Shown here: piece after piece, positions 1 to 64,000 of the stretch
How positions within the stretch are numbered: position 1 is the first letter of the stretch
How the letters are laid out: each line of letters begins with the position of its first letter
NCBI RefSeq assembly: GCF_001677475.2
Contig: NZ_CP015229.1
Length of the DNA: 64,000 nucleotides
Source: Escherichia coli
GTDB lineage: Bacteria > Pseudomonadota > Gammaproteobacteria > Enterobacterales > Enterobacteriaceae
Direction: 5' to 3' (one strand)
Program-made: the position numbers and the translations under genes
The notes under the pieces: generated by a model
Database searches by the model: none
Seen by the model: the letters and a program-made list of their open reading frames with translations, nothing else
Told to the model about the DNA's origin: nothing

Positions 1-1074
1 TGCGCTCAGGCTTACCGAAATCTTCTTCCCACGGCTGTTCAAAGCCCGGAATACGCAAGTTGGATACGGAGAAACCGACCAGACCGGCTTTCGGCTTTGC
101 GCCACGCCCGGTGGCACCTTCATCGCGGATTTCACCGCCGGAACCGGTCGCCGCGCCCGGCCACGGAGAAATCGCCGTCGGGTGGTTGTGGGTTTCGACT
201 TTCATCAGAATATGCGCCGGTTCCTGATGGAAATCGTAGCGGCCCGTTTCGTGGTCAGCAAAGTAGCGGCCCACTTCAGACCCTTCCATGACGGCGGCGT
301 TATCTTTATAAGCAGAGAGAACGTGATCCGGCGTAGTTTCGAAGGTGTTTTTGATCATCTTGAACAGCGATTTCGGCTGCTGTTCACCGTCGATAATCCA
401 GTCGGCGTTAAAAATTTTGTGGCGGCAGTGCTCAGAGTTCGCCTGAGCGAACATATACAGCTCAATGTCGTTCGGGTTACGACCAAGCTTTGTGAAAGCA
501 TCCTGCAGATAGTCGATTTCATCTTCCGCCAATGCCAGGCCAAGGCGCAGGTTAGCGTCGATTAGCGCCTGACGGCCCTGCCCCAGCAAATCTACGCTGG
601 TGACCGGAGTCGGTTGATGGTGTGCAAACAGCTGCTCTGCATCATCTAAAGCAAAAAAGACCGTTTCCATCATGCGGTCGTGCAGTTCAGCGGTAACCTG
701 CTGCCATTGTTCATTGGTCAGCGTACCGGCTTCTATATAGTAAGCCACGCCGCGCTCAAGGCGGTTAACCTGTTGCAGCCCGCAGTTATGGGCAATATCG
801 GTCGCTTTCGAAGACCAGGGAGAGATGGTGCCAGGACGCGGGGTCACCAGCAGGAGTTTGCCTTGCGGGGCGTGGCTGGCGAGTGCCGGGCCATATTTCA
901 GCAGGCGTTCAAGTTGTGCGTGCTCATCATCGTTTAACGGCGCATTGAGGTCAGCAAAATGGACATACTCGGCGTAAATATTGTGAACCGGGAGCCTGGC
1001 AGCCTGAAAACGTGCCAGCAGTTTGTTGATTCGGAATGCCGACAATGCAGGCGAACCACGCAGAATTTCCATCA
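1..1074 (-). CDS. purL: phosphoribosylformylglycinamidine synthase PurL, N-terminal 358 codons; gene continues past window start
   Basis: Minus-strand frame open from ATG at 1072-1074 to the window edge; translation starts [20 protein letters not shown], recognised as E. coli PurL; absent from ORF track because no stop lies in the window. Confidence 0.9.
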
Positions 1075-1152
1075 TAAGTCTCTCGTCTTCTAAGCTTTCG
1101 GTGTACCCAAGGGGGGGGAAACGGGCGTCATTATAAAGAATCTGATGCGCTG

Positions 1153-1168
1153 ACGAAACCGTTTGCGT
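1153..1168. promoter_or_regulatory. candidate PurR operator (pur box) upstream of purL
   Basis: Near-palindrome ACGAAACCGTTTGCGT about 80 bp upstream of the purL start, resembling the PurR consensus ACGCAAACGTTTGCGT. Confidence 0.5.
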
Positions 1169-1333
1169 GGAAATAAAATCACCATCGAGAATTAGCAACG
1201 CGTGCCGCCAATGGCTGTAATAAGTTGCCATCTGGCGCAGGTTTACGCAAAATGCCGCTCATTTATGAGTAAACCTTTCACTATTATTACGTTTTTTCAA
1301 GCTGGGACGCGCACGACACAGAGAATTAACTAA

Positions 1334-3435
<2,102 letters not shown>

Positions 3436-3447
3436 CTATGCTTTACT

Positions 3448-4083
3448 CTATTCCAGTTGCTGGAGTTCACCGCGCGGGGTTACTCGCCAACGATGCTGAC
3501 AGAAATAAAGCAGCGGGTTGTCCTGATTACTGTCGCTATAGCCACTGTACAACCGCAGTGGCGTGCCGATTTTACGCTCCAGTTGCGCGACCTTCTCATG
3601 CCCGAGGCAACGCATCGTCAATACCCAACCACCATAGCCACGCTGAATCTGACTGGCGATAAGATTAACCCGCGGCAGCCAGGGCGTATCGAAATAAACC
3701 GCTTCAACCAGCGGCTGCGGAGAGCCGGTAATCAACCAGATATCAGCATCGGAACTTAACAGGTAGGTGGTTAATCGCTCCTGAACCAGCGGAAAGGCGG
3801 TAACATTGTCACGAAACCAGCGTACGAAATCGGCCTGCAACGCCTGCAAACGCGCTTCATTGTGACCAAAAGTGCATCCCCACAGAAGCAGGCTCATCGG
3901 CCAGCGTGCCGCACGACCTTTTATCAATAACGCAATGGCTATGATCGGCAACAACGGCAGAACAAGTAACGCATTCAGCGGTTGGCGACGCAGTAAATAA
4001 CGCAAAAAACTGCCGAACATATCCTGCTGATGCAATGTTCCATCTAAGTCAAAAAACACCACACGACGCTCGTGAGTTGCCAA
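3448..4083 (-). CDS. pgpC: phosphatidylglycerophosphatase C (HAD-like, N-terminal membrane anchor)
   Basis: 211-aa ORF; HAD motif VVFFDLDGTL; matches recalled YfhB/PgpC length and position. Confidence 0.88.
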   Translation of the reverse strand: MATHERRVVFFDLDGTLHQQDMFGSFLRYLLRRQPLNALLVLPLLPIIAIALLIKGRAARWPMSLLLWGCTFGHNEARLQALQADFVRWFRDNVTAFPLVQERLTTYLLSSDADIWLITGSPQPLVEAVYFDTPWLPRVNLIASQIQRGYGGWVLTMRCLGHEKVAQLERKIGTPLRLYSGYSDSNQDNPLLYFCQHRWRVTPRGELQQLE

Positions 4084-4291
4084 ACCATACTCCTCTGGAC
4101 TGAAACATCCTGATTAATTTTCGCTACTACATAGCCTAACAGATAGATCATCACTTTTCCGGCAACAATCGACCGCATCATGGCTAACTGGAATTTTTAA
4201 TTCATGGCAATTAGCGGCAATGGAATATAAAATTCACTCGCGTGTGTCTCATATTGCCTGTTGTCGCCACTATTTCATCGCGAGGAAAGAT

Positions 4292-5140
4292 ATGAACGGC
4301 TTACTTCGTATCCGTCAGCGTTACCAGGGGCTTGCCCAAAGTGATAAAAAACTGGCGGATTATCTGCTGCTACAACCTGATACGGCGCGCCATTTAAGCT
4401 CTCAGCAACTGGCCAACGAAGCCGGAGTCAGTCAGTCCAGCGTCGTGAAGTTCGCGCAAAAACTCGGCTATAAAGGTTTCCCGGCGCTTAAGTTAGCGTT
4501 GAGTGAAGCGCTGGCAAGCCAGCCGGAATCTCCCTCCGTGCCCATTCATAACCAAATCCGCGGTGATGATCCGTTACGGCTGGTCGGCGAAAAACTGATT
4601 AAAGAAAATACTGCCGCTATGTACGCAACGCTAAACGTTAATAGTGAAGAGAAACTGCATGAATGCGTAACAATGTTGCGCTCTGCGCGGCGGATAATTC
4701 TGACCGGTATTGGCGCTTCGGGTCTGGTGGCGCAAAACTTTGCCTGGAAGCTGATGAAGATTGGCTTCAATGCTGCCGCAGTGCGCGATATGCATGCGCT
4801 ACTCGCTACAGTACAGGCGTCGTCCCCTGACGATCTGTTATTAGCCATTTCTTACACCGGTGTACGACGCGAGTTAAACCTGGCGGCAGATGAGATGCTG
4901 CGAGTGGGCGGAAAAGTGCTGGCGATTACCGGCTTTACTCCCAATGCCCTGCAACAGCGCGCTTCTCATTGCCTGTATACCATTGCCGAAGAACAAGCGA
5001 CAAACAGTGCTTCAATCTCTGCTTGTCACGCGCAGGGAATGTTAACGGATTTGCTGTTCATTGCGCTGATTCAGCAGGATCTGGAACTGGCACCAGAACG
5101 TATTCGTCATAGTGAAGCGCTGGTGAAAAAACTGGTCTGA
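4292..5140 (+). CDS. yfhH: RpiR/MurR-family transcriptional regulator (HTH + SIS domain)
   Basis: ATG at 4292 preceded by GAGGAAAGA; 282 aa matching K-12 YfhH length; HTH segment followed by SIS-like region. Confidence 0.88.
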   Translation: MNGLLRIRQRYQGLAQSDKKLADYLLLQPDTARHLSSQQLANEAGVSQSSVVKFAQKLGYKGFPALKLALSEALASQPESPSVPIHNQIRGDDPLRLVGEKLIKENTAAMYATLNVNSEEKLHECVTMLRSARRIILTGIGASGLVAQNFAWKLMKIGFNAAAVRDMHALLATVQASSPDDLLLAISYTGVRRELNLAADEMLRVGGKVLAITGFTPNALQQRASHCLYTIAEEQATNSASISACHAQGMLTDLLFIALIQQDLELAPERIRHSEALVKKLV

Positions 5141-5159
5141 GTAAAGAATGCGCGTATAA

Positions 5160-5456
<297 letters not shown>

Positions 5457-5649
5457 TATTCTGCTCTGGAAGTAGAGTATTAATTATTTTACAGGAAAGC
5501 CTTAACGCCATTATATTTATTTAATTGATGACATTAGCATAATTATTCACAAAATGAATTTATATAATATCTGCCCAGACATTTATTTATAATTATTAAA
5601 GGCGCGCCTGGCTGGTTAACCTGACGCGCCTTAAGTACGTTTCCTTATG

Positions 5650-5730
5650 TTATAAGAACAGAAGGATCAGCTGTAAAACAGCAATGATGATTTTGATGAC
5701 CCGTTTAATAAGGTATCGGCAATCAGTCAT
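5650..5730 (-). CDS. shoB: type I toxin ShoB, 26-aa hydrophobic peptide
   Basis: Reverse complement of 5650-5730 translates exactly to MTDCRYLIKRVIKIIIAVLQLILLFL plus stop; too short for the ORF track. Confidence 0.9.
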   Translation of the reverse strand: MTDCRYLIKRVIKIIIAVLQLILLFL

Positions 5731-6051
5731 TCGTTTTTCCTTAAACAAGGAATGCAGCCGTTCAGATTAGCCCTTACATCTCCCCAAAACTGAACGTGCG
5801 AGTTATTGGAATCGAGTGCTGCACTCCACACCAGAGCTTTGACGACACCACTCGTTTCAATGGGGGAATTCAGTGGCATGGTGTAAAGCACAGCAAAATT
5901 GCCAATAACGAAACCGATTTTAATGTACTTATCAAAAAGCGGTCACGTTAATCTTTTCATCAATGTCGATTTCTTCGTAAAGGCTCGCGTTTTTTATGTC
6001 AGAGATTGCAAGTTGCTTGTACAGGTCAACTAAATTGATCCATAATCATTT

Positions 6052-6128
6052 CCGTTGGAATCGTGTGCTGCACAAAATTAAAGTTGTAAAGTGAAAACCC
6101 CCGTTCCTTACCAGTTCGGGGGTTTTAC
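6052..6128 (+). ncRNA. ohsC: candidate antitoxin sRNA OhsC, divergent from shoB
   Basis: Sigma70-like -35 TTGTAC / 18 bp / -10 CATAAT (6041-6046); rho-independent hairpin CCCCCG...CGGGGG + T-tract at 6098-6126; 19-nt segment 6055-6073 matches plus-strand 5806-5824 in the shoB 5'-UTR region at 18/19 positions, the expected pairing site. Confidence 0.45.
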
Positions 6129-6151
6129 TTTATAAAGAGAACGGTATTTTT

Positions 6152-6532
6152 TTAACTTTCAATAATTACCGTGGCACAAGCATAGTGGCGTTCATCTGCC
6201 AGCGTTACATGCATATTTACAACGCCGAGCTTTTCCGCCAGTTTTAATGCCTCACCCCATAGCCGTAGCCGTGGTTTGCCGAGCTCATCATTGAATACTT
6301 CAAATTGATTAAACGCCAGACCATTGCGGATCCCGGTGCCAAACGCTTTTGCCGCCGCTTCTTTCACAGCAAAACGCTTCGCCAGAAAACGCACCGGCTG
6401 GTGGTGCGTTTTCCAGATTGCCCATTCGTTATCGCTTAATACGCGGCGTGCCAGGCGTTCACCGGATCGGGCGATCACCGCTTCTATGCGAGCGATCTCC
6501 ACAATATCCGTACCTAAACCTAATATTGCCAT
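6152..6532 (-). CDS. acpS: holo-[acyl-carrier-protein] synthase
   Basis: 126-aa ORF starting [13 protein letters not shown]; last gene of the rnc-era-recO-pdxJ-acpS cluster. Confidence 0.95.
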
Positions 6533-7263
6533 TAGCCACGCGATTCCAGCATCAGACGCTTCATTTCTGCCACCGCATCTTTCAGTCCGGTCATCACTGC
6601 ACGACCAATAATGGCATGACCGATATTCAGTTCATGCATCTCAGGGATGGCAGCAATAGCTTTCACGTTGTGATAGGTCAGACCGTGACCAGCGTTAACT
6701 TTCAGACCGAGACTAGCGGCAAAGGTCGCGGCTTTGGCGATACGCGCCAGCTCTTGCGCCTGTTCGGCGTCAGTTTTGGCATCAGCATAGCAACCGGTGT
6801 GGATCTCGATAAACGGTGCGCCAACCTCTGCCGCAGCTTTGATCTGCTCTTCATCGGCGTCGATAAACAGAGAAACCTGGATCCCGGCCTCCGCCAGACG
6901 TTTACAGGCATCGCGCATTTTGTCACGCTGCCCTGCGACGTCCAGGCCGCCTTCGGTTGTTACTTCCTGACGCTTTTCCGGTACCAGACAGCAAAAATGT
7001 GGCTTCGTCTCAACGGCGATCGCCAGCATCTCTTCGGTCACCGCCATCTCCAGATTCATGCGGGTATCCAGCGTCTGCCGCAGGATACGCACGTCGCGGT
7101 CGGTAATGTGGCGGCGATCTTCACGTAAATGCACGGTAATGCCGTCCGCTCCCGCCTGCTCAGCAATAAACGCCGCCTGCACCGGATCCGGGTAAGCAGT
7201 ACCGCGTGCGTTACGCAGCGTTGCAATATGGTCAATGTTGACGCCTAACAGTAATTCAGCCAT
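6532..7263 (-). CDS. pdxJ: pyridoxine 5'-phosphate synthase
   Basis: 243 aa from [21 protein letters not shown]; 1-nt overlap with acpS. Confidence 0.95.
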
Positions 7264-7274
7264 GACAATCCTCA

Positions 7275-8003
7275 TCATTCATAATGTGTTTTCACCGTTC
7301 GCTTAGGCATAAACTGCCGGAACAGTTCCCTGCTCTTTAATGGTTTACCGCCAAGATACGGCTTAAGCGCCATGCGGGTAAAGCGTTTCGCGGCGCGTAG
7401 TGTGTCTGCGTCAGGAAATTCCCGCGCGTTTAACGCTTTTAACTGCCTTCCGGTGAACGTTTTATTGTCGATAACGACGCTTGCGATAAACCCTTTTTCT
7501 TCGCGATAACGATACGTCATGGTGTCATCTACCGGCTCGCCGCTACCCGCGCAATGGGTAAAATTGACGCCATAGCCCAGATGCCCGAGCAGTGCCAGTT
7601 CAAAGCGGCGCAGCGCGGGTTCTGGCGTACCAGTGGCACCTGCAAGTGACTGAATGCAGTGCAAGTAATCGAAAAAGAGTTCAGAGAAGCGCGTCTCGTA
7701 TTCCAGTACGCGGGAGAGAAGTTCGTTGATGTACAGACCGCTGTAAAGCGTGATACCGCTTAATGGCAGCGCCAGCGAGACAGCTTCAGCACTGCGCAGC
7801 GTTTTGACTTCGCCACGCCCGCCAAAACGTAGCAAGAGAGGGGTGAAAGGCTGTAATGCACCTTTCAGAGTAGAGCGTTTAGAGCGTGCGCCTTTGGCAA
7901 CCAGACGCACGCGACCCGATTCCTCCGTGAAGACGTCCAGCATCAGGCTGGTTTCGCTCCACGGGCGACTATGCAATACGAATGCGCGCTGCCAGCCTTC
8001 CAT
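7275..8003 (-). CDS. recO: DNA repair protein RecO
   Basis: 242 aa from [20 protein letters not shown]. Confidence 0.95.
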
Positions 8004-8134
8004 CATACTCGTCGCCTTTCAAGTTGCAGGTGCCTTGGCTGCACCCGTTCACCCTGGTCACTTACTTTAGTAAGCTCCCAGGGATTCACGGTCTTGCCGC
8101 CTTCCTGCACCTCGAAAGTCATAGAGTATGCTAA

Positions 8135-9747
<1,613 letters not shown>

Positions 9748-9988
9748 TCAGCACACGAAACAGACCTGATATACATGGCTCTGCTAACTGCTTCGCTGCA
9801 GTTTCAGTTTAGCGGTATATGGGGACCAACGCTGTTTCGTGTGCCGTGGCAACCTGGAGGTGCCAACCTTAAACTTCGGGGGAATATTCTATACACAACG
9901 ACGGGGGATGTCGTTAGCCACGGGAGATTTATCTCATAAATAATTCACGTTGTCGCCATAACGGCGACAACGTGAACGAAGATGGCTA

Positions 9989-10963
9989 TTAATGGATGCC
10001 GCCAATGCGACTTAAGCGCACACCTGTCGGCCATTCGCCTTCTTGCTTATCGAAGCTCATCCAGATAGCCGTTGCCCGACCGACCAGATTCGCTTCCGGC
10101 ACAAAGCCCCAGTAACGGCTGTCCGCGCTGTTGTCGCGGTTGTCGCCCATCATGAAGTATTGCCCCGGCGGTACAATCCAGGTTGCCAGTTGTTGCCCTG
10201 GCTGCTGGTAATACATCCCCACCTGATCCTGCGCAATCGGCACTGTCAGAATACGATGCGTCACATCACCCAGTGTCTCTTTACGCTCGGAAAGACGAAT
10301 TCCATTTTCTTTGGTTTCGTTTTTCGGCACTTCAAAGAATCCGCTGGTCGCTTCCCCACCATTACGGCGTGAGAAGGTCTGAACGAAATCGCTCGGTTCC
10401 ACGTTTGAGTAGGTGACCGGCAGCGCGTTTTCACACGCCTGGCCGGAACTGCATCCCGGTTGAATCGTCAGCTCTTTTGAGACCGGATCATAAGTGACTT
10501 TATCGCCCGGCAAACCCACCGCGCGCTTGATGTAATCAAGCTTTGGATCTTCCGGATATTTAAAGACCACGATATCGCCGCGTTTCGGATGACCGGTTTC
10601 GATCAGCGTTTTCTGGTAGATAGGATCTTTAATGCCATAAGCAAACTTCTCTACCAGAATAAAATCACCGATTAACAGAGTCGGCATCATCGAACCTGAC
10701 GGGATCTGGAACGGTTCATAAATAAACGAACGCACAATCAATACGATAGCCAGCACCGGAAAAACAGAAGCACCGGTTTCCAGCCAGCCAGGCTTCGGCG
10801 CAACTTTCTTCAGCGTTGCTTTATCCAGTGAGTCACCGGCAGCCGCCTGCGCCGCTGCCTGACGTTCCCGCCGTTTAGGTGCGAAAAAGAATTTATCCAC
10901 GCACCATAAAATGCCCGTCACCAGTGTGGCAATCACCAGAATCAGGGCAAACATATTCGCCAT
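9989..10963 (-). CDS. lepB: signal peptidase I
   Basis: 324 aa; catalytic Ser box SGSMMPTL; two N-terminal TM segments. Confidence 0.96.
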   Translation of the reverse strand: MANMFALILVIATLVTGILWCVDKFFFAPKRRERQAAAQAAAGDSLDKATLKKVAPKPGWLETGASVFPVLAIVLIVRSFIYEPFQIPSGSMMPTLLIGDFILVEKFAYGIKDPIYQKTLIETGHPKRGDIVVFKYPEDPKLDYIKRAVGLPGDKVTYDPVSKELTIQPGCSSGQACENALPVTYSNVEPSDFVQTFSRRNGGEATSGFFEVPKNETKENGIRLSERKETLGDVTHRILTVPIAQDQVGMYYQQPGQQLATWIVPPGQYFMMGDNRDNSADSRYWGFVPEANLVGRATAIWMSFDKQEGEWPTGVRLSRIGGIH

Positions 10964-10978
10964 GCCAACTCCTAAGGG

Positions 10979-12778
<1,800 letters not shown>

Positions 12779-12975
12779 AAAGTATGATTATTGTGCCTTA
12801 ATGCCCGGTTAACCAGGCTTTTAGAAGTCGCTGTTCTGAGCTTAACGTCTGTATTAATAGAAACGCCGCATTCTACACTACAACATTGAGGCGAGGAAAT
12901 GTTCATACCGTATGGATTGTGGTATCTGGAAACGTCCTCGCATTTGTTATGCAAAATGCAACAAAGCCAGTGAAA

Positions 12976-13455
12976 TCACTGGCTCGCGTCTTCCGAAGAT
13001 GTTTCAAATCGCACAAGGCCAGGCGGCAATGCCACGCTTAAGATGATCGGTTGCCATTCAGACCGGGCAGCAAACTTTCGAGAGCAGCCACGTGCAATCA
13101 GGAATCCACCAACGCCACCGAGAATCGCACCGCATAATGCTGCAATATCTGAAGCAAAGAGTAGCTGAAATAGTGAAGCGATGAGGAATAGTCCCACCAA
13201 CGGCGACATATAAACCAGTAATGCGGAGCTAAGCAGGCTGCCTTCGGCGATTCCTAATTCTACTTTTTGCCCCGGCACTAACGGCTCATCACAGGGTACG
13301 ACAATGGTATGCGTGGTTTGCGGGCCAAGTTTATTCAACACGCGGCTACCGCAACCGGCGCGTGAAGCGCAGCTGCTGCATGAGGCTTTAACATCACAAC
13401 TGACCAGCGCCTGCCCGTTTTGCCAGGAGACGACGGTAGCCCACTCTTTGATCAT
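12976..13455 (-). CDS. rseC: sigma-E regulatory protein RseC
   Basis: 159 aa; position and sequence in the rpoE-rseABC operon. Confidence 0.93.
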   Translation of the reverse strand: MIKEWATVVSWQNGQALVSCDVKASCSSCASRAGCGSRVLNKLGPQTTHTIVVPCDEPLVPGQKVELGIAEGSLLSSALLVYMSPLVGLFLIASLFQLLFASDIAALCGAILGGVGGFLIARGCSRKFAARSEWQPIILSVALPPGLVRFETSSEDASQ

Positions 13456-14408
13456 TGCGCTGCCCCGAACTTAATATTCTCGGCAATGCGTTTCGCCGTT
13501 TGCGGCGGCAGTTCACCGACAATGGTGATTTCGGCGTTATCACGTACGCTTGTACTGACGGTTCTGCGTCCGGTGCGCAACATCTGATCGGTGCTCGATG
13601 GCGTAGCGCGGTTAACGTTTACCGAGAAGCTGAATAATCCGTCGGAATAGAGACGTGATTCGATAGGCATGTTGTCCATCGTCGGTAGCGGACGTCGACT
13701 ACTGGAAACTTCGCTAAAACCCTGTGGCAACCAGGTTGGCGTCCAGCTGAATTTAGCTTTTTCACCTACAGGAACAGAAAGCAACGGCGGCAAATTTGCC
13801 TTCGCCAGCGTCTGCATACTGCTGCTGATATCCTGATTGACGTTAAAAGCAATCACGCGAAATTGTTCCAGCGTTTCACCATCGCGATCAAGGAGATCAA
13901 CCCTCATCGGTAATTTCGATTCAGTGTCCATCCACACGATGTAGCTGTAGCGTGTACCATCTCGGGCAACCACGCGAATGACTTCGCAAAGACGATCAGC
14001 AATACGCGTGCGCCCGACGGAGATAAAGTCGTAGTAAGGAGAAAGGCGTTTGAAATCGGTATAGATGAGCGATGGCAGAGAATCAACAATGTAATCGCCA
14101 TTAAGCGTGAACGGTTCAAGTCCCGGTTCAAAATAGCTGATTTCATTGCCGCGCTGTACCACTTCCCGGCGCGGGCCATCCATTTGCAACAATTGTGCAA
14201 GAGGACGGTTATCGAGGCGTGCATGTCGATAACGCAGAGACTCAACACCCTGTTTATTGATGCTGATGAATGACAGCTCGTAATTCAGTGACTGACTGGC
14301 CAGGTTCATCTGCTGTAATAACGCCCCGGACGCGGGAGTGGCCGAGGCGTTAGCAGAGAATAACAGGCTACCTGTCACTAATGACATGGCAAACCAAAGT
14401 TGCTTCAT
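13452..14408 (-). CDS. rseB: sigma-E regulatory protein RseB (periplasmic)
   Basis: 318 aa with signal peptide; overlaps rseC and rseA stop/start. Confidence 0.95.
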   Translation of the reverse strand: MKQLWFAMSLVTGSLLFSANASATPASGALLQQMNLASQSLNYELSFISINKQGVESLRYRHARLDNRPLAQLLQMDGPRREVVQRGNEISYFEPGLEPFTLNGDYIVDSLPSLIYTDFKRLSPYYDFISVGRTRIADRLCEVIRVVARDGTRYSYIVWMDTESKLPMRVDLLDRDGETLEQFRVIAFNVNQDISSSMQTLAKANLPPLLSVPVGEKAKFSWTPTWLPQGFSEVSSSRRPLPTMDNMPIESRLYSDGLFSFSVNVNRATPSSTDQMLRTGRRTVSTSVRDNAEITIVGELPPQTAKRIAENIKFGAAQ

Positions 14409-15058
14409 TACTGCGATTGCGTTCCTAAAGTTTGAATTCCTGGCACCTGTACAGCGGCTTGCTGGGTTTGCGCCTGCTCAAACTGAAGCTGTTCAGAGTG
14501 GAGTCGGCGTTGCAGTTCGTAATCCTGCAACATTGCATTAATGCGACGACGCTGCTCCTGTACCTGCTGCTGTTGACCATTGTTTGCGGTCGCTTCAGAA
14601 GGTACTCCCAGGCTTACCGGGCTGGCTTTACCCATCATCGGCAGTGTATTAAATACCGGCGTTTCGGGCTGCTGGGACGTTTCAGATTGTCCATTATAGT
14701 GCTGGACGCCAACGATAACTGCAAGCGATACGCATGCGGCTACGCCCATTTGGGTAAGCTGTGCCGCCCACGGACGTACTTTCTGCCAGAATGGCATTTT
14801 CTGCCATTGATGCGGCGCAGGCTGGGCTTCCGGGATCAATGTCGCCGGTTGACGTACTGGCTCTTCTTCAATGGCGGCCATCACGCGTGAAGAGATATCG
14901 AAATGGAGCACCTCGGGAGTATCACCCCGCATTGAATCACGGATTAAGTGATAGCTTTCCCAGGTTTTCTGCATTTCTGGGTTATGAGCCAGTTCGTTAA
15001 GCAGCTCACTATCCAGCGTTTCGCCATCCATTAAAGCGGAAAGTTGTTCTTTCTGCAT
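14408..15058 (-). CDS. rseA: anti-sigma-E factor RseA
   Basis: 216 aa from MQKEQLSALMDGETLD (ATG 15056-15058); the ORF track's longer form starts upstream in frame. Confidence 0.94.
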   Translation of the reverse strand: MQKEQLSALMDGETLDSELLNELAHNPEMQKTWESYHLIRDSMRGDTPEVLHFDISSRVMAAIEEEPVRQPATLIPEAQPAPHQWQKMPFWQKVRPWAAQLTQMGVAACVSLAVIVGVQHYNGQSETSQQPETPVFNTLPMMGKASPVSLGVPSEATANNGQQQQVQEQRRRINAMLQDYELQRRLHSEQLQFEQAQTQQAAVQVPGIQTLGTQSQ

Positions 15059-15090
15059 GCCTAATACCCTTATCCAGTATCCCGCTATCG

Positions 15091-15666
15091 TCAACGCCTG
15101 ATAAGCGGTTGAACTTTGTTATCAATAGCTTCCCTCGCTCGGAAGATACGTGAACGCACCGTACCTACCGGACAATCCATGATAGCGGCTATCTCTTCAT
15201 AGCTCAGGCCATCCAGCTCCCGCAAGGTTATTGCCATACGTAAATCTTCCGGGAGGGACTCAATAGTTCGGAAAACTATCTGTCTCAGTTCTTCTGACAA
15301 CATTAAGTTCTCAGGGTTCGAAATTTCTTTCAACGCGCCGCCACTTTCGAAGTTTTCAGCTTCAATGGCATCCACATCACTGGAAGGTGGACGACGCCCC
15401 TGAGCAACCAGGTAATTTTTCGCTGTATTTACAGCAATCCGATACAGCCATGTATAAAAAGCGCTATCTCCCCGGAACGAATCCAGCGCACGATAGGCTT
15501 TAATAAAAGCTTCTTGTACCACATCGGGAACATCACCCGACGGCACATAGCGGGAAACCAGACTCGCCACTTTATGCTGATAGCGCACTACCAGTAAGTT
15601 AAAGGCTTTCTGATCTCCCTTCTGGACCCGTTCAACCAGGACCTGGTCCGTTAACTGCTCGCTCAT
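15091..15666 (-). CDS. rpoE: RNA polymerase sigma-E (sigma-24)
   Basis: 191 aa from MSEQLTDQVLVERVQKGD; ECF sigma regions 2 and 4. Confidence 0.96.
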   Translation of the reverse strand: MSEQLTDQVLVERVQKGDQKAFNLLVVRYQHKVASLVSRYVPSGDVPDVVQEAFIKAYRALDSFRGDSAFYTWLYRIAVNTAKNYLVAQGRRPPSSDVDAIEAENFESGGALKEISNPENLMLSEELRQIVFRTIESLPEDLRMAITLRELDGLSYEEIAAIMDCPVGTVRSRIFRAREAIDNKVQPLIRR

Positions 15667-15748
15667 CCGAGGTAAAGTCTCCCCAAACCAAATTTCCACG
15701 CGCTATCGAAACGCCACTCCATTAGCTGCAATTTGAGCAAGCAAAGGG

Positions 15749-15776
15749 TTAGAGTGTCTCGTTTTTGTAAAGTTCC
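15749..15776 (-). promoter_or_regulatory. sigma-E-dependent promoter (rpoE P2-like)
   Basis: On minus strand GGAACTT - 16 nt - TCTAA, matching the sigma-E consensus, about 80 bp upstream of the rpoE start. Confidence 0.65.
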
Positions 15777-16049
15777 GTAACGCATCTGTTTTTGTTTGTC
15801 ATGCTGTAGACGGATCATTATCTATCATTATAAGTCTACAGAATCTGAACATCGCATTATCTGTGTAGAAATGCCCATTTAACTGCCTGAAGAGTAACCC
15901 AACGGCCTTTTTATTTCACCACCTAATCCTCCACCAGCCAGTAACTTCTCTTTTTCTCGCCGCCCTGAGTCAGCGTGTTTAGCCACTGTAACAAATATTA
16001 AAATAGCAGGTGTTTAATCGCACAACATGATGCTATGCTGACCAAACCG

Positions 16050-18418
<2,369 letters not shown>

Positions 18419-18549
18419 GAAAATAAAACCTTGCAGGAAAAACGGCGATAGCACCGGGTGAGAACAATACCCGAGAAGCGATATCCATACAAACAGATGA
18501 AGATTGCAGCCGTAACGTCTATAATCAGCGCCCCACACAGAGGTAGAAC

Positions 18550-19884
18550 ATGACTGTAACGACTTTTTCCGAACTTGAACTCGACGAAAGCCTGCTGGAA
18601 GCCCTCCAGGATAAAGGTTTCACTCGCCCGACCGCCATTCAGGCTGCCGCCATTCCGCCTGCGCTCGATGGCCGTGATGTACTCGGTTCTGCGCCGACAG
18701 GCACCGGTAAAACGGCGGCGTATCTGCTGCCAGCGTTGCAGCACCTGCTCGATTTCCCACGTAAGAAATCCGGTCCGCCGCGTATTTTGATCCTCACCCC
18801 AACTCGCGAGCTGGCGATGCAGGTGGCCGATCATGCCCGCGAACTGGCGAAACATACGCATCTGGATATTGCCACCATCACCGGCGGCGTAGCCTATATG
18901 AACCACGCGGAAGTGTTCAGCGAAAATCAGGACATCGTGGTCGCCACGACCGGACGTCTGCTGCAATACATAAAAGAAGAGAACTTCGATTGCCGCGCGG
19001 TTGAAACGCTGATCCTCGACGAAGCAGACCGTATGCTGGATATGGGCTTCGCTCAGGATATCGAACATATTGCTGGCGAAACGCGCTGGCGTAAACAGAC
19101 CCTGCTCTTTTCCGCAACGCTGGAAGGCGATGCGATTCAGGACTTTGCCGAGCGTCTGCTGGAAGATCCGGTGGAGGTTTCTGCCAATCCGTCCACCCGT
19201 GAGCGCAAAAAAATTCATCAGTGGTATTACCGCGCCGATGACCTGGAACATAAAACCGCATTGCTGGTGCATCTGTTAAAACAGCCGGAAGCGACCCGCT
19301 CAATTGTGTTTGTGCGTAAGCGTGAGCGTGTGCATGAGCTGGCAAACTGGCTGCGCGAAGCGGGTATCAACAACTGCTATCTCGAAGGTGAGATGGTACA
19401 GGGCAAGCGTAACGAAGCGATCAAGCGTTTGACCGAAGGTCGCGTAAACGTACTGGTTGCAACCGATGTTGCCGCGCGCGGTATCGACATTCCTGACGTC
19501 AGCCACGTCTTTAACTTCGATATGCCGCGCAGTGGCGATACTTATTTGCACCGTATCGGACGTACCGCGCGCGCCGGTCGTAAAGGCACCGCAATTTCGC
19601 TGGTAGAAGCCCATGACCATCTGCTGCTGGGCAAAGTTGGTCGCTATATTGAAGAGCCAATTAAAGCTCGTGTAATTGATGAGTTACGCCCGAAAACGCG
19701 TGCGCCAAGCGAAAAGCAGACCGGCAAGCCATCGAAGAAAGTACTGGCTAAACGTGCCGAGAAGAAAAAAGCTAAAGAGAAAGAGAAGCCGCGGGTGAAA
19801 AAACGCCATCGCGACACCAAAAATATTGGTAAGCGCCGTAAACCAAGCGGAACGGGCGTGCCACCGCAAACGACAGAAGAGTAA
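18550..19884 (+). CDS. srmB: ATP-dependent DEAD-box RNA helicase SrmB
   Basis: 444 aa; Q-motif, Walker [13 protein letters not shown] box (LILDEADRM), [11 protein letters not shown] motifs. Confidence 0.96.
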
Positions 19885-19916
19885 TTTCAATGCCGGGTTT
19901 AAGCCCGGCATTGTTT

Positions 19917-20798
19917 TTATCCCGGCAAAAAACACTCTTCAACACACTGAATAAAAGTGTGCATCGCCGGGCTAACCGCTTTTCCAGCATGGTGTGCGCA
20001 CATTGCTGTAATCGTCTGCGACTGTTCGCCAAAAGGCAATTCGATTAACTCGCCGCTCGCCAATTCTTTTGCTACCGCAAAGCGCGGCAGGTAGCTGACC
20101 CCGATATTCGCCGCGACACAACGCTTGATGCTTTCGATACTTATAAGCTCAATGGTGTTTTCCACCGTGATCCGCCGCTGTCGCAGCGTGCTCTCAAATA
20201 TCTGCCGGAAGACACATTGCGGTTCATTGATAATAAAACTACAGGCGTTATGTATTCCCGGCTCAGTAAAATCGACATCTTTAATTTGCGGTGAAGCCAC
20301 CAGCACCAGTGATTGTTCACCCAACTCTCGTCGGTTCAGAGCATCATCATTCCCTACGCGATAAAAGACGCCAACATCGGCCTCATCATTCAGTAGCGCA
20401 TCACGGATCACGTAACAGTTCAGAGACTGCAACGATAAACGCACTTTTGGTGCGCGTTGCCGAAAACGCTGCAACACCTGCGGCATTCGGTAAGAAAGCA
20501 ACGTTTCGCCTGAAACAACGCGTAGTTCCCCGTCCGGATCCGACTCTTTTTTGGCAGCCTCACGAAGGGTATCCATCACTCTGGTGAGTTCATAAATGTG
20601 CGGCAGCAGCTTTTTTCCTTCGCGGGTAAGGCACATTCGTCGACCAATTTTCTCAAATAACTGGACTGAGAACTCCTGCTCAAGCTGCTGAATATGAAAA
20701 GTCACCGTCGATTGTGTGCAGCACAATTTTTGCGAAGCTCGCAAGAAGGAACCCTCTTCCATCACGGTTTTAAGCGTAATAAAACGGCGCAGATCCAT
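19917..20798 (-). CDS. yfiE: LysR-type transcriptional regulator
   Basis: 293 aa from MDLRRFITLKTVMEEGSF; LTTR HTH; divergent from eamB. Confidence 0.9.
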   Translation of the reverse strand: MDLRRFITLKTVMEEGSFLRASQKLCCTQSTVTFHIQQLEQEFSVQLFEKIGRRMCLTREGKKLLPHIYELTRVMDTLREAAKKESDPDGELRVVSGETLLSYRMPQVLQRFRQRAPKVRLSLQSLNCYVIRDALLNDEADVGVFYRVGNDDALNRRELGEQSLVLVASPQIKDVDFTEPGIHNACSFIINEPQCVFRQIFESTLRQRRITVENTIELISIESIKRCVAANIGVSYLPRFAVAKELASGELIELPFGEQSQTITAMCAHHAGKAVSPAMHTFIQCVEECFLPG

Positions 20799-20900
20799 AA
20801 CCCCAAACCTATCGAAAATATCGAATTTAGAATGTAAAAACATTCATTTTTTTTAATGTTACGTGTCGGGTACTGTCTACCAAAACAGAGGAGATAACAA

Positions 20901-21488
20901 GTGACACCGACCCTTTTAAGTGCTTTTTGGACTTACACCCTGATTACCGCCATGACGCCAGGACCGAACAATATTCTCGCCCTTAGCTCAGCCACAACGC
21001 ACGGATTTCGTCAGAGTACTCGCGTGCTGGCAGGGATGAGTCTGGGATTTTTAATCGTCATGTTGCTATGCGCGGGAATTTCGTTTTCACTGGCTGTTAT
21101 CGACCCGGCAGCAGTGCATCTGTTGAGTTGGGCGGGGGCGGCATATATTGTCTGGCTGGCGTGGAAAATCGCTACCAGTCCAACAAAGGAAGATGGGCTT
21201 CAGACAAAACCAATCAGTTTTTGGGCCAGCTTTGCTTTGCAGTTTGTGAACGTCAAAATCATTTTGTATGGCATTACAGCACTGTCGACGTTTGTCCTGC
21301 CGCAAACGCAGGCGCTAAGCTGGATAATTGGCGTCAGCGTTTTGCTGGCGATGATTGGGACGTTTGGCAATGTGTGCTGGGCGCTGGCGGGGCACCTGTT
21401 TCAGCGATTGTTTCGCCAGTATGGTCGCCAGTTAAATATCGTGCTCGCGCTGCTGCTGGTCTATTGCGCGGTACGCATTTTCTATTAA
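20901..21488 (+). CDS. eamB: cysteine/O-acetylserine exporter (LysE/RhtB family)
   Basis: 195 aa with GTG start; multi-TM LysE-type profile; matches recalled EamB (YfiK). Confidence 0.92.
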   Translation: MTPTLLSAFWTYTLITAMTPGPNNILALSSATTHGFRQSTRVLAGMSLGFLIVMLLCAGISFSLAVIDPAAVHLLSWAGAAYIVWLAWKIATSPTKEDGLQTKPISFWASFALQFVNVKIILYGITALSTFVLPQTQALSWIIGVSVLLAMIGTFGNVCWALAGHLFQRLFRQYGRQLNIVLALLLVYCAVRIFY

Positions 21489-21489
21489 T

Positions 21490-21521
21490 GAAAAAAGCGG
21501 AAGAGGTCGCCCTCTTCCGCT
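21490..21521 (-). terminator. rho-independent terminator downstream of grcA (also follows eamB on the other strand)
   Basis: Hairpin AGCGGAAGAGG-tcgc-CCTCTTCCGCT; T-tract on the minus strand (plus-strand A-run 21490-21495). Confidence 0.6.
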
Positions 21522-21542
21522 TAGTAACTTGCTACTTAAGCC

Positions 21543-21926
21543 TTACAGGCTTTCAGTAAAGGTACGAGCGATAACGTCGCGCTGCTGTTCCGGAGTCAGA
21601 GAGTTAAAGCGAACTGCATAACCGGATACACGGATGGTCAGCTGCGGATATTTTTCCGGATGCTTAACTGCATCTTCCAGAGTTTCACGACGCAGAACGT
21701 TTACGTTCAGGTGTTGACCACCTTCAACGCGAACTTCTGGTTTCACTTCTACTGGAACTTCACGGTACTCAATGTCACCCAGTTTGCTTACTGCAACCAC
21801 TTCGTCTTCTGCAAAACCTGCTTTCGCAACGATGCAACGCGCTTCGCCTTTTTCGCTGTCCAGCAGCCAGAAAGAGTTCAGCAGATCGTCGTTAGCGGCT
21901 TTAGTAATCTGGATACCTGTAATCAT
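21543..21926 (-). CDS. grcA: autonomous glycyl radical cofactor GrcA (YfiD)
   Basis: 127 aa from [20 protein letters not shown]; glycyl-radical motif RVSGYAV. Confidence 0.95.
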
Positions 21927-22033
21927 GTGATGCCTCCCCGGCAAAATTATTTGATTTGTTCAGCCTGTCGCGGCCAATTGGTAAAACCATTGTTGCTTGA
22001 GTGTATATATACTCCTCAAACACCCTTGAATCT

Positions 22034-22047
22034 TTGATTTAAATCAA
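22034..22047. promoter_or_regulatory. FNR/CRP-type box in the grcA promoter
   Basis: Perfect TTGAT-N4-ATCAA palindrome about 110 bp upstream of the grcA ATG; grcA is a known FNR-activated gene. Confidence 0.6.
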
Positions 22048-22230
22048 TAAAAACCACACATCAAGTATGGTCGCAAATGGATTTTATTGTTTTACATCAA
22101 CTTATGCAGGTGTGAATTTTTACCAATTTACATTTTTTTGCACTCGTTTAAGTCTAAAAAATGAGCATGATTTTGTTCTGTAGAAAGAAGCAGTTAAGCT
22201 AGGCGGATTGAAGATTCGCGGGAGAGCGAG

Positions 22231-22920
22231 ATGGCAAACGAATTAACCTGGCATGACGTGCTGGCTGAAGAGAAGCAACAACCCTATTTTCTTAATACCC
22301 TACAGACCGTCGCCAGCGAGCGGCAGTCCGGCGTCACTATCTATCCGCCACAAAAGGATGTCTTTAACGCGTTCCGCTTTACAGAGTTGGGTGACGTTAA
22401 AGTGGTGATTCTCGGCCAGGATCCTTATCACGGACCGGGACAGGCGCATGGTCTGGCATTTTCCGTTCGCCCCGGCATTGCGACACCGCCGTCACTGCTG
22501 AATATGTATAAAGAGCTGGAAAATACTATTCCCGGTTTCACCCGCCCTAATCATGGTTATCTTGAAAGCTGGGCGCGTCAGGGCGTTCTGCTACTCAATA
22601 CTGTGTTGACGGTTCGCGCAGGTCAGGCGCATTCCCACGCTAGCCTCGGCTGGGAGACCTTCACCGATACAGTCATCAGCCTGATCAACCAGCATCGCGA
22701 AGGCGTGGTGTTTTTGTTGTGGGGATCACATGCACAGAAGAAAGGGGCGATTATAGATAAGCAACGCCATCATGTACTGAAAGCACCGCATCCGTCACCG
22801 CTTTCGGCGCATCGTGGATTCTTTGGCTGTAACCATTTTGTGCTGGCAAATCAGTGGCTGGAACAACATGGCGAGACGCCGATTGACTGGATGCCAGTAT
22901 TACCGGCAGAGAGTGAGTAA
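22231..22920 (+). CDS. ung: uracil-DNA glycosylase
   Basis: 229 aa; UDG active-site motif GQDPYH. Confidence 0.96.
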
Positions 22921-22967
22921 ATTTGCGGGAAAACGCCGGATGGCAGAGTTACCACCCGGCTGATTTA

Positions 22968-24005
22968 TCAGGCTTTATTCTGACGCCACCATTCACCAAG
23001 TAAAACGCCGGTTGCGACAGAGATATTTAGCCCGGCAACGTTGCCAGTACCGTCAATCTTCACGCGCAAATCGTTCGGATCGCGTGCGGCATCCGGTAAC
23101 CCTTCATATTCCTGACCCAGCACCAGTACCATTTTCGCTGGCAGACTGGTTTTGAACAGCGGTTTCCCCTGCTCGCTGGAAGTGGTCACTACGGTGTAAC
23201 CTGCCTGACGGAAATCATCCAGCACGTTAACAATGTTGTCGCCAGTAATCGGCTGAACGTGCTCTGCGCCGCCTTCTGCGGTACGGATAGCCGCCCCCGA
23301 CTCCAGCAGTGCCGCATCCTGCACCACAACGCCTTTCACGCCGAAGTGCGCGCAGCTGCGCATCATGCCACCCAGGTTATGCGGGTTAGATTCGTTTTCC
23401 AGCGCCAGTACACAATCCTGCGCGCCTGCCTGGCTTACCCACTGCTGTACGGTTGTGCCGTTACGCTTTTTGATCAGGAAGCAAACACCACCGTGATGTT
23501 CCGTGCCTGACGCTTTTGTCAGTTCCGCTTCATCTACCACATGGTACGCTTTGCGGTTTGCCGCCATCCAGCGCAATGCTTCTTTAAAACGTGGCGTTAC
23601 GCTCTGGATAAACCAGGCGCGAACAATCGCTTCCGGACGGCTCTGGAACAGTGCCTGACATGCATTTTCGCCGTAAACGCGGGTTTCTTCCGCACGCTGA
23701 CGACGCAACACTTCCGGATCAATAAAACTTTTACCACTGATGCCACCGTGATCGGCCTTTTCCGGCGTCTCATCACCCGGCGCGCGGGAAACCGTGCGCC
23801 ACGGCGAATCTTCCCACTTGCGGTCACGGGGCTGACTCTGTTTGTCATCGCGGGCGGGGCGACGGCCACCGTCAGCACGAGATTTTCCTGGACGCCCGCC
23901 CCCTTTCCCGGTACGCGGGTTGTGGGTACGTTTATCAGAATCATCATCACTGCGGACATACATCACTTTGACCTTGCCGCTTTTACCTTTCATTTCATCG
24001 TTCAT
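22968..24005 (-). CDS. yfiF: SpoU/TrmH-family RNA 2'-O-methyltransferase YfiF
   Basis: 345 aa from [11 protein letters not shown]; Arg/Gly-rich N-terminal region and C-terminal SPOUT domain. Confidence 0.9.
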
Positions 24006-24211
24006 GCTTTTCTCCACCAGCGCTGCGCGAAGCGCGCAGATTACCCGAAGTCCGCGCGGTTCGCCATGATTTCGTACCAAAGCCTGCGACTATCATACCT
24101 ATTGAATAAAACAGATTGTTGTCTGGAACAATGTCCCCGATAATATGTAACATATTAGAAACATACCGGCGTCGTTGCCGATAAGTCTCCTTACTCATCC
24201 CGAGGTTAGTT

Positions 24212-24631
24212 ATGAATACCGTTTGTACCCATTGTCAGGCCATCAATCGCATTCCCGACGATCGGATCGAAGATGCGGCAAAATGCGGACGCTGCGGTCA
24301 CGACTTGTTTGACGGAGAGGTGATTAATGCGACCGGTGAAACGCTCGACAAATTGCTGAAAGATGATCTACCAGTGGTGATCGACTTCTGGGCACCGTGG
24401 TGCGGCCCCTGCCGTAATTTCGCACCAATTTTTGAAGATGTCGCGCAAGAGCGTAGCGGTAAAGTGCGCTTTGTGAAAGTGAATACCGAAGCTGAACGTG
24501 AATTGAGCAGTCGCTTTGGAATTCGTAGTATACCGACGATCATGATTTTCAAAAACGGTCAGGTTGTCGACATGCTTAATGGCGCAGTACCGAAAGCGCC
24601 GTTCGACAGCTGGCTGAACGAATCTCTTTAA
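24212..24631 (+). CDS. trxC: thioredoxin 2
   Basis: 139 aa; N-terminal zinc-finger Cys pairs (CTHC...CGRC) and WCGPC active site. Confidence 0.96.
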
Positions 24632-24635
24632 TCTT

Positions 24636-24666
24636 ACCGGGGCGCATCTTGTGCCCCGTTTTCTCC
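24636..24666 (+). terminator. rho-independent terminator after trxC
   Basis: Hairpin CGGGGCGCA-tctt-GTGCCCCG followed by TTTTCT. Confidence 0.6.
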
Positions 24667-24699
24667 TCTGCGACAATGGCGTTTTTTCGACGCTCTCTT

Positions 24700-25398
24700 A
24701 TGACCGAAAATGCTGTTCTCCAGTTACGCGCCGAGCGTATTGCGCGCGCAACACGTCCTTTTCTTGCCCGCGGTAATCGCGTTCGTCGCTGCCAACGCTG
24801 CCTTTTACCAGAGAAATTATGTCTCTGTTCGACAATTACCCCAGCACAAGCAAAAAGTCGCTTCTGTTTGCTGATGTTCGACACCGAGCCAATGAAGCCC
24901 AGTAATACCGGGCGTCTGATTGCTGATATTTTGCCTGATACCGTTGCGTTTCAATGGTCGCGTACCGAACCCTCGCTAGATTTGCTGGATCTGGTACAAA
25001 ACCCGGACTATCAGCCAATGGTGGTCTTTCCCGCCTCGTATGCTGATGAGCAACGGGAAGTGATCTTCACACCACCTGCCGGTAAGCCTCCGCTATTTAT
25101 CATGCTCGATGGTACCTGGCCTGAAGCTCGCAAGATGTTTCGTAAAAGTCCGTATCTGGATAATCTTCCCGTCATTTCCATCGATCTTTCCCGGCTTTCT
25201 GCCTATCGCCTGCGTGAAGCCCAGGCTGAAGGCCAATATTGTACTGCCGAGGTAGCCATCGCACTGTTAGATATGGCCGGCGATACTGGGGCGGCGGCAG
25301 GTTTAGGCGAGCACTTCACCCGCTTTAAAACGCGCTATCTGGCAGGAAAAACGCAACATCTGGGTAGCATCACAGCAGAACAGTTAGAAAGCGTTTAA
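24700..25398 (+). CDS. tapT: DTW-domain tRNA aminocarboxypropyltransferase (YfiP/TapT)
   Basis: 232 aa from MTENAVLQLRAERIA; CxxC...CxC cluster and DTW motif (MLDGTWPEA). Confidence 0.88.
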   Translation: MTENAVLQLRAERIARATRPFLARGNRVRRCQRCLLPEKLCLCSTITPAQAKSRFCLLMFDTEPMKPSNTGRLIADILPDTVAFQWSRTEPSLDLLDLVQNPDYQPMVVFPASYADEQREVIFTPPAGKPPLFIMLDGTWPEARKMFRKSPYLDNLPVISIDLSRLSAYRLREAQAEGQYCTAEVAIALLDMAGDTGAAAGLGEHFTRFKTRYLAGKTQHLGSITAEQLESV

Positions 25399-25429
25399 AA
25401 TCATTCGGTCACTTCTGCGGGAGACCGGT

Positions 25430-28090
25430 ATGAGTCAGCGAGGACTGGAAGCATTACTGCGACCAAAATCGATTGCGGTAATTGGCGCATCGATGAAACC
25501 CAATCGCGCAGGTTACCTGATGATGCGTAACCTGCTGGCGGGAGGCTTTAACGGACCGGTACTCCCGGTGACGCCAGCCTGGAAAGCGGTGTTGGGTGTG
25601 TTGGCCTGGCCGGATATTGCCAGCTTGCCCTTTACACCCGACCTTGCGGTTTTATGTACCAATGCCAGCCGTAATCTTGCTCTTCTGGAAGAGCTCGGCG
25701 AGAAAGGCTGTAAAACCTGCATTATTCTTTCCGCCCCGGCATCGCAACACGAAGATCTCCGCGCCTGCGCCCTGCGCCATAACATGCGCCTGCTAGGACC
25801 AAACAGTCTGGGCTTACTGGCTCCCTGGCAGGGTCTGAATGCCAGCTTTTCGCCTGTGCCGATTAAACGCGGCAAACTGGCGTTTATTTCGCAATCGGCT
25901 GCCGTCTCCAACACCATCCTCGACTGGGCGCAACAGCGTGAGATGGGCTTTTCCTACTTTATTGCGCTCGGCGACAGCCTGGATATCGACGTTGATGAAT
26001 TGCTCGACTATCTGGCGCGCGACAGTAAAACCAGCGCCATCCTGCTCTATCTCGAACAGTTAAGCGACGCGCGACGCTTTGTTTCGGCGGCCCGTAGTGC
26101 CTCTCGCAATAAACCGATTCTGGTGATTAAAAGCGGACGTAGCCCGGCGGCTCAACGTCTGTTGAACACCACGGCAGGAATGGATCCGGCGTGGGATGCA
26201 GCTATTCAGCGTGCCGGTTTGTTGCGGGTACAGGATACTCACGAGCTGTTTTCGGCGGTGGAAACCCTCAGCCATATGCGCCCGCTGCGTGGCGACCGGC
26301 TGATGATTATCAGCAACGGTGCTGCGCCTGCCGCGCTGGCGCTGGATGCCTTATGGTCACGCAATGGCAAGCTGGCAACGCTAAGCGAAGAAACCTGCCA
26401 GAAACTGCGCGATGCACTGCCAGAACATGTGGCAATCTCTAACCCGCTCGATCTACGCGATGACGCCAGCAGTGAGCACTATATTAAAACGCTGGATATT
26501 CTGCTCCACAGCCAGGATTTTGACGCGCTGATGGTTATTCATTCGCCCAGCGCCGCAGCGCCCGCAACAGAAAGTGCGCAAGCATTAATTGAAGCGGTAA
26601 AGCATCATCCCCGCAGCAAGTATGTTTCTCTACTGACGAACTGGTGCGGCGAGCACTCCTCGCAAGAGGCACGACGATTATTCAGTGAAGCCGGGCTGCC
26701 GACCTATCGCACGCCGGAAGGAACCATCACTGCTTTTATGCATATGGTGGAGTACCGGCGTAATCAGAAGCAACTACGCGAAACGCCGGCGTTGCCCAGC
26801 AATCTGACCTCTAATACCGCAGAAGCGCATCTTCTGTTGCAACAGGCGATTGCCGAAGGGGCTACGTCGCTCGATACCCATGAAGTTCAGCCCATCCTGC
26901 AAGCGTATGGCATGAACACGCTCCCCACCTGGATTGCCAGCGATAGCACCGAAGCGGTGCATATTGCCGAACAGATTGGTTATCCGGTGGCGCTGAAATT
27001 GCGTTCGCCGGATATTCCACATAAATCGGAAGTTCAGGGCGTCATGCTCTACCTGCGTACAGCCAATGAAGTCCAGCAAGCGGCAAACGCCATTTTCGAT
27101 CGCGTAAAAATGGCCTGGCCGCAGGCGCGGGTCCACGGCCTGTTGGTGCAAAGTATGGCTAACCGTGCTGGCGCTCAGGAGTTGCGGGTTGTGGTTGAGC
27201 ACGATCCGGTTTTCGGGCCGTTGATCATGCTGGGCGAAGGCGGTGTGGAGTGGCGTCCTGAAGATCAAGCCGTCGTCGCGTTACCACCGCTGAACATGAA
27301 CCTGGCCCGCTATCTGGTTATTCAGGGGATCAAAAGTAAAAAGATTCGTGCGCGCAGTGCGCTACGCCCCTTGGATGTTGCAGGCTTGAGCCAGCTTCTG
27401 GTACAGGTTTCCAACTTGATTGTCGATTGTCCGGAAATTCAACGGCTGGATATTCATCCTTTGCTGGCTTCTGGCAGTGAATTTACCGCGCTGGATGTCA
27501 CGCTGGATATCGCGCCGTTTGAAGGTGATAACGAGAGCCGGCTGGCTGTGCGCCCTTATCCGCATCAGCTGGAAGAATGGGTAGAATTGAAAAACGGTGA
27601 ACGCTGCTTGTTCCGCCCGATTTTGCCAGAAGATGAGCCACAGCTTCAGCAATTCATTTCGCGAGTCACCAAAGAAGATCTTTATTACCGCTACTTTAGC
27701 GAGATCAACGAATTTACCCATGAAGATTTAGCCAACATGACGCAGATCGACTACGATCGGGAAATGGCTTTTGTGGCGGTACGACGTATTGATCAAACGG
27801 AAGAGATCCTCGGCGTCACGCGTGCGATTTCCGATCCTGATAACATCGATGCCGAATTTGCTGTACTGGTTCGCTCGGATCTCAAAGGGTTAGGCTTAGG
27901 TCGACGCTTAATGGAAAAGTTGATTACCTATACGCGAGATCACGGACTACAACGTCTGAATGGTATTACGATGCCAAACAATCGTGGCATGGTGGCGCTA
28001 GCCCGCAAGCTCGGGTTTAACGTTGATATCCAGCTCGAAGAGGGGATCGTTGGGCTTACGCTAAATCTTGCCCAGCGCGAGGAATCATGA
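25430..28090 (+). CDS. patZ: protein lysine acetyltransferase PatZ (Pka/YfiQ)
   Basis: 886 aa; CoA-binding and ATP-grasp-like N-terminal part plus C-terminal GNAT domain. Confidence 0.93.
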   Translation: MSQRGLEALLRPKSIAVIGASMKPNRAGYLMMRNLLAGGFNGPVLPVTPAWKAVLGVLAWPDIASLPFTPDLAVLCTNASRNLALLEELGEKGCKTCIILSAPASQHEDLRACALRHNMRLLGPNSLGLLAPWQGLNASFSPVPIKRGKLAFISQSAAVSNTILDWAQQREMGFSYFIALGDSLDIDVDELLDYLARDSKTSAILLYLEQLSDARRFVSAARSASRNKPILVIKSGRSPAAQRLLNTTAGMDPAWDAAIQRAGLLRVQDTHELFSAVETLSHMRPLRGDRLMIISNGAAPAALALDALWSRNGKLATLSEETCQKLRDALPEHVAISNPLDLRDDASSEHYIKTLDILLHSQDFDALMVIHSPSAAAPATESAQALIEAVKHHPRSKYVSLLTNWCGEHSSQEARRLFSEAGLPTYRTPEGTITAFMHMVEYRRNQKQLRETPALPSNLTSNTAEAHLLLQQAIAEGATSLDTHEVQPILQAYGMNTLPTWIASDSTEAVHIAEQIGYPVALKLRSPDIPHKSEVQGVMLYLRTANEVQQAANAIFDRVKMAWPQARVHGLLVQSMANRAGAQELRVVVEHDPVFGPLIMLGEGGVEWRPEDQAVVALPPLNMNLARYLVIQGIKSKKIRARSALRPLDVAGLSQLLVQVSNLIVDCPEIQRLDIHPLLASGSEFTALDVTLDIAPFEGDNESRLAVRPYPHQLEEWVELKNGERCLFRPILPEDEPQLQQFISRVTKEDLYYRYFSEINEFTHEDLANMTQIDYDREMAFVAVRRIDQTEEILGVTRAISDPDNIDAEFAVLVRSDLKGLGLGRRLMEKLITYTRDHGLQRLNGITMPNNRGMVALARKLGFNVDIQLEEGIVGLTLNLAQREES

Positions 28091-28203
28091 GTAAGGTACT
28101 GGAAATGTTGACCACTTAATCGGGACTGGTGTTATTATTGCCCGCTTATGTCGTCTGCATTGCACAGAGGACCCTTCAATGAACAGAGAAGAAATGCACT
28201 GTG

Positions 28204-29559
28204 ATGTTGTCAAAATTTAAGCGTAATAAACATCAACAACACCTTGCCCAACTACCCAAGATTTCTCAATCAGTTGATGATGTCGATTTCTTTTACGCTC
28301 CCGCCGACTTCCGGGAGACGCTGCTGGAAAAAATAGCCAGCGCGAAGCAGCGCATTTGCATTGTCGCCCTGTATCTCGAACAGGATGACGGTGGCAAAGG
28401 CATTCTGAACGCGTTGTATGAGGCTAAAAGGCAGCGTCCGGAACTGGATGTGCGGGTGCTGGTCGACTGGCATCGTGCACAACGTGGACGCATTGGCGCT
28501 GCGGCATCTAACACTAACGCTGACTGGTACTGCCGCATGGCGCAGGAAAATCCGGGCGTAGATGTTCCGGTTTATGGCGTTCCAATCAATACCCGTGAAG
28601 CTCTTGGTGTTCTGCACTTTAAAGGCTTTATCATCGACGATAGCGTACTTTATAGCGGTGCCAGCCTGAACGATGTTTACCTGCATCAGCACGATAAATA
28701 TCGCTACGACCGTTATCATCTGATCCGTAACCGTAAGATGTCAGACATTATGTTTGAATGGGTTACACAGAATATTATGAATGGCCGCGGCGTTAATCGT
28801 CTGGATGATGTTAATCGGCCAAAAAGCCCGGAAATCAAGAACGATATTCGTCTGTTCCGCCAGGAGCTGCGTGATGCCGCTTATCATTTCCAGGGCGATG
28901 CCGACAACGATCAGCTTTCCGTAACGCCGCTAGTGGGGCTGGGGAAATCGAGTCTGTTGAACAAGACCATTTTCCATCTTATGCCTTGTGCCGAGCAGAA
29001 ACTAACCATCTGCACACCATATTTCAACCTGCCTGCAATCCTTGTGCGCAATATCATCCAGTTGCTGCGCGAAGGGAAAAAGGTCGAAATTATTGTTGGT
29101 GATAAAACCGCGAACGACTTCTACATTCCGGAAGATGAACCTTTCAAGATAATTGGCGCATTGCCTTATCTCTATGAGATCAATCTGCGTCGTTTCCTGA
29201 GCCGTTTGCAGTATTACGTCAATACTGACCAGCTAGTGGTTCGGTTATGGAAAGATGACGACAACACCTATCACCTGAAAGGGATGTGGGTTGATGATAA
29301 GTGGATGTTGATCACCGGTAATAACCTGAACCCGCGCGCCTGGCGTCTGGATCTGGAAAACGCCATTTTGATCCACGATCCGCAACTTGAGCTTGCACCA
29401 CAGCGAGAGAAAGAACTGGAGCTGATCCGCGAGCATACCACCATCGTTAAGCACTATCGCGATCTGCAAAGTATTGCCGATTATCCGGTGAAGGTTCGTA
29501 AACTCATCCGCCGTTTGCGCCGTATCCGCATCGACCGATTAATTAGCCGCATCCTGTAA
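28204..29559 (+). CDS. pssA: CDP-diacylglycerol--serine O-phosphatidyltransferase
   Basis: 451 aa from MLSKFKRNKHQQHLAQL; PLD-like HxK motifs. Confidence 0.95.
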   Translation: MLSKFKRNKHQQHLAQLPKISQSVDDVDFFYAPADFRETLLEKIASAKQRICIVALYLEQDDGGKGILNALYEAKRQRPELDVRVLVDWHRAQRGRIGAAASNTNADWYCRMAQENPGVDVPVYGVPINTREALGVLHFKGFIIDDSVLYSGASLNDVYLHQHDKYRYDRYHLIRNRKMSDIMFEWVTQNIMNGRGVNRLDDVNRPKSPEIKNDIRLFRQELRDAAYHFQGDADNDQLSVTPLVGLGKSSLLNKTIFHLMPCAEQKLTICTPYFNLPAILVRNIIQLLREGKKVEIIVGDKTANDFYIPEDEPFKIIGALPYLYEINLRRFLSRLQYYVNTDQLVVRLWKDDDNTYHLKGMWVDDKWMLITGNNLNPRAWRLDLENAILIHDPQLELAPQREKELELIREHTTIVKHYRDLQSIADYPVKVRKLIRRLRRIRIDRLISRIL

Positions 29560-29561
29560 TC

Positions 29562-29592
29562 ACAACCCCGTCCTGTACGGGGTTTGTTTTTT
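29562..29592 (+). terminator. rho-independent terminator after pssA
   Basis: Hairpin AACCCCGT-cctgta-CGGGGTT followed by TGTTTTTT. Confidence 0.6.
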
Positions 29593-29604
29593 GGAGGCCA
29601 CGTT

Positions 29605-29928
29605 TTGCGTATTCTTTTTGTCTGTTCGATATTGTTACTTTCTGGATGCAGCCATATGGCTAACGATAGCTGGAGCGGGCAGGATAAAGCTCAACACTTT
29701 ATCGCTTCGGCGATGCTTTCCGCCGCCGGAAATGAATATTCACAGCATCAGGGGATGAGCCGGGATCGCAGTGCCATGTTTGGAATGATGTTCTCTATCA
29801 GTCTGGGGGCGTCAAAAGAGCTTTGGGATAGCCGCCCGGAAGGGAGCGGCTGGAGCTGGAAGGATTTGGCCTGGGATGTCGCCGGTGCAACTACTGGCTA
29901 TACCGTCTGGCAGTTGGCGCATAATTAA
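29605..29928 (+). CDS. yfiM: lipoprotein YfiM
   Basis: 107 aa from TTG at 29605 ([15 protein letters not shown] lipobox); start codon choice uncertain. Confidence 0.8.
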
Positions 29929-31223
29929 AGGCGCATCCCCTTCCCTTTGCGATGTAGCATCAAAGAAACCAGAAACGCCACCACGGCCATCAAGGTCACA
30001 TACCAGAAGAAGGCTGTTTCCATTCCTATTGATTTCAGCGACAACGCTACATACTCTGCTGAGCCACCAAATATAGCATTGGCGACCGCATATGACAGAC
30101 CAACGCCTAATGCGCGAACCTGTGCCGGGAACATCTCATCCTTCAGTATTCCACTGATTGAAGTATAAAAACTCACTATCAGCAGGGCACACATCACCAG
30201 ACCAAAAGCGGCATAAGGCGAGGAAACGTTTTGCAATGCTGAGAGAATAGGAACGGTAAAAATGGCTGCCAGCGAACCGAAACATAACATTGAGGTACGG
30301 CGACCAATCTTATCCGACAGCGCGCCAATGAGTGGTTGAATAAGCATGAACACAAACAATGCGGCAGTCATAATGCCACTCGCCACGTTGGCATGCATTC
30401 CCGCAGTATTTACCAGATACTTCTGCATATAAGTGGTGAAGGTATAGAAACAAAGGGAGCCCGCAGCGGTAAAACCGAGAACCATGATGAATGCACGGCG
30501 ATTGCGCCATAATCCTTTCAGAGATCCAGCTTCTTTTAAAGCGCGTGTTTCTTGTTGTGAAGTTTCATCTAACTGACGACGTAACCACAATGCCACAACC
30601 GCTAACACAGCTCCTAACGCGAAAGGAATACGCCATCCCCACTCTCTGAGTGCAGCGTCTTCCATGGTGTGTTGTAAAACCACGACAACCAGTAGGGCTA
30701 GCAGTTGTCCGCCGATCAACGTCACATACTGAAATGATGCGTAAAAACCTTTGCGCCCTTCAACGGCAACTTCACTCATATAGGTGGCGCTGGTGCCATA
30801 TTCTCCGCCAACGGATAATCCCTGAAATAAACGCGCGAGAAGCAATAATGCCGGAGCCCACGTACCGATTGTTTCATAACCAGGCAAACAGGCGATTACC
30901 AGTGAGCCGAAACACATCATACACACCGATAGCAGCATCGATTTTTTGCGACCATGTTTATCGGCTATGCGGCCAAATAGCCAACCGCCTATTGGGCGCA
31001 TCAGGAATCCCGCAGCAAAAACACCTGCTGTTTGCAGTAGTTGAGTCGTCGTGTTCCCGGAAGGGAAGAAGATGTGGGCGAAGTAGAGTGAACAGAACGA
31101 GTAGACATAGAAATCGAACCACTCGACCAGATTACCTGAAGAGGCCCCCACAATTGCCCAAATGCGGCGACGAGTATCACTACTTGTCAGTTTGCTGTCT
31201 GCCGTTACAGTACTTTCAGCCAT
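29925..31223 (-). CDS. kgtP: alpha-ketoglutarate:proton symporter (MFS)
   Basis: 432 aa from [20 protein letters not shown]; 12-TM MFS profile. Confidence 0.95.
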
Positions 31224-31454
31224 GCCATTATGTCTCCTGCCGTAATCCGATGCTTTTGTCGGTCGCTGTTGTTTATTTTTTTTGGTAAAGAAAATGTTAT
31301 ACATTTGTTGCGCATCATTATGCAACCTTAACCATGAATTTAGTTAGCAGGAAAATGGTTATTGAGGATCTTAACGATAGATTTCTGGTAAGGAGGAAGT
31401 ATGGAAGTGGGCAATTTGGGGAAGCCGTATTCGCTGTTGAATCTGGCTTATGTG

Positions 31455-31490
31455 GGAGTATAAGACGCGCAGCGTCGCATCAGGCATTTT
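31455..31490. repeat. REP (repetitive extragenic palindromic) element
   Basis: Minus-strand GCCTGATGCGACGCTGCGCGTCTTATACTCCCACA, typical REP sequence between kgtP and the rrn terminators. Confidence 0.6.
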
Positions 31491-31504
31491 TTTCTGCGCC
31501 AATG

Positions 31505-31545
31505 CAAAAAGGCCCAGTCTTTCGACTGAGCCTTTCGTTTTATTT
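31505..31545 (-). terminator. rrnG distal terminator (T2-like copy)
   Basis: Second copy of the rrn terminator hairpin AAAGGCTCAGTCGAAAGACTGGGCCTTT + T-tract on the minus strand. Confidence 0.75.
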
Positions 31546-31671
31546 GATGCCTGGCAGTTTATGGCGGGCGTCCTGCCCGCCACCCTCCGGGCCGTTGCTT
31601 CGCAACGTTCAAATCCGCTCCCGGCGGATTTGTCCTACTCAGGAGAGCGTTCACCGACAAACAACAGATAA

Positions 31672-31712
31672 AACGAAAGGCCCAGTCTTTCGACTGAGCC
31701 TTTCGTTTTATT
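31672..31712 (-). terminator. rrnG proximal terminator (T1)
   Basis: Classic rrn T1 hairpin immediately 3' of the 5S rRNA. Confidence 0.85.
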
Positions 31713-31714
31713 TG

Positions 31715-31834
31715 ATGCCTGGCAGTTCCCTACTCTCGCATGGGGAGACCCCACACTACCATCGGCGCTACGGCGTTTCACTTCTGAGTTCGGCATGGGG
31801 TCAGGTGGGACCACCGCGCTACGGCCGCCAGGCA
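31715..31834 (-). rRNA. rrfG: 5S ribosomal RNA
   Basis: 120-nt exact match to E. coli 5S rRNA (UGCCUGGCGGCCGUAGCGCGG...CUGCCAGGCAU) on the minus strand. Confidence 0.97.
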
Positions 31835-31931
31835 AATTCTGTTTTATCAACACGTCATGTTCTGACCTGTCGATTTAATCTGTATCAGGCTGAAAATCTT
31901 CTCTCATCCGCCAAAACAGCTTCGGCGTTGT

Positions 31932-34834
<2,903 letters not shown>

Positions 34835-35017
34835 TCACAACCCGAAGATGTTTCACTTCTGATTGCGAAAATTTGAGAGACTCACGAACAACTTTCGTTG
34901 TTCAGTGTTTCAATTTTCAGCTTGATCCAGATTTTTAAAGAGCAAATATCTCAAACGTCACCCGAAGATGAGTTTTGAGATATTAAGGCAGGTGACTTTC
35001 ACTCACAAACCAGCAAG

Positions 35018-35093
35018 TGGCGTCCCCTAGGGGATTCGAACCCCTGTTACCGCCGTGAAAGGGCGGTGTCCTGGGCCTCTAGACGAAGGGGAC
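35018..35093 (-). tRNA. gltW: tRNA-Glu (UUC) in the 16S-23S spacer
   Basis: 76-nt match to GUCCCCUUCGUCUAGAGGCCCAGGACACCGCCCUUUCACGGCGGUAACAGGGGUUCGAAUCCCCUAGGGGACGCCA. Confidence 0.96.
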
Positions 35094-35178
35094 GTATCAG
35101 TCTGCTTCGCAAGACGCCTTGCTTTTCACTTTCTATCAGACAATCTGTGTGAGCACTGCAAAGTACGCTTCTTTAAGG

Positions 35179-36720
<1,542 letters not shown>

Positions 36721-36901
36721 AAAAGTTTGATGCTCAAAGAATTAAACTTCGTAATGAATTACGTGTTCACTCTTGAGACTTGGTATTCATTTTTCGTCTT
36801 GCGACGTTAAGAATCCGTATCTTCGAGTGCCCACACAGATTGTCTGATAAATTGTTAAAGAGCAGTGCCGCTTCGCTTTTTCTCAGCGGCGCGGGGTGTT
36901 C

Positions 36902-36929
36902 ATAATACGCTTTCCCGCTACAGAGTCAA
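36902..36929 (-). promoter_or_regulatory. rrnG P2 promoter
   Basis: Minus strand TTGACT - 16 bp - TATTAT upstream of the 16S leader. Confidence 0.8.
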
Positions 36930-37019
36930 GCATTTTTTTGCTTTTCTCTGTTGAGATTCTCAGGAGAACCCCGCTGACCCGGCGGCGTGTTTGCCGTTGT
37001 TCCGTGTCAGTGGTGGCGC

Positions 37020-37047
37020 ATTATAGGGAGTTATTCCGGCCTGACAA
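37020..37047 (-). promoter_or_regulatory. rrnG P1 promoter
   Basis: Minus strand TTGTCA - 16 bp - TATAAT with the GC-rich discriminator GCGCCACC; A/T-rich UP-element region further upstream (37050-37120). Confidence 0.85.
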
Positions 37048-37127
37048 GCGAAAAATATAAAAACTTTATCGTTCGCTCACTTTTCAGGCAAAACATCTTA
37101 AATATAGTCTTTTCCGTCTAACTTATA

Positions 37128-37156
37128 GACAAAAACGAGCCCCGAAGGGCTCGTTT
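37128..37156 (-). terminator. rho-independent terminator after clpB
   Basis: Hairpin ACGAGCCCTTCGGGGCTCGT followed by TTTTTG on the minus strand, 8 nt after the clpB stop. Confidence 0.75.
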
Positions 37157-37162
37157 TATCAT

Positions 37163-39736
37163 TTACTGGACGGCGACAATCCGGTCTTCATTAACTTCCA
37201 GGCGAATCACTTTACCCGGAACCAATTCACCAGACAGTATTTGCTGTGCCAGCGGGTTTTCGATCTGCTGCTGAATTGCACGTTTCAGAGGACGTGCACC
37301 ATAGACCGGATCGTAACCGTTCTCGCTCAGCAGTTTCAGCGCCTCGTCAGAAATGTGGATTTCATAACCACGTTCTTCCAGACGTTTATACAGACGTTTC
37401 AACTGAATCTGCGCAATCGACGCAATGTGCTGTTCACCCAGCGGATGGAAGACCACCACTTCATCGATACGGTTAATGAATTCCGGACGGAAGTTATGGC
37501 TAACCACACCGAGCACCAGCTCTTTCATGTGAGCATAATCCAGTTCACCGAAGCGTTCCTGAATCAGATCGGAACCGAGGTTAGAGGTCATAATGACGAC
37601 CGTATTACGGAAGTCGACCGTTCTCCCCTGCCCGTCAGTCAGACGCCCATCATCCAGTACCTGCAACAGAATGTTGAAGACATCCGGATGCGCTTTTTCC
37701 ACTTCATCCAGCAGGATGACGGAATACGGACGACGACGCACAGCTTCGGTCAGGTAGCCACCTTCTTCATAACCGACATATCCCGGAGGCGCACCAACCA
37801 GACGAGACACCGAGTGTTTCTCCATAAACTCGGACATATCGATACGGACCATCGCCTCGTCGCTATCAAACATAAAGTTCGCCAGCGCCTTACAAAGCTC
37901 TGTTTTCCCCACACCAGTTGGGCCGAGGAACAGGAATGAACCAATCGGGCGATTTGGATCCGCCAGCCCCGCACGGCTACGACGAATAGCGTTAGATACC
38001 GCATCAACCGCTTCGTTCTGACCAATTACGCGATGGTGCAGTTCTTGCTCCATACGCAGCAGTTTTTCGCGCTCGCTTTCCATCATGCGAGAAACCGGAA
38101 TCCCCGTCCAACGCGCCAGCACTTCAGCAATTTCGGCGTCGGTCACTTTATTACGCAACAGACGCATAGTTTTGCCTTCGAGCTGCGTTGCGGCTTCCAG
38201 TTGCTTTTCCAGTTCCGGGATTTTGCCGTATTGCAGTTCAGACATCCGCGCCAGGTCCCCCACACGGCGAGCCTGTTCAATAGCGATTTTCGCCTGTTCC
38301 AGTTCCGCTTTAATGGTCTGCGTACCAGAAAGCGATGCCTTCTCTGCTTTCCACTCTTCTTCTAACTCGGAGTACTGACGTTCTTTGTCGCTCAGCTCTT
38401 CGTTGAGCATATCCAGGCGTTTTTTACTGGCTTCATCAGACTCTTTCATTAACGCCTGTTGTTCCAGTTTGAGCTGGATGATACGACGATCGAGTCGGTC
38501 GAGTTCTTCTGGTTTTGAGTCAATCTGCATACGAATGCTGGATGCTGCTTCATCGATCAGGTCGATGGCTTTATCCGGCAGCTGACGGTCAGCAATGTAG
38601 CGATGAGACAACGTCGCCGCTGCAACAATTGCCGGGTCAGTAATTTGCACATGGTGGTGCAATTCGTAACGTTCTTTCAGGCCACGCAGAATCGCAATGG
38701 TATCTTCAACAGAAGGCTCGGCAACAAACACTTTCTGGAAACGACGTTCCAGCGCAGCATCTTTTTCGATGTACTGGCGATATTCGTCAAGCGTCGTGGC
38801 ACCTACGCAGTGCAATTCACCACGCGCCAGCGCCGGTTTCAGCATGTTTCCGGCGTCCATTGCGCCATCGGCTTTACCCGCGCCGACCATGGTATGTAAT
38901 TCGTCGATAAACAGGATGACGTTGCCTTCCTGTTTGGCAAGATCGTTAAGCACGCCTTTTAAACGTTCTTCAAACTCACCGCGATATTTCGCCCCAGCCA
39001 CCAGCGCGCCCATATCCAGCGCCAGTACCCGGCGGCCTTTCAACCCTTCCGGCACTTCGCCGTTGATAATACGCTGCGCCAGACCTTCAACGATGGCAGT
39101 TTTACCGACGCCTGGTTCACCAATCAGTACCGGGTTATTTTTAGTACGACGTTGTAGCACCTGAATGGTACGGCGAATTTCTTCATCACGACCAATCACC
39201 GGATCGAGTTTGCCCTGTTCGGCTCGTTCGGTAAGGTCGATGGTATATTTTTTCAAAGCCTGACGTTGGTCTTCAGCACCTTGATCGTTCACGCTTTCAC
39301 CTCCACGCATTTGTTCAATCGCTTGAGTAATGTTGGCGGTGGTCGCCCCTGCTGCTTTCAGGATGTCGGCCAGCGTGCCGCGAGACTCAAGTGCCGCCAG
39401 AACGAACAGTTCTGACGAGATAAAGTTATCACCACGTTTTTGCGCCAGCTTGTCGCAAAGATTAAGAACGCGCACCAGATCCTGTGATGGCTGGACATCA
39501 CCACCAGTACCTTCAACCTGCGGTAAACGATTTAATGCCTGATTGATATCTGTGCGCAACTGGCCAGCATTAATGCCAGCGGATGTTAATAAAGGACTAA
39601 CCGAACCCCCTTCCTGATTCAGCAGGGCGCTCATTAAATGAAGTGGTTCGATGAATTGGTTGTCGTGCCCGAGTGCAAGTGATTGGGCATCGGCAAGAGC
39701 AAGCTGGAATTTATTAGTAAGACGATCCAGACGCAT
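37163..39736 (-). CDS. clpB: disaggregase chaperone ClpB
   Basis: 857 aa from [11 protein letters not shown]; two AAA+ modules (Walker A GEPGVGKT and GPTGVGKT), coiled-coil M-domain. Confidence 0.97.
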
Positions 39737-39774
39737 AACTCCTCCCATAACGGATCAAAGTTGCTACTGGAGAT

Positions 39775-39803
39775 TAAATGAGGTCATCCCTCAATTATTC
39801 AAG
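39775..39803 (-). promoter_or_regulatory. sigma-32 heat-shock promoter of clpB
   Basis: Minus strand CTTGAA - 14 nt - CCTCATTTA, matching the sigma-32 -35 / -10 consensus (CTTGAA / CCCCATnT). Confidence 0.65.
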
Positions 39804-39865
39804 GTTATTGACCAGATTAATGTGAAAAGAAAATCACGCGTACCGGATCGTCTTGATTCTTTAGG

Positions 39866-40597
39866 TTATATCAGCCAAATGAAACTTGCCATACGACCAG
39901 TGGTCTTGTCGCGACGATAAGAGAAGAAAGTCTCATTTTCCGTATATGTACAACGGTTGCCGCCGAAAATTTGTTCGACACCGACGTTCGCCAGACGCTG
40001 CCGGGCAAGGAGATAAATATCCGCCAGATACTTATCACCATGCTGAATGAAAGCTGTACTCGCTTTGGCGTCTACTGCCATAAACGCCTCGCGAACCTCC
40101 GCCCCCACTTCAAACGCGCGTGGACCAATTGCCGGCCCTAACCAGGCGAGAATATTTTCCGGATTATCAGCAAAACAGGAAACCGTCTTCTCCAGCACGC
40201 CAGCGCACAGTCCACGCCAGCCAGCATGAGCGGCGGCGACTTCCGTTCCCGCTCGATTGCAAAACAGCACGGGGAGGCAGTCGGCAGTCATCACTGCGCA
40301 AACCGTGCCCGGCGTGTTGCTATAAGAGGCATCTGCTCGTTTTGAGGCATAAGGTTCGCCAGTAAGCTTAAGCACATCTTTGCCGTGTACCTGCTCAAGC
40401 CAGACCGGTTTTGAAGGCAAATGGCCCGCAGCAAAAAGTCGCTTGCGATTCTCCTCAACGTGATCCGGGTTATCGCCACAATGAGCACCGAGGTTGAGCG
40501 AGTCATACGGGGGCAAGCTCACGCCGCCGATACGAGTAGAGCTACAGGCCGCAACACCTTTTGGCAGCGGCCACTGCGGGACAATCAGCTTACTCAT
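39866..40597 (-). CDS. pgeF: purine nucleoside phosphorylase / peptidoglycan editing factor YfiH (PgeF)
   Basis: 243 aa from MSKLIVPQWPLPKGVAACSSTR; DUF152/laccase-like fold; 4-nt overlap with rluD. Confidence 0.92.
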   Translation of the reverse strand: MSKLIVPQWPLPKGVAACSSTRIGGVSLPPYDSLNLGAHCGDNPDHVEENRKRLFAAGHLPSKPVWLEQVHGKDVLKLTGEPYASKRADASYSNTPGTVCAVMTADCLPVLFCNRAGTEVAAAHAGWRGLCAGVLEKTVSCFADNPENILAWLGPAIGPRAFEVGAEVREAFMAVDAKASTAFIQHGDKYLADIYLLARQRLANVGVEQIFGGNRCTYTENETFFSYRRDKTTGRMASFIWLI

Positions 40598-41574
40598 AAC
40601 CAGTCCACTTCATCTTTATGCTCTTCGAAATCGGCGCGCATCACCTCAATCAGCTCCACCATATCTTGTGGAATAGGCGCATGCCATTCCATTTCGATGC
40701 CGGAGATTGGGTGATAAAGACGCAGCATGGTTGCATGAAGCGCCTGGCGGTCAAACTTACGCAGCGTGGAGATAAACGCTTCCGAAGCACCTTTTGGCGG
40801 ACGCGGACGGCCGCCATAAACCGGATCGCCCACCAGCGGATGAGTGATATGGGCCATATGCACGCGGATCTGGTGCGTACGTCCGGTTTCCAGACGCAAC
40901 CGCAGACGCGTGTGCACACGGAAGTGTTCCATGATGCGATAGTGAGTGACCGCCGGTTTACCCATCGGATGCACCGCCATGTGAGTACGTTTGGTCGGGT
41001 GGCGGCTGATTGGTTCATCTACTGTACCGCCAGCGGTCATATGACCAATTGCCACCGCTTCATACTCACGAGTAATTTCACGCCGTTGCAAAGATTCAAC
41101 TAAACGCGTCTGAGCCGGAACGGTTTTTGCCACAACCATCAGGCCGGTGGTGTCTTTATCCAGACGATGGACGATGCCCGCACGCGGTACATCGGCAATG
41201 GGCGGATAGTAATGAAGCAACGCATTCAGTACCGTACCATCCGGGTTACCCGCGCCAGGATGTACCACCAGGTCGCGTGGTTTATTAATGACGATGATAT
41301 CTTCATCTTCATAGACGATATCCAGCGGGATATCCTGCGGTTCAAAACGCGCTTCTTCTTCAATCTCAGCGTTGATGGCCACCTGCTCGCCACCCAATAC
41401 TTTTTCTTTCGGCTTATCACAAACTTTGCCGTTAACCAGCACGCGCTGGTCGAGGATCCATTCTTTTATTCGCGAACGTGAATAATCCGGGAACATTTCG
41501 GCCAAAGCCTGATCTAAGCGTTGACCGAGTTGGTTTTCGGACACCGTTGCAGTGAGCTGTACTCGTTGTGCCAT
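40594..41574 (-). CDS. rluD: 23S rRNA pseudouridine(1911/1915/1917) synthase RluD
   Basis: 326 aa; S4 domain N-terminus and RluA-family catalytic motif HRLDKDTTG. Confidence 0.96.
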   Translation of the reverse strand: MAQRVQLTATVSENQLGQRLDQALAEMFPDYSRSRIKEWILDQRVLVNGKVCDKPKEKVLGGEQVAINAEIEEEARFEPQDIPLDIVYEDEDIIVINKPRDLVVHPGAGNPDGTVLNALLHYYPPIADVPRAGIVHRLDKDTTGLMVVAKTVPAQTRLVESLQRREITREYEAVAIGHMTAGGTVDEPISRHPTKRTHMAVHPMGKPAVTHYRIMEHFRVHTRLRLRLETGRTHQIRVHMAHITHPLVGDPVYGGRPRPPKGASEAFISTLRKFDRQALHATMLRLYHPISGIEMEWHAPIPQDMVELIEVMRADFEEHKDEVDWL

Positions 41575-41708
41575 ATATACTGCTTCTTCGTTTATCGTTG
41601 GGGTTTTACGGCTTTGCCGTTTAATATAGTGTGCTATTGTAGCTGGTCTTAACCGGGAGCAGGAACAGAGAATCTCCCGTATTACATTTTGAGGAAAGTC
41701 AAAACGTC

Positions 41709-42446
41709 ATGACGCGCATGAAATATCTGGTGGCAGCCGCCACACTAAGCCTGTTTTTGGCGGGTTGCTCGGGGTCAAAGGAAGAAGTACCTGATAATCC
41801 GCCAAATGAAATTTACGCGACTGCACAACAAAAGCTGCAGGACGGTAACTGGAGACAGGCAATAACGCAACTGGAAGCGTTAGATAATCGCTATCCGTTT
41901 GGTCCATATTCGCAGCAGGTGCAGCTGGATCTCATCTACGCCTACTATAAAAACGCCGATTTGCCGTTAGCACAGGCTGCCATCGATCGTTTTATTCGCC
42001 TTAACCCGACCCATCCGAATATCGATTATGTCATGTACATGCGTGGCCTGACCAATATGGCGCTCGATGACAGTGCGCTGCAAGGGTTCTTTGGCGTTGA
42101 CCGTAGCGATCGCGATCCTCAACATGCACGAGCTGCGTTTAGTGACTTTTCCAAACTGGTGCGCGGCTATCCAAACAGTCAGTACACCACCGATGCCACC
42201 AAACGTCTGGTATTCCTGAAAGATCGTCTGGCGAAATATGAATACTCCGTGGCCGAGTACTATACAGAACGTGGTGCATGGGTTGCCGTCGTTAACCGCG
42301 TAGAAGGCATGTTGCGCGACTACCCGGATACCCAGGCTACGCGTGATGCGCTGCCGCTGATGGAAAATGCATACCGTCAGATGCAGATGAATGCGCAAGC
42401 TGAAAAAGTAGCGAAAATCATCGCTGCAAACAGCAGCAATACATAA
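41709..42446 (+). CDS. bamD: outer membrane protein assembly factor BamD (YfiO)
   Basis: 245 aa; lipobox LAGCSG; TPR-like repeats. Confidence 0.96.
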
Positions 42447-42463
42447 CAGAAACCTGAAACACA

Positions 42464-42496
42464 AAACGGCAGCCCTTGAGCTGCCGTTTTTTTATT
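42464..42496 (+). terminator. rho-independent terminator after bamD
   Basis: Hairpin AACGGCAGC-ccttgag-CTGCCGTT followed by a T7 run. Confidence 0.7.
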
Positions 42497-42662
42497 CTGT
42501 TAGTTGTGAAACTGAAGCGATTTAGTCACTATCGATCTCATCAAATATGGCTCGCTTTGAGATATTCCTCAAGTAAAAAAACACCTCTTCCTGCGATTTC
42601 TCACAAAAAAGATTCGTTGACAAAAAGTGACAAAATTATGAGATTTCCATCACACATTTTGA

Positions 42663-43058
<396 letters not shown>

Positions 43059-43080
43059 TCCTTTATATTGAGTGTATCGC

Positions 43081-43106
43081 CAACGCGCCTTCGGGCGCGT
43101 TTTTTG
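43081..43106 (+). terminator. rho-independent terminator after raiA
   Basis: Hairpin AACGCGCC-ttcg-GGCGCGTT followed by TTTTTTG; directly abuts the pheL promoter TTGACA. Confidence 0.7.
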
Positions 43107-43161
43107 TTGACAGCGTGAAAACAGTACGGGTACTGTACTGAAGTCACTTAAGGAAACAAAC

Positions 43162-43209
43162 ATGAAACACACACCGTTTTTCTTCGCATTCTTTTTTACC
43201 TTCCCCTGA
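43162..43209 (+). CDS. pheL: pheA leader peptide (Phe-rich attenuation peptide)
   Basis: ATG at 43162; translates MKHTPFFFAFFFTFP plus stop (7 Phe in 15 codons). Confidence 0.9.
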   Translation: MKHTPFFFAFFFTFP

Positions 43210-43254
43210 ATGGGAGGCGTTTCGTCGTGTGAAACAGAATGCGAAGACGAACAA

Positions 43255-43288
43255 TAAGGCCTCCCAAATCGGGGGGCCTTTTTTATTG
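43255..43288 (+). terminator. pheA attenuator (intrinsic terminator of the leader)
   Basis: Hairpin AAGGCCTCCC-aaatc-GGGGGGCCTT followed by a T6 run, between pheL and pheA. Confidence 0.85.
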
Positions 43289-43308
43289 ATAACAAAAAAG
43301 GCAACACT

Positions 43309-44469
43309 ATGACATCGGAAAACCCGTTACTGGCGCTGCGTGAGAAAATCAGCGCGCTGGATGAAAAATTATTAGCATTACTGGCAGAGCGGCGCGAACT
43401 GGCCGTCGAGGTGGGAAAAGCCAAACTGCTCTCGCATCGCCCGGTACGTGATATTGATCGTGAACGCGATTTGCTGGAAAGATTAATTACGCTCGGTAAA
43501 GCGCACCATCTGGACGCCCATTACATTACTCGCCTGTTCCAGCTCATCATTGAAGATTCCGTATTAACTCAGCAGGCTTTGCTCCAGCAACATCTCAATA
43601 AAATTAATCCACACTCTGCCCGCATTGCTTTTCTCGGCCCCAAAGGCTCCTATTCACATCTTGCCGCTCGTCAGTACGCTGCCCGTCACTTTGAGCAATT
43701 CATTGAAAGTGGCTGCGCCAAATTTGCCGATATTTTTAATCAGGTGGAAACCGGCCAGGCCGACTATGCCGTCGTACCGATTGAAAATACCAGCTCCGGT
43801 GCCATAAACGACGTTTACGATCTGCTGCAACATACCAGTTTGTCGATTGTTGGCGAGATGACGTTAACTATCGACCATTGTTTGTTGGTCTCCGGCACTA
43901 CTGATTTATCCACCATTAATACGGTCTACAGCCATCCGCAGCCATTCCAGCAATGCAGCAAATTCCTTAATCGTTATCCGCACTGGAAAATTGAATATAC
44001 CGAAAGTACGTCTGCGGCAATGGAAAAGGTTGCACAGGCAAAATCACCGCATGTTGCTGCGTTGGGAAGCGAAGCTGGCGGCACTTTGTACGGTTTGCAG
44101 GTACTGGAGCGTATTGAAGCGAATCAGCGACAAAACTTCACCCGATTTGTGGTGTTGGCACGTAAAGCCATTAACGTTTCTGACCAGGTTCCGGCGAAAA
44201 CGACGTTGTTAATGGCGACCGGACAACAAGCTGGTGCGCTGGTTGAAGCATTGCTGGTACTGCGCAACCACAATCTGATTATGACCCGTCTGGAATCACG
44301 CCCGATTCACGGAAACCCGTGGGAAGAGATGTTTTATCTGGATATTCAGGCCAATCTGGAATCAGCGGAAATGCAACAGGCGTTGAAAGAGCTAGGTGAA
44401 ATCACTCGCTCGATGAAAGTCCTGGGCTGTTACCCAAGCGAGAATGTGGTACCAGTCGATCCGGCATAA
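43309..44469 (+). CDS. pheA: bifunctional chorismate mutase / prephenate dehydratase
   Basis: 386 aa from [22 protein letters not shown]; CM, PDT and ACT domains. Confidence 0.96.
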
Positions 44470-44476
44470 TGAAATC

Positions 44477-44504
44477 GTGCCGGGTGAAACACGCCACCCG
44501 GCAC
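44477..44504. terminator. convergent terminator hairpin between pheA and tyrA
   Basis: 10-bp stem GTGCCGGGTG / CACCCGGCAC with 8-nt loop between the two convergent stop codons. Confidence 0.55.
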
Positions 44505-44511
44505 TGGATTA

Positions 44512-45633
44512 TTACTGGCGACTGTCATTCGCCTGACGCAATAACACGCGGCTTTCACTCTGAAAACGCTGTGCGTAATCGCCGAACCAGTGCTCCACCT
44601 TGCGGAAACTGTCAATAAACGCCTGCTTATCGCCCTGCTCCAGCAACTCAATCGCCTCGCCGAAACGCTTATAATAACGTTTGATCAACGCCAGATTACG
44701 CTCTGACGACATAATGATGTCGGCATAAAGCTGCGGATCCTGAGCAAACAGTCGCCCGACCATCGCCAGCTCAAGGCGGTAAATCGGCGAAGAAAGTGCC
44801 AGAAGTTGCTCAAGCTGAACATTTTCTTCTGCCAGGTGCAGCCCATAAGCAAAAGTAGCAAAGTGGCGCAGAGCCTGAATAAACGCCATATTCTGATCGT
44901 GCTCGACGGCGCTAATACGATGCAGTCGAGCGCCCCAGACCTGAATTTGCTCCAGAAACCATTGGTATGCTTCCGGCTTACGTCCATCACACCAGACCAC
45001 AACTTGCTTTGCCAGGCTACCGCTGTCCGGGCCGAACATCGGGTGTAGCCCCAGCACCGGACCATCATGCGCCGCCAGCATGGCCTGTAATGGTCCATTT
45101 TTCACCGATGCCAGATCGACCAGAATACAATCTTTCGGTAAAGGCGGTAATTTGCCAATAACTTGTTCAGTAACGTGGATGGGCACACTAACAATCACCA
45201 TTCCGGCATCGGCAACAATATCAGCCGCTCGATCCCAGTCATGTTGCTCCAGAATCCGCACCTGATAACCCGAGAGTGTCAGCATCTTCTCGAACAGACG
45301 TCCCATCTGACCGCCACCACCGACGATAACCACCGGGCGCAGTGACGGACAAAGCGTTTTAAATCCTTTGTCGTTTTCACTGGAGTAAGATTCACGCATC
45401 ACCCGACGCAAAACATCCTCAATCAGATCTGGCGGTACACCCAGAGCTTCCGCCTCTGCACGACGCGAGGCCAGCATAGATGCCTCGCGCTCCGGAACAT
45501 AAATAGGCAGTCCAAAGCGGCTTTTCACCTCGCCCACTTCAGCAACCAGTTCCAGACGCTTCGCTAATAAATTCAGCAGCGCTTTATCGACTTCATCAAT
45601 TTGATCGCGTAATGCGGTCAACTCAGCAACCAT
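44512..45633 (-). CDS. tyrA: bifunctional chorismate mutase / prephenate dehydrogenase
   Basis: 373 aa from [20 protein letters not shown]. Confidence 0.96.
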
Positions 45634-45643
45634 AATAAACCTC

Positions 45644-46714
45644 TTAAGCCACGCGAGCCGTCAGCTGCCCGTTCAGATCCTGATGAATTTCACGCAGCAA
45701 GGCATCGGTCATTTCCCAACTAATGCAGGCATCGGTTACGGATACACCGTATTTCATTTCACTGCGCGGTTGCTCGGAAGACTGATTGCCCTCGTGGATA
45801 TTACTTTCGATCATCAGACCAATAATTGAGCGATTGCCATCTTTGATTTGAGCAACCACGGATTCTGCCACCGCAGGCTGACGGCGATAATCTTTATTGG
45901 AATTACCGTGGCTGCAATCTACCATCAGAGACGGGCGCAGTCCCGCCTGTTCCATCTCTTTTTCACATTGCGCAACATCCGCAGGGCTATAGTTCGGCGC
46001 TTTACCACCGCGCAGGATGACATGCCCGTCCGGATTCCCCTGAGTTTGTAGCAACGCAACCTGCCCTGCCTGGTTAATGCCAACAAAACGGTGCGGCTGG
46101 GCGGCGGCGCGCATAGCGTTAATTGCTGTTGCCAGACTGCCGTCGGTGCCGTTTTTAAAACCAACCGGCATGGAAAGCCCGGAGGCCATTTCACGGTGAG
46201 TTTGCGATTCCGTTGTACGAGCACCAATTGCTGACCAGCTAAACAGATCGCCCAGGTATTGCGGGCTATTCGGATCTAACGCTTCCGTCGCCAGTGGCAG
46301 TCCCATATTCACCAGCTCAAGCAGCAATTTACGCGCGATCTGCAGCCCGGCTTCTACATCAAAAGAGCCATCCATATGGGGATCGTTAATTAACCCTTTC
46401 CAGCCGACAGTGGTACGGGGTTTTTCAAAATAGACGCGCATTACCAGATAGAGGCTATCGCTGACCTCTGCGGCAAGGGCTTTAAATCGACGAGCATATT
46501 CCAGAGCAGTTTCCGGATCATGAATGGAACAAGGACCACATACTACCAGCAGACGAGGATCGCGCCCGGCGATAATATCTGAAATGGTTTTACGCGAGTC
46601 AGCAATCTGGGCTTCTTGTTGCAGGCTTAATGGAAAAGCTGCCTTCAGTTGTTCCGGAGTCATTAAAACCTGTTCGTCGGTAATATGTACGTTATTCAGC
46701 GCGTCTTTTTGCAT
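45644..46714 (-). CDS. aroF: DAHP synthase, Tyr-sensitive
   Basis: 356 aa from [17 protein letters not shown]; the ORF track's 379-aa form starts upstream in frame. Confidence 0.95.
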
Positions 46715-46809
46715 GATGGCGATCCTGTTTATGCTCGTTTGCGATAGTTGATCCTCAGCGAGGATGACGTAACGATAACACATAAAGTAAAGTTTTCAAT
46801 CCATATTTC

Positions 46810-46878
46810 GTACATTTTTATTTACACAGACAATTTAGCCGCGCTTTCAACCCTTACTTCTGTATAGATAAATTTACA
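46810..46878. promoter_or_regulatory. TyrR boxes of the aroF-tyrA promoter
   Basis: TGTATAgataaaTTTACA at 46861-46878 and GTACATttttatTTACAC at 46810-46827, resembling the TyrR consensus TGTAAA-N6-TTTACA. Confidence 0.6.
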
Positions 46879-46923
46879 CCCCCTTTGAAAACAATCCGCT
46901 ATGCTTTGAAAAAGGAGAAAGAA

Positions 46924-47289
46924 ATGATGAAAAAGTTTATCGCCCCCTTGTTGGCTTTACTGGTTAGCGGATGTCAGATTGATCCTTATACTCACGCGCC
47001 AACCTTGACCAGCACCGACTGGTATGATGTTGGTATGGAAGATGCGATATCGGGCAGCGCCATAAAAGATGACGATGCATTTAGCGATTCACAGGCGGAT
47101 CGCGGTCTATACCTTAAAGGATATGCCGAAGGACAAAAGAAAACTTGCCAGACCGATTTTACTTATGCCCGAGGACTTTCCGGTAAAAGCTTTCCTGCCA
47201 GCTGCAACAATGTTGAAAATGCCAGCCAACTGCATGAAGTATGGCAAAAAGGGGCTGATGAAAATGCCAGCACAATACGATTAAATTAA
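46924..47289 (+). CDS. yfiL: lipoprotein YfiL
   Basis: 121 aa from MMKKFIAPLLALLVSGCQ (lipobox), AAGGAG RBS 8 nt upstream. Confidence 0.88.
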   Translation: MMKKFIAPLLALLVSGCQIDPYTHAPTLTSTDWYDVGMEDAISGSAIKDDDAFSDSQADRGLYLKGYAEGQKKTCQTDFTYARGLSGKSFPASCNNVENASQLHEVWQKGADENASTIRLN

Positions 47290-47438
47290 TTAAAACCCCA
47301 CAAATAAATTAAACATAAGATTTTACTCATTGTGTTTTATTTCTCACATTGATGACGGTCGCATGAAAAAATGATATTTTAATGAGCATTCTGAAAAAAT
47401 ATCGATGCATTTCGAGCGAAGATGGTGGGGATCCCTGA

Positions 47439-47957
47439 ATGCGTTTTTCTCACCGACTGTTCTTACTGCTGATTCTCCTGCTGACGGGAGCACCAATACT
47501 CGCTCAGGAGCCTTCTGACGTTGCGAAAAACGTGCGTATGATGGTTTCCGGTATTGTCAGTTACACCCGCTGGCCTGCGCTATCAGGGCCACCAAAGTTA
47601 TGTATCTTTTCATCTTCACGTTTTAGTACCGCCCTACAAGAGAATGCCGCGACATCTTTGCCTTATCTGCCTGTCATCATTCACACTCAACAAGAGGCGA
47701 TGATTTCAGGCTGCAATGGTTTTTATTTTGGCAACGAGTCACCGACATTCCAGATGGAATTAACCGAACAATATCCGTCAAGGGCGTTATTATTAATTGC
47801 CGAACAAAATACCGAGTGCATTATTGGTAGCGCCTTTTGTCTGATCATCCACAATAATGACGTCAGATTTGCCGTAAACCTGGATGCCTTATCGCGTAGC
47901 GGTGTAAAGGTCAACCCGGATGTCTTAATGCTCGCACGGAAGAAAAATGATGGATAA
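47439..47957 (+). CDS. yfiR: periplasmic repressor of DgcN (YfiR)
   Basis: 172 aa with signal peptide; first gene of the yfiR-dgcN-yfiB operon. Confidence 0.92.
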
Positions 47958-49173
47958 CGATAATTCTCTTAATAAGCGCCCCACGTTTAAAAGAGCATTA
48001 CGCAACATCAGTATGACCAGCATATTTATCACTATGATGCTGATCTGGTTGCTGCTTTCCGTGACCTCGGTGCTGACCCTGAAACAGTACGCGCAAAAAA
48101 ACCTGGCACTGACAGCAGCAACAATGACTTACAGTCTGGAAGCCGCTGTCGTTTTTGCCGATGGCCCTGCAGCAACTGAAACACTGGCAGCGCTGGGCCA
48201 GCAAGGGCAATTTTCAACTGCAGAAGTACGTGATAAGCAGCAAAATATTCTGGCATCCTGGCATTACACCCGTAAGGATCCAGGCGATACTTTCAGCAAT
48301 TTCATAAGCCACTGGCTCTTCCCTGCCCCCATCATTCAGCCGATTCGTCACAATGGTGAAACCATTGGCGAAGTACGCTTAACCGCTCGCGACAGCTCGA
48401 TCAGCCATTTTATCTGGTTTTCGCTCGCTGTCCTGACCGGTTGTATTCTGCTGGCATCAGGCATCGCAATTACCCTCACCCGCCATTTGCACAATGGCCT
48501 GGTGGAAGCGCTGAAAAATATCACCGATGTCGTACATGATGTGCGTTCCAACCGCAATTTTTCCCGACGAGTTTCGGAAGAACGTATCGCTGAGTTTCAC
48601 CGCTTCGCACTCGATTTCAACAGTCTGCTGGATGAAATGGAAGAGTGGCAGCTTCGCTTACAGGCTAAAAATGCGCAGCTGCTACGTACCGCACTACATG
48701 ACCCATTAACCGGGCTGGCGAACCGGGCTGCGTTTCGTAGCGGCATCAACACATTGATGAGCAGTTCCGACGCCCGAAAAACGTCGGCGTTACTATTTCT
48801 TGATGGCGATAATTTCAAATATATCAATGATACCTGGGGTCATGCGACGGGCGATAGAGTCTTGATTGAAATCGCAAAACGGTTAGCTGAATTTGGCGGG
48901 CTGCGACATAAAGCATACCGCCTGGGCGGCGATGAATTCGCTATGGTGCTCTATGATGTACAGTCGGAATCTGAAGTGCAGCAGATATGCTCAGCACTGA
49001 CACAAATCTTTAATCTACCGTTTGATCTTCATAATGGCCATCAGACCACCATGACATTAAGCATTGGTTACGCGATGACCATTGAGCACGCCTCTGCGGA
49101 AAAATTACAAGAGCTTGCCGATCACAATATGTATCAGGCCAAACACCAGCGTGCCGAAAAGCTGGTGAGATAA
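47947..49173 (+). CDS. dgcN: diguanylate cyclase DgcN (YfiN): membrane sensor with HAMP and GGDEF domains
   Basis: 408 aa; two TM segments; GGDEF active site (RLGGDEF). Confidence 0.95.
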
Positions 49174-49188
49174 CAAGGATATATCGAT

Positions 49189-49671
49189 ATGATAAAGCAC
49201 CTGGTAGCACCCCTGATTTTCACCTCACTAATACTGACTGGCTGCCAGTCCCCTCAGGGAAAGTTTACTCCTGAGCAAGTCGCCGCTATGCAATCTTATG
49301 GATTTACTGAATCCGCCGGCGACTGGTCGCTGGGCTTATCAGATGCCATTCTGTTCGCAAAAAATGACTACAAATTGCTCCCGGAAAGCCAGCAACAGAT
49401 CCAAACCATGGCAGCCAAATTGGCCTCGACAGGGCTAACACATGCCCGTATGGATGGACACACCGATAACTATGGTGAAGACAGTTACAACGAAGGCTTA
49501 TCATTGAAACGGGCGAATGTCGTGGCCGATGCATGGGCTATGGGTGGACAAATTCCACGCAGCAATCTCACCACACAGGGTTTAGGAAAAAAATATCCCA
49601 TAGCCAGTAACAAGACCGCCCAGGGCCACGCCGAGAACCGCCGCGTCGCAGTGGTGATTACTACCCCTTAA
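49189..49671 (+). CDS. yfiB: OmpA-family outer-membrane lipoprotein YfiB
   Basis: 160 aa; lipobox LTGCQ; OmpA-like peptidoglycan-binding motif (NRRV). Confidence 0.94.
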   Translation: MIKHLVAPLIFTSLILTGCQSPQGKFTPEQVAAMQSYGFTESAGDWSLGLSDAILFAKNDYKLLPESQQQIQTMAAKLASTGLTHARMDGHTDNYGEDSYNEGLSLKRANVVADAWAMGGQIPRSNLTTQGLGKKYPIASNKTAQGHAENRRVAVVITTP

Positions 49672-49687
49672 AACACGAGCAAACAGA

Positions 49688-49722
49688 TAAAAAAAGGGCC
49701 AGCCAATTGGCCAGCCCTTCTT
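49688..49722 (-). terminator. terminator after rplS (also lies 3' of yfiB)
   Basis: GC-rich imperfect hairpin GGGCCAGCCAATTGGCCAGCCC with a T-run on the minus strand (plus-strand A7). Confidence 0.6.
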
Positions 49723-49747
49723 AACAGGATGTCGCTTAAGCGAAATC

Positions 49748-50098
<351 letters not shown>

Positions 50099-50136
50099 TT
50101 AATCTCTTATCCTGGGTAAACTGATATCTCGGGGGC

Positions 50137-50904
50137 TTACGCCATCCCATCATGTTTATGTTGCTGTTGTGCGTGTTCCGTTTTGAACTCCGCCAGCAAC
50201 CTTGCTTGCTCTTCAGTCAGAGCCAGGTTTTCCAGAAGTTCAGGTCTTCTAAGCCAGGTACGGCCCAGCGACTGTTTCAAACGCCAGCGACGTATCTCGG
50301 CATGGTTGCCCGACAGTAACACTGGCGGAACTTCCATCCCTTCTAACACCTCAGGCCGCGTATAGTGCGGGCAATCCAGCAATCCTTCAGCAAAGGAATC
50401 TTCCGTTGCCGAGGCTTCATGTCCCAGTACTCCCGGAATAAACCGGGAAACGGAGTCAATCAGCGTCATTGCGGGTAACTCACCACCACTGAGAACGTAA
50501 TCGCCGATTGACCATTCTTCGTCAATTTCGGTTTGGATCACGCGCTCATCTATACCTTCGTAGCGACCGCACACCAGAATCAATTTTTGATTCGTTGCCA
50601 GTTCGCTGACGCCCGCTTGATCAAGCTTGCGTCCCTGTGGTGACAGATAAATCACCTTTGCGCCTTCACCCGCCGCGGCTTTTGCTGCATGAATGGCGTC
50701 CCGCAAGGGTTGCACCATCATTAACATCCCCGGTCCGCCGCCGTAAGGACGATCGTCCACGGTACGGTGCCGGTCATGCGTGAAGTCGCGAGGACTCCAG
50801 CTCTGGATGCTCAGCAGGCCATTTTTAACTGCCCGGCCAGTTACCCCGTAATCGGTAATTGCGCGGAACATTTCAGGAAACAGGCTAATTATGCCAATCC
50901 ACAT
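50137..50904 (-). CDS. trmD: tRNA (m1G37) methyltransferase
   Basis: 255 aa from [13 protein letters not shown]. Confidence 0.97.
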
Positions 50905-50934
50905 AGCGCCGTCTTTTACCGTTTATCCGGTGGT

Positions 50935-51483
50935 TTAAAAACCAGGATCCCAATCTACTTCGATTGAACGAGTAGTGAGATCGACTTTCTTGATAACCTG
51001 CCCATCGAGGAACGGTACGAGACGTTCCTTGATACCAAACGCATCTTTCAGGTTTGCCTTAATGACGAGAACATCATTAGATCCGGTTTCCATCATATCG
51101 ACGACTTTACCGAGATCGTAGCCTTCAGTGGTTACTACCTGGCAGCCCATCAGGTCTTTCCAGTAGTAGTCACCCTCTTCAAGCTGAGGCAGCTGCGATG
51201 AATCCACGACAATTTCACAATTCGTCAGCAGGTTCGCCGCATCACGATCGTCAACGCCTTTCAGCTTGATGATCATGTCCTGATTGTGGTGCTTCCAGCT
51301 TTCCAGCTGGACTTGCTGCCACTGACCCGCCTTCTGGATAAACCAGGGCTGATAGTCAAAAATGCTTTCGGCGTCTTCGGTGGAAGAAAACACTCTGAGC
51401 CACCCACGAATACCGTAAGACGAACCCATTTTTCCCAAAACGATGGGATCAACAGGTGCTTGCGCGGTGAGTTGTTTGCTCAT
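50935..51483 (-). CDS. rimM: ribosome maturation factor RimM
   Basis: 182 aa from [20 protein letters not shown]. Confidence 0.95.
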
Positions 51484-51501
51484 CATGACCACCGTGACAG
51501 A

Positions 51502-51828
<327 letters not shown>

Positions 51829-51998
51829 TTACTCATTTTTGCGGAAATTGCAATCAACAGTTGCTAACTCTGCTGTAAAAGGCCGTCGGCGGTGCAGCCA
51901 GTTTGGTGCCGGAGTGCGCGCAGTCACCGGAGCGTACACGCAGTACGTGAGGATGACGAGCACACCCCGGTGCCAAAATGGCAAACAAGCCAGGCCGA

Positions 51999-53360
51999 TT
52001 AGCGACCAGGAAATCCCGGCGGCATCATACCCTTCATGCTTCTCATCATCTTCGCCATTCCGCCCTTCTTCATTTTCTTCATCATGCGCTGCATGTCGTC
52101 GAACTGCTTCAGAAGGCGGTTAACGTCCTGTACCTGCATCCCGCAACCGGCGGCGATACGACGCTTACGCGAACCTTTGATGATTTCTGGCTTAGCGCGC
52201 TCTTTCATCGTCATCGAGTTGATGATGGCTTCCATACGCACCAACACTTTATCGTCCATCTGCGACTTGACGTTATCCGGGATCTGCCCCATGCCCGGCA
52301 GCTTGCCCATCAGGCTAGCCATGCCGCCCATATTTTTCATCTGGCGCAGCTGCTCAAGAAAGTCGTTGAGATCGAAGCCGTCGCCTTTTTTCAGCTTGCT
52401 GGCTAATTTCTCTGCCTGCGCGCGGTCAACTTTGCTTTCGATATCTTCGATCAGTGACAGTACGTCGCCCATGCCGAGAATACGCGACGCGATGCGGTCA
52501 GGATGGAACGGCTCCAGCGCCTCAGTTTTCTCGCCAACACCGAGGAACTTGATCGGTTTGCCAGTGATGTGACGAATAGAGAGCGCCGCACCGCCGCGGG
52601 CATCGCCGTCCACTTTGGTCAACACTACACCGGTAAGCGGTAACGCTTCATTGAATGCTTTTGCCGTATTGGCCGCATCCTGACCGGTCATGGCGTCAAC
52701 CACAAACAGGGTTTCAACCGGATTAATCGACGCATGGACTTGTTTGATCTCATCCATCATCGCTTCGTCAACGTGCAGACGACCAGCGGTATCCACCAGC
52801 AGCACGTCGTAGAATTTCAGTTTGGCTTCTTTCAGCGCCGCGTTAACGATATCTACCGGCTTCTGACCAACATCAGAAGGGAAGAAATCAACGCCCACCT
52901 GCTCTGCCAGCGTCTCAAGCTGTTTGATTGCCGCCGGGCGATAAACGTCGGCGGAAACCACCAGCACTTTCTTCTTGTGCTTCTCGCGCAGGAACTTACC
53001 GAGTTTACCAACGCTGGTTGTTTTACCGGCACCTTGCAGGCCCGCCATCAGCACGACCGCAGGCGGTTGCGCAGCCAGGTTCAGGGTCTGGTTCTCTTCG
53101 CCCATCGCCGCAACCAGTTCGTTACGGACGATTTTGACGAACTCCTGCCCCGGCGTCAGGCTCTTATTAACTTCATGACCAACCGCTTTCTCTTTTACGC
53201 GATTGATAAACTCACGCACTACCGGCAGAGCGACGTCCGCCTCCAGCAGCGCCATGCGCACTTCGCGCAGCGTATCTTTTACGTTGTCTTCAGTGAGGCG
53301 TCCACGGCCACTGATATTGCGCAGCGTGCGCGACAAACGATCGGTTAAATTATCAAACAT
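51999..53360 (-). CDS. ffh: signal recognition particle protein Ffh
   Basis: 453 aa; GTPase motif GLQGAGKTT and Met-rich C-terminal M-domain. Confidence 0.97.
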   Translation of the reverse strand: MFDNLTDRLSRTLRNISGRGRLTEDNVKDTLREVRMALLEADVALPVVREFINRVKEKAVGHEVNKSLTPGQEFVKIVRNELVAAMGEENQTLNLAAQPPAVVLMAGLQGAGKTTSVGKLGKFLREKHKKKVLVVSADVYRPAAIKQLETLAEQVGVDFFPSDVGQKPVDIVNAALKEAKLKFYDVLLVDTAGRLHVDEAMMDEIKQVHASINPVETLFVVDAMTGQDAANTAKAFNEALPLTGVVLTKVDGDARGGAALSIRHITGKPIKFLGVGEKTEALEPFHPDRIASRILGMGDVLSLIEDIESKVDRAQAEKLASKLKKGDGFDLNDFLEQLRQMKNMGGMASLMGKLPGMGQIPDNVKSQMDDKVLVRMEAIINSMTMKERAKPEIIKGSRKRRIAAGCGMQVQDVNRLLKQFDDMQRMMKKMKKGGMAKMMRSMKGMMPPGFPGR

Positions 53361-53526
53361 TGTCTCTCGCCTGGGGTGGAAACGGTTGGCCGCAATCGCG
53401 ACACATCATCAGTATTTTGCCGCAGTATAACATGAAGGCGTCTTTGTTGTTATGCAACGGTTGGAGCAGCGTTCACCTGACGCTATACTGCTTCTCTTTC
53501 TTATTGCTCAAACTGTCGACATTACT

Positions 53527-54318
53527 ATGCCCGTTTTTGCTCTGCTCGCGCTTGTCGCCTACTCCGTCAGTCTTGCGCTGATTGTTCCCGGTCTGCTGCA
53601 AAAAAATGGCGGCTGGCGGCGCATGGCTATTATTTCTGCGGTCATTGCGCTGGTCTGCCACGCAATCGCTCTGGAAGCCCGCATCCTGCCCGACGGTGAT
53701 AGCGGACAAAACCTCAGCCTGCTGAACGTTGGTTCATTGGTCAGTTTGATGATCTGTACGGTAATGACCATTGTGGCTTCTCGCAATCGTGGTTGGTTGC
53801 TGCTACCCATTGTCTATGCCTTTGCGCTTATCAACCTGGCGCTGGCAACCTTCATGCCCAATGAATACATCACCCATCTGGAAGCTACGCCTGGGATGCT
53901 GGTGCACATTGGCTTATCGCTCTTTTCCTATGCCACGCTAATTATCGCCGCCCTGTACGCGCTGCAACTGGCGTGGATTGATTACCAACTGAAGAACAAG
54001 AAGCTGGCGTTTAACCAGGAAATGCCGCCATTAATGAGTATCGAGCGTAAAATGTTCCACATCACGCAGATTGGCGTGGTGCTGCTAACGCTCACGCTTT
54101 GCACTGGCCTGTTCTACATGCACAACTTATTTAGCATGGAAAATATCGACAAGGCTGTGCTCTCTATCGTGGCGTGGTTTGTCTATATTGTGCTGCTGTG
54201 GGGACATTATCATGAAGGATGGCGTGGACGCCGCGTCGTCTGGTTTAACGTTGCGGGTGCAGTCATTCTGACACTGGCCTACTTCGGCAGTCGAATTGTC
54301 CAGCAGTTAATCAGCTAA
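53527..54318 (+). CDS. ypjD: inner-membrane protein YpjD (cytochrome c assembly / CcsA-like family)
   Basis: 263 aa from MPVFALLALVAYSVSLAL; multi-TM profile. Confidence 0.9.
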   Translation: MPVFALLALVAYSVSLALIVPGLLQKNGGWRRMAIISAVIALVCHAIALEARILPDGDSGQNLSLLNVGSLVSLMICTVMTIVASRNRGWLLLPIVYAFALINLALATFMPNEYITHLEATPGMLVHIGLSLFSYATLIIAALYALQLAWIDYQLKNKKLAFNQEMPPLMSIERKMFHITQIGVVLLTLTLCTGLFYMHNLFSMENIDKAVLSIVAWFVYIVLLWGHYHEGWRGRRVVWFNVAGAVILTLAYFGSRIVQQLIS

Positions 54319-54362
54319 ACCCAGAAAAGGAGTTTCCCCTGGAACACATTTCTACTACTACG

Positions 54363-55625
54363 TTGATCATTATTCTGATCATCATGGTGGTCATTTCAGC
54401 CTATTTTTCCGGGTCCGAAACCGGAATGATGACCCTCAACCGCTATCGTCTGCGACATATGGCGAAACAGGGTAATCGCTCGGCCAAACGCGTCGAAAAA
54501 TTGCTGCGTAAGCCAGACCGCCTGATAAGCCTGGTGTTAATCGGCAATAACCTGGTCAATATTCTTGCCTCCGCGCTCGGCACTATTGTTGGGATGCGTT
54601 TGTACGGCGATGCGGGCGTGGCAATTGCGACTGGTGTGCTGACTTTTGTCGTACTGGTTTTTGCTGAGGTATTGCCGAAAACCATTGCCGCGCTGTACCC
54701 GGAAAAAGTCGCTTATCCGAGTAGTTTTCTGCTGGCTCCGCTGCAAATTTTGATGATGCCGCTGGTCTGGTTGCTGAATGCTATCACCCGTATGCTGATG
54801 CGCATGATGGGTATCAAAACCGATATCGTGGTTAGCGGCTCTTTGAGCAAAGAAGAGTTGCGCACTATCGTGCACGAATCACGCTCACAAATTTCCCGTC
54901 GCAATCAGGATATGCTGCTGTCGGTGCTCGATCTGGAAAAAATGACCGTTGATGACATCATGGTGCCGCGCAGTGAAATTATCGGTATTGATATCAACGA
55001 TGACTGGAAATCGATTCTGCGCCAGCTCTCCCACTCACCTCACGGGCGCATCGTGCTCTACCGTGATTCGCTGGACGACGCCATCAGTATGCTGCGTGTG
55101 CGTGAAGCCTGGCGGTTGATGTCGGAGAAAAAAGAGTTCACCAAAGAAACCATGCTACGCGCCGCGGACGAGATCTATTTTGTCCCGGAAGGTACGCCGC
55201 TCAGCACGCAGTTGGTGAAGTTTCAGCGCAACAAAAAGAAAGTCGGCCTGGTCGTCAACGAGTATGGAGACATTCAGGGGCTGGTGACGGTTGAAGATAT
55301 TCTGGAAGAGATTGTCGGCGATTTCACTACCTCGATGTCGCCAACACTTGCCGAAGAGGTCACGCCGCAAAACGACGGTTCGGTGATTATCGATGGCACC
55401 GCCAACGTGCGGGAAATTAACAAAGCCTTTAACTGGCATCTACCGGAAGATGATGCCCGCACGGTTAATGGCGTCATTCTTGAGGCACTGGAAGAGATCC
55501 CTGTCGCAGGCACCCGCGTGCGTATTGGCGAGTACGATATTGATATTCTCGACGTACAGGACAATATGATTAAACAGGTAAAAGTCTTTCCTGTGAAACC
55601 GCTGCGCGAGAGTGTGGCGGAGTAA
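54363..55625 (+). CDS. yfjD: CNNM/CorC-family membrane protein YfjD (DUF21 + CBS pair + CorC_HlyC)
   Basis: 420-aa ORF from TTG 54363; the frame is open upstream to a CTG at 54339, which would give the 428-aa form I recall for K-12; start uncertain. Confidence 0.9.
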   Translation: MIIILIIMVVISAYFSGSETGMMTLNRYRLRHMAKQGNRSAKRVEKLLRKPDRLISLVLIGNNLVNILASALGTIVGMRLYGDAGVAIATGVLTFVVLVFAEVLPKTIAALYPEKVAYPSSFLLAPLQILMMPLVWLLNAITRMLMRMMGIKTDIVVSGSLSKEELRTIVHESRSQISRRNQDMLLSVLDLEKMTVDDIMVPRSEIIGIDINDDWKSILRQLSHSPHGRIVLYRDSLDDAISMLRVREAWRLMSEKKEFTKETMLRAADEIYFVPEGTPLSTQLVKFQRNKKKVGLVVNEYGDIQGLVTVEDILEEIVGDFTTSMSPTLAEEVTPQNDGSVIIDGTANVREINKAFNWHLPEDDARTVNGVILEALEEIPVAGTRVRIGEYDIDILDVQDNMIKQVKVFPVKPLRESVAE

Positions 55626-55709
55626 TACAGTGGCGAACTCCGGTTCGCCTTTCTTATCGCCGCCTTTTAGGATTCCATCAATTCCTTCCTTTTACTTCAC
55701 AATGCAATA

Positions 55710-56351
55710 ATGACATTTCAATTATTCGGAAAGGATATCAATGTTATGTCAGAAGATTATGTAATTGAGTGGGATAAGGATTTTGAAGACGATCTCAACG
55801 TTGTCGCCAGCGTGTTTTTCCCCCACAAGCCAACGCTATGGTCTGGTATCGTCTCTCAACTTGCCACCACTCCTGAAATCTTTGAAGACGAAGATGAGGA
55901 CGAATATGGATTGCAAGACGTTCTCGATTGTAGCGGTGGCGATTTAGGAAATGACGCATTGGGGCAAGCATTTTTACAAATCCTACGCATCGAAGGATTA
56001 ATCCATATTGTTGACTGGAAAGGCGAAGAAGAAGATGGTGAGCTGGCTAATTTTGCTGCTGACCGCTTCTACGATCTGTGTAAAGACCTGACAGCCTCAG
56101 AGACATTACGAAGTCTGCTTATCGACATAACTCAGGAAGATGAAATTGCAGATGCCTGCGAAGATGGTGATCGTTACCTTGACGAGATCTTTGGACGCAT
56201 TCAGGACCAGCTTAATGAACGGGGCTACCAAATTTTCAATCTGAATGAAGGAACAGATAGTTATAACGTGGCCGTTCTGCCAATGAACGAATATAAAAAA
56301 ATAGATGATTTCAACACGCCGTGGCTGGAAGTACAGGATTTTTTAAGCTAA
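55710..56351 (+). CDS. hypothetical highly acidic cytoplasmic protein (no recognised family); ORF sits in the yfjD-grpE spacer
   Basis: Clean 213-codon ORF with no competing frame; likely start ATG 55746 (AAGGA 10 nt upstream, 201 aa); hand count 29 Asp + 22 Glu vs 7 Lys + 6 Arg; no TM segment or signal peptide; appears AT-rich by eye relative to flanking genes. Confidence 0.6.
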   Translation: MTFQLFGKDINVMSEDYVIEWDKDFEDDLNVVASVFFPHKPTLWSGIVSQLATTPEIFEDEDEDEYGLQDVLDCSGGDLGNDALGQAFLQILRIEGLIHIVDWKGEEEDGELANFAADRFYDLCKDLTASETLRSLLIDITQEDEIADACEDGDRYLDEIFGRIQDQLNERGYQIFNLNEGTDSYNVAVLPMNEYKKIDDFNTPWLEVQDFLS

Positions 56352-56377
56352 AAAAATGGCCGACTTCGCGTCGGCCA
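56350..56377 (-). terminator. rho-independent terminator after grpE (bidirectional hairpin shared with the acidic ORF)
   Basis: Hairpin TGGCCGAC-gcgaa-GTCGGCCA followed by a T7 run on the minus strand, 8 nt after the grpE stop. Confidence 0.75.
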
Positions 56378-56385
56378 TCAGATAT

Positions 56386-57009
<624 letters not shown>

Positions 57010-57021
57010 CTAACTTCGCTT

Positions 57022-57050
57022 ATTATGGGGATCAGTTTCAGGGTTTCAAG
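57022..57050 (-). promoter_or_regulatory. sigma-32 heat-shock promoter of grpE
   Basis: Minus strand CTTGAAA - 13 nt - CCCCATAAT, near-consensus sigma-32 promoter. Confidence 0.75.
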
Positions 57051-57098
57051 GGAAGCACTCACATTGTCATCAATCTTCGCAACAAGGACCTCGGAAAA

Positions 57099-57977
57099 AT
57101 GAATAATCATTTCAAGTGTATTGGCATTGTGGGACACCCACGGCACCCCACTGCACTGACAACACATGAAATGCTCTACCGCTGGCTGTGCACAAAAGGT
57201 TACGAGGTCATCGTTGAGCAACAAATCGCTCACGAACTGCAACTGAAGAATGTGAAAACTGGCACGCTCGCGGAGATTGGGCAACAGGCTGATCTCGCGG
57301 TTGTCGTTGGCGGCGACGGTAATATGCTGGGCGCAGCGCGCACACTCGCCCGCTACGACATAAAAGTCATCGGCATCAACCGTGGCAACCTGGGTTTCCT
57401 GACCGACCTTGATCCCGATAACGCCCAGCAACAGTTAGCCGATGTGCTGGAAGGCCACTACATCAGCGAAAAACGTTTTTTGCTGGAAGCGCAAGTCTGT
57501 CAGCAAGATTGCCAGAAACGCATCAGCACGGCGATTAACGAAGTGGTACTTCACCCTGGCAAAGTGGCGCATATGATTGAGTTCGAAGTATATATCGACG
57601 AGATCTTTGCGTTTTCTCAGCGTTCCGATGGCCTGATTATTTCGACGCCAACAGGTTCCACCGCTTATTCCCTCTCAGCGGGAGGTCCGATTCTGACACC
57701 GTCTCTGGATGCGATTACCCTGGTGCCCATGTTCCCGCATACGTTGTCAGCACGACCACTGGTCATAAACAGCAGCAGCACGATCCGTCTGCGTTTTTCG
57801 CATCGCCGTAACGACCTGGAAATCAGTTGCGACAGCCAGATAGCACTGCCTATTCAGGAAGGTGAAGATGTCCTGATTCGTCGCTGTGATTACCATCTGA
57901 ATCTAATTCATCCGAAAGATTACAGTTATTTCAATACATTAAGCACCAAGCTCGGCTGGTCAAAAAAATTATTCTAA
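57099..57977 (+). CDS. nadK: NAD kinase
   Basis: 292 aa; GGDG motif ([14 protein letters not shown]). Confidence 0.96.
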
Positions 57978-57994
57978 TTTTACGCTAGCCTCTT

Positions 57995-58054
57995 TACTGT
58001 ATATAAAACCAGTTTATACTGTACACAATAACAGTAATGGTTTTTCATACAGGA
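57995..58054. promoter_or_regulatory. LexA (SOS) boxes of the recN promoter
   Basis: TACTGTATATAAAACCAGTT (57995-58014), TACTGTACACAATAACAGTA (58017-58036) and a weaker third CTGT..ACAG-like site to 58054; CTGT-N8-ACAG consensus. Confidence 0.75.
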
Positions 58055-58062
58055 AAACAACT

Positions 58063-59724
58063 ATGTTGGCACAACTGACCATCAGCAACTTTGCTATCGT
58101 TCGTGAGCTTGAGATTGATTTTCATAGCGGCATGACCGTAATAACTGGCGAGACCGGCGCGGGTAAATCTATTGCAATAGATGCCCTCGGTCTTTGTCTC
58201 GGTGGTCGCGCTGAAGCCGACATGGTGCGTACCGGCGCTGCTCGCGCTGACCTGTGCGCCCGTTTTTCTCTGAAAGATACGCCAGCGGCTCTGCGCTGGC
58301 TGGAAGAAAACCAGCTTGAAGACGGGCATGAATGTTTGCTTCGTCGCGTAATCAGCAACGATGGTCGCTCACGAGGTTTTATCAACGGTACAGCTGTTCC
58401 TCTGTCACAACTGCGCGAACTGGGTCAGTTGCTCATTCAGATCCATGGTCAGCACGCTCATCAGTTACTCACCAAACCCGAGCACCAAAAATTCCTGCTT
58501 GATGGCTATGCCAATGAAACCTCTCTACTTCAGGAAATGACCGCACGTTATCAGTTGTGGCATCAAAGCTGCCGTGACCTCGCGCATCATCAACAGTTAA
58601 GTCAGGAACGCGCCGCCCGTGCGGAACTGCTGCAATACCAATTAAAAGAACTTAACGAATTTAATCCGCAGCCCGGAGAGTTTGAGCAAATCGACGAAGA
58701 GTACAAACGTCTGGCGAACAGCGGTCAATTGCTGACCACCAGCCAGAATGCATTGGCATTAATGGCCGACGGTGAAGACGCAAACCTGCAAAGTCAGCTT
58801 TACACGGCTAAACAACTGGTGAGCGAATTGATTGGCATGGACAGCAAACTGTCCGGCGTACTTGATATGCTGGAAGAAGCTACCATCCAGATTGCTGAAG
58901 CCAGCGACGAACTGCGCCACTACTGCGATCGTCTGGATCTCGATCCCAACCGACTGTTTGAACTTGAACAGCGCATCTCAAAACAGATTTCGCTGGCACG
59001 TAAACATCACGTCAGCCCTGAGGCATTACCACAGTATTACCAGTCGTTACTGGAAGAACAGCAGCAACTGGACGATCAGGCCGACTCACAAGAAACGCTC
59101 GCGCTGGCGGTAACGAAACATCATCAGCAGGCACTGGAAACCGCGCGCGCATTACATAAACAACGCCAGCAATATGCAGAAGAACTTGCACAGCTGATCA
59201 CCGACAGTATGCATGCGCTCTCAATGCCGCATGGGCAGTTTACGATCGATGTTAAATTTGACGAGCATCACCTGGGCGCTGACGGTGCCGATCGTATTGA
59301 GTTTCGGGTAACCACCAACCCAGGTCAGCCAATGCAGCCTATTGCCAAAGTCGCATCCGGTGGTGAATTGTCCCGCATCGCATTGGCAATCCAGGTCATC
59401 ACGGCGCGTAAAATGGAAACCCCGGCACTGATTTTTGATGAAGTGGATGTAGGGATTAGCGGTCCAACAGCGGCAGTTGTCGGCAAACTGCTGCGTCAAC
59501 TCGGCGAATCAACTCAGGTGATGTGTGTTACCCACCTGCCACAAGTCGCGGGATGTGGTCATCAACACTATTTTGTCAGCAAAGAAACCGATGGTGCGAT
59601 GACAGAAACACACATGCAATCCCTGGATAAAAAAGCGCGGTTACAAGAGCTGGCGCGCCTGCTTGGTGGCAGTGAAGTCACACGTAATACACTGGCGAAT
59701 GCGAAAGAACTGCTTGCGGCGTAA
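58063..59724 (+). CDS. recN: DNA repair protein RecN (SMC-like)
   Basis: 553 aa; Walker A GETGAGKS and C-terminal signature region. Confidence 0.96.
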
Positions 59725-59872
59725 ACTTTTTTCCTGCTTCACGGTCAGAGTAAACAGCAAAACGCCGTAAGACCGGAAAGCAAAAGGTTTTAAAGTGATG
59801 AAAGGTCTATTATCATCGGCATATTACAGATGAGCCACGTACTGCTCGGGCCCGAAAAGGAATCAAATCACT

Positions 59873-60214
59873 ATGCGCTGTAAAACGCTGACTGCTGCAG
59901 CAGCAGTACTATTGATGTTGACCGCAGGCTGTTCCACTCTGGAGCGAGTGGTTTACCGTCCTGACATCAACCAGGGGAACTATCTGACCGCTAACGACGT
60001 ATCCAAAATACGTGTTGGCATGACGCAACAACAAGTTGCGTACGCATTGGGTACACCGCTGATGTCCGATCCATTTGGTACGAATACCTGGTTCTATGTC
60101 TTCCGCCAGCAACCAGGTCATGAAGGTGTAACGCAGCAAACGCTGACGCTGACCTTTAACAGTAGCGGTGTGTTGACCAATATTGATAACAAACCTGCGC
60201 TGAGTGGTAACTAA
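59873..60214 (+). CDS. bamE: outer membrane protein assembly factor BamE (SmpA)
   Basis: 113 aa; lipobox LTAGCS. Confidence 0.95.
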
Positions 60215-60242
60215 TAATAATAAAGTTGCTCTCAAAGACGTT

Positions 60243-60272
60243 AAAAAAGGTGCTCAATGAGCACCTTTTTTC
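60243..60272. terminator. bidirectional terminator between bamE and ratB
   Basis: Hairpin AGGTGCTC-aatg-AGCACCT flanked by an A6 run upstream and a T6 run downstream. Confidence 0.7.
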
Positions 60273-60278
60273 TGTCTG

Positions 60279-60569
60279 TTATTTATTCGCTGATTTTTCT
60301 GCTCGTTGCCTGCGAAGCTCTTTCGGATCGGCAATGAGAGGACGATAAATCTCCACCCGATCGCCATCATGTACAATATCGCTGAGTTTTGCCGGACGGC
60401 TGTAAATGCCGACTTTGTTTTTAGTTAAATCGATATCGGTACGCAATTCCAGCAAGCCACTGGCGCGAATAGCTTCTTCAACCGTCGCGCCCTCCTGCAG
60501 CGTCACGCGCTGCAGATACTGCTTCTCAGGTAGCGCATAAGCCACCTCAACGGCAATTTTACCTGGCAC
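60279..60569 (-). CDS. ratB: UPF0125 protein RatB (YfjF)
   Basis: 96 aa from GTG at 60567-60569 ([20 protein letters not shown]); the ORF track gives a 124-aa upstream-extended form. Confidence 0.85.
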
Positions 60570-61035
60570 TGTAAACCTCTTTCGCACGAACCGTAAAAGC
60601 CTGGACCATATTAGCCGCCAGTTCTTTAAACACGCGGCCAAAGGCGAGTTCAATCAACTTATTGGTAAACTCAAAATCGAGATGAAACTCGATACGGCAC
60701 GCCTCCTGACTCAGCGGCGTAAACTTCCAGCCACCGATCAATTTCTTGAACGGCCCATCCACCAGATTCATAAGAATACTTTGGTTACTGGTTAACTGGT
60801 TGCGGGTAGTAAACGTTTTGCTGATCCCAGCCTTAGAGACATCTACCGCCGCAGTCATCTGCCCAGGAGTGGACTCCAGAATCCGACTTCCGGTACAACC
60901 CGGCAAAAACTGAGGATAAGACTGAACGTCATTCACTAACTGATACATTTGCTCCGCGCTGTAGGGTACCAGTGCGGTCCGGCTAATCTGAGGCATAACA
61001 ATTTCCATCAACAAAAATCCAACAAATAATATCAT
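60559..61035 (-). CDS. ratA: ribosome association toxin RatA (YfjG), SRPBCC/polyketide-cyclase fold
   Basis: 158-aa ORF; overlaps ratB by 11 nt; start could instead be the internal MPQIS Met. Confidence 0.88.
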
Positions 61036-61166
61036 TTATCCTGCTGTAAAAAAAACGCTATCCCGGCGCTGGGTAACATCGGGTTCATGCTAAGATAGAG
61101 CCTTGTCCCCCGCAGGATTGATATGGGGTGTTTTCGATTTCAGATTACCGATGATTCACGACGCTT

Positions 61167-61649
61167 ATGACGAAGAAAAAAGCACATAAACCTGGTTCAG
61201 CGACCATCGCGCTTAACAAGCGCGCCCGTCACGAATACTTTATCGAAGAAGAGTTCGAAGCGGGACTTGCCCTGCAAGGCTGGGAGGTTAAATCCCTGCG
61301 CGCAGGAAAAGCCAATATCAGCGACAGCTACGTCCTTCTGCGTGACGGAGAGGCATTTCTGTTTGGCGCTAACATCACGCCAATGGCTGTGGCCTCCACG
61401 CATGTGGTGTGCGATCCTACCCGTACCCGCAAGTTACTTCTCAACCAGCGCGAACTGGACTCATTGTACGGTCGCGTCAATCGAGAAGGCTATACCGTAG
61501 TGGCGCTCTCCCTGTACTGGAAAAATGCCTGGTGCAAAGTGAAAATCGGCGTCGCCAAAGGTAAGAAACAGCATGATAAACGTTCAGATATCAAAGAACG
61601 CGAATGGCAGGTGGATAAAGCGCGTATCATGAAAAACGCCCACCGTTAA
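61167..61649 (+). CDS. smpB: SsrA-binding protein SmpB
   Basis: 160 aa from [29 protein letters not shown]. Confidence 0.97.
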
Positions 61650-61819
61650 ACCTGCACTGCAATTATTGACCCGCTCCTCACCGCGCCTCCCTCTCCGGCG
61701 GCGCGAATGCACATCTTATTGGCTATCACATCCGACACAAATGTTGCCATCCCATTGCTTAATCGAATAAAAATCAGGCTACATGGGTGCTAAATCTTTA
61801 ACGATAACGCCATTGAGGC

Positions 61820-61850
61820 TGGTCATGGCACTCATGAATCTGGTATACTT
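61820..61850 (+). promoter_or_regulatory. candidate ssrA promoter (extended -10)
   Basis: TGgTATACT at 61841-61849, 7 to 14 nt upstream of the mature tmRNA 5' end; no good -35. Confidence 0.5.
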
Positions 61851-61863
61851 ACCGTTACACATT

Positions 61864-62226
61864 GGGGCTGATTCTGGATTCGACGGGATTTGCGAAACCC
61901 AAGGTGCATGCCGAGGGGCGGTTGGCCTCGTAAAAAGCCGCAAAAAATAGTCGCAAACGACGAAAACTACGCTTTAGCAGCTTAATAACCTGCTTAGAGC
62001 CCTCTCTCCCTAGCCTCCGCTCTTAGGACGGGGATCAAGAGAGGTCAAACCCAAAAGAGATCGCGTGGAAGCCCTGCCTGGGGTTGAAGCGTTAAAACTT
62101 AATCAGGCTAGTTTGTTAGTGGCGTGTCCGTCCGCAGCTGGCAAGCGAATGTAAAGACTGACTAAGCATGTAGTACCGAGGATGTAGGAATTTCGGACGC
62201 GGGTTCAACTCCCGCCAGCTCCACCA
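61864..62226 (+). ncRNA. ssrA: tmRNA (SsrA), 363 nt, ending CCA
   Basis: 5' GGGGCUGAUUCUGGAUUCGACGGG, tag-coding region ...GCAAACGACGAAAACUACGCUUUAGCAGCUUAA, 3' GGGUUCAACUCCCGCCAGCUCCACCA. Confidence 0.97.
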
Positions 62227-62344
62227 CTTTTGATAGGACTGCAACCGGACAGCGGCAATAAAAACAGCCACTTACGGACACTGACCAGACAGTAAGCGGA
62301 CTTAAAAAAGACAAAAATATACACGCAAAATGCACGTGCATTTC

Positions 62345-62384
62345 AAAAAAGCCTCTGATTGTGAAGTCAGAGGCTTTTCTATTT
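62345..62384 (-). terminator. rho-independent terminator downstream of the phage tfa gene, in the ssrA-prophage junction
   Basis: Hairpin GCCTCTGA-cttcacaa-TCAGAGGC followed by TTTTTTG on the minus strand. Confidence 0.7.
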
Positions 62385-62424
62385 GTAACTAAGAGTAACA
62401 ATTCAACATGACGCAACCTACCAA

Positions 62425-62997
62425 TTACGTAACGTCAAACGCTCTGATTGAACGCAAATCATCCAGATTATTCAGTTGTTCCTTCATCTCGCGCTGGCGT
62501 TCGTGGATTTTAAAGCCCTCCGCCACCATGGCCACCATCATGGCATCGTTCAGCGCAATAAGTTTCTCCCTGGTCAGTATGACGTTGTTATTATCCGCAT
62601 CAGTCCAGAAAAAACCATCCGGAAGCAGTCCGGCCTGCGCTGTTGCAACCACGGGCGCAAGGCGTGACTGCGAGGTTTTTCCGCCATCAAAACGACGGCC
62701 ATCAAACGTGAAAATAAACTCAACGTTTTCCTGACTGTCGCGCCATGCCTCAATTTCCCGCCTTTTGGCATCCTTTGCCGCTGCAATAAGTTCCGGCGTG
62801 ACGGTGAACGGGGCGATTTCGCCCCATTTCCCGCTTTGCAGCTCCTGCCAGACATGCTGGCCTGTCGGGGCCATATCATCCTGTATGGCGGTATACAGGA
62901 CGAACTCCGTTTCACCTTCAAATAACACCTCGCAGTCAACCGCACCATTTTCAAGATAATGCGCGTTTCTGATGCCTTTCACCGCTCTGATTTTCAT
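62425..62997 (-). CDS. tfa: phage tail fibre assembly protein (Tfa-like chaperone)
   Basis: 190-aa ORF starting MKIRAVKGIRNAHYLENGAVDC, resembling lambdoid/K-12 cryptic-prophage Tfa N-termini; AAGGAA RBS; lies 14 nt downstream of the stf stop. Confidence 0.8.
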   Translation of the reverse strand: MKIRAVKGIRNAHYLENGAVDCEVLFEGETEFVLYTAIQDDMAPTGQHVWQELQSGKWGEIAPFTVTPELIAAAKDAKRREIEAWRDSQENVEFIFTFDGRRFDGGKTSQSRLAPVVATAQAGLLPDGFFWTDADNNNVILTREKLIALNDAMMVAMVAEGFKIHERQREMKEQLNNLDDLRSIRAFDVT

Positions 62998-63011
62998 GTC
63001 TTATTTCCTTA

Positions 63012-64000
63012 TTACTCAATGCGTACAAAAAGACCGATATAGCCACGCGTTGTATCGTGACTAATGCGGGTCCCCGAAAGCGCCGTGTAACGACCGGGGA
63101 AGTTGTATTCACCAGCACCGCCAATCACAACCTGCGGTGAGGATGCGTATGTCCCTGTATCGCTAACCCGTGCACTCATAGCCAGAGGGCCAAGACGGGA
63201 ACCCGGCACAATATCACCGAGCCCCAGAGACGCATCTGCACCAAAACTCTCCCCCTGATATGCCGCCATAATCGGCACACCAACGGCCGGGTATTTATAA
63301 TATGAGCCTGAGCCCGCCATCCTGGACAGCAGGTACGCCAGTGAATCTCCGTCGTATACAACTACCCGCGATGACATGTTCCAGCTGTTATCGCTGTCGT
63401 TGTACCGGTACTGCATATAGTGAATACAGTGTTCACCCTGATAATACTGGTTGTAGCACATCAGGGTTTTAAATTTGCGGACTGTGTCGGATTCACTGTT
63501 GGCGTACGGTGACCACATCACATCAATAATGCCGTTAAATTGCGTGGTACCGGTAAGCAGTTGCGAGGAGTCTGTAATACTGACCGCATACCGCCCCGGC
63601 GTGACTTTCTTCAACCACTCAACGAAATCAGACAGCCCCTCAAACGCCAGAGCGTCAGTGCTGGTGAATGCCTGTCCAAACCCATACATCCCGGACAGGG
63701 CCAGCCTGCCCGGTGTGCGGTCACGGATATCACTCTGGGGTTCCATCGTCGCAGCCGCGTTCAGCTCAAGCTCCGTGCGCATGGCTTCAGCCGTGTCATG
63801 CGCCAGTAATGCGCGGCCCTTCTCTGACAGCAGAGACAGTGAGGCATTCCCGTCTGTATTGAAGTACAGAAGATTATCTGCCCGTTGCGTCAGTGCGCTG
63901 ATTGCCGTTAAGACGTCATTAAGCGGTTGTTTGCCTGCCAGCGCGTTTGTGATTGTCGTCGCAAAGTTCGGGTCATTGCCCAGCGCCGCTGCCAGCTCGT
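63012..64000 (-). CDS. stf: phage side tail fibre protein (Stf-like), C-terminal ~329 codons; 5' end beyond window
   Basis: Minus-strand frame open from the window edge (hand translation 63783-63998 has no stop); contains the motif ALAGKQPLNDVLTAISALTQRADNLLYFNTDGNASLSLLSEKGRALLA, similar to the conserved shaft segment of lambda/Rac/e14 Stf; followed by tfa. Confidence 0.8.
   Translation of the reverse strand, partial: ELAAALGNDPNFATTITNALAGKQPLNDVLTAISALTQRADNLLYFNTDGNASLSLLSEKGRALLAHDTAEAMRTELELNAAATMEPQSDIRDRTPGRLALSGMYGFGQAFTSTDALAFEGLSDFVEWLKKVTPGRYAVSITDSSQLLTGTTQFNGIIDVMWSPYANSESDTVRKFKTLMCYNQYYQGEHCIHYMQYRYNDSDNSWNMSSRVVVYDGDSLAYLLSRMAGSGSYYKYPAVGVPIMAAYQGESFGADASLGLGDIVPGSRLGPLAMSARVSDTGTYASSPQVVIGGAGEYNFPGRYTALSGTRISHDTTRGYIGLFVRIE

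What the first reader, a model, noticed from the sequence alone, without database searches (positions are those of the whole stretch)
5457..5649. Strongly AT-rich spacer between yfhL and shoB
About 190 bp of very AT-rich sequence (long runs such as ATTTATTTAATTGATGACATTAGCATAATTATTCACAAAATGAATTTATATAATAT) ending in an imperfect GC hairpin (AGGCGCGCC...CGCGCCTT) that would terminate shoB. Curved, AT-rich tracts like this are typical nucleoid-protein binding regions and may silence or insulate the toxin locus.
Basis: inference. Interest (0 to 1): 0.12.

Follow-up and report, generated by a model that had tools for sequence, protein, structure and literature searches.

The report
AT-rich tail of shoB toxin insertion
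This very AT-rich 190-bp gap between two converging genes is the outer edge of a small toxin–antitoxin cassette (shoB–ohsC) found only in Escherichia; it holds the toxin gene's terminator and DNA that published K-12 maps show bound by the silencing protein H-NS, so it is real but ordinary.

Summary
Positions 5457-5599 have 23.8% G+C, the lowest in the 64-kb window, and the highest TpA density. The hairpin (5600-5631) is real.

It folds better on the minus strand and keeps its pairing in two haplotypes. In K-12, published Term-seq puts the shoB mRNA 3' end 8 nt after it (window ~5592).

The window is not K-12. No complete E. coli genome exceeds 97.2% identity over the neighbouring genes.

The whole yfhL-acpS gap (5457-6151, 695 bp, 37.8% G+C) is an Escherichia-only insertion flanked by TTAA. 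In some 30 related enterobacterial genomes sampled the two stop codons overlap in one such tetranucleotide.

- H-NS ChIP-chip covers the spacer in aerobic cultures.
- H-NS ChAP-seq scores yfhL as bound.
- A sigma-70 peak maps to ~5588.
- A Rho-dependent termination zone on the plus strand maps to ~5653.

"Curved" is not supported, because there are no phased A-tracts and predicted curvature is below average. Silencing or insulation of shoB remains inference.

The spacer sequence drifts at about the synonymous rate, while its length and composition are kept.

Verdict: an ordinary, essentially known kind of feature, of low interest.

The parts
5196..5456 (+). yfhL coding sequence (4Fe-4S ferredoxin). 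Its stop codon TAA is at 5454-5456.
   Evidence: ORF list; annotation of homologous E. coli records.
5453..5456 (.). Left copy of the TTAA direct repeat (TTTAA, 5452-5456) flanking the Escherichia-specific insertion. It contains the yfhL stop codon.
   Evidence: In some 30 other enterobacterial genomes sampled, a single YTAR tetranucleotide holds both the yfhL and acpS stop codons.
5453..5483 (+). A 13-bp AU-rich hairpin that includes the yfhL stop codon, followed by UUAUUUUA. It is a candidate weak yfhL terminator and the left end of the insertion.
   Evidence: Energy is -12.2 kcal/mol in 6 of 8 alleles, with G.U and shifted pairs elsewhere (-8.0 to -9.6). No plus-strand Term-seq 3' end is listed there in K-12, so function is not shown.
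5484..5599 (.). Extremely AT- and TpA-rich non-coding core (G+C about 0.21). It is H-NS-occupied in K-12 and dense in -10-like hexamers. The K-12 sigma-70 ChIP-seq peak maps to about 5588.
   Evidence: Composition; H-NS and sigma-70 tables of Myers 2013; no ORF of 20 aa or more lying within the spacer, no Rfam match, no other copy in the window.
5592..5599 (-). U-rich tail of the shoB terminator (UUAAUAAU). The inferred shoB mRNA 3' end is at about 5592.
   Evidence: K-12 Term-seq 3' end at 2700059(-) in three conditions, mapped through alignment A1.
5600..5631 (-). Stem-loop of the shoB intrinsic terminator.
   Evidence: Folds. Two haplotypes both give -22 to -26 kcal/mol on the minus strand. 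The G.U pairs would be C.A mismatches on the plus strand.
5632..5649 (-). Proximal part of the shoB 3' UTR. It includes GGAAACGUACUUAAGG, which is shared with the dinQ 3' UTR.
   Evidence: Nearly invariant among alleles; similarity to dinQ.
5650..5730 (-). shoB coding sequence (26-aa type I toxin).
   Evidence: Translation identical to K-12 ShoB.
5653..5653 (+). Window equivalent of the best-scoring coordinate of the published plus-strand Rho termination region (K-12 2700120, antisense to shoB).
   Evidence: Adams 2021 supplementary file 2: Rho score 3.75, p = 2.3e-8, computed on 800-nt windows.
5457..6151 (.). The whole 695-bp Escherichia-specific insertion (G+C 0.378): AT-rich tail, shoB, its 5' UTR and promoter, and ohsC.
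   Evidence: Present in E. coli and E. albertii and absent from the other sampled enterobacterial yfhL-acpS junctions. No true plasmid or phage homologue.
6054..6131 (+). ohsC antitoxin small RNA.
   Evidence: Rfam RF02495, 95.4 bits, E = 1.5e-15.
6152..6155 (.). Right copy of the TTAA direct repeat (TTTAA, 6151-6155). It contains the acpS stop codon (6152-6154, minus strand).

Best explanation
The interval is the yfhL-proximal end of a 695-bp insertion found only in Escherichia. That insertion carries the shoB-ohsC type I toxin-antitoxin pair. It sits in the TTAA where the yfhL and acpS stop codons overlap in related enterobacteria.

The interval has three parts:
1. An AU-rich hairpin over the yfhL stop codon.
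2. About 115 bp of extremely AT- and TpA-rich non-coding DNA.
3. The shoB intrinsic terminator.

It acts as the termination and buffer zone between two converging transcription units. shoB mRNA ends at the hairpin, about 8 nt downstream. Plus-strand transcription that enters from yfhL is stopped mainly by Rho near the shoB stop codon. The AT-rich DNA is coated by H-NS. That is the usual fate of AT-rich acquired DNA. H-NS would keep its many promoter-like hexamers quiet and could help Rho.

Shown here or in published K-12 data: the composition, the insertion, the terminator, H-NS occupancy, a sigma-70 peak, and bicyclomycin-sensitive read-through.

Inferred: that H-NS and Rho action here matters for shoB or yfhL expression.
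For: Insertion:
- In some 30 other enterobacterial genomes sampled the yfhL and acpS ends overlap; a handful carry other small inserts at the same junction.
- Escherichia carries 695 bp flanked by TTAA.

Terminator:
- Minus-strand stability and z-score.
- Two haplotypes keep the pairing through changes on both arms and through G.U pairs that work only on the minus strand.
- Term-seq 3' end in K-12.

H-NS:
- ChIP-chip region covering the spacer.
- ChAP-seq gene call for yfhL.
- Highest AT and TpA content of the window.

RNA polymerase and Rho:
- A sigma-70 peak maps to about 5588. The coordinate conversion was checked against the yfhL -10 hexamer.
- The spacer has ten -10-like hexamers.
- Plus-strand Rho termination region, score 3.75.

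Constraint pattern:
- Length of 141-142 bp and G+C of 0.23-0.275 are kept in eight alleles.
- This includes one allele that differs at 46 of 143 positions.
Against: - All occupancy and transcript data come from K-12 (or strains SE11 and SE15), not from this lineage.
- In anaerobic cultures the two H-NS regions leave a 212-bp gap (window 5392-5603) that coincides with the AT-rich core. This could be real displacement or poor hybridisation of AT-rich probes.
- The Rho score uses 800-nt windows, and the downstream window contains ohsC.
- The spacer RNA is C-poor: 18 C in 143 nt, C/G at most 1.6. That makes it a poor classical rut site.
- The primary sequence drifts at about the synonymous rate: pi 0.147 against 0.097 and 0.142 at third codon positions. 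The sample was chosen for diversity.
- The related dinQ locus has its terminator directly against gor with no AT-rich spacer, so the toxin module does not need one.
Confidence: 0.6

Rival explanations
1. Neutral filler. Beyond the terminator, the AT-rich stretch is leftover DNA of the insertion with no selected role. H-NS and RNA polymerase bind it only because any such AT-rich DNA attracts them.
For: - Diversity is at or above the synonymous-site level.
- One allele differs at 32% of positions.
- It lies between convergent genes, where no promoter is needed.
- The related dinQ locus lacks such a spacer.
- No RNA family, no ORF within the spacer, no conserved internal hairpin.
Against: - Length (141-142 bp) and G+C (0.23-0.275) are kept across divergent alleles and in E. 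albertii.
- Several blocks are invariant, for example TTATATTTATTT at 5511-5522 and 5579-5601.
- A G+C of 0.24 is probably below what mutation bias alone would maintain. That rests on my own knowledge and was not tested.
Confidence: 0.3
2. The spacer holds a real promoter. The site would be near 5588, on either strand. It would make an unannotated RNA, for example a plus-strand RNA starting near 5600 that runs antisense through the shoB 3' UTR and ORF and is stopped by Rho.
For: - A sigma-70 ChIP-seq peak at K-12 2698079 maps to window 5588 (height 592, p = 1e-225).
- TATAAT at 5588-5593 (TATAGT in K-12) lies in a nearly invariant block.
- A plus-strand Rho termination region lies antisense to shoB.
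- The H-NS gap in anaerobic cultures coincides with the sigma-70 peak.
Against: - No convincing -35 element accompanies any candidate.
- The consensus scan finds 6 sites in 1.1 kb against 2.7 +/- 1.9 expected.
- The invariant block is equally explained as the terminator tail.
- No transcription start site data could be retrieved.
- Sigma-70 peaks in H-NS-bound AT-rich DNA are often non-productive. That rests on my own knowledge.
Confidence: 0.12
3. An intrinsically curved architectural element or a specific Fis or IHF site.
For: High AT content only.
Against: - Predicted curvature is below the window average, with no helical phasing.
- No IHF consensus, and no IHF ChIP-chip row in the neighbourhood.
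- Fis was not tested.
Confidence: 0.04

Closest known systems
Rho-independent (intrinsic) terminator of a type I toxin mRNA (shoB; compare dinQ)
   Same: A GC-rich stem-loop is followed by a U-containing tail. The mapped 3' end lies 8 nt after the stem. The stem is kept by paired changes. The 3' UTR motif GGAAACGUA[C/A]UUAAGG is shared with dinQ.
   Different: The tail is only UUU followed by AAUAAUUAU, not a long U run. The consensus terminator scan does not call it. In dinQ the terminator abuts the neighbouring gene with no AT-rich spacer.
H-NS-bound AT-rich acquired DNA (xenogeneic silencing), with Rho/NusG backing
   Same: The DNA is restricted to one lineage, AT- and TpA-rich, occupied by H-NS in vivo, bound by sigma-70, and adjacent to a Rho-dependent termination zone. 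This is the pattern described for H-NS-silenced regions (frameworks in PMC4337669 and PMC6797219; titles and abstracts only).
   Different: It is very small: a 115-bp core inside a 695-bp insert. It lies downstream of the gene, not over its promoter. No derepression in hns mutants has been shown for shoB.
Bidirectional terminators between convergent genes
   Same: A single strong hairpin lies between two converging genes.
   Different: The plus-strand version is weaker (-17.5 kcal/mol) and has no U tail (UUAAGUACG). No plus-strand Term-seq 3' end is listed. Plus-strand termination appears to depend on Rho.
Insertion with a target-site duplication (IS5-type YTAR targets)
   Same: The 695-bp segment is flanked by a direct TTAA at a site that is a single YTAR in relatives. 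An IS5-like element has inserted at TTAG inside the spacer in one strain.
   Different: It has no terminal inverted repeats, no transposase, one copy per genome, and no plasmid or phage copies. The duplication may simply be what preserves both stop codons.

Membership tests
Intrinsic (Rho-independent) terminator | Stable GC-rich stem-loop on the transcribed strand | tested here: met
   Minus strand -23 kcal/mol, z = -4.5; -22 to -26 kcal/mol in all 8 alleles.
Intrinsic (Rho-independent) terminator | U-rich tract immediately 3' of the stem | tested here: inconclusive
   The tail is UUUAAUAAUUAU: 3 U, then mixed A and U. It fails the scan rule of 5 T in 8.
Intrinsic (Rho-independent) terminator | RNA 3' end mapped 7-9 nt after the stem | tested here: met
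   Published K-12 Term-seq 3' end at 2700059(-), 8 nt after the homologous stem, in 3 conditions. Not measured in this strain.
Intrinsic (Rho-independent) terminator | Pairing kept by compensatory change | tested here: met
   The two haplotypes differ at 7 of 34 positions and both pair. The G.U pairs are valid only on the minus strand.
H-NS-bound xenogeneic DNA | AT content well above the genome average, TpA-rich | tested here: met
   G+C 0.21-0.24 against 0.508; TpA density 0.162 against 0.045.
H-NS-bound xenogeneic DNA | Lineage-restricted (acquired) DNA | tested here: met
   Present in E. coli and E. albertii and absent from the other sampled enterobacterial yfhL-acpS junctions. The source is unknown.
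H-NS-bound xenogeneic DNA | H-NS occupancy in vivo | tested here: met
   Published K-12 ChIP-chip region, aerobic, covers it. In anaerobic cultures the regions flank it. ChAP-seq scores yfhL as bound.
H-NS-bound xenogeneic DNA | Derepression of the locus when H-NS is removed | not tested
   No hns-mutant expression data for shoB or for spacer transcripts were found.
Intrinsically curved DNA | A-tracts phased at about 10.5 bp; high predicted curvature | tested here: not met
   Mean 4.7 degrees per turn against a window mean of 6.0. The maximum is at the 88th to 97th percentile. There is no AA/TT periodicity. The wedge parameters were recalled from memory.
Rho-dependent terminator (plus strand, yfhL read-through) | Read-through increases when Rho is inhibited | tested here: met
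   Published DirectRNA-seq with and without bicyclomycin: Rho score 3.75, p = 2.3e-8 at 2700120(+). Resolution is 800 nt, and the downstream window includes ohsC.
Rho-dependent terminator (plus strand, yfhL read-through) | C-rich, G-poor untranslated RNA (rut site) | tested here: not met
   18 C and 16 G in 143 nt; best 78-nt C/G ratio is 1.57.
Sigma-70 promoter | -35 and -10 hexamers with proper spacing, and a mapped start site | tested here: inconclusive
   Many -10-like hexamers and a sigma-70 ChIP peak, but poor -35 elements and no retrievable start-site data.
shoB-ohsC type I toxin-antitoxin locus | 26-aa ShoB ORF, divergent OhsC RNA, 19-nt complementarity to the shoB 5' UTR | tested here: met
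   ShoB is identical to K-12. ohsC scores 95 bits in Rfam. The 19-nt repeat 5806-5824 / 6055-6073 is 95% identical.
Transposable element (for the 695-bp insert) | Terminal inverted repeats, transposase, multiple copies | tested here: not met
   Only a flanking TTAA repeat is present. No terminal inverted repeats. One copy per genome. No mobile-element homologues.

The most novel reading that the evidence does not exclude
The sigma-70 peak inside the spacer marks a real, H-NS- and Rho-restrained promoter. Its plus-strand product would start at the base of the terminator hairpin (about 5600) and run antisense across the shoB 3' UTR and ORF. That would give shoB a second, cis-encoded antisense control besides OhsC, released when H-NS is displaced, for example in anaerobic growth.
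Probability: 0.08. Interest if true: 0.5.

Novelty: already known. Interest (0 to 1): 0.14.

Why it matters
It matters little beyond tidy annotation. The work does three small things.

It shows that the 'orphan' Term-seq 3' end at K-12 2700059 is the shoB terminator.

It shows that the AT-rich gap belongs to an Escherichia-only insertion that split two overlapping stop codons.

If the sigma-70 peak proved to be a working promoter, shoB would gain an unrecognised antisense layer. That would interest people working on type I toxin-antitoxin systems.

Tried and rejected
- Rfam at E <= 1 over 4500-7000 found only ohsC and nothing in the spacer.
- No ORF of 20 aa or more lies within the spacer; one 46-aa minus-strand ORF (5371-5511) only runs in from inside yfhL.
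- The consensus terminator scan called nothing, because its rules are too strict for both hairpins.
- The imperfect inverted repeat 5510-5531 / 5547-5568 is not kept among alleles, so it was rejected as a structure.
- The spacer is not a degenerate copy of another part of the locus and has no other copy in the window.
- No IHF consensus is present.
- The H-NS high-affinity motif TCGATAAATT has one two-mismatch hit in the spacer. That is not above the background of 1.45 per kb.
- Plasmid and phage searches gave no true homologue. The four 'plasmid' hits are records of 1.4-4.9 Mb.
- Start-site data were unavailable: Thomason 2015 is not held and the Cappable-seq table was cut before this region.
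- The supplements of Kahramanoglou 2011 and Prieto 2012 are not held.
- Fozo 2008 is not held.

Full report
**1. The observation**

The interval lies between the stop codon of yfhL (5196-5456, plus strand) and the stop codon of shoB (5650-5730, minus strand). Homologous E. coli records carry the same gene annotations, and Rfam finds ohsC at 6054-6131 (95 bits).

The AT-richness is real and extreme:
- G+C is 0.238 for 5457-5599 and 0.20 for 5505-5599. The window mean is 0.508 (sd 0.054), so this is the lowest value in the 64 kb.
- TpA density is 0.162 against 0.045 +/- 0.018, the window maximum. Five of the six longest A/T-only runs of the window lie at or next to the spacer, between 5446 and 5600.
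- The hairpin spans 5600-5631.

- The locus is about 91-93% identical to K-12.
- The adjacent housekeeping genes reach at most 97.2% identity to any of 5,425 complete E. coli genomes.
- The source is therefore a divergent Escherichia lineage.

**2. The hairpin is the shoB terminator**

On the minus strand the 60-nt context folds to -23 kcal/mol (z = -4.5). On the plus strand it gives only -17.5 kcal/mol (z = -2.1). The reason is that two pairs are G.U on the minus strand and would be C.A on the plus strand.

Across eight alleles, including E. albertii, there are two hairpin haplotypes that differ at 7 of 34 positions. All alleles fold to between -22 and -26 kcal/mol on the minus strand.

Published Term-seq for K-12 (Adams et al. 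2021, PMC7815308, supplementary file 1) lists a strong 3' end at 2700059(-) in all three growth conditions, classed as 'orphan'. Its printed sequence ends ...CCTTTAATAAC, 8 nt after the homologous stem. Through alignment A1 this maps to window position ~5592.

The tail is U-poor (UUUAAUAAUUAU), and the simple scan does not call it.

**3. The whole yfhL-acpS gap is an Escherichia-only insertion**

A scan of one genome per species returned 80 yfhL loci.

In some 30 enterobacterial genomes the last codon of acpS begins at the final base of the yfhL stop codon. These include Citrobacter, Enterobacter, Kluyvera, Kosakonia, Pluralibacter, Pseudescherichia and 'Escherichia sp. ESNIH1'. The two stop codons share one tetranucleotide, for example ...ATT**TAA**CTTTC....

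Only E. coli and E. albertii carry shoB and the spacer. In the window the ancestral TTAA appears twice, at 5453-5456 and at 6152-6155. It brackets 695 bp (5457-6151) of G+C 0.378.

The insert shows no mobile-element features:
- No terminal inverted repeats.
- No other copy in the genome.
- No true plasmid or phage homologue.

This fits Fozo et al. [quoted passage not shown] A few Citrobacter, Shimwellia and metagenome-assembled genome (MAG) loci carry other small inserts at the same junction.

**4. Anatomy of the interval**

- 5453-5483: a 13-bp AU-rich hairpin that includes the yfhL stop codon, followed by UUAUUUUA. It gives -12.2 kcal/mol in 6 of 8 alleles.
- 5484-5599: the AT- and TpA-rich core.
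- 5592-5631: the shoB terminator.
- 5632-5649: the proximal 3' UTR, nearly invariant.

**5.

Myers et al. 2013 (PMC3688515), Table S3, lists H-NS ChIP-chip regions for MG1655 in version-2 coordinates.

I converted these with window = v2 - 2692491. I checked the conversion on the sigma-70 peak at 2697646, which falls on the yfhL -10 TATAAT at 5155-5160. I also checked it on the peak at 2696611, which falls in the pgpC/yfhH promoter gap.

- Aerobic: one region, 2696277-2699099, maps to window 3786-6608 and covers the whole locus.
- Anaerobic: two regions map to window 4857-5391 and 5604-6681. They leave a 212-bp gap that is exactly the AT-rich core.

That gap may be real displacement. It may equally reflect weak hybridisation of very AT-rich probes. 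I cannot tell which.

Independently, Higashi et al. 2016 (PMC4720273, S2 Table) score yfhL as H-NS-bound. It stays bound when 3'-end-only overlaps of 10% or less of the gene are excluded. Its neighbours in that table, yfhK and recO, are unbound.

For IHF, no row of the published table falls here and no consensus site is present.

**6. Not curved**

Using the BEND algorithm with two wedge parameter sets (recalled from memory), the spacer averages 4.7 degrees per helical turn. The window mean is 6.0. The spacer maximum is at the 88th to 97th percentile.

AA/TT dinucleotides show no power at 9.5-11.5 bp compared with shuffles (p >= 0.5). The tract is TpA-rich and flexible. From my own knowledge, that is the kind of AT-rich DNA H-NS prefers.

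**7. RNA polymerase and Rho**

Myers Table S1 lists an anaerobic sigma-70 ChIP-seq peak at 2698079 (height 592, p = 1e-225). It maps to window ~5588, inside the core next to the terminator. For comparison, the yfhL promoter peak has height 3395 and the shoB/ohsC promoter region 1286.

The spacer holds ten -10-like hexamers in 143 bp (window mean 0.63, window maximum). These include TATAAT at 5563 and 5588. None has a convincing -35 element, and the consensus scan is not enriched.

Adams et al. supplementary file 2 lists a plus-strand Rho termination region whose best coordinate is 2700120, antisense to shoB, which maps to window ~5653.
- Untreated coverage falls from 90 upstream to 29 downstream.
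- With bicyclomycin it goes from 120 to 145.
- The Rho score is 3.75 and p = 2.3e-8.

No plus-strand Term-seq 3' end is listed between 2699900 and 2699999, so the hairpin next to yfhL is not shown to terminate.

Caveats apply. The Rho score uses 800-nt windows, and the downstream window contains ohsC. The spacer RNA is also C-poor, so any Rho loading would be at a poor site. That is the situation in which NusG is reported to matter in AT-rich silenced DNA (PMC6797219, abstract only).

**8. Constraint**

Nine alleles were chosen to span the identity range, which inflates spacer diversity. Mean pairwise difference in that sample:

| Region | Mean pairwise difference |
|---|---|
| AT-rich part | 0.147 |
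| Terminator hairpin | 0.13 |
| yfhL third codon positions | 0.097 |
| acpS third codon positions | 0.142 |
| shoB ORF | 0.019 |
| shoB 5' UTR | 0.036 |

The primary sequence of the core is therefore about as free as synonymous sites.

Yet its length stays at 141-142 bp and its G+C at 0.23-0.275 in every allele. That includes a type represented by strain MLI114, which differs at 46 of 143 positions. About 497 genomes fall in the 60-80% identity band that this allele represents. A few blocks are invariant: 5511-5522 and 5579-5601.

The related dinQ locus has its terminator directly against the gor stop codon with no spacer. The toxin module itself therefore does not need one.

**9. Interpretation**

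The best-supported reading is a termination and buffer zone at the edge of a small acquired cassette. It has an intrinsic terminator for shoB and Rho-dependent termination for plus-strand transcription coming from yfhL. It also has H-NS on AT-rich DNA that would otherwise offer many promoter-like sites.

Whether the AT-rich core is selected for this role or is inert filler that H-NS happens to coat is open. I put the neutral-filler reading at about 0.3.

A working promoter at ~5588 is possible but unproven, at about 0.1. It would be the only mildly novel outcome.

**10. Verdict**

The feature is real and its parts are of well-known kinds. Published K-12 genome-wide datasets already cover the homologous region. 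The interest is low.

Noticed in passing
window 5806-5824 and 6055-6073: The OhsC pairing site in the shoB 5' UTR and the 5' end of ohsC occur as two haplotypes: GGAATCGAG/GGAATCGTG and GAGGGTGCA/GAGGGTGCA (minor variants included). The two partners carry the same haplotype in all nine genomes examined, so pairing is kept by concerted change. Shore et al. 2024 (PMC11264685) note this region is variable and say its pairing has not been validated.
   Followed up: partly
window 5453-5456 and 6152-6155; loci L006-L038: The shoB-ohsC cassette (695 bp) is flanked by a direct TTAA. It sits where the yfhL and acpS stop codons overlap in a single YTAR tetranucleotide in other enterobacteria. It has no inverted repeats and no transposase. 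Other small REP-like inserts occupy the same junction in some Citrobacter, Shimwellia and MAG loci.
   Followed up: partly
window 5592-5650 versus K-12 dinQ locus, L090:1650-1710: The shoB and dinQ mRNAs share colinear short matches. These include the 3' UTR motif GGAAACGUA[C/A]UUAAGG, a terminator hairpin and a CCUUUAA tail (best local E = 0.003 in a tiny search space). This hints that the two toxin loci are related.
   Followed up: partly
L003 (E. coli SCPM-O-B-9504), equivalent to window 5534-5947: An IS5-like ISKpn26 element sits at the TTAG at window 5534-5537. The equivalent of 5538-5947 is lost, so shoB is gone while ohsC remains (an antitoxin-only strain).
   Followed up: partly
L084 (E. 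coli MLI114), equivalent to window 5475-5580: This spacer allele differs from the window at 46 of 143 positions. It has the same length, G+C content and terminator haplotype. About 497 complete genomes fall in the 60-80% identity band it represents. Its origin is unknown.
   Followed up: no
L085 (E. coli Ecol_542), upstream of yfhL: A tyrosine integrase gene lies directly upstream of yfhL in place of yfhH, and yfhL itself carries 21 differences. yfhL is a reported Stx2b prophage insertion site (PMC12029490).
   Followed up: no
whole window; 6152-11000 tested: The window is not K-12. Over acpS-pdxJ-recO-era-rnc-lepB the best identity to any of 5,425 complete E. coli genomes is 97.2%. This suggests a divergent Escherichia lineage.
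   Followed up: partly
window ~5299 (K-12 v2 2697790): A published Nac ChIP-seq peak lies inside yfhL. On Nac induction, shoB is reported up 82-fold and yfhL down about 50-fold (PMC5217608). This may reflect interplay between the two convergent transcripts. I did not check whether that RNA-seq was strand-specific.
   Followed up: no
window 21975-22219, 47206-47433, 57885-58104: These are the other lowest-GC stretches of the window (G+C 0.27-0.30 in 143-bp windows). I did not examine them.
   Followed up: no
window ~5217 and ~5982: Predicted curvature peaks of 18-20 degrees per turn lie at the 5' end of yfhL and in the shoB-ohsC promoter region. Both are outside the AT-rich spacer.
   Followed up: no

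What the first reader, a model, noticed from the sequence alone, without database searches (positions are those of the whole stretch)
5650..6130. shoB/ohsC type I toxin-antitoxin locus with a visible 19-nt pairing repeat
The 26-aa hydrophobic toxin ShoB is encoded exactly on the minus strand (5650-5730) and was missed by the ORF track because of its size. A divergent small transcription unit (promoter -10 CATAAT at 6041-6046, terminator hairpin 6098-6126) fits the antitoxin sRNA OhsC. A 19-nt plus-strand segment (6055-6073, TTGGAATCGTGTGCTGCAC) is repeated at 18/19 identity at 5806-5824 within the shoB 5' UTR region, the expected sRNA-mRNA pairing site. This is known biology, but it is a compact regulatory module that standard ORF calling misses.
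Basis: partly seen in the sequence, partly recalled or inferred. Interest (0 to 1): 0.3.

Follow-up and report, generated by a model that had tools for sequence, protein, structure and literature searches.

The report
Known shoB/ohsC toxin–antitoxin locus, variant allele
This is the already-described E. coli shoB/ohsC module, in which a small RNA silences a 26-residue membrane toxin; the one imperfect base in the visible 19-base repeat marks a second, co-varying "pairing allele" carried by about a third of E. coli genomes.

Summary

- **Toxin gene:** Window 5650-5730 (-) encodes ShoB, identical in amino acids to K-12 b4687.
- **Antitoxin RNA:** 6054-6131 (+) matches Rfam ohsC_RNA at 95.4 bits (threshold 50). 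It aligns base for base with the curated K-12 ohsC ncRNA.
- **Context:** Gene order (yfhL / shoB / ohsC / acpS) and the promoter hexamers match the published locus.
- **Repeat:** The 19-nt repeat is real, at 18/19 identity. About 0.02 such matches are expected by chance in the window.

This is known biology.

What I add is that the repeat exists in two forms. K-12, about 68% of complete E. coli genomes and other Escherichia species carry TTGAGGGTGC[A/G]TGCTGCAC at both sites. This window, O157, ST131 and about 31% of genomes carry TTGGAATCG[A/T]GTGCTGCAC at both sites, always with a central U·U mismatch.

Seven positions changed in concert in both partners, and two more changed in the 5' end of the mRNA. 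None of 88 loci was mixed. Predicted cognate duplexes are -34 to -41 kcal/mol, against about -22 for cross-class pairs.

Folding supports a two-layer control in which 5' processing frees the OhsC target. A 2024 survey noted variable pairing regions, and I found no report of this co-variation in the papers I could read.

The parts
5650..5730 (-). shoB coding sequence: 26 aa plus stop, a hydrophobic toxin
   Evidence: Translation is identical to K-12 b4687. RefSeq annotates the same ORF as 'type I toxin-antitoxin system toxin ShoB'.
5737..5742 (-). shoB Shine-Dalgarno AAGGAA (mRNA nt 169-174)
   Evidence: Read from the sequence. Listed as the RBS, 100% conserved, in PMC11264685 Table 2. Paired with the anti-SD in every predicted fold.
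5747..5758 (-). Anti-SD UUCCUU and 'sequence 3' (mRNA nt 153-164, GCUGCAUUCCUU)
   Evidence: Forms the local hairpin UUCCUU/AAGGAA. Nt 153-162 can instead pair with nt 84-93 at -19.3 kcal/mol.
5805..5824 (-). OhsC target in the shoB 5' UTR (mRNA nt 87-106), the left copy of the repeat
   Evidence: Repeat D1. Duplex of -34.2 kcal/mol. Co-variation with OhsC.
5878..5909 (-). 5' arm of the shoB primary transcript (nt 2-33), which pairs with nt 77-109 and buries the OhsC target
   Evidence: Folds with z = -5.9. Pairs 9:102 and 11:101 co-vary with allele class. Opening the target costs 16-19 kcal/mol in the +1 form and about 7 in the +42 form.
5592..5910 (-). Predicted shoB primary transcript of about 319 nt. 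The published processed 5' end at +42 corresponds to about 5869.
   Evidence: Bounded by the promoter and the terminator hairpin. The length matches the published ~320 nt and ~280 nt forms (PMC5668327, PMC5066626). The ends were not mapped here.
5594..5637 (-). shoB terminator hairpin, lying between the convergent yfhL and shoB genes
   Evidence: Inverted repeat I2. Predicted stem. The stem differs from K-12 by a compensatory U-A to C-G change.
5917..5946 (-). shoB sigma-70 promoter: -35 GTGACC at 5946-5941 and -10 TAAAAT at 5922-5917
   Evidence: Promoter scan. Same hexamers as PMC11264685 Table 2. The hexamers are conserved while the spacer diverges from K-12.
6017..6046 (+). ohsC promoter: -35 TTGTAC at 6017-6022 and -10 CATAAT at 6041-6046
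   Evidence: Promoter scan. PMC11264685 Table 2 gives CATAAT in 100% of strains and TTGTAC in 33.1%.
6054..6131 (+). ohsC antitoxin sRNA, about 78 nt
   Evidence: Rfam RF02495 at 95.4 bits, full model 1-77. Aligns with the K-12 ncRNA b4608.
6054..6073 (+). OhsC pairing domain (nt 1-20), the right copy of the repeat
   Evidence: The 5' end is largely unpaired in the predicted OhsC fold.
6088..6131 (+). OhsC terminator hairpin. It is near-palindromic and lies 20 nt from the acpS stop codon.
   Evidence: Inverted repeat I7, Rfam structure and a weak reverse-strand hit, and the fold.

Best explanation
This is the chromosomal shoB/ohsC type I toxin-antitoxin locus, in its second ('class II') pairing allele.

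shoB is transcribed leftward into an mRNA of about 319 nt with a 180-nt leader. In the primary transcript the first 33 nt pair with nt 77-109, which buries the OhsC target, and the Shine-Dalgarno AAGGAA is held by an upstream UUCCUU. The mRNA is therefore inert.

Removal of about 41 nt from the 5' end (published for K-12) frees nt 84-106. This segment can then pair with the anti-SD region (nt 153-162) and open the ribosome-binding site, or it can act as a standby site.

OhsC is a 78-nt RNA transcribed rightward from 6054. Its first 20 nt bind nt 87-106 of the mRNA. This blocks the activating step and creates an RNase III substrate, so ShoB is not made.

Shown here: the genes, the signals, the complementarity, its co-variation across genomes, and the predicted structures and energies. 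Taken from K-12 literature: toxicity, repression, processing and RNase III cleavage. Inferred: the structural switch, and that the class II pair works as the K-12 pair does.
For: - Identity of the parts.
- Repeat beyond chance.
- Pairing: the 20-pair intermolecular helix is 98.7% paired across 15 distinct haplotypes. Five pairs show changes on both sides, and all four one-sided changes keep a wobble or Watson-Crick pair. Slid controls are 26-52% paired.
- Energies: cognate duplexes are -34.2 (II) and -41.4 (I) kcal/mol, against -21.5 and -23.0 for cross-class pairs.
- 5' hairpin: fold z-score -5.9. Co-varying pairs 9:102 and 11:101. Opening the target costs 16-19 kcal/mol in the +1 form and about 7 in the +42 form.
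- Switch: forcing nt 84-93 to pair with nt 153-162 opens the SD. It costs +10 to +13 kcal/mol in the +1 form but only +1 to +3 in the +42 form.
- Literature: 19-nt complementarity of the OhsC 5' end (PMC3919570). The ~320-nt form is inactive and the ~280-nt form active; OhsC abolishes ShoB toxicity; ShoB depolarises cells (PMC5668327, PMC5066626, PMC5397157). RNase III cleavage occurs in the shoB/OhsC duplex region in MG1655 (PMC6212723). A dinQ-like four-element fold has been proposed for shoB (PMC5066626).
Against: - No transcript, toxicity or repression data exist for this window's allele. All experiments cited used K-12, or used EDL933 OhsC only as a scaffold or control.
- The class II duplex has a fixed central U·U mismatch (9+9 Watson-Crick pairs plus a terminal G·U). 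In the analogous zorO/OrzO system a 9(1)8 variant repressed less well (PMC3919570).
- The SD-open structure is not the predicted minimum-energy fold of the +42 RNA.
- The helix between nt 84-93 and 153-162 is invariant in my sample, so comparison can neither support nor refute it.
- All compensatory changes trace to essentially one evolutionary event, the split between class I and class II.
Confidence: 0.9

Rival explanations
1. The locus is the same, but OhsC acts by competing with a ribosome standby site, as IstR-1 does on tisB and OrzO does on zorO. It would not act by preventing an anti-anti-SD helix.
For: The target lies 63-87 nt upstream of the SD and far from the start codon. It becomes partly single-stranded only in the +42 form (unpaired probability 0.32-0.43; opening cost about 7 kcal/mol). 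The SD hairpin persists in the minimum-energy fold of the +42 RNA. The standby model has been proposed explicitly for shoB (PMC5397157, PMC4147584).
Against: A 10-bp helix between nt 84-93 and the anti-SD region exists (-19.3 kcal/mol) and is nearly iso-energetic with the minimum-energy fold in the +42 form. That fits the dinQ-type switch (PMC5066626). Neither model has been tested for shoB, and they are not mutually exclusive.
Confidence: 0.35
2. In the class II allele the antitoxin pairing is degenerating. The U·U mismatch would mark a weakened or leaky OhsC control rather than a fully functional pair.
For: All 35 class II loci examined carry the mismatch. The duplex is 7 kcal/mol weaker than in class I. 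A 9(1)8 OrzO variant had attenuated repression (PMC3919570).
Against: 18 Watson-Crick pairs with one unpaired position exceeds the 17-pair minimum found for discontinuous OrzO-zorO pairing (PMC3919570). The net predicted binding on the +42 RNA is still -23.7 kcal/mol. The promoter hexamers, SD and ShoB ORF are intact. The allele is carried by about 1,670-1,690 of 5,426 complete genomes, which is hard to reconcile with an unrestrained toxin.
Confidence: 0.15
3. The 19-nt repeat is a chance match, or a leftover of a duplication or a DNA-level protein-binding site, with no role as an RNA pairing site.
For: On the DNA it is a direct repeat. One copy overlaps a transcription start and both lie in a regulatory region with predicted CpxR boxes (PMC11264685).
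Against: Chance expectation is 0.02 matches. Both copies changed in concert at 7 positions between allele classes. The one-sided differences are all of the kind that keeps an RNA pair (G·U) but breaks DNA identity. RNase III cleaves within the duplex region in vivo in K-12 (PMC6212723). OhsC overexpression abolishes ShoB toxicity (PMC5668327).
Confidence: 0.02

Closest known systems
shoB/ohsC of E. coli K-12 MG1655 (b4687/b4608; formerly ryfB/ryfC)
   Same: Identical ShoB protein. Same position between yfhL and acpS, same divergent arrangement, same promoter -10 hexamers and shoB -35, same SD, same leader length and same OhsC terminator. OhsC scores above the Rfam threshold.
   Different: The pairing segment differs at 7 of 19 positions in both partners (GAGGGTGCA becomes GGAATCGAG in the target and GGAATCGTG in OhsC), and pairing is 18/19 rather than 19/19. 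The promoter region between the two genes is only 80% identical, against about 97% in the flanking genes. The ohsC -35 is TTGTAC rather than TTGTAA.
zorO/orzO and zorP/orzP of E. coli O157:H7
   Same: A divergently encoded sRNA whose first ~18 nt pair with a long toxin 5' UTR far from the RBS. 5' processing activates the mRNA. A few variable nucleotides (V1) in the pairing domain set specificity (PMC3919570, PMC5397157).
   Different: The toxin is unrelated (29 aa). In zor/orz the specificity variants coexist as tandem copies in one genome. Here the two variants are alternative alleles of a single-copy locus in different strains.
dinQ/agrB of E. coli
   Same: Four leader elements. The 5' end pairs with the antitoxin-recognition region in the primary transcript. 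After 5' trimming, that region pairs with the anti-SD element. The antitoxin restores the closed SD hairpin (PMC5066626). The same topology and energetics are predicted here.
   Different: The toxin and sequences are different, and dinQ is LexA-regulated. The switch is shown experimentally for dinQ but only predicted for shoB.
tisB/istR-1 of E. coli
   Same: Divergent sRNA, about 21 nt of 5'-end pairing in the leader, an inactive +1 mRNA and an active +42 mRNA, and RNase III cleavage of the duplex (PMC7708055, PMC4147584).
   Different: tisB is SOS-controlled and uses a demonstrated standby site with a pseudoknot. No LexA box is known for shoB. CpxR boxes are proposed instead (PMC11264685).

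Membership tests
shoB/ohsC type I toxin-antitoxin locus | 26-aa hydrophobic ShoB ORF with its own SD | tested here: met
   MTDCRYLIKRVIKIIIAVLQLILLFL is identical to K-12, with AAGGAA 6 nt upstream of the ATG. No Pfam or NCBIfam HMM exists for it, so membership rests on sequence identity.
shoB/ohsC type I toxin-antitoxin locus | OhsC sRNA matching the curated covariance model | tested here: met
   RF02495 at 95.4 bits against a gathering score of 50, full-length match on the + strand.
shoB/ohsC type I toxin-antitoxin locus | Divergent gene pair in the yfhL-acpS intergenic region, at the positions and strands of the published annotation | tested here: met
   NC_000913.3 annotation and alignment A1. 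The first base of ohsC coincides.
shoB/ohsC type I toxin-antitoxin locus | About 19 nt of complementarity between the OhsC 5' end and the shoB 5' UTR | tested here: met
   18/19 plus a terminal G·U, -34.2 kcal/mol. Maintained by compensatory change across alleles.
shoB/ohsC type I toxin-antitoxin locus | Published promoter hexamers of both genes | tested here: met
   GTGACC/TAAAAT for shoB and TTGTAC/CATAAT for ohsC, matching Table 2 of PMC11264685.
shoB/ohsC type I toxin-antitoxin locus | Transcripts of ~320/280 nt (shoB) and ~78 nt (OhsC) actually made | not testable with these tools
   Only the predicted lengths (319 nt and 78 nt) from promoter and terminator positions. Experiments exist for K-12 only.
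shoB/ohsC type I toxin-antitoxin locus | ShoB overproduction is toxic and OhsC represses it | not testable with these tools
   Published for K-12 (Fozo 2008, as summarised in PMC5668327). I found no report of this being tested for the class II pairing allele.
Divergent, 5'-UTR-targeting type I systems (tisB/istR-1, zorO/orzO, dinQ/agrB, shoB/ohsC) | Antitoxin pairs far upstream of the RBS, not over it | tested here: met
   Target at nt 87-106, SD at nt 169-174, AUG at nt 181.
Divergent, 5'-UTR-targeting type I systems (tisB/istR-1, zorO/orzO, dinQ/agrB, shoB/ohsC) | Primary transcript is structurally inert and 5' trimming exposes the antitoxin or activation site | tested here: inconclusive
   Predicted only. 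The target is buried in the +1 form (opening cost 16-19 kcal/mol) and freed in the +42 form (about 7). The SD-opening helix becomes affordable only in the +42 form. There are no probing data.

The most novel reading that the evidence does not exclude
E. coli may carry two old, non-recombining specificity alleles of a single-copy type I toxin-antitoxin pair.

In class II the OhsC seed, its target in the shoB leader and the leader's own 5' arm have all switched sequence together. Class II comprises this window, O157, ST131 and about 31% of complete genomes.

The core block (5806-6073) is 78-81% identical to class I. That is more diverged than class I alleles of different Escherichia species are from each other (87-96%). 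The flanks are mosaic.

If the two classes are functionally orthogonal, meaning each OhsC silences only its own shoB, this would be a natural specificity switch. It would also answer the question left open in the 2024 survey, namely whether individual strains keep enough shoB-OhsC pairing. The fixed U·U mismatch could then be a tuning feature.
Probability: 0.5. Interest if true: 0.4.

Novelty: already known. Interest (0 to 1): 0.25.

Why it matters
As submitted, the finding is a correct recognition of textbook-level E. coli biology. Its practical value is as a reminder that ohsC is still absent from PGAP-annotated RefSeq genomes, although an Rfam model exists.

The extra result is modest but usable. 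The pairing domain of a single-copy chromosomal type I antitoxin is dimorphic in the species, and both partners, plus the cis-acting 5' arm of the mRNA, co-vary.

- It gives natural compensatory-mutation evidence for the OhsC-shoB duplex and for the inhibitory 5' hairpin, neither of which has been dissected experimentally.
- It shows that experiments with K-12 constructs do not automatically transfer to O157:H7 or ST131.

Tried and rejected
- **Chance repeat:** rejected by shuffles and by concerted change.
- **Protein-family assignment of ShoB:** Pfam and NCBIfam return nothing for the 26-aa peptide, so I used identity to K-12 instead.
- **Upstream ORF in the shoB leader** (5891-5727, 54 codons, ending in AUGA on the shoB start), considered as a mok-like coupling frame. 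I rejected it as a probable gene. There is no SD. Its AUG lies within the 41 nt removed from the active mRNA. The AUG is lost in the L005-type haplotype. The amino-acid changes are radical (CTL, LDS or RIL at the target), and a few contigs carry frameshifts.
- **Terminator scan:** it found nothing because of its loop-length limit. The hairpins are evident.
- **My first enforced-helix calculation** used the wrong register (penalty 20-36 kcal/mol). It is superseded.
- **An apparent 91.6% identity at the yfhH 3' end** is an artefact of terminal gaps, because L001 starts 24 nt inside the interval.
- **Primary literature:** Fozo 2008 and Fozo 2012 are not held, so I cite their content only through papers that summarise them. 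The searches for 'ohsC + compensatory' and for RyfB/RyfC returned nothing relevant.
- **Joint genotyping of both sites in all 5,426 genomes** was not possible. The counts agree to within 19 genomes (1,673 against 1,692).

Full report
**1. Checking the observation**

The sequence is as described. Window 5650-5730 on the minus strand translates to MTDCRYLIKRVIKIIIAVLQLILLFL followed by a stop. This is the same 26 residues as K-12 shoB. The DNA differs by one synonymous base.

A mechanical ORF list at a 20-aa minimum shows it only as a 32-codon TTG-started frame. The ATG at 5730 is preceded by AAGGAA at 5737-5742.

The two 19-mers at 5806-5824 and 6055-6073 are a direct repeat with 18 of 19 identical. 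Allowing three mismatches, they are the only two matches in the 64-kb window. Shuffles give a mean of 0.02 matches.

The CATAAT at 6041-6046 sits 17-18 nt downstream of TGTACA/TTGTAC. Perfect 10-nt inverted arms lie at 6094-6103 and 6117-6126. The consensus terminator scan reported nothing because its loop limit is 8 nt and this loop is 13 nt.

**2. What it is**

- Rfam's ohsC_RNA model (RF02495) matches 6054-6131 on the plus strand over its full length, at 95.4 bits against a gathering score of 50.
- The curated K-12 MG1655 record places shoB (minus) and the ohsC ncRNA (plus, 2700520-2700598) between yfhL and acpS.
- The window has the same neighbours: yfhL at 5172-5456 (+) and acpS at 6152-6532 (-).
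- In the alignment, the first base of annotated ohsC coincides with window 6054.
- 5,425 of 5,426 complete E. coli genomes have the region, always chromosomal and nearly always single-copy.

PGAP-annotated RefSeq records list shoB but not ohsC. Only the curated K-12 record lists ohsC.

**3. Anatomy of the two transcripts**

*shoB.* The promoter scan finds GTGACC (5946-5941) and TAAAAT (5922-5917) on the minus strand. These are the hexamers given for shoB in Table 2 of PMC11264685. They put the start near 5910.

A GC-rich hairpin at 5594-5637 lies downstream of the stop codon. The predicted RNA is therefore about 319 nt, matching the published ~320-nt full-length form. The published second 5' end, 41 nt further in, gives the ~280-nt form (PMC5066626, PMC5668327, PMC5397157).

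In mRNA numbering:
- the OhsC target is nt 87-106;
- the SD is nt 169-174;
- the AUG is nt 181.

*OhsC.* It starts 7 nt after its -10 element. It has a mostly open 5' end and a long terminator stem.

**4. The pairing, and the meaning of 18/19**

A direct repeat on one DNA strand, read by divergent promoters, yields complementary RNAs. OhsC nt 1-20 pair with mRNA nt 106-87 as 10 pairs, one U·U, then 9 pairs. The first pair is G·U. The duplex is -34.2 kcal/mol.

K-12 has a different 19-mer, TTGAGGGTGCATGCTGCAC, and has it at both sites.

I collected 82 full-length loci:
- the window;
- K-12;
- the closest RefSeq hit;
- four GTDB species representatives;
- 75 metagenome contigs.

They fall into two classes with no mixed haplotype.

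| | Class I | Class II |
|---|---|---|
| Loci among the 82 | 51 | 31 |
| Target | TTGAGGGTGCATGCTGCAC (rare variants TTGAGGGTACATGCTGCAC and TTGAGGATGCGTGCTGCAC) | TTGGAATCGAGTGCTGCAC |
| OhsC 5' end | TTGAGGGTGC[A/G]TGCTGCAC | TTGGAATCGTGTGCTGCAC |
| Pairing | 19/19, or 1-2 mismatches | always 18/19, central U·U |

Six more complete genomes agree. O157 strain 180-PT54, an ST131 isolate and two other strains are class II. Two strains from the ~90% identity band are class I.

Across all complete genomes:
- the class II target 40-mer is in 1,673;
- the class II OhsC 40-mer is in 1,692;
- the class I target is in 3,693 of 5,426.

This is consistent with the bimodal identity distribution. It also matches the 33.1% TTGTAC variant of the ohsC -35 reported in PMC11264685.

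E. albertii, E. whittamii and two unnamed Escherichia species carry class I targets. Class II is therefore the derived or imported form.

**5. Co-variation statistics**

I used an alignment of the 15 distinct haplotypes, each written as mRNA nt 1-120 joined to OhsC nt 1-25. On it, the 20-pair intermolecular helix behaves as follows:
- 98.7% of cells are paired, against 26-52% when the partner is slid by 1-3 columns.
- Five pairs change on both sides.
- Four pairs change on one side only, and each of those changes keeps a standard pair (G-C to G·U, U·G to U-A and the like).
- The only unpaired cells are the class II U·U.

The caveat is that the five double changes are adjacent and separate the same two clades. 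They represent essentially one event, and the sites are only 249 bp apart. The shuffle statistics therefore overstate independence.

Cross-class duplexes are predicted at -21.5 and -23.0 kcal/mol, against -34.2 and -41.4 for cognate pairs.

**6. A third co-varying element**

The primary shoB transcript folds with z = -5.9. Nt 2-33 pair with nt 77-109, so the OhsC target forms the 3' arm of a long 5' hairpin.

The 5' arm also differs by class: UUGAAGA in K-12, UUGGCGA in the commonest other class I form, and UUGGCAA in class II. Pair 9:102 occurs as A-U, G·U or G-C. Pair 11:101 switches from G-C to A-U together with the class.

The mRNA's own 5' end and OhsC thus compete for the same sequence, and both track its changes. 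Opening the target costs 16-19 kcal/mol in the +1 RNA and about 7 kcal/mol in the +42 RNA. This agrees with the published finding that only the processed form is active (PMC5668327).

**7. How repression probably works**

The SD is paired with UUCCUU (nt 159-164) in all predicted folds.

Nt 84-93 (GGAGUGCAGC) are complementary to nt 153-162 (GCUGCAUUCC), forming 10 pairs at -19.3 kcal/mol. Enforcing this helix opens the SD. It costs 10-13 kcal/mol in the +1 RNA but only 1.0 (class I) to 3.3 (class II) kcal/mol in the +42 RNA.

OhsC covers nt 87-106 and would exclude this helix. This is the dinQ/agrB logic that Kristiansen et al. suggested for shoB (PMC5066626). A standby-site mechanism, as in tisB and zorO, is the published alternative (PMC5397157, PMC4147584), and I cannot separate the two.

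The invariant half of the repeat (GUGCUGCAC) is the part that overlaps the segment with three alternative partners. The variable half faces an internal loop or weak pairs of the hairpin. That would explain why only the variable half was free to change.

RNase III cleavage within the shoB/OhsC duplex region has been seen in vivo in MG1655 (PMC6212723).

**8. Divergence pattern**

Identity between the window and K-12 varies sharply by segment:

| Segment | Identity |
|---|---|
| shoB CDS and the leader segment between the start codon and the target (5731-5805) | about 99% |
| Leader segment upstream of the target (5825-5910) | 95.3% |
| acpS and pdxJ | 97-98% |
| The two pairing segments | 63-65% |
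| The promoter region between the genes | 80% |

Despite that divergence, all four promoter hexamers are kept.

The class II core (5806-6073) is 78-81% identical to every class I haplotype. Class I haplotypes from different Escherichia species are 87-96% alike in the same region. The shoB terminator and the 3' part of ohsC are shuffled between classes.

So the core behaves as a deeply diverged, unrecombined block. With 20% divergence over 250 bp, the lack of recombinants is expected even without selection. It is not by itself evidence of incompatibility.

**9. Comparison with what is known, and novelty**

The locus, its genes, the 19-nt pairing, the processing and the toxicity are all published. 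The class II OhsC sequence has been cloned from EDL933 as a scaffold (PMC3919570).

[quoted passage not shown] It added that adequacy of pairing 'cannot yet be said' (PMC11264685).

My analysis shows the variation is two co-adapted classes with pairing preserved. This is an incremental addition, not a new kind of system.

By the rule established for zorO-OrzO, one unpaired position requires at least 17 pairs (PMC3919570). The class II duplex of 18 pairs should therefore suffice. However, a 9(1)8 OrzO variant was attenuated, so a weaker class II control cannot be excluded.

**10. Verdict**

The finding is already known and of low interest as submitted. The allele dimorphism and three-way co-variation are worth a short note and a simple cross-rescue experiment.

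Noticed in passing
window 5727-5891 (-): A 54-codon frame in the shoB leader (GTG at 5891, AUG at mRNA nt 32) ends in UGA overlapping the shoB start as AUGA, and it contains the OhsC target. It has no SD. Its AUG lies in the 41 nt removed from the active mRNA and is lost in one haplotype. The amino-acid changes are radical. It is probably not a gene.
   Followed up: partly
window 5911-6053: The region between the two divergent promoters is only 80% identical to K-12, while the flanking genes are about 97%. Yet all four promoter hexamers are intact. The ohsC -35 is the TTGTAC variant, which overlaps the proposed CpxR box CB2. That box matches the K-12 sequence in only 52% of strains (PMC11264685). 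Transcriptional control may therefore differ between allele classes.
   Followed up: partly
window 5594-5637: The hairpin between the convergent yfhL and shoB genes differs from K-12 at several stem positions, including a compensatory U-A to C-G change. This terminator allele is shared with some class I haplotypes, while some class II haplotypes carry the K-12 type. The flanks of the core block are therefore mosaic.
   Followed up: partly
window 6088-6135: The OhsC terminator is nearly palindromic, with a weak Rfam hit on the reverse strand at 25 bits. It lies 20 nt beyond the acpS stop codon on the opposite strand, so it probably also terminates the pdxJ-acpS transcript.
   Followed up: no
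window 1-20000: The best identity to any of 5,426 complete RefSeq E. coli genomes is 98.5%, and every genome falls in the 95-99% band. The window is therefore not from a closely sampled E. coli lineage. It may be Shigella or an under-sampled clade.
   Followed up: no
RefSeq loci L002, L094-L099 compared with L001: PGAP-annotated E. coli genomes carry a shoB CDS but no ohsC ncRNA feature, although Rfam RF02495 detects it easily. Only the curated K-12 record lists ohsC.
   Followed up: partly
window 9663-9877, 12660-13491, 31717-36720, 39717-39855, 43161-43286, 61864-62226: Other Rfam matches in the window: rncO, AsrC (antisense of rseC), an rRNA operon with a tRNA and StyR-44, RyfD, the Phe leader and tmRNA. 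All are ordinary for this chromosomal region.
   Followed up: no
loci L017, L038, L077 (metagenome contigs): A few contigs carry single-base indels in the shoB leader, and in L017 the indel lies inside the target. These are mostly low-coverage assemblies, so the indels may be errors rather than real disrupted alleles.
   Followed up: no

What the first reader, a model, noticed from the sequence alone, without database searches (positions are those of the whole stretch)
20799..20900. Divergent LysR regulator (yfiE) and exporter (eamB) with a dyad in the shared promoter
The classic divergent LTTR/target layout; the intergenic region contains AATGTAAAAACATT (palindromic AATG...CATT around an A-tract), a plausible LTTR-box-like site. 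The regulatory link between YfiE and eamB is not established as far as I know.
Basis: inference. Interest (0 to 1): 0.12.

Follow-up and report, generated by a model that had tools for sequence, protein, structure and literature searches.

The report
Known yfiE–eamB promoter; dyad not conserved
This is the ordinary E. coli yfiE–eamB divergent promoter, where binding of the LysR regulator YfiE has already been published.

Summary
The window is E. coli chromosome (srmB–yfiE–eamB–grcA–ung). The layout is as described: yfiE on the minus strand (19917–20798), eamB on the plus strand (20901–21488), and a 102-bp shared region between them. The palindrome is real and slightly longer than reported: GAATGT-N4-ACATTC, 20830–20845.

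It is not special:
- An inverted repeat this good turns up in 23–37% of shuffles of the region.
- Its geometry is not the LysR-type T-N11-A.
- 47% of 5,425 complete E. coli genomes, K-12 included, carry GAATAT in the left arm.
- Across 22 diverged Enterobacterales and Aeromonas orthologues the left arm is barely above neutral (0.66 against 0.52). The right arm is nearly invariant (0.96) because it belongs to a larger conserved block.

The conserved architecture is a different set of elements:
- ATCGAAA-N3-T-N-GAA (20811–20825), a true T-N11-A box.
- AAAACATTC plus a T-tract (20837–20854).
- A TAnnnT −10 element (20871–20876), present in 22 of 22 taxa.
- The ribosome-binding site.

All four keep gap-free spacing to the eamB start codon.

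The claim that the YfiE–eamB link is "not established" is outdated. ChIP-exo (Gao et al. 2021) found YfiE bound in this region. The effect on transcription and the inducer are still unknown.

The parts
19917..20798 (-). yfiE, LysR-type transcriptional regulator (293 aa; annotated ATG at 20798)
   Evidence: ORF list. RefSeq annotation of matching E. coli records. Pfam HTH_1 4e-17 and LysR_substrate 2.5e-44; no NCBIfam equivalog cut-off reached. The N-terminus MDLRRF… is conserved in all orthologues.
20901..21488 (+). eamB (yfiK), cysteine/O-acetylserine exporter of the LysE/RhtB type (195 aa, GTG start)
   Evidence: NCBIfam NF007653 equivalog at 410 bits against a cut-off of 193; Pfam LysE PF01810.
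20799..20900 (.). Shared 102-bp yfiE–eamB intergenic control region (the finding's coordinates)
   Evidence: The spacer is 102–113 bp in 37 orthologous loci. The alignment is gap-free from the ATCGAAA box to the eamB start.
20830..20845 (.). The left arm (20830–20835) is variable; the right arm (20840–20845) is conserved.
   Evidence: I2. Chance level. K-12 has GAATAT. E. coli splits 2,704 to 2,549. Conservation is 0.66 for the left arm and 0.96 for the right. Complementarity per orthologue.
20811..20826 (.). Box 1, ATCGAAAATATCGAAT: conserved ATC-N9-GAA / T20812-N11-A20824 dyad (TCGA-N5-TCGA). Proposed YfiE recognition site, centred about −65 from the predicted eamB start.
   Evidence: Direct repeat TATCGAA ×2. 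ATC, T20821 and A20824 are invariant in 39 of 39 sequences. Mean top-base frequency 0.81 against a neutral 0.52. It directly abuts the converted ChIP-exo interval. Its function is inferred.
20837..20854 (.). Most conserved block of the region: AAAACATTC followed by a T-tract, about −46 to −29. Proposed activation-site / −35 region.
   Evidence: ACATTC 0.96 and T-tract 0.84 top-base frequency. Alignment. Its role is inferred.
20839..20860 (.). Second dyad, AACATT-N10-AATGTT (AACATTC-N8-GAATGTT in Serratia, Rahnella and Symbiopectobacterium).
   Evidence: I4. It scores 6/7 in Escherichia and Citrobacter and 6–7/7 in Serratia sp. H1w, S. marcescens, both Rahnella and both Symbiopectobacterium. 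There are two symmetric C>T/G>A double changes (L006, L034), but Serratia sp. PL17 scores 4/7 and symmetry is poor in Klebsiella and Aeromonas. The profile of 20842–20857 read inverted is the best non-self match to Box 1, at 0.505 against a background of 0.284±0.074.
20871..20876 (+). Predicted eamB −10 hexamer, TACTGT (TAnnnT). It implies a transcription start near 20883.
   Evidence: TAnnnT at this aligned position in 22 of 22 diverged taxa, the only such position on either strand. The simple consensus scan found no strong σ70 promoter, which fits an activator-dependent promoter. No experimental start site was available.
20889..20893 (+). eamB ribosome-binding site, AGGAG, 7 nt before the GTG
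   Evidence: top-base frequency 0.86.
20779..20812 (.). Published YfiE ChIP-exo interval, converted to window coordinates. Listed as 2713323–2713356 in NC_000913.2 numbering, which is 2715301–2715334 in NC_000913.3.
Evidence: Gao et al. 2021 supplementary dataset. The coordinate system was inferred because all four YfiE sites are intergenic only after the .2→.3 shift. Sequence.
20827..20834 (.). Two linked SNPs (T/C at 20827, G/A at 20834) that define the two major E. coli haplotypes. 20834 lies in the dyad's left arm.
   Evidence: Almost all sampled genomes that do not match a query exactly differ from it by exactly 2 of 54 bases.

Best explanation
The region is the LysR-type control region of the conserved yfiE–eamB sensor/exporter pair.

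Shown:
- YfiE occupies this region in vivo (published ChIP-exo).
- The divergent gene pair and the exact spacing of the control region are conserved across Enterobacterales and Aeromonas.
- Four plus-strand blocks are under constraint: Box 1 ATC-N9-GAA (a T-N11-A), AAAACATTC plus a T-tract, a TAnnnT hexamer, and the ribosome-binding site.

Inferred:
- TACTGT (20871–20876) is the eamB −10 element, with a transcription start near 20883 and a poor −35 (a T-tract).
- A YfiE tetramer binds Box 1 as its recognition site at about −65. Its second dimer contacts the AAAACATTC/T-tract region at about −45 to −30.
- YfiE activates eamB when an unknown ligand, plausibly an exported cysteine-pathway metabolite, shifts that contact. 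It also autoregulates yfiE.

Its right arm is part of the conserved activation-site block. Its left arm is weakly constrained sequence that happens to complement the right arm in the ancestral Escherichia allele, and one base was lost in the lineage that includes K-12.
For: Gene identities and layout.

In vivo binding: PMC8464067, read. The peak has signal/noise 12.5, and this site carries no 'bound by RNAP' flag in glucose M9.

Synteny: 37 loci in 12 or more genera keep the divergent yfiE–eamB pair with a 102–113-bp spacer.

Constraint. Top-base frequencies in 22 diverged taxa are Box 1 0.81, ACATTC 0.96, T-tract 0.84, −10 element 0.81 and SD 0.86. Codon third positions of the same genes give 0.52–0.53, and the unconserved parts of the region give 0.51–0.57.

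Promoter. TAnnnT is present in 22 of 22 taxa only at 20871 on the plus strand. That places the Box 1 centre (20818) at −65, the textbook position for an LTTR recognition site (established knowledge of the LTTR family).

Other support. The YfiE recognition-helix region (CCTQSTVTFHIQQLEQE) is almost invariant in the same taxa. The region 20842–20857 read inverted is the best non-self match to the Box 1 profile. Symmetric double substitutions occur in the AACATT/AATGTT dyad.

Against: - No transcription start site for eamB or yfiE could be retrieved, so all −65/−45/−35 positions rest on a predicted −10 element. The consensus promoter scan found nothing.
- The converted ChIP-exo interval (20779–20812) overlaps only the first two bases of Box 1 and is centred on the yfiE start codon. 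Either its borders are imprecise or YfiE contacts DNA that I did not find conserved.
- The other three YfiE ChIP-exo sites have no Box 1-like sequence.
- A neural-network motif model could not be trained on YfiE ChIP-seq data.
- The only perturbation study found, CRISPRi of yfiE, reports dhaKL and gldA and more than 300 other genes. It does not mention eamB.
- Similarity between Box 1 and the inverted second box is only about 3 SD above an AT-rich background.
- No conserved −10 element for yfiE was found on the minus strand.
Confidence: 0.6

Rival explanations
1. One reading: GAATGT-N4-ACATTC (20830–20845) is itself the YfiE operator (LTTR box), bound by a YfiE dimer.
For: It is a perfect 6-bp-arm palindrome in the window. 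It is perfect in five of the seven Escherichia-genus sequences compared (window, E. albertii, E. whittamii, clade strains E1V33 and MOD1), but not in MG1655 or L006, and it is perfect in Cedecea neteri. Its centre at about −45 from the predicted start could correspond to an LTTR activation subsite. Its right arm is the most conserved hexamer in the region.
Against: - The left arm is near neutral (0.66 against 0.52). Mean complementarity is 4.15 of 6, falling to 1–3 of 6 in Serratia, Rahnella, Kluyvera and one Klebsiella-labelled strain (BIGb0407), although YfiE's recognition helix is unchanged there.
- No compensatory change occurs. Where the right arm becomes ATATTC, the left arm does not follow (L006, L022, L034).
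- 47% of E. coli genomes carry a mismatch.
- The palindrome is 16 bp and even in length, not T-N11-A.
- It is at chance level in shuffles.
- The ChIP-exo interval ends 18 bp short of it.
Confidence: 0.08
2. The left arm matters on the other strand. Read on the minus strand it is TACATT (TATATT in K-12), a −10-like hexamer for yfiE. On this reading the palindrome is a by-product of a yfiE promoter overlapping the YfiE/eamB activation site, and the G/A polymorphism tunes yfiE expression.
For: TACATT in the window and TATATT in K-12 (5 of 6 to TATAAT) at 20836→20831 on the minus strand. A start near 20824 would give a 26-nt leader and would place Box 1 at +1 to +12 of yfiE, a classic autorepression geometry for this family (inference).
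Against: TAnnnT is present at this position in only 5 of 22 taxa. No acceptable −35 lies 16–18 bp upstream (my reading). The consensus scan found no promoter. No start-site data were available.
Confidence: 0.15
3. The conserved AAAACATTC/T-tract block, and with it the dyad's right arm, serves something other than YfiE. Candidates are an UP-element-like A/T tract, intrinsic DNA curvature, or a site for another regulator such as Lrp or SdiA. On this reading YfiE binds only near its own start codon.
For: The ChIP-exo interval is yfiE-proximal. A- and T-tracts are typical of curvature and UP elements. An sdiA deletion lowered eamB mRNA 2.4-fold in an avian pathogenic strain (PMC11311028). The loosely defined Lrp consensus matches 10 of 15 positions by eye (from memory, not a test).
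Against: - The block co-occurs with yfiE in every locus and keeps rigid spacing to Box 1 and the −10 element.
- Specific bases (C20841, A20842, T20843, T20844, C20845) are more conserved than codon second positions, which a purely structural A/T tract would not need.
- No SdiA box (AAAAG-N8-GAAAA, consensus from memory) is present (my reading).
Confidence: 0.12
4. The palindrome acts as an RNA or DNA hairpin, in a leader or as an attenuator.
For: It can form a 6-bp stem with a 4-nt loop on either strand.
Against: The free energy is −5.1 to −5.2 kcal/mol, with z-scores of −1.1 and −1.8; 29 and 9 of 200 shuffles fold at least as well. There is no covariation. It lies upstream of the predicted eamB start.
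Confidence: 0.02

Closest known systems
LysG–LysE of Corynebacterium glutamicum (LTTR divergently transcribed from a LysE-superfamily amino-acid exporter and activating it in response to the exported substrate)
   Same: A LysR-type regulator (HTH_1 plus LysR_substrate) sits next to and divergent from a LysE-family exporter (PF01810), with a short shared control region. The pair is conserved as a unit across genera.
   Different: YfiE is not an ArgP/LysG-family member: NF002964 scores only 60 bits against a cut-off of 197. EamB belongs to the RhtB branch and exports O-acetylserine and cysteine. No activation and no inducer have been shown for YfiE.
E. coli y-gene LTTR/transporter pairs characterised by the same ChIP-exo study (YdhB=PunR–PunC, YnfL–YnfM)
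   Same: Each has a divergent LTTR–transporter layout with a single ChIP-exo peak in the shared region. YfiE–eamB is listed alongside them.
   Different: PunR has a demonstrated activator function and ligand context. For YfiE only binding is published. YfiE also has three other peaks (dhaK/dhaR, yffQ, tnaB/mdtL).
Canonical LTTR operator architecture (recognition site with T-N11-A near −65 plus activation sites near −45/−35, as for BenM/CatM, CbnR and NodD ATC-N9-GAT)
   Same: Box 1 is ATC-N9-GAA with T-N11-A. It is centred at −65 from the predicted start, and a second conserved block spans the −35 region of a promoter with a poor −35.
   Different: The positions rest on a predicted −10 element. 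The second site is very A/T-rich and only weakly dyad-symmetric in several genera.
CysB regulon control of cysteine metabolism
   Same: A LysR-family regulator, with a cysteine and O-acetylserine theme.
   Different: YfiE is a distinct protein: the CysB-family model scores 74 bits against a cut-off of 402. Nothing read here links eamB to CysB.

Membership tests
LysR-type transcriptional regulator (YfiE) | N-terminal LysR-type winged HTH plus C-terminal LysR substrate-binding domain, about 300 aa | tested here: met
   Pfam HTH_1 residues 3–62 (4e-17) and LysR_substrate residues 87–288 (2.5e-44); 293 aa. PDB relatives are full-length LTTRs: CbbR-like 5y2v, CatM, BenM, OxyR. No NCBIfam equivalog cut-off is reached, so YfiE is its own uncharacterised subfamily.
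EamB (YfiK) cysteine/O-acetylserine exporter, LysE/RhtB superfamily | Match to the curated equivalog model above its cut-off | tested here: met
   NF007653 at 410 bits against a cut-off of 193; Pfam LysE PF01810. The transport function comes from the literature (Franke et al. 2003, as summarised in PMC10821248) and was not tested here.
Divergent LTTR–target gene pair | Regulator and target transcribed divergently from a short shared region, conserved as a unit | tested here: met
   The spacer is 102 bp in the window. The arrangement is kept in 37 loci from Escherichia, Citrobacter, Klebsiella, Kluyvera, Cedecea, Yersinia, Serratia, Rahnella, Symbiopectobacterium, Providencia and Aeromonas.
   GAATGT-N4-ACATTC is a 16-bp even palindrome, giving T-N8-A and T-N4-A.
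   Left arm 0.66 against a neutral 0.52–0.53; right arm 0.96. Mean complementarity is 4.15 of 6. K-12 and 47% of E. coli genomes have a mismatch.
LTTR box (recognition site): Box 1 20811–20826 | T-N11-A geometry, conserved, located near −65 of the target promoter | tested here: inconclusive
   Geometry is met (T20812…A20824; ATC-N9-GAA). Conservation is met (ATC, T and A invariant in 39 of 39). The −65 position depends on a predicted −10 element, with no mapped start site.
LTTR-controlled promoter | Physical binding of the regulator to the shared region | not testable with these tools
   Published ChIP-exo peak for YfiE between yfiE and eamB (PMC8464067). The interval converted here is 20779–20812. 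No footprint at base resolution is available.
LTTR-controlled promoter | Regulator-dependent, ligand-responsive transcription of the target | not testable with these tools
   No expression data linking YfiE to eamB were found. The CRISPRi study does not mention eamB.

The most novel reading that the evidence does not exclude
YfiE–EamB is an ancient, rigidly spaced sensor/exporter module found from Enterobacterales to Aeromonas. Its operator is the pair of inverted boxes found here (ATCGAAA-N3-T-N-GAA at −65 and its degenerate inverted copy over the −35), and its ligand is still unidentified. In addition, the common G/A polymorphism at 20834, roughly 50:50 in E. coli and derived in the K-12-type lineage, alters either the YfiE activation-site contact or a yfiE −10 element. 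E. coli lineages would then differ heritably in how they control export of cysteine and O-acetylserine.
Probability: 0.15. Interest if true: 0.3.

Novelty: already known. Interest (0 to 1): 0.08.

Why it matters
It matters little as a discovery. The genes, their layout and YfiE binding in the shared region are all already in the literature, and the highlighted palindrome is not the functional unit.

The useful by-product is a concrete operator and promoter model for an uncharacterised E. coli regulator: Box 1 at −65, the AAAACATTC/T-tract block, and a −10 element at 20871–20876. No motif for YfiE has been published in the papers I could read. That makes footprinting, reporter assays and inducer screens for the eamB exporter easy to design. 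The exporter is of some interest for industrial cysteine production.

Tried and rejected
- **RNA hairpin.** Folding gave −5.1 to −5.2 kcal/mol, with z-scores of −1.1 and −1.8. Rejected.
- **Consensus σ70 and terminator scan of 20650–21050.** Nothing was found. I replaced it with a conservation-based −10 search.
- **Box 1-like motif at the other three YfiE ChIP-exo sites** (dhaK/dhaR, yffP/yffQ, tnaB/mdtL). No convincing match: the best score was 2.0 bits against 26 for the true site. K-12's region and the dhaK/dhaR site share the 8-mer AATGTTCC, but I estimate about 0.4 such coincidences by chance. Not pursued.
- **ChIP-exo coordinates taken at face value.** In NC_000913.3 the listed interval falls inside srmB. 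All four YfiE sites are intergenic only in NC_000913.2 numbering, while the YeaM sites in the same file are in .3 numbering. I therefore converted by +1978, an offset taken from my recollection of the sequence-version differences. It is consistent with the 1977-bp length difference and with the four sites.
- **By-eye comparison of the dyad with known operators** (Fur, ArgR ARG box, TyrR box, PurR, CRP, SdiA). Spacing or bases do not fit. These consensus sequences are from memory and are leads only, not tests.
- **Franke et al. 2003 (PMC142868).** Not held in the library, so the original description of the yfiK region could not be read.
- **Minus-strand −10 element for yfiE.** None is conserved; the best position has 7 of 22 taxa.
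- **Not run.** I did not run a metagenome pattern scan for the composite motif.

Full report
**What is there.** The window is E. coli chromosome. A 501-bp query across the finding matches 5,425 of 5,426 complete E. coli genomes, always under "yfiE: LysR family transcriptional regulator" and "eamB: cysteine/O-acetylserine transporter". The local gene order is trmN–srmB–yfiE–eamB–grcA–ung–yfiF. yfiE occupies 19917–20798 on the minus strand. eamB occupies 20901–21488 on the plus strand with a GTG start. The region between them is exactly the finding's 20799–20900, 102 bp and 32% GC. YfiE has the LysR HTH and LysR substrate-binding domains but reaches no curated equivalog threshold. EamB matches its equivalog model at 410 bits against a cut-off of 193 and is a LysE-type translocator.

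**The observation.** AATGTAAAAACATT is at 20831–20844 and extends to a perfect inverted repeat with 6-bp arms, GAATGT-AAAA-ACATTC, at 20830–20845. It is one of three overlapping 6-bp-arm inverted repeats in this A/T-rich stretch. The others are TAAAAA/TTTTTA and AACATT/AATGTT.

It is not statistically remarkable. In 5,000 dinucleotide-preserving shuffles of the 102 bp, at least one perfect 6-bp-arm repeat appears in 37% of cases with spacers of 0–12, and in 23% with spacers of 0–6. The window as a whole averages 0.54 per 102 bp.

Its geometry is that of an even, 16-bp palindrome (T-N8-A). It is not the 13-bp T-N11-A that defines LysR-type boxes.

As RNA it would be a weak hairpin, at −5.1 to −5.2 kcal/mol with z-scores of −1.1 and −1.8.

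**Conservation within E. coli.** K-12 MG1655 reads GAATAT…ACATTC, so one arm position is broken. Two 54-nt queries covering 20800–20853 were run against all complete genomes. The window's haplotype (T20827, G20834) is exact in 2,704 of 5,425 genomes. The K-12 haplotype (C, A) is exact in 2,549. In the sampled listings nearly all other genomes differ from either query by exactly two bases. The window type includes O157:H7, O55:H7 and O25b:H4 strains. The K-12 type includes laboratory K-12 derivatives and bovine strains. E. albertii, E. whittamii and the cryptic Escherichia clades have G, so the perfect palindrome is ancestral in the genus and has been lost in about half of sequenced E. coli.

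**Conservation between genera.** A scan of species-representative genomes with YfiE returned 40 loci. In 37 of them an eamB orthologue lies divergently upstream, with a spacer of 102–113 bp. These include Escherichia, Citrobacter, Klebsiella, Kluyvera, Cedecea, Yersinia, Serratia, Rahnella, Symbiopectobacterium, Entomohabitans, Providencia and Aeromonas. The alignment of these regions is gap-free from an ATCGAAA box all the way to the eamB start codon. Length variation is confined to the yfiE-proximal dozen bases.

Top-base frequencies in 22 mutually diverged sequences are as follows:

| Segment | Top-base frequency |
|---|---|
| Codon third positions of eamB and yfiE (neutral baseline) | 0.52–0.53 |
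| Unconserved parts of the region | 0.51–0.57 |
| Codon second positions (for comparison) | 0.91–0.94 |

Arm-to-arm complementarity averages 4.15 of 6. It drops to 1–3 of 6 in Serratia, Rahnella, Kluyvera and a Klebsiella-labelled strain, and nothing compensates when the right arm changes to ATATTC.

**What is conserved instead.** Four plus-strand blocks stand out:

1. ATCGAAAATATCGAAT (20811–20826, frequency 0.81). ATC, T20821 and A20824 are invariant in all 39 sequences. This is ATC-N9-GAA with T20812-N11-A20824 and the internal dyad TCGA-N5-TCGA, so it has genuine LysR-box geometry.
2. AAAACATTC followed by a T-tract (20837–20854; frequencies 0.96 and 0.84).
3. TACTGT (20871–20876). A TAnnnT hexamer sits here in 22 of 22 taxa, the only position on either strand with that property.
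4. AGGAG, 7 nt before the GTG.

If block 3 is the eamB −10 element, transcription starts near 20883. This is the standard layout of a LysR-activated promoter, with a recognition site near −65 and an activation site over −45 to −35 (established knowledge of the family). The consensus scan found no strong σ70 promoter, which fits an activator-dependent promoter.

Two weaker observations suggest that the second block is a degenerate inverted copy of Box 1:

- The profile of 20842–20857 read in reverse complement is the best non-self match to the Box 1 profile, at 0.505 against 0.284±0.074.
- The dyad AACATT-N10-AATGTT (20839–20860) becomes AACATTC-N8-GAATGTT in Serratia, Rahnella and Symbiopectobacterium. 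It shows symmetric C>T/G>A double changes in two lineages (L006, L034), although symmetry is poor in Klebsiella and Aeromonas.

**What is already known.** The statement that a YfiE–eamB link is not established is out of date. Gao et al. 2021 (NAR 49:9696; PMC8464067) tagged YfiE and found four ChIP-exo sites. [quoted passage not shown]

The listed interval, 2713323–2713356, falls inside srmB in NC_000913.3. All four YfiE sites become intergenic only if read in NC_000913.2 numbering, whereas the YeaM sites in the same file are in .3 numbering. After conversion the interval is 2715301–2715334, which is window 20779–20812. That site, unlike the other three, is not flagged as RNA-polymerase-bound in glucose minimal medium.

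Much is not known:

- No motif has been published. A neural-network model failed on YfiE ChIP-seq data.
- The other three sites lack a Box 1-like sequence.
- The only perturbation data, CRISPRi of yfiE, report dhaKL and gldA and more than 300 other genes without mentioning eamB.
- No inducer is known.
- SdiA has been reported to raise eamB mRNA 2.4-fold in an avian pathogenic strain.

**Most likely mechanism.** Binding and conservation are shown; the rest is inferred. A YfiE tetramer recognises Box 1 at −65. Its second dimer contacts the AAAACATTC/T-tract region over the weak −35. On ligand binding it repositions to activate eamB, and it autoregulates yfiE from the same complex. The exporter's substrates, O-acetylserine and cysteine, or related metabolites are the obvious candidate ligands, by analogy with LysG–LysE. 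I give this model about 0.6.

The weak points are the absence of a mapped start site, the offset of the ChIP-exo interval, and the absence of any expression evidence for eamB.

The rivals are:

- The left arm as a yfiE −10 element on the minus strand (TACATT in the window, TATATT in K-12). It is conserved in only 5 of 22 taxa (about 0.15).
- The conserved block serving curvature or another regulator (about 0.12).
- An RNA hairpin (about 0.02).

**Verdict.** This is an ordinary, already described LysR/exporter control region. The specific palindrome is real in this strain, but it is chance-level, polymorphic and not conserved, and its novelty claim is superseded. The small positive result is a phylogenetic footprint that proposes where YfiE and RNA polymerase act. 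It can be tested directly with the footprinting, start-site mapping and reporter experiments listed under next steps.

Noticed in passing
window 19885–19916 (against L001 1610–1817): The srmB–yfiE spacer is only 32 bp here and holds a single hairpin (GCCGGGTTTAAGCCCGGC), presumably a shared bidirectional terminator. K-12-type genomes have 208 bp, in which two REP-like palindromic units lie between duplicated copies of that hairpin.
   Followed up: partly
window 19917–21488: eamB is 92.9% and yfiE 95.5% identical in nucleotides to K-12. The flanking genes are closer: srmB 98.6% and grcA 98.4%. Only 252 of 5,425 genomes are ≥99% identical over 20600–21100, and 4,086 fall in the 90–95% band. This is unusually deep allelic divergence for a core E. 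coli locus and could reflect old alleles or recombination.
   Followed up: partly
window 20827 and 20834: Two linked intergenic SNPs split E. coli almost evenly: T/G in 2,704 genomes and C/A in 2,549. The O157:H7, O55:H7 and O25b:H4 strains listed carry the window type, and K-12 and several bovine strains carry the other. Outgroups have G at 20834.
   Followed up: yes
window 20799–20843: The longest mechanical ORF for yfiE starts at an ATG at 20843, inside the palindrome, and would add 15 residues (MFLHSKFDIFDRFGV). This stretch is not length-conserved in the orthologues, which all begin at MDLRRF, so the annotated start at 20798 is the real one.
   Followed up: yes
loci L039, L043, L041, L038: The pair looks degraded in some genomes. 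yfiE matches in two or three frames in E. albertii NBRC 107761 (L039) and Symbiopectobacterium 'North America' (L043). yfiE is fragmented, with only a C-terminal eamB remnant, in Providencia burhodogranariea (L041). In P. alcalifaciens (L038), eamB matches in two pieces and yfiE is truncated at residue 242. These could be pseudogenes or assembly errors.
   Followed up: no
literature: PMC8464067 supplementary dataset (YfiE against YeaM site lists): Binding-site coordinates in the same supplementary file use different reference versions. YeaM sites fit NC_000913.3 and YfiE sites fit only NC_000913.2. Taken at face value, the YfiE/eamB peak falls inside srmB.
   Followed up: yes
L005 (NC_000913.3 1250945–1250980, dhaK/dhaR intergenic): The YfiE ChIP-exo site at dhaK/dhaR contains the palindrome ATGTTTCA-TAG-TGAAACAT and has no Box 1-like sequence. 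CRISPRi of yfiE is reported to raise dhaKL, so YfiE may recognise a different sequence there or be recruited indirectly.
   Followed up: no

What the first reader, a model, noticed from the sequence alone, without database searches (positions are those of the whole stretch)
31505..31727. Duplicated ~50-bp terminator module 3' of the rrnG 5S gene, followed by a REP element
The terminator sequence GGCCCAGTCTTTCGACTGAGCCTTTCGTTTTATTTGATGCCTGGCAGTT occurs twice on the plus strand, starting at 31511 and at 31679 (168 bp apart), giving tandem T1/T2-type terminators for the minus-strand rrn operon, with a REP element just distal (31455-31490). This is typical rrn architecture; it is noted so the direct repeats are not mistaken for anything else.
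Basis: seen in the sequence. Interest (0 to 1): 0.12.

Follow-up and report, generated by a model that had tools for sequence, protein, structure and literature searches.

The report
rRNA-operon small RNA between twin terminators
The duplicated 52-base module is real, but it does more than stop transcription twice: its two copies bracket a known small-RNA gene (identical to E. coli rrB) carried at the end of a ribosomal RNA operon, in a rare but ordinary variant arrangement.

Summary
The repeat is confirmed. It is an exact 52-nt direct repeat (31508-31559 and 31676-31727), 168 bp start to start, at the 3' end of a minus-strand rrn operon. The flanks (clpB, tRNA-Glu spacer, kgtP) match E. coli rrnG.

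- Each copy begins with the last 13 nt of 5S rRNA plus CAAAT. This 18-nt motif is the hallmark of "tRNA-linked repeats" (TLRs).
- The 116 nt between the copies is not a spacer. The segment from the 5S 3' end through T1 and this stretch is 100% identical to K-12 rrnB, which encodes the RrB small RNA. RrB binds Hfq and CsrA and is made by T1 read-through (Stenum 2021).
- The layout is not typical of rrnG. K-12 rrnG has one terminator and no TLR. Only 11 of 5,426 complete E. coli genomes carry a TLR at rrnG.
- The three of those 11 I inspected have a T2-type distal hairpin. Here the distal hairpin is a second T1 copy, so the usual 18-nt repeat extends to 52 nt.

Related mosaics occur at rrnB and rrnE in a few E. 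coli strains, and at TLR loci in Pectobacterium and Enterobacter. This points to recombination among rrn operon ends.

Verdict: a new member or allele of a known kind, of low interest.

The parts
31715..31834 (-). 5S rRNA gene (rrfG equivalent), 120 nt
   Evidence: Rfam RF00001, 92.8 bits, at 31717-31832. Mature ends TGCCTGGCGG...CCAGGCAT read.
31676..31727 (-). Proximal copy of the 52-nt repeat: 5S 3' end (13 nt) + CAAAT + T1 hairpin up to GGGCCTTT
   Evidence: 100% identity to the other copy.
31710..31727 (-). 18-nt TLR hallmark, copy 1 (AACTGCCAGGCATCAAAT): 5S 3' end plus the RNase E '+3' site
   Evidence: Sequence. The meaning of the 18-mer comes from PMC8144298.
31668..31711 (-). T1 intrinsic terminator: 20-bp extended stem, GAAA loop, U-rich tail. 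Identical to K-12 rrnB T1.
   Evidence: Terminator scan. dG -32.6 kcal/mol. Identity to K-12 rrnB.
31560..31675 (-). Unique 116 nt between the repeats: body of an rrB-type TLR small-RNA gene, with three conserved stem-loops
   Evidence: 100% identical to K-12 rrnB. Conserved in 15 loci from 7 further genera. Consensus fold with 2 compensatory pairs. Weak RtT (tyrT TLR) similarity at 17 bits, E=0.33.
31539..31711 (-). Predicted 173-nt RrB-long-equivalent transcript, placed by homology only
   Evidence: In rrnB the 5' end maps 3 nt after the 5S 3' end and the length is 173 nt (PMC8144298). Coordinates are transferred by sequence identity and are inferred.
31508..31559 (-). Distal copy of the 52-nt repeat
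31542..31559 (-). 18-nt TLR hallmark, copy 2, at the 3' end of the small-RNA gene
31501..31536 (-). Distal terminator T1': the same hairpin as T1 (GGCTCAGTC-GAAA-GACTGGGCC), followed by the rrnG-type tail UUUUUGCAUU
   Evidence: dG -23.2 kcal/mol, against -24.1 for the K-12 rrnG terminator and -22.7 for rrnB T2. The tail is identical to K-12 rrnG. The simple scan did not list it, because it extends the stem into the T-run.
31460..31485 (-). REP-like element (GCCTGATGCGACGCTGCGCGTCTTAT): core matches the REP consensus, distal arm is degenerate
   Evidence: Pattern match. Homologous to the canonical REP in the K-12 rrnA tail. It is the only REP-like match in the window.
31401..31463 (+). yfiS-like 20-codon ORF (MEVGNLGKPYSLLNLAYVGV), convergent with the rrn operon; its stop codon lies inside the REP-like element
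   Evidence: K-12 annotates yfiS at the same place.
29925..31223 (-). kgtP, the next gene on the same strand, which the terminators insulate from rrn transcription (context)

Best explanation
This is the 3' end of the rrnG-equivalent ribosomal RNA operon of an E. coli/Shigella-level genome. It carries a 5S-linked 'tRNA-linked repeat' (TLR), meaning a copy of the rrB-type small-RNA gene, bracketed by two intrinsic terminators that share the same T1 hairpin.

Mechanism:
- Most rrn transcripts stop at T1. In rrnB this identical terminator stops about 87%.
- The rest read through the 116-nt body and stop at the distal T1', which carries the rrnG-type U-tail and is followed by a REP-like hairpin. 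This protects kgtP on the same strand.
- RNase E cuts 3 nt after the 5S 3' end and releases the small RNA.
- The repeated 18-mer recreates that cleavage site at the small RNA's own 3' end.
- By homology to RrA/B/F, the product is a short-lived RNA that binds Hfq and CsrA and whose level tracks rRNA transcription.

Origin of the 52-nt repeat: the usual 18-nt TLR repeat is extended because the distal hairpin is T1-type instead of T2-type. The most likely cause is recombination or gene conversion among rrn operon ends, using the shared 18-mer and the shared flanks CGAAAGGC and GGCCTTTTTGC.

Shown here: sequence identity, anatomy, hairpin stability, rarity, cross-genus conservation. Inferred: read-through, processing, protein binding, the recombination route.
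For: Exact 52-nt repeat with spacing 168. 5S gene and operon context. The 199 aligned columns from the 5S 3' end through T1, the body and the second 18-mer are identical to K-12 rrnB. The tail and REP-like element are identical to K-12 rrnG. PMC8144298 reports that rrA/rrB/rrF lie between T1 and T2, are made by T1 read-through, have a 5' end at the RNase E +3 site, bind Hfq and CsrA, and that T1 terminates 87% and T2 100% of transcripts; it also proposes the 18-bp repeat as the RNase E signal. Both hairpins are stable: -32.6 and -23.2 kcal/mol, with the latter comparable to the K-12 rrnG terminator and rrnB T2. The whole region folds with z = -9.9. TLR loci in Enterobacter, Citrobacter, Pseudocitrobacter, Kluyvera, Pectobacterium, Serratia, Klebsiella and Escherichia keep the 168-171 nt spacing and three stem-loops, with 2 compensatory pairs. 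Evidence for mosaic recombination: T1-like distal hairpins at rrnB in 4 E. coli genomes; a single T1-like terminator at rrnG in 21 genomes; mosaic hairpins at rrnE; a TLR at rrnE in BLR(DE3); and a 5S 3'-end variant GACAT that is always mirrored in the TLR copy.
Against: There are no expression data for this strain. Read-through, processing and binding are transferred from K-12 rrnB. Deleting rrA/B/F gives only modest phenotypes (PMC8144298), so the biological role of the RNA is itself uncertain. The exact arrangement (TLR, then a perfect T1 copy, then the rrnG tail) was found nowhere else. No E. coli record matched the rrnG query better than 96.0%, and the three TLR-bearing rrnG loci inspected have a T2-type distal hairpin. 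No E. coli genome has the exact T1'-tail junction. There were 0 hits in 100,044 species representatives and 0 in metagenome contigs. It could therefore be very recent or, less likely, an assembly error. Covariation in the TLR body is thin, with 2 of 37 pairs, because the sequence is nearly invariant. Rfam 15 has no family for it; only a sub-threshold RtT hit was found.
Confidence: 0.8

Rival explanations
1. This is a plain redundant tandem terminator. The two hairpins exist only to stop the very strong rrn transcription, and the 116 nt between them is a functionless spacer.
For: Both copies are hairpin plus T-run. kgtP lies downstream on the same strand and needs insulation. rrA/B/F deletion phenotypes are modest.
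Against: The 'spacer' is 100% identical to K-12 rrB and nearly invariant from Escherichia to Serratia and Pectobacterium, while the flanking hairpins and tails vary. Its stem-loops keep pairing through compensatory changes. Defined transcripts that bind Hfq and CsrA have been demonstrated for the identical sequence. Most E. coli rrnG operons manage with a single terminator.
Confidence: 0.1
2. This is an assembly or polishing artefact. The distal hairpin was wrongly copied from T1, or a 168-bp unit from another rrn operon was misplaced at rrnG during assembly of near-identical rrn ends.
For: The exact arrangement is unique among everything searched. rrn ends are classic mis-assembly sites. The short-read contig from the same lineage stops at the repeat edge and cannot confirm the hairpin.
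Against: The structure is internally coherent: period 168, the same as every other TLR locus, and a tail identical to rrnG. All its component junctions exist separately in real genomes. These are a TLR at rrnG (11 genomes), a T1-like hairpin next to the rrnG tail (21 genomes), and a TLR followed by a T1-like hairpin (4 genomes, plus Pectobacterium and Enterobacter).
Confidence: 0.06
3. The 168-bp unit is a decayed second 5S gene, comparable to rrfF in rrnD, and only its 3' end and terminator remain recognisable.
For: It shares the 5S 3' end. The unit from TGTTTGTCGG to GGCAT is 117 nt against 120 nt for 5S. The consensus fold pairs its 5' GUUUGUCGGU with the 3' ACUGCCAGGC, which resembles 5S helix I.
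Against: Outside the shared 13 nt there is no sequence similarity to 5S. The local score of 14 sits against a shuffle mean of 14.8, with 1,468 of 2,000 shuffles at least as good, and the global alignment is equally unremarkable. The Rfam 5S model gives no hit on the body even at E<=10. The body instead resembles the tyrT TLR (RtT), though weakly.
Confidence: 0.03

Closest known systems
rrB / RrB small RNA between T1 and T2 of E. coli K-12 rrnB (also rrA in rrnA and rrF in rrnD); Stenum et al. 2021, PMC8144298
   Same: Identical sequence from the 5S 3' end through T1, the 116-nt body and the second 18-mer. Same 168-nt period. Same position after 5S. Bracketed by two intrinsic terminators.
   Different: It sits at the rrnG locus, which has no TLR in K-12. 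The distal terminator is a second T1 hairpin with the rrnG tail rather than T2, so the direct repeat is 52 nt instead of 18.
E. coli K-12 rrnG 3' end (rrfG, single terminator, REP-like element, yfiS, kgtP)
   Same: Same flanking genes. Same U-tail TTTTTGCATTGGCGCAGAAAAAAATGCC, same REP-like element and same yfiS ORF.
   Different: K-12 has one T2-like hairpin directly after 5S and no small-RNA gene. The window has an extra 168 bp and a T1-type hairpin.
tRNA-linked repeats (TLRs) of tRNA operons, e.g. the tyrT 178-bp repeats / RtT RNA (Rfam RF00391)
   Same: The repeat unit ends with 18-19 nt identical to the 3' end of the upstream stable-RNA gene. There is weak similarity of a hairpin plus GGCCCGRAG to the RtT model.
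   Different: The RtT score is far below the gathering score (17 against 45 bits). Those units follow a tRNA, not 5S, and occur in up to 3.14 tandem copies.
9S RNA, the 5S precursor processed by RNase E
   Same: The distal module reproduces the layout of the 3' part of the 5S precursor: a stem, then the AU-rich CAUCAAAUAAAAC segment, then the T1 hairpin. That layout follows from the window sequence. Its correspondence to the classical 9S RNase E substrate is my own knowledge.
   Different: The stem preceding the site is formed by the small RNA rather than by 5S helix I. No cleavage data exist for this context.

Membership tests
5S-linked TLR / RrA,B,F small-RNA family | Lies immediately downstream of a 5S (or tRNA) gene, on the same strand and in the same transcription unit | tested here: met
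   5S at 31715-31834 (-), and the element at 31539-31711 (-).
5S-linked TLR / RrA,B,F small-RNA family | The 3' end carries 18-19 nt identical to the 3' end region of the upstream stable-RNA gene | tested here: met
   AACTGCCAGGCATCAAAT occurs at 31710-31727 and 31542-31559, and identity here extends to 52 nt.
5S-linked TLR / RrA,B,F small-RNA family | Sequence homology to rrA/rrB/rrF | tested here: met
   100% identity to K-12 rrnB over 199 aligned columns, 1 difference from rrnA, a few from rrnD.
5S-linked TLR / RrA,B,F small-RNA family | Conserved secondary structure of three stem-loops | tested here: met
   RNAalifold on 14 distinct sequences from 8 genera gives three invariant or compensated stem-loops, with 2 pairs showing double changes. 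Covariation is limited by near-invariance.
5S-linked TLR / RrA,B,F small-RNA family | [quoted passage not shown] | not testable with these tools
   Known only for K-12 rrnB (PMC8144298).
rrnB-type T1/T2 dual terminator | The proximal terminator is T1 (GGCTCAGTC-GAAA-GACTGGGCC with an extended A/U stem) | tested here: met
   Identical to K-12 rrnB T1.
rrnB-type T1/T2 dual terminator | The distal terminator is the distinct T2 hairpin (GGCCATCC-loop-GGATGGCC) | tested here: not met
   The distal hairpin is a perfect T1 copy. 52 of 52 positions are identical between the two modules, against 33-35 of 52 in canonical T1/T2 loci.
Canonical E. coli rrnG 3' end | A single terminator directly after rrfG, with no TLR | tested here: not met
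   K-12. 32 of 40 evenly sampled E. coli records run from kgtP into 5S without the 168-bp unit. The window has the extra unit.
REP (repetitive extragenic palindromic) element | Match to the consensus GCCKGATGCGRCGY-N-RCGYCTTATCMGGCCTAC | tested here: inconclusive
   The first 26 positions match exactly. The last 9 or so (ACTCCCAC against CMGGCCTAC) do not, so the outer palindrome is lost. The consensus itself is quoted from my own knowledge.
REP (repetitive extragenic palindromic) element | Member of a dispersed multi-copy family | tested here: inconclusive
   It is the only match in the 64-kb window. It is clearly homologous to the canonical REP in the tails of K-12 rrnA and BLR rrnE. The copy of NC_000913.3 held here lists no feature of any kind at either intergenic stretch inspected, so REP annotation could not be used as a check.

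The most novel reading that the evidence does not exclude
The 168-bp unit (5S 3' end + T1 + rrB body) may behave as a recombination-mobile cassette. Its 18-nt copy of the 5S 3' end would act as a homology handle that lets it be inserted into, or deleted from, any rrn operon end. The window would then capture a fresh gain at rrnG in which the distal terminator has been homogenised to T1. That would change rrB gene dosage between strains (for example from three to four copies). It would also leave a 52-bp perfect repeat that should delete at measurable frequency to give the 'single T1-like' rrnG allele seen in 21 E. coli genomes. It would also give the small RNA a complete mimic of the 5S-precursor RNase E context at its 3' end.
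Probability: 0.25. Interest if true: 0.3.

Novelty: new member of a known kind. Interest (0 to 1): 0.15.

Why it matters
It matters little on its own. It corrects an annotation-level reading, because the 'spacer' between the twin terminators is a copy of a known, conserved small-RNA gene that Rfam 15 does not cover and that PGAP leaves unannotated.

It also shows that the presence of this gene, and the type of its distal terminator, are polymorphic among rrn operons and strains. So the statement 'three of seven operons' is a K-12 property, not a species property. For anyone studying RrA/B/F dosage, rrn terminator efficiency or concerted evolution of rrn ends, the allele series found here is a ready-made natural experiment: K-12 type, T1-TLR-T2 type, single T1-like type and this T1-TLR-T1 type. 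No new mechanism is implied.

Tried and rejected
- **Decayed 5S gene.** I tested whether the TLR body is a decayed 5S gene. Local and global alignment to 5S, with the shared 13 nt removed, is no better than dinucleotide shuffles, and there is no 5S hit from Rfam. Rejected.
- **92-nt census query.** A first census with a 92-nt junction query failed. BLAST pieces from the 5S/T1 and TLR/18-mer junctions were joined into one 'place', so coverage did not discriminate.
- **36-mer census.** I replaced it with a 36-mer that can only seed across the true junction, with a positive control. Even this picked up a 1-mismatch class. The one member of that class I inspected, BLR(DE3) rrnE, has a T2-like hairpin.
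- **Collection scans.** A scan of genome contigs for TLR followed by AAGGCTCAG found nothing. Two metagenome scans for the distal junctions found nothing. rrn ends are poorly assembled in such data, so this is weak negative evidence.
- **Independent assemblies via exact proteins.** Exact KgtP is found in Logan contigs from 8 samples, but the one contig shown stops at CCTTT|TTGCATTGG. That break is expected simply because the tail is shared with rrnA, so it says nothing about the hairpin. Three spurious ORFs spanning the junction are not on record.
- **REP checks.** My first REP pattern had the wrong loop length and gave 0 hits. I corrected it.
- **Other tools.** TRF reports nothing, because there are only 1.3 copies. 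The simple terminator scan lists T1 but not T1', a quirk of how it extends the stem into the T-run.
- **Literature.** I could not retrieve a 1991 paper on the rrnG terminator region that I recalled from memory. Nothing in this report rests on it.

Full report
**Observation.** The sequence at 31300-32100 and the repeat finder show one direct-repeat family: 31508-31559 and 31676-31727, 52 nt, 100% identical, 168 bp start to start. Rfam places a 5S gene at 31717-31832 on the minus strand, downstream of 23S (31932-34834) and 16S (35179-36720). From the minus-strand read-out the mature 5S gene is 31834 to 31715. The right-hand repeat copy therefore starts inside 5S. It comprises the last 13 nt of 5S (AACTGCCAGGCAT), then CAAAT, then a hairpin.

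**Locus identity.**
- clpB lies upstream and is 99.6% identical to E. coli.
- The 16S-23S spacer holds tRNA-Glu.
- kgtP, yfiM and pssA lie downstream, at most 98.4% identical to E. coli.
- RyfD, the pheL leader, rncO and tmRNA lie elsewhere in the window.

This matches the K-12 rrnG neighbourhood. The genome is at E. coli/Shigella level but is not one of the 5,426 complete E. coli genomes searched.

**What lies between the copies.** A literature search led to Stenum et al. 2021 (PMC8144298). That paper reports the following:
- In K-12, three of the seven rrn operons (rrnA, rrnB, rrnD) end in two terminators, T1 and T2.
- The sequence between them belongs to the 'tRNA-linked repeat' (TLR) family and encodes the small RNAs RrA, RrB and RrF.
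- These RNAs are made by T1 read-through. Their 5' end is at the RNase E site 3 nt after 5S. They are processed to forms of about 173 and 115 nt, are short-lived, and bind Hfq and CsrA.
- The family hallmark is an 18-19 nt copy of the 3' end of the upstream stable-RNA gene, proposed to be an RNase E signal.

Alignment with the K-12 operon ends shows that the window is 100% identical to K-12 rrnB from the 5S 3' end through T1, the 116-nt body and the second 18-mer (199 columns). After that point K-12 rrnB has T2 (GGCCATCCTGACGGATGGCC). The window instead has the T1 hairpin again, followed by the tail TTTTTGCATTGGCGCAGAAAAAAATGCCTGATGCGACGC. That tail is the K-12 rrnG tail. So the 52-nt repeat is the canonical 18-nt TLR repeat lengthened by a T1-type distal hairpin.

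**How typical it is.** K-12 rrnG has a single T2-like terminator directly after 5S and no TLR. Searching 831 bp (kgtP to 5S) against 5,426 complete E. coli genomes gave these results:
- Only 32 genomes cover at least 80% of the query.
- Eleven cover it fully. Three were inspected (strains T2, EC14 and AF40), and all have T1-TLR-T2-like at rrnG.
- Twenty-one lack exactly one 168-bp unit. The one inspected by alignment (PEB20) has a single T1-like hairpin after 5S, and all 21 gave the same 89.7% match to the T1'-tail query.
- In an evenly spaced sample of the ranking, 32 of 40 records align from kgtP straight into 5S, which is the K-12 type.
- No record matched the rrnG query better than 96.0%, and the records at that level carry a T2-type distal hairpin, so the window's arrangement was not found at rrnG.

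I then used a 36-mer that can only seed across a TLR-to-T1 junction, with a control. It is exact in only 4 genomes, all at rrnB next to murB. There the distal hairpin is GGCCCAGTCGGAAGACTGGGCC, and 47-50 of 52 positions match the proximal module. The one 1-mismatch hit I inspected, BLR(DE3), has a TLR at rrnE with a T2-like hairpin. Single or mosaic T1-like terminators also occur at rrnE.

**Across species.** A strict pattern for TLR followed by AAGGCTCAG found nothing in 100,044 species representatives. A general TLR 3'-end 26-mer found 15 loci in Enterobacter, Citrobacter, Pseudocitrobacter, Kluyvera, Pectobacterium, Serratia, Klebsiella indica and Escherichia. The period is 168-171 nt everywhere. 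In the 18 tabulated loci other than the window and the four rrnB alleles with a T1-like distal hairpin, the exact shared run is 18-21 nt. It is 36 nt in Pectobacterium, whose distal hairpin is T1-like with a flipped loop. Enterobacter sp. JUb54 has a T1-like distal hairpin followed by a further T2-like hairpin. Two metagenome scans found nothing. The twin-T1 design therefore recurs sporadically, but the perfect 52-nt version was seen only here.

**Structure.**
- The 291-nt region folds far better than shuffles, with z = -9.9.
- T1 is a 20-bp hairpin (-32.6 kcal/mol).
- T1' is a 13-bp hairpin (-23.2), comparable to the K-12 rrnG terminator (-24.1) and rrnB T2 (-22.7).
- Both hairpins are also followed by T-runs on the plus strand, so they could act bidirectionally. 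This is an inference.
- RNAalifold on 14 distinct TLRs gives three conserved stem-loops, a terminal helix between 5' GUUUGUCGGU and the 3' 5S-like ACUGCCAGGC, and two compensated pairs.
- The T1 lower stem shows G:C to A:T compensatory alleles.
- The 5S 3'-end variant GACAT is always mirrored in the TLR copy, which indicates concerted evolution of the two 18-mers.
- Rfam 15 has no family for this RNA. The only hint is a sub-threshold match to RtT, the tyrT TLR (17 bits, E=0.33).

**Mechanism (best explanation, confidence about 0.8).**
1. rrn transcription mostly stops at T1. PMC8144298 cites 87% for the identical rrnB T1.
2. Read-through transcripts continue to T1' and the REP-like hairpin, which shields kgtP on the same strand.
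3. RNase E cuts after CAUCAA at both copies of the 18-mer and releases an RrB-identical RNA.
4. That RNA's abundance reports rRNA transcription, and it can bind Hfq and CsrA.

Only sequence, anatomy, stability and conservation are shown here. Transcription, processing and binding are transferred from K-12.

**Origin (inferred).** The likely route is recombination or gene conversion among rrn ends. A crossover within the 18-mer, between a TLR-bearing operon and an rrnG allele with a single T1-like terminator, gives exactly this structure. Conversely, deletion between the 52-bp repeats would give the single-T1-like allele found in 21 genomes. Deletion between the 18-mers of a T1-TLR-T2 allele would give the K-12 type.

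**Rivals.**
- A functionless spacer between redundant terminators (0.1). The body's near-invariance across genera, while hairpins and tails vary, argues against this.
- An assembly artefact (0.06). This cannot be excluded without reads. The Logan contig with an identical KgtP stops at the repeat edge for reasons unrelated to the hairpin, and the ORF-based look-ups found nothing.
- A decayed 5S gene (0.03). There is no similarity beyond the shared 13 nt.

**REP.** The consensus core matches at 31460-31485, and the element is homologous to the canonical REP in the rrnA and rrnE tails. Its distal arm is degenerate, it is the only such match in the window, and it overlaps the stop codon of a yfiS-like 20-codon ORF at 31401-31463 on the plus strand.

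**Verdict.** The repeat is real and benign. The finding is a rare allele of a known system: an rrB-type small-RNA gene at rrnG with twin T1 terminators. Novelty is 'new member of a known kind' and interest is 0.15.

Noticed in passing
window 31401-31463 (+): A yfiS-like 20-codon ORF (MEVGNLGKPYSLLNLAYVGV) differs from K-12 YfiS at two residues and is convergent with the rrn operon. Its stop codon lies inside the REP-like element. On the plus strand the distal hairpin is followed by TTTCGTTTTATTT, so T1' could also terminate yfiS transcription.
   Followed up: partly
window 31668-31711; L002, L004, L007, L011, L025: The lower stem of T1 occurs as compensatory alleles: AAAACGAAAGGC/GCCTTTCGTTTT, AAAACAAAAGGC/GCCTTTTGTTTT, and in Klebsiella indica AAAGCAAAGGGC/GCCCTTTGCTTT. 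This supports the long 20-bp stem in vivo.
   Followed up: partly
L006 (E. coli AR_0061 rrnB) and L022 (Pectobacterium sp. CFBP8739): The T1 loop is flipped (TTTC instead of GAAA) on an otherwise palindromic stem, which suggests hairpin inversion or template switching at the terminator.
   Followed up: no
L011 (K-12 rrnD), L016, L019: Where the 5S 3' end reads GACAT instead of GGCAT, the copy at the TLR 3' end carries the same change. The two 18-mers were identical in all 23 loci tabulated, which indicates concerted evolution or shared constraint.
   Followed up: partly
L007 (BLR(DE3) rrnE) against L013 (K-12 rrnE): BLR(DE3) carries a TLR with dual terminators at rrnE, whereas K-12 rrnE has a different single terminator followed by yjaA. 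So the set of rrn operons that carry the small-RNA gene differs between common lab strains.
   Followed up: partly
L024 (Enterobacter sp. JUb54): The TLR is followed by a T1-like hairpin and then a further T2-like hairpin, giving three terminators in a row. The proximal terminator is an unrelated hairpin.
   Followed up: no
L028 (Escherichia sp. MOD1-EC7003, contig start): A TLR body whose upstream sequence is not T1 or 5S (…CGAGCCGCTTAC|GGACAAATCAGCC…). This may be a TLR in a different context or a rearranged copy.
   Followed up: no
window 31334-31933 (+): A 199-codon ORF runs antisense through the TLR, both terminators and 5S. It is a spurious ORF that gene callers might pick up.
   Followed up: yes
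window 31585-31628 (-): There is a sub-threshold Rfam match to RtT RNA, the tyrT-operon TLR: hairpin CGUUGCGAAGCAACG plus GGCCCGGAG. This hints that 5S-linked and tRNA-linked TLRs share a core. No Rfam family covers RrA/B/F.
   Followed up: partly
and one search hit lists (e.g. H166, a 4.5-kb plasmid record of a Nissle 1917 assembly): Eighty-eight of the matching places are on plasmids. The one listed, H166, matches only the T1 region (query 744-793) at 100%. These may be cloning-vector copies of the rrnB terminator, which carry the rrB gene along.
   Followed up: no
window 6054-6131, 9663-9877, 12660-13491, 39717-39855, 43161-43286, 61864-62226: Other Rfam features in the window are ohsC, rncO, AsrC (antisense to rseC), RyfD, the Phe leader and tmRNA. 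All are at positions consistent with the K-12 2.70-2.76 Mb map.
   Followed up: no

Follow-up and report, generated by a model that had tools for sequence, protein, structure and literature searches.

The window analysed here, a stretch of 64,000 nucleotides of Escherichia coli DNA (RefSeq assembly GCF_001677475.2, contig NZ_CP015229.1), carries on its minus strand the full-length coding sequence of clpB (37163..39736, stop codon included), identified from the list of open reading frames, its Pfam domains and a RefSeq match. The product, ClpB95, has 857 amino acids and a computed mass of 95.6 kDa. Its Pfam domains are, in order, Clp_N (PF02861, E = 3.2e-28, in two stretches), AAA (PF00004, residues 203-336), AAA_lid_9 (PF17871, 342-442), AAA_2 (PF07724, 596-760) and ClpB_D2-small (PF10431, 766-845). 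Hence, of the features of the ClpB/Hsp104 class-1 Hsp100 AAA+ disaggregases, Clp_N, two AAA+ modules and ClpB_D2-small are present, and the gene is clpB. A long coiled-coil middle domain after NBD1 separates ClpB from ClpA and ClpX, and residues ~443-595, between AAA_lid_9 and AAA_2, hold no listed best Pfam stretch and provide space for such a middle-domain insertion. The primary Shine-Dalgarno sequence, GGAGGAG (39739..39745, minus strand), lies 5' of the annotated ATG (39736..39734) and its duplex with the anti-Shine-Dalgarno sequence reaches -10.2 kcal/mol. The open reading frame list starts the gene four codons upstream, at an ATG at position 39748 that lacks Shine-Dalgarno pairing (+0.6 kcal/mol) and overlaps the real ribosome-binding site of clpB.

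A second initiation codon is found within the gene. Codon 149 is a GTG (39290..39292, minus strand), which is Val149 in the long form and fMet in the short one, and which is supported by the sequence, by Ribo-RET and by mutagenesis in Salmonella. It is preceded by GGAGGTG (39298..39304, minus strand), a Shine-Dalgarno sequence made out of the Gly145-Gly146-Glu147 codons GGA GGT GAA, and then by five nucleotides (AAAGC), which sets the GGAGG core 7 nt from the GTG, inside the usual functional spacing range. The 20 nt upstream of the GTG are AAATGCGTGGAGGTGAAAGC. The preliminary description of this DNA had reported both the GTG and a strong ribosome-binding site 5 nt upstream of it; a reading of the sequence and a script place the codon exactly, to the base, on the minus strand, and the duplex of the GGAGGTG with the anti-Shine-Dalgarno sequence (-10.6 kcal/mol) pairs as strongly as the primary ribosome-binding site of the gene. 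Another ATG, Met143 (39308..39310, minus strand), lies six codons upstream of the internal start and is a decoy without Shine-Dalgarno pairing (-1.4 kcal/mol).

How unusual is this arrangement? We took 50 non-overlapping long open reading frames of the window as proxies for genes (48.4 kb of coding sequence) and scored their 859 internal in-frame ATG, GTG and TTG codons by the best duplex of positions -20..-3 with the 3' end of the 16S rRNA (ACCUCCUUA), a sequence that is found at the 3' end of the strain's own 16S gene (window 35179..35192). GTG149 has the strongest pairing of all 859, only two of which reach -10 kcal/mol, and it is the sole one with a GGAGG placed 5 to 9 nt before an in-frame start-like codon. 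It naturally also ranks first among the 51 in-frame start-like codons of clpB itself. The window holds a single copy of the 15-mer GGAGGTGAAAGCGTG, where 100 shuffles give an expectation of 0. The GGAGGTG-N5-GTG of clpB is thus no chance match. These pairing energies must be read with some care since the purine-rich run is partly forced by a conserved Arg-Gly-Gly peptide (CGN GGN GGN); it is the exact choice of the codons GGA and GGT that makes this run a Shine-Dalgarno sequence.

The same scan brought up two other sites. The second strongest internal pairing (-10.2 kcal/mol) is at codon 173 of yfiH (40079..40081, minus strand), where CGGAGGTTCGCGAGGCG precedes an in-frame ATG; here some 14 nt separate the GGAGG from the ATG, probably too great a distance, but a GAGG lies closer. 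The third (-9.5 kcal/mol) is an in-frame GTG at 7908..7910 (minus strand), codon 33 of the open reading frame 7275..8006, which follows CACGGAGGAATCGGGT. This GTG could be the true start of its gene rather than an internal one, because our proxies took the longest possible start of each open reading frame.

Translation from GTG149 to the common stop (37163..39292, minus strand) gives an in-frame short isoform, ClpB80, of 709 amino acids and 79.9 kDa (computed). The two computed masses agree with the names ClpB95 and ClpB80. The short product retains all the Pfam domains of ClpB except Clp_N. The segment specific to the long form, residues 1-148 (39293..39736, minus strand), is the N-terminal domain: in a phmmer search it aligned over residues 1-148 with the 148-residue chain of PDB 1KHY (E = 2.5e-91), which is the crystal structure of the E. 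coli ClpB N domain, and it also matched full-length solved E. coli ClpB chains, e.g. 6rn2 and 4d2q. Since the omitted residues correspond to 1KHY from end to end, the start of ClpB80 falls exactly on the boundary of the N domain, and the short form lacks residues 1-148 only.

The reference annotation of E. coli K-12 describes the same pair of products. In the MG1655 RefSeq record, b2592 carries two coding sequences, 'chaperone protein ClpB' (NP_417083.1) and 'ClpB80' (YP_010051194.1), the latter beginning 444 nt after the start of clpB, which is codon 149. The K-12 gene shares with the window the GTG at this codon, the GGAGGTGAAAGC spacer and both products. The two sequences are identical over a stretch that reaches from 440 nt or more upstream of the site to 60 nt beyond it, bar two distant synonymous changes. 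These changes, TTC/TTT and ATT/ATA, are the only differences over the 571 nt spanning both starts. The preliminary description had held that this is the known internal initiation site of the N-domain-less ClpB-80 and that its signal is intact in this strain; both statements stand, given the MG1655 coding sequence, the loss of Clp_N from the short product and the identity with MG1655 around the site. Compared with MG1655, the window's allele has a few synonymous substitutions and is expected to show no functional difference. Most RefSeq records of E. coli show a single feature at the clpB locus. In the window, clpB should bear two coding sequences, of 857 and 709 amino acids, as the K-12 reference record does.

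The site is nearly invariant within the species. A region of 2.8 kb around the gene (window 37100..39900) has a match in 5425 of 5426 complete E. coli genomes, in all of which it is annotated as clpB beside yfiH. The best identity over this region is 99.6%, and the window's clpB allele thus has no exact counterpart among the 5426 genomes. Of the 5425 genomes bearing clpB, 5376 agree fully (100%) with the window over the 56 nt that surround the site, and 5416 keep the core 30 nt (28-nt exact-word search). Relative to the window, nucleotide identity over the gene falls to 94% in E. albertii, 87% in Citrobacter werkmanii and 86% in Enterobacter cloacae, while codons 144-149 (CGT GGA GGT GAA AGC GTG) are identical in all three. 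Synonymous codon identity is 1.0 at these codons against a mean of 0.70 for the gene, a level that no more than 1% of 8-codon windows reach. This invariance at synonymous sites in Enterobacteriaceae points to selection that acts on the RNA signal as such, in addition to selection on the protein. Further away, GGAGG-N7-GTG is kept with different intervening codons in an uncultured Enterobacterales MAG and in a Pasteurellaceae genome (Rodentibacter). The corresponding site reads GGT GGT ... GTT in Photorhabdus and GGT GGC ... GTG in Providencia. As for the protein, ClpB of E. albertii is 100% identical to that of the window (rounded, in the best tblastn segment) at only 94% nucleotide identity, a sign that purifying selection acts very strongly on the protein.

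The E. coli clpB internal start was reportedly already the object of mutagenesis by Park et al. in 1993. Initiation at this site has since been profiled: Ribo-RET gives a peak at the internal site, and clpB is among the genes whose internal starts are shared by E. coli BW25113 and BL21 (Meydan et al.). In Salmonella Typhimurium, which makes the pair ClpB-L and ClpB-S and has an orthologous GTG at nucleotide 445 (Val149), a Ribo-RET peak is also found at the internal site, HiBiT-tagged ClpB runs as two bands, and the chromosomal change of GTG-445 to CTT leaves long ClpB only (PMC11005335). The preliminary description would have been refuted by the lack of an initiation signal at this codon in such profiling, and the published data from two E. 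coli strains do show the signal. The internal start of clpB is therefore real and functional; it was already known, is annotated in MG1655 and has been verified experimentally in the tested strains.

We think it almost certain that in this strain too a single clpB mRNA would be read from two in-frame starts to give ClpB95 and ClpB80, the sequence identity with the tested strains carrying the claim over; for E. coli we found nothing that contradicts it. Ribosomes recruited at the primary GGAGGAG and ATG would make the 857-residue ClpB95, whereas others, loading independently at the internal GGAGGTG-N5-GTG of codon 149, would make the 709-residue ClpB80. Loading of the 30S subunit on the internal Shine-Dalgarno sequence of the full-length, heat-shock-induced mRNA would then supply subunits that lack the N domain, in a proportion either fixed or modulated. 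ClpB80 would start where the N-terminal substrate-binding domain ends and keep both AAA+ modules, a probable middle domain and D2-small. According to the literature, ClpB95 and ClpB80 form hetero-oligomers with synergistic disaggregation (PMC6941012; bioRxiv 10.1101/428458); such mixed hexamers would disaggregate better than either form alone, and the ratio of the two forms is described as shifting under stress. In Salmonella this ratio varies with growth condition (PMC11005335). The dual start sets the balance, within the ClpB hexamer, between subunits with and without the N domain, and it is this ratio that the literature ties to the efficiency of disaggregation and to thermotolerance. This is established and not new.

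A different point of control would apply if ClpB80 came mainly from a separate, shorter transcript, with a promoter inside the region coding for the N domain and the same start codon. There is some precedent for this. Leptospira clpB has weak transcripts whose 5' ends lie 20-96 nt upstream of its internal start; in an E. coli host, too, one transcript of the Leptospira gene was seen to begin there (PMC6941012). Yet, a scan with the sigma-70 consensus finds no such promoter between the two clpB starts (39292-39736, minus strand), the minus-strand sites lying only downstream of clpB and upstream of the 16S gene, and we dropped an internal sigma-70 promoter as a source of short transcripts. Promoters of the sigma-32 or sigma-E type would escape this sigma-70 scan, a point in favour of the shorter transcript. 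The Salmonella study, however, finds the alternative starts within mapped transcripts and ascribes the differential expression to translation (PMC11005335). We thus regard a separate transcript as the main source of ClpB80 as very improbable, though it may be a minor contributor beside internal initiation on the full-length mRNA.

Alternatively, the 80-kDa form might be a proteolytic fragment, cut in the linker between the N domain and NBD1, and the GGAGG-GTG a mere coincidence of the codons for Gly-Gly-Glu-Ser-Val. It is true that interdomain linkers, such as the one that holds the site, are typical targets of proteases, and that the conserved Arg-Gly-Gly gives a G-rich run whatever the function of the start, as it does in most of the 80 species surveyed below. 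But retapamulin traps initiating ribosomes only, and the peak at the clpB site is specific. Proteolysis is also at odds with the finding that short ClpB disappears from Salmonella once the GTG is changed to CTT (PMC11005335), and with the separate RefSeq coding sequence annotated for ClpB80. Furthermore, codons 144-149 show no synonymous change between genera at 86-94% identity to the window, which constraint at the level of the protein cannot explain. Proteolysis as the origin of the short form is hardly credible in the face of this evidence for initiation at GTG149.

The ATG of Met143 (39310..39308) is the preferred type of start codon and the place where an automated caller put the Salmonella Ribo-RET peak (PMC11005335), but as a candidate for the true internal start it can be set aside with equal assurance: its pairing is of -1.4 against -10.6 kcal/mol at GTG149, the GGAGG lies downstream of it, RefSeq begins ClpB80 at codon 149, and in Salmonella the change of this codon (ATG-427 to CTT) leaves both isoforms in place, as fits a codon without Shine-Dalgarno pairing, whereas the change of GTG-445 does not (PMC11005335).

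One caveat concerns the local structure of the mRNA. In the predicted fold, its Shine-Dalgarno sequence is partly paired, with a mean probability of being unpaired of 0.30 over positions -15..+5 against 0.44 at the primary start, and the minimum free energy structure pairs GGAGGUG with an upstream CCACC. One might thus speculate on an RNA thermometer, where CCACC..CCA (codons 135-137) would mask the internal Shine-Dalgarno sequence until heat. We rejected this idea. The fold is no stabler than those of shuffled sequences (z = -0.86; 42 of 200 fold as well), and CCACC is not kept in Citrobacter, Photorhabdus, Providencia and Pasteurellaceae, several of which keep GGAGG-GTG.

Dual starts of this kind are known in other genes. 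Like clpB, infB (IF2 alpha/beta) and mrcB (PBP1b) have one mRNA with two in-frame starts, an N-terminally shortened isoform and an internal Ribo-RET peak. Their proteins are unrelated to ClpB, and what sets clpB apart is that its internal start lies exactly at a domain boundary, so that a whole folded domain is omitted. Among ClpB proteins, the Salmonella pair is a parallel from a different species, and there the short form was about ninefold scarcer than the long one (PMC11005335). In Mycobacterium tuberculosis, an internal start was reported at the equivalent Val149 GTG, giving ClpB-deltaN, a short form without the N domain (PMC6168691). This is a distant phylum, and its N domain (6dju) matches that of E. 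coli at just E = 1.3e-13.

We surveyed 80 clpB genes of gamma- and beta-proteobacteria, i.e. the window's gene and the 79 full-length loci among 80 found. At the column of residue 149, 77 of the 80 have Val. The codon is GTG in 37 genes, GTC in 28, GTT in 10, ATT in three and GTA in two. The column thus holds a non-initiating codon in 43 of the 80 genes, including those of all sampled Pseudomonas (L060, L062, L063 and L069), of Photorhabdus and of some Vibrio and Shewanella; L005, L012 and L013 are also among the loci without GTG. Species of Vibrio and Shewanella are among those with GTT. Most of the lineages without GTG show no obvious alternative Shine-Dalgarno sequence plus start between residues 120 and 180. 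The fraction of GTG at column 149 (0.48) is mid-range among the 28 conserved Val columns (0.12-0.68). When loci were counted by GTG plus strong pairing on energy only, column 149 scored 16, against 18 and 15 for columns 262 and 580. A criterion that takes spacing into account gave 25 loci for column 149, against one for column 262 and nine for column 580. In these 80 genes, GTG and the Shine-Dalgarno core show no significant co-occurrence across species (Fisher p = 0.11), and Arg-Gly-Gly, kept at the protein level in most of them, forces part of the upstream pairing. Since the fraction of GTG is mid-range and the association is not significant, conservation across proteobacteria is not usable as evidence from DNA, and we dropped it as a proof of function.

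Tentatively, the internal start may have been added in certain lineages only and not be a universal feature of ClpB. We find this possible, if somewhat doubtful. If true, many proteobacteria would make no ClpB80 or would make it otherwise, and the synonymous constraint in Enterobacteriaceae would reflect a comparatively local gain or retention. The codon survey is mildly useful in itself, as it shows that, outside Enterobacteriaceae, a GTG able to initiate has a patchy distribution and is by no means universal.

The surroundings of clpB include several other features. Directly downstream lies a complete rRNA operon (31717..36720 and 36902..37047, both on the minus strand), with 16S, a spacer tRNA, a StyR-44 match, 23S and 5S, an arrangement that MG1655 shows at rrnG. 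The 440 nt that separate the clpB stop from the 16S gene hold two strong sigma-70-like promoters, with 11/12 and 10/12 matches. On the other side of the gene, Rfam finds the small RNA Ysr155_RyfD at 39717..39855 (minus strand), with 125 bits for a gathering score of 42. This match, which is ryfD (b4609) as annotated in MG1655, spans the intergenic region between yfiH and clpB, reaches ~20 nt into the start of clpB, and overlaps the 5' UTR of clpB and its primary ribosome-binding site. Also upstream of clpB is CTTGAAT-N13-CCTCATTTA (39775..39803, minus strand), which we take to resemble the consensus of sigma-32 heat-shock promoters, CTTGAAA-N13-14-CCCCATNT. The other Rfam matches of the window, i.e. 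the ohsC antitoxin RNA (6054..6131), the rncO leader (9663..9877), AsrC, antisense of rseC (12660..13491), the Phe leader (43161..43286) and tmRNA (61864..62226), are all expected in this region of the E. coli chromosome.

Follow-up and report, generated by a model that had tools for sequence, protein, structure and literature searches.

The closest described counterparts of the yfiR-dgcN-yfiB operon are the operon of Escherichia coli K-12 MG1655 (b2603-b2605) and the YfiBNR system of Pseudomonas aeruginosa (cyclase TpbB/PA1120; structures 4zhv, 4zhu, 4zhy, 5eb1, 4iob and 7a7e), which has the same three-protein architecture as the locus described here. The relay of envelope stress through YfiB was established in P. 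aeruginosa (PMC2837407, PMC3375315). The input demonstrated for E. coli is the loss of YfiR when conditions are reducing or DsbA is lacking, DTT or dsbA loss lifting its repression; redox control of DgcN, its GGDEF dependence and its relocation to the Z ring have been shown, the latter upon osmotic or outer-membrane stress and without any effect of a yfiB knockout (PMC4992967). Mutation of E. coli yfiR raises c-di-GMP via DgcN, and a yfiR transposon mutation was enriched in a genome-wide set of high-c-di-GMP mutants, whereas yfiB was not reported as enriched (PMC13031359). Deletion of yfiB in Shigella flexneri reduces biofilm formation, adhesion and invasion (PMC8948675), while Salmonella enterica uses YfiR-YfiN and lacks yfiB, so that the core works without YfiB (PMC4992967). 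The outputs differ as well: P. aeruginosa responds through Pel/Psl and small-colony variants, E. coli through cellulose, motility and cell division. The HmsCDE system of Yersinia pestis, with a YfiR-type repressor and a CHASE8-GGDEF cyclase, is said to represent a core that works with a variant YfiB-like partner.

The mechanism considered here has been shown elsewhere and is carried over by near-identity to the K-12 proteins. YfiR would be exported to the periplasm, stabilised by two disulfides, and would bind the periplasmic CHASE8 domains of the DgcN dimer, keeping the cytoplasmic GGDEF domains inactive. Repression could be lifted either because YfiR misfolds when conditions are reducing or DsbA is deficient, or because it is sequestered by YfiB, a peptidoglycan-bound outer-membrane lipoprotein. 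Free DgcN would then convert two GTP into c-di-GMP, which is expected to increase cellulose production and decrease motility, and under envelope stress E. coli DgcN would move to the Z ring and arrest division. On the strength of this likeness, with protein identity at the 99% level to K-12, where the effects were shown (PMC4992967, PMC13031359), we infer that YfiR represses DgcN in the present strain and that YfiB or reducing conditions lift the repression. An earlier note had called the module a known relay from envelope stress to c-di-GMP; that description holds for P. aeruginosa, whereas in E. coli the demonstrated input is YfiR loss and experiments give a role of YfiB little backing, DgcN relocation being unaffected by the yfiB knockout (PMC4992967). 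The operon type, its components and its mechanism are already known and published, the locus being a standard c-di-GMP module of the core genome.

Layout, conservation and distribution of the operon

The operon lies on the plus strand of the window, the whole 64-kb stretch of E. coli DNA that was analysed, and comprises yfiR (47439-47957; 172 aa), encoding the periplasmic repressor of DgcN, dgcN, also known as yfiN (47947-49173; 408 aa), encoding an inner-membrane diguanylate cyclase, and yfiB (49189-49671; 160 aa), encoding an OmpA/Pal-like outer-membrane lipoprotein. The three genes are tightly linked on one strand in the same arrangement as in K-12: the end of yfiR and the start of dgcN share 11 nt (ATGATGGATAA), and a spacer of 15 nt with an AAGGA Shine-Dalgarno sequence separates dgcN from yfiB. 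The three overlapping or closely spaced genes reported earlier were recovered as open reading frames at exactly these coordinates, and their naming as YfiR, DgcN and YfiB is borne out by Pfam matches, by NCBIfam equivalog matches, which exceed the cut-offs for all three proteins, and by synteny with K-12. The neighbourhood corresponds to K-12 b2600-b2610 (tyrA-aroF / yfiL-yfiR-dgcN-yfiB / rplS-trmD-rimM-rpsP-ffh). Both the positions of the reading frames and the RLGGDEF motif are well past chance expectation.

Gene order, protein lengths, overlap, spacers and flanking genes are all like those of K-12, and comparison of yfiR, dgcN and yfiB with their K-12 counterparts revealed neither a frameshift nor an internal stop. 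The genes are therefore full length, as had been claimed, although fully wild-type function of YfiB is not guaranteed because its R147H substitution affects a near-invariant position. Nucleotide identity to K-12 amounts to 99.6% for yfiR, 98.2% for dgcN and 99.4% for yfiB, and the 740 encoded residues contain five differences: K115R in YfiR, N272S and N273S in DgcN, and V10I and R147H in YfiB. Both internal junctions and the spacer upstream of yfiR are 100% identical to K-12. In dgcN, 22 nucleotide differences from K-12 are found between 48144 and 49017, of which 20 are synonymous and the remainder account for N272S and N273S; compared with loci L003-L006, all 22 nucleotide differences are synonymous and the protein is identical. 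The substitutions in dgcN, overwhelmingly synonymous, indicate purifying selection on this gene.

The 149-nt yfiL-yfiR intergenic region (47290-47438, plus strand) is presumed to contain the promoter and ribosome-binding site of the operon. A consensus promoter scan yielded 6 sites, against 5.7 expected from shuffles, with none on the plus strand of this spacer and none usable upstream of yfiR, and an Rfam scan of 44000-53500 at E-values up to 0.1 returned no RNA family. Between the convergent genes yfiB and rplS lies a G+C-rich hairpin (49691-49722) whose stem measures 14 bp and, on the minus strand, runs into a T-run. Its palindrome on the plus strand follows 19 nt after the yfiB stop codon, and it differs from that of K-12 by one additional A in the A-run. 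The hairpin is likely a shared terminator of both genes.

The locus belongs to the core genome, at least 80% of it being covered in 5,368 of 5,425 complete E. coli genomes. Set against 5,426 complete E. coli genomes, the window reaches an identity of 98.2-99.0% at best, and its dgcN nucleotide haplotype has no full-length match above 98.3% among them. The exact YfiR and DgcN proteins are each found on 1000 or more contigs that bear the label E. coli, and a 61-mer carrying the R115 codon of YfiR has an exact copy in 187 of the 5,370 complete E. coli genomes with a match. The modest best identity had raised the suspicion of a Shigella origin, which is not supported: repeat-copy counts within the 64 kb gave no sign of multi-copy IS elements, and the exact proteins carry the E. 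coli label. The source is best described as an E. coli lineage that has rarely been sampled. Taken as a whole, the locus is, with high confidence, the chromosomal, orthologous E. coli yfiR-dgcN-yfiB operon, intact and under purifying selection, and since yfiB is kept it represents the full three-gene E. coli type, unlike the system in Salmonella.

The repressor YfiR and the cyclase DgcN

YfiR matches the Pfam family DUF4154 (PF13689; E=5e-31) and the NCBIfam equivalog sequest_YfiR (NF053586) with 168 bits at a cut-off of 85. A signal peptide is predicted at about residues 1-22, and the N-terminal hydrophobic segment spans residues 3-25. In phmmer searches the proteins of the window are distant from those of P. 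aeruginosa (E=7e-17 for YfiR, 6e-31 for YfiB and 5e-29 for the GGDEF region of DgcN). YfiR can be aligned to the P. aeruginosa YfiR structures 4yn7, 4zhu and 5y61, and Cys55, Cys92, Cys127 and Cys134 align with the four cysteines found there. P. aeruginosa R171, L166, P178, L181 and R185 correspond to R153, L148, P160, L163 and R167, whereas E163, a contact of YfiB R96 that also belongs to the proposed YfiN site, is replaced by Ala145.

DgcN contains a CHASE8 domain (residues 45-146; E=1e-33) with hydrophobic segments at about 20-46 and 150-179 on either side, followed by a GGDEF domain (residues 249-403; E=3e-43) for which the Pfam model PF00990 was covered from position 1 to 159 of 161 with 147.7 bits; the NCBIfam DgcN/YfiN equivalog (NF007423) scored 503 bits at a cut-off of 325. 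A HAMP domain of YfiN has been described in the literature (PMC4655355), but Pfam HAMP was reported neither for the whole of DgcN nor for the isolated linker between TM2 and GGDEF at E-values up to 10. Residues 169-236 gave weak NCBIfam matches to sensor-kinase linkers (e.g. BaeS, E=6e-4), and a sub-threshold Pfam match to Med29 in the isolated linker was dismissed as spurious.

The catalytic A-site motif RLGGDEF is intact, as the earlier note had stated: it occupies residues 325-331 (codons at 48919-48939, plus strand) and is the same as in TpbB. The other catalytic motifs are kept as well, namely DPLTGL (252), DGDNFK (286), YIND (292), GHATGD (298) and YQAK (396), so that the A-site set of GG(D/E)EF, DxD..FK..ND, GHxxGD, the Arg before GGDEF and YxAK is complete in alignment with TpbB, 5m3c and 4urs. 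Alignment to the TpbB/YfiN GGDEF structures 7a7e and 4iob is likewise possible, and the GGDEF motifs are identical to those of TpbB. The two proteins differ just upstream, where TpbB carries RESD, an RxxD site, and E. coli DgcN has LRHK in a loop two residues shorter; the five residues leading up to GGDEF read KAYRL, with GLRH ahead of them. The RxxD inhibitory site, an optional feature of the GGDEF family located five residues upstream of GGDEF, had been singled out for checking, and none was found across all 408 residues. It is missing from K-12 DgcN alike, and its absence from YfiN/DgcN is the normal state in E. coli rather than a defect (PMC4992967). Because there is no RxxD site, classical product inhibition of DgcN is not expected. 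The YfiR-DgcN core is predicted to be fully functional.

YfiB, its R147H variant and rival readings of the module

YfiB matches Pfam OmpA (PF00691; residues 55-151, E=3e-17) as well as NCBIfam PRK09967 (346 bits, cut-off 155) and OMP_LP_YfiB (NF053585; 228 bits, cut-off 128), and aligns to the P. aeruginosa YfiB structures 4zhv and 5eaz. Its lipobox, LTGC, places the lipobox cysteine at Cys19, also kept from P. aeruginosa YfiB, with the non-Asp residue Gln20 at position +2. The residues of the peptidoglycan site described for P. aeruginosa YfiB (PMC4887326), N68, D102, G105 and R117, align with N59, D93, G96 and R108, which are invariant or nearly so among close orthologs (119-120 of 120). D93 and R108 also align with the diaminopimelate-binding Asp/Arg pair of Pal and OmpA, an OmpA-like feature known as D71/R86 in Pal and D271/R286 in AbOmpA (PMC4887326, PMC12108004). 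Kept too are F39 and W46 of the activation region (F48/W55 in P. aeruginosa) and, at the interface, R87 and E149 (R96/E157).

The exception, not visible to the earlier note, is codon 147 (49627-49629, plus strand), which reads CAC (His) instead of CGC (Arg) within the motif G-R-A-x-N-R-R-V. The Arg of G-R-(A/S)-x-N-R-R-V is a conserved feature of YfiB rather than a published defining one: it is found in this column in 118 of 120 enterobacterial YfiB cluster representatives and in 69 of 73 distant representatives of YfiB size, among which His occurs only once. An exact copy of the 61-mer carrying the H147 codon is present in 3 of 5,424 complete E. coli genomes (~0.06%), and while another member of the YfiB cluster and, as noted above, the exact YfiR and DgcN each occur on 1000 contigs or more, the exact YfiB protein is found on 30. 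Position 147 aligns with R155 of P. aeruginosa YfiB, two residues before E157 (E149 here), which bonds R171 of YfiR (PMC4887326). Since His147 replaces a near-invariant Arg close to an interface residue that faces YfiR, the YfiB input could be weakened or altered, and the operon could be intact with a YfiB arm that constitutes a natural hypomorph or an allele of altered sensitivity. R147H might disturb the OmpA-like fold, the anchoring to peptidoglycan or the nearby YfiR-binding region II, such that sequestration of YfiR and activation of DgcN by envelope stress would be reduced or re-tuned while the redox input through YfiR would still work. The absence of yfiB from Salmonella (PMC4992967) is in keeping with this reading, as is a locus with the same YfiB protein (L009, CP026836.1) in which a frameshift splits dgcN. 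Pal and OmpA, however, both bind peptidoglycan with Tyr (E. coli Pal) or Leu (OmpA) in the aligned column, and Arg to His partly retains the polar, basic character. With the ligand-contacting N59, D93 and R108 intact (PMC4887326) and Pal and OmpA managing without that Arg, the effect of R147H is uncertain, and no role for P. aeruginosa R155 or its equivalents was found in PMC4887326, PMC4655355 or PMC3375315. H147 is moreover carried by two or more yfiB haplotypes, and three complete genomes and several contigs have it beside intact yfiR and dgcN, so that it is tolerated; that it accompanies decay of the module was rejected, the broken dgcN being confined to L009. A hypomorphic or retuned YfiB arm is accordingly possible but doubtful, and the further proposal that R147H is a recurrent natural allele that re-tunes, probably by dampening, the sequestration of YfiR is unlikely.

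A different reading accepts the names of the genes and holds that the physiologically relevant output in E. coli stems from YfiR as a periplasmic redox switch combined with DgcN as a division inhibitor, rather than from an envelope-stress relay driven by YfiB, which would be accessory. The relief of YfiR repression by DTT or dsbA loss and the relocation of DgcN in the yfiB knockout (PMC4992967) point in this direction, as does the enrichment of yfiR, not yfiB, among high-c-di-GMP mutants (PMC13031359). Against it stand the conservation, tight linkage and constraint of E. coli yfiB, the effects of yfiB deletion on biofilm formation, adhesion and invasion in S. flexneri (PMC8948675), and the structurally detailed P. 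aeruginosa mechanism, several interface residues of which are conserved here; we consider this reading a serious one, falling somewhat short of an even chance. Decay or loss of function of the module in this lineage, which would make it a cryptic pseudogene set with open frames, is by comparison highly improbable. Insertions of IS1 or ISApl1 in dgcN of some other E. coli, together with the L009 frameshift, show that dgcN loss occurs in the species, and the lineage is rarely sampled. Yet all three frames are open here and of K-12 length, dgcN substitutions are overwhelmingly synonymous, the regulatory spacers are those of K-12, and no residue needed for catalysis, the disulfides, the lipobox or peptidoglycan binding has been lost. 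The intact operon remains the preferred reading; its YfiB arm is probably functional, though with the rare R147H, and the module is predicted to function with a possibly modulated YfiB input.

Implications for c-di-GMP signalling in E. coli

Beyond correct annotation, the significance of the locus is small. An intact, K-12-like module leads to the expectation that YfiR loss or reductive stress would elicit CsgD-independent cellulose production, lower motility and an arrest of division by DgcN. With R147H, nature supplies an allele through which a highly conserved but unstudied Arg of OmpA-like sensor lipoproteins could be probed. Should the allele indeed re-tune YfiB, the coupling between envelope state and c-di-GMP would differ in a minority of E. 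coli lineages, and the Arg conserved in GRAxNRRV would be functionally important in YfiB-type sensors.

Gene order and identity of the yfi locus

The earlier note described an intact YfiR-DgcN-YfiB module, and that reading is correct: the module is real and already known. The ORF listing of 45000-52000 places yfiR at 47439-47957 (172 aa), dgcN at 47947-49173 (408 aa) and yfiB at 49189-49671 (160 aa), all on the plus strand and exactly where the note had put them, with yfiR and dgcN overlapping by 11 nt (ATGATGGATAA) and dgcN separated from yfiB by a 15-nt gap (CAAGGATATATCGAT) containing an AAGGA ribosome-binding site. The reading frames are intact, and all three ORFs are full length, matching K-12 MG1655. 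Orthology is equally direct, Pfam recovering the right domains in YfiR (DUF4154, YfiR/HmsC-like), DgcN (CHASE8 and GGDEF) and YfiB (OmpA), and every NCBIfam equivalog cut-off being exceeded: sequest_YfiR at 168 bits (cut-off 85), DgcN/YfiN at 503 bits (325), and, for YfiB, PRK09967 at 346 bits (155) and OMP_LP_YfiB at 228 bits (128). Of 5,426 complete E. coli genomes, 5,425 gave a match to the locus in a megablast search with 47300-49750; in 5,368 of these a single place covers at least 80% of the query, always on the chromosome and with the annotation yfiR, dgcN and yfiB. For YfiR and DgcN alike, the exact protein turns up on 1000 or more contigs bearing the label E. coli.

The surrounding gene arrangement is that of K-12 b2600-b2610, the neighbours being tyrA and aroF (minus), yfiL (plus) and rplS-trmD-rimM-rpsP-ffh (minus). 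The DUF2799 lipoprotein gene yfiL (46924-47289), whose product shows no differences from K-12 YfiL, has the same orientation as yfiR and ends 149 nt before it; neither this spacer nor the one between dgcN and yfiB differs from K-12 at any position. The yfiL-yfiR interval shows no plus-strand terminator-like site, and the gap between the convergent genes yfiB and rplS contains a G+C-rich hairpin with a 14-bp stem (49691-49722). An Rfam scan of 44000-53500 gave no match, and promoter-like sites were no more frequent in the scan than in shuffled sequence. The locus is an insertion sequence target in other E. coli, with IS200C between yfiB and rplS, adjoining the terminator hairpin, and IS1 or ISApl1 within dgcN in several complete genomes (records in the compared loci L015, 2801-3259, and L005, 4852-5310, and in the complete-genome matches H13 and H51-H55).

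The diguanylate cyclase and its divergent haplotype

DgcN carries hydrophobic segments at about residues 20-46 and 150-179, either side of CHASE8, and its GGDEF-domain motifs are directly seen to be conserved: DPLTGL (252), DGDNFK (286), YIND (292), GHATGD (298), RLGGDEF (325-331) and YQAK (396) match P. aeruginosa TpbB/YfiN (7a7e, 4iob) and other solved cyclases column by column, bearing out the claim of an intact RLGGDEF. For the inhibitory site, which the earlier note wanted checked, the proper description is "absent, as in all E. coli" and not "damaged": the whole protein lacks an RxxD motif, the place matching RESD of TpbB reads LRHK in a loop two residues shorter, and Kim and Harshey describe E. 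coli YfiN as having no conserved I site (PMC4992967). In the linker, Pfam calls no HAMP domain and NCBIfam gives just weak similarities to sensor-kinase linkers. Residues 17-232 (47995-48642; TM-CHASE8-linker) match NF053592, 'sensor histidine kinase, YfiR-like protein-associated', below its cut-off (81 bits vs 194), and so histidine kinases sharing this sensor module may be further partners of YfiR-type repressors.

The two substitutions relative to K-12, N272S and N273S, lie in a variable loop ahead of the domain's first beta-strand and belong to a very common allele. Selective constraint is directly visible at the nucleotide level, where 20 of the 22 dgcN differences from K-12, all between 48144 and 49017, are synonymous, as are 22 of 22 differences from four other loci (L003-L006) encoding the identical protein; such a nearly all-synonymous pattern marks dgcN as a working gene under purifying selection. 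This stretch stands out as divergent where the rest of the locus resembles K-12 (22 differences in dgcN vs 1 in yfiL, 2 in yfiR and 3 in yfiB), and the full-length dgcN haplotype reaches at most 98.3% identity among the 5,426 complete genomes, which suggests either an allele that has undergone recombination or a lineage that is seldom sampled. Across the window, the best identity to any of these genomes is 98.2-98.4% (1-47300) and 97.4% (49700-64000), so the strain belongs to a lineage thinly covered by complete E. coli genomes.

Near-identical DNA is found in the draft GCA_019138615.1 (contig ABBDHT010000029.1; 1 mismatch in 6,483 nt), and L007 (Logan ERR10434875 contig 220) is 100% identical to 46189-49762. 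From 49762 onward, 15 nt into the rplS 3' end, L007 (3560-6483) departs into AT-rich DNA with genes for a YopA_C-like protein, a phage integrase, YebY and a CI-type repressor, either a prophage integrated beside yfiB/rplS in that strain or an assembly chimera. Further along, coverage by other E. coli genomes falls at 61864-63782, which looks like an ssrA-linked prophage remnant: beyond the ssrA tmRNA gene (61864-62226; tag ANDENYALAA), the minus strand carries a DUF4376 ORF at 62425-62997, where the annotation of matching E. coli genomes places a prophage tail fiber, and a second ORF at 63012-63782 for which Pfam has no match.

Conserved residues of YfiR and YfiB

YfiR has an N-terminal signal sequence of about 22 residues, and Cys 55, 92, 127 and 134 align with all four cysteines of P. 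aeruginosa YfiR; the disulfides of these cysteines underlie the DsbA/redox sensitivity described in E. coli and P. aeruginosa (PMC4992967; PMC3375315). The one difference of YfiR from K-12, K115R, is conservative, at a column that varies (P. aeruginosa has His); among 5,370 complete E. coli genomes with a match, 187 share the exact 61 bases that include the R115 codon. The YfiB-contacting residues of P. aeruginosa YfiR are partly kept in the alignment, R171, L166, P178, L181 and R185 corresponding to R153, L148, P160, L163 and R167, whereas E163 is Ala145 here, as in K-12.

YfiB retains its lipobox (LTG-C19, with Gln at +2), the activation-region residues F39 and W46 (P. aeruginosa F48 and W55), the peptidoglycan-site residues N59, D93, G96 and R108 (N68, D102, G105 and R117) and the interface residues R87 and E149 (R96 and E157). 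It differs from K-12 by V10I and R147H, and the latter (CGC to CAC, 49627-49629) is the sole unusual feature of the locus, its residual curiosity. The Arg column is conserved, in 118 of 120 enterobacterial cluster representatives and 69 of 73 distant YfiB-sized ones (~35-57% identity; His once), and the H147 allele is rare: only 3 of 5,424 complete E. coli genomes share the exact 61-mer spanning it, and the exact protein is on 30 contigs, as against 1000 or more for a different member of the same cluster. The P. aeruginosa counterpart of position 147 is R155 in G-R-S-E-N-R-R-V, two residues ahead of E157, whose bond to YfiR R171 is seen in the crystal structure of the complex (PMC4887326); the main YfiB papers (PMC4887326, PMC4655355, PMC3375315) do not mention the matching residue. 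Counting against a severe effect, the residues touching the diaminopimelate-mimicking sulfate are intact, the aligned column holds Tyr in E. coli Pal and Leu in OmpA, and H147 occurs on two yfiB haplotypes (V10 and I10) and in genomes whose yfiR and dgcN are both intact. We consider a functional consequence of R147H rather unlikely. The identical I10/H147 protein is also encoded in L009 (CP026836.1), where a frameshift splits dgcN (1761-2985) into ORFs of 257 and 140 aa.

Predicted signalling by the module

The YfiB-driven envelope-stress relay has its firmest support in P. aeruginosa; in E. coli, a yfiB knockout leaves the stress relocation of DgcN unaffected (PMC4992967). In Shigella flexneri, yfiB deletion lowers biofilm formation, adhesion and invasion (PMC8948675), and a genome-wide E. 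coli screen lists a yfiR transposon mutation among its high-c-di-GMP hits (PMC13031359). By analogy with the near-identical proteins of the literature (PMC2837407, PMC3375315, PMC4992967), YfiR would hold DgcN repressed in the periplasm until reducing conditions, loss of dsbA or sequestration of YfiR by YfiB released it. The c-di-GMP then made by DgcN would increase cellulose and inhibit motility, and, under envelope stress, would allow DgcN to move to the Z ring.
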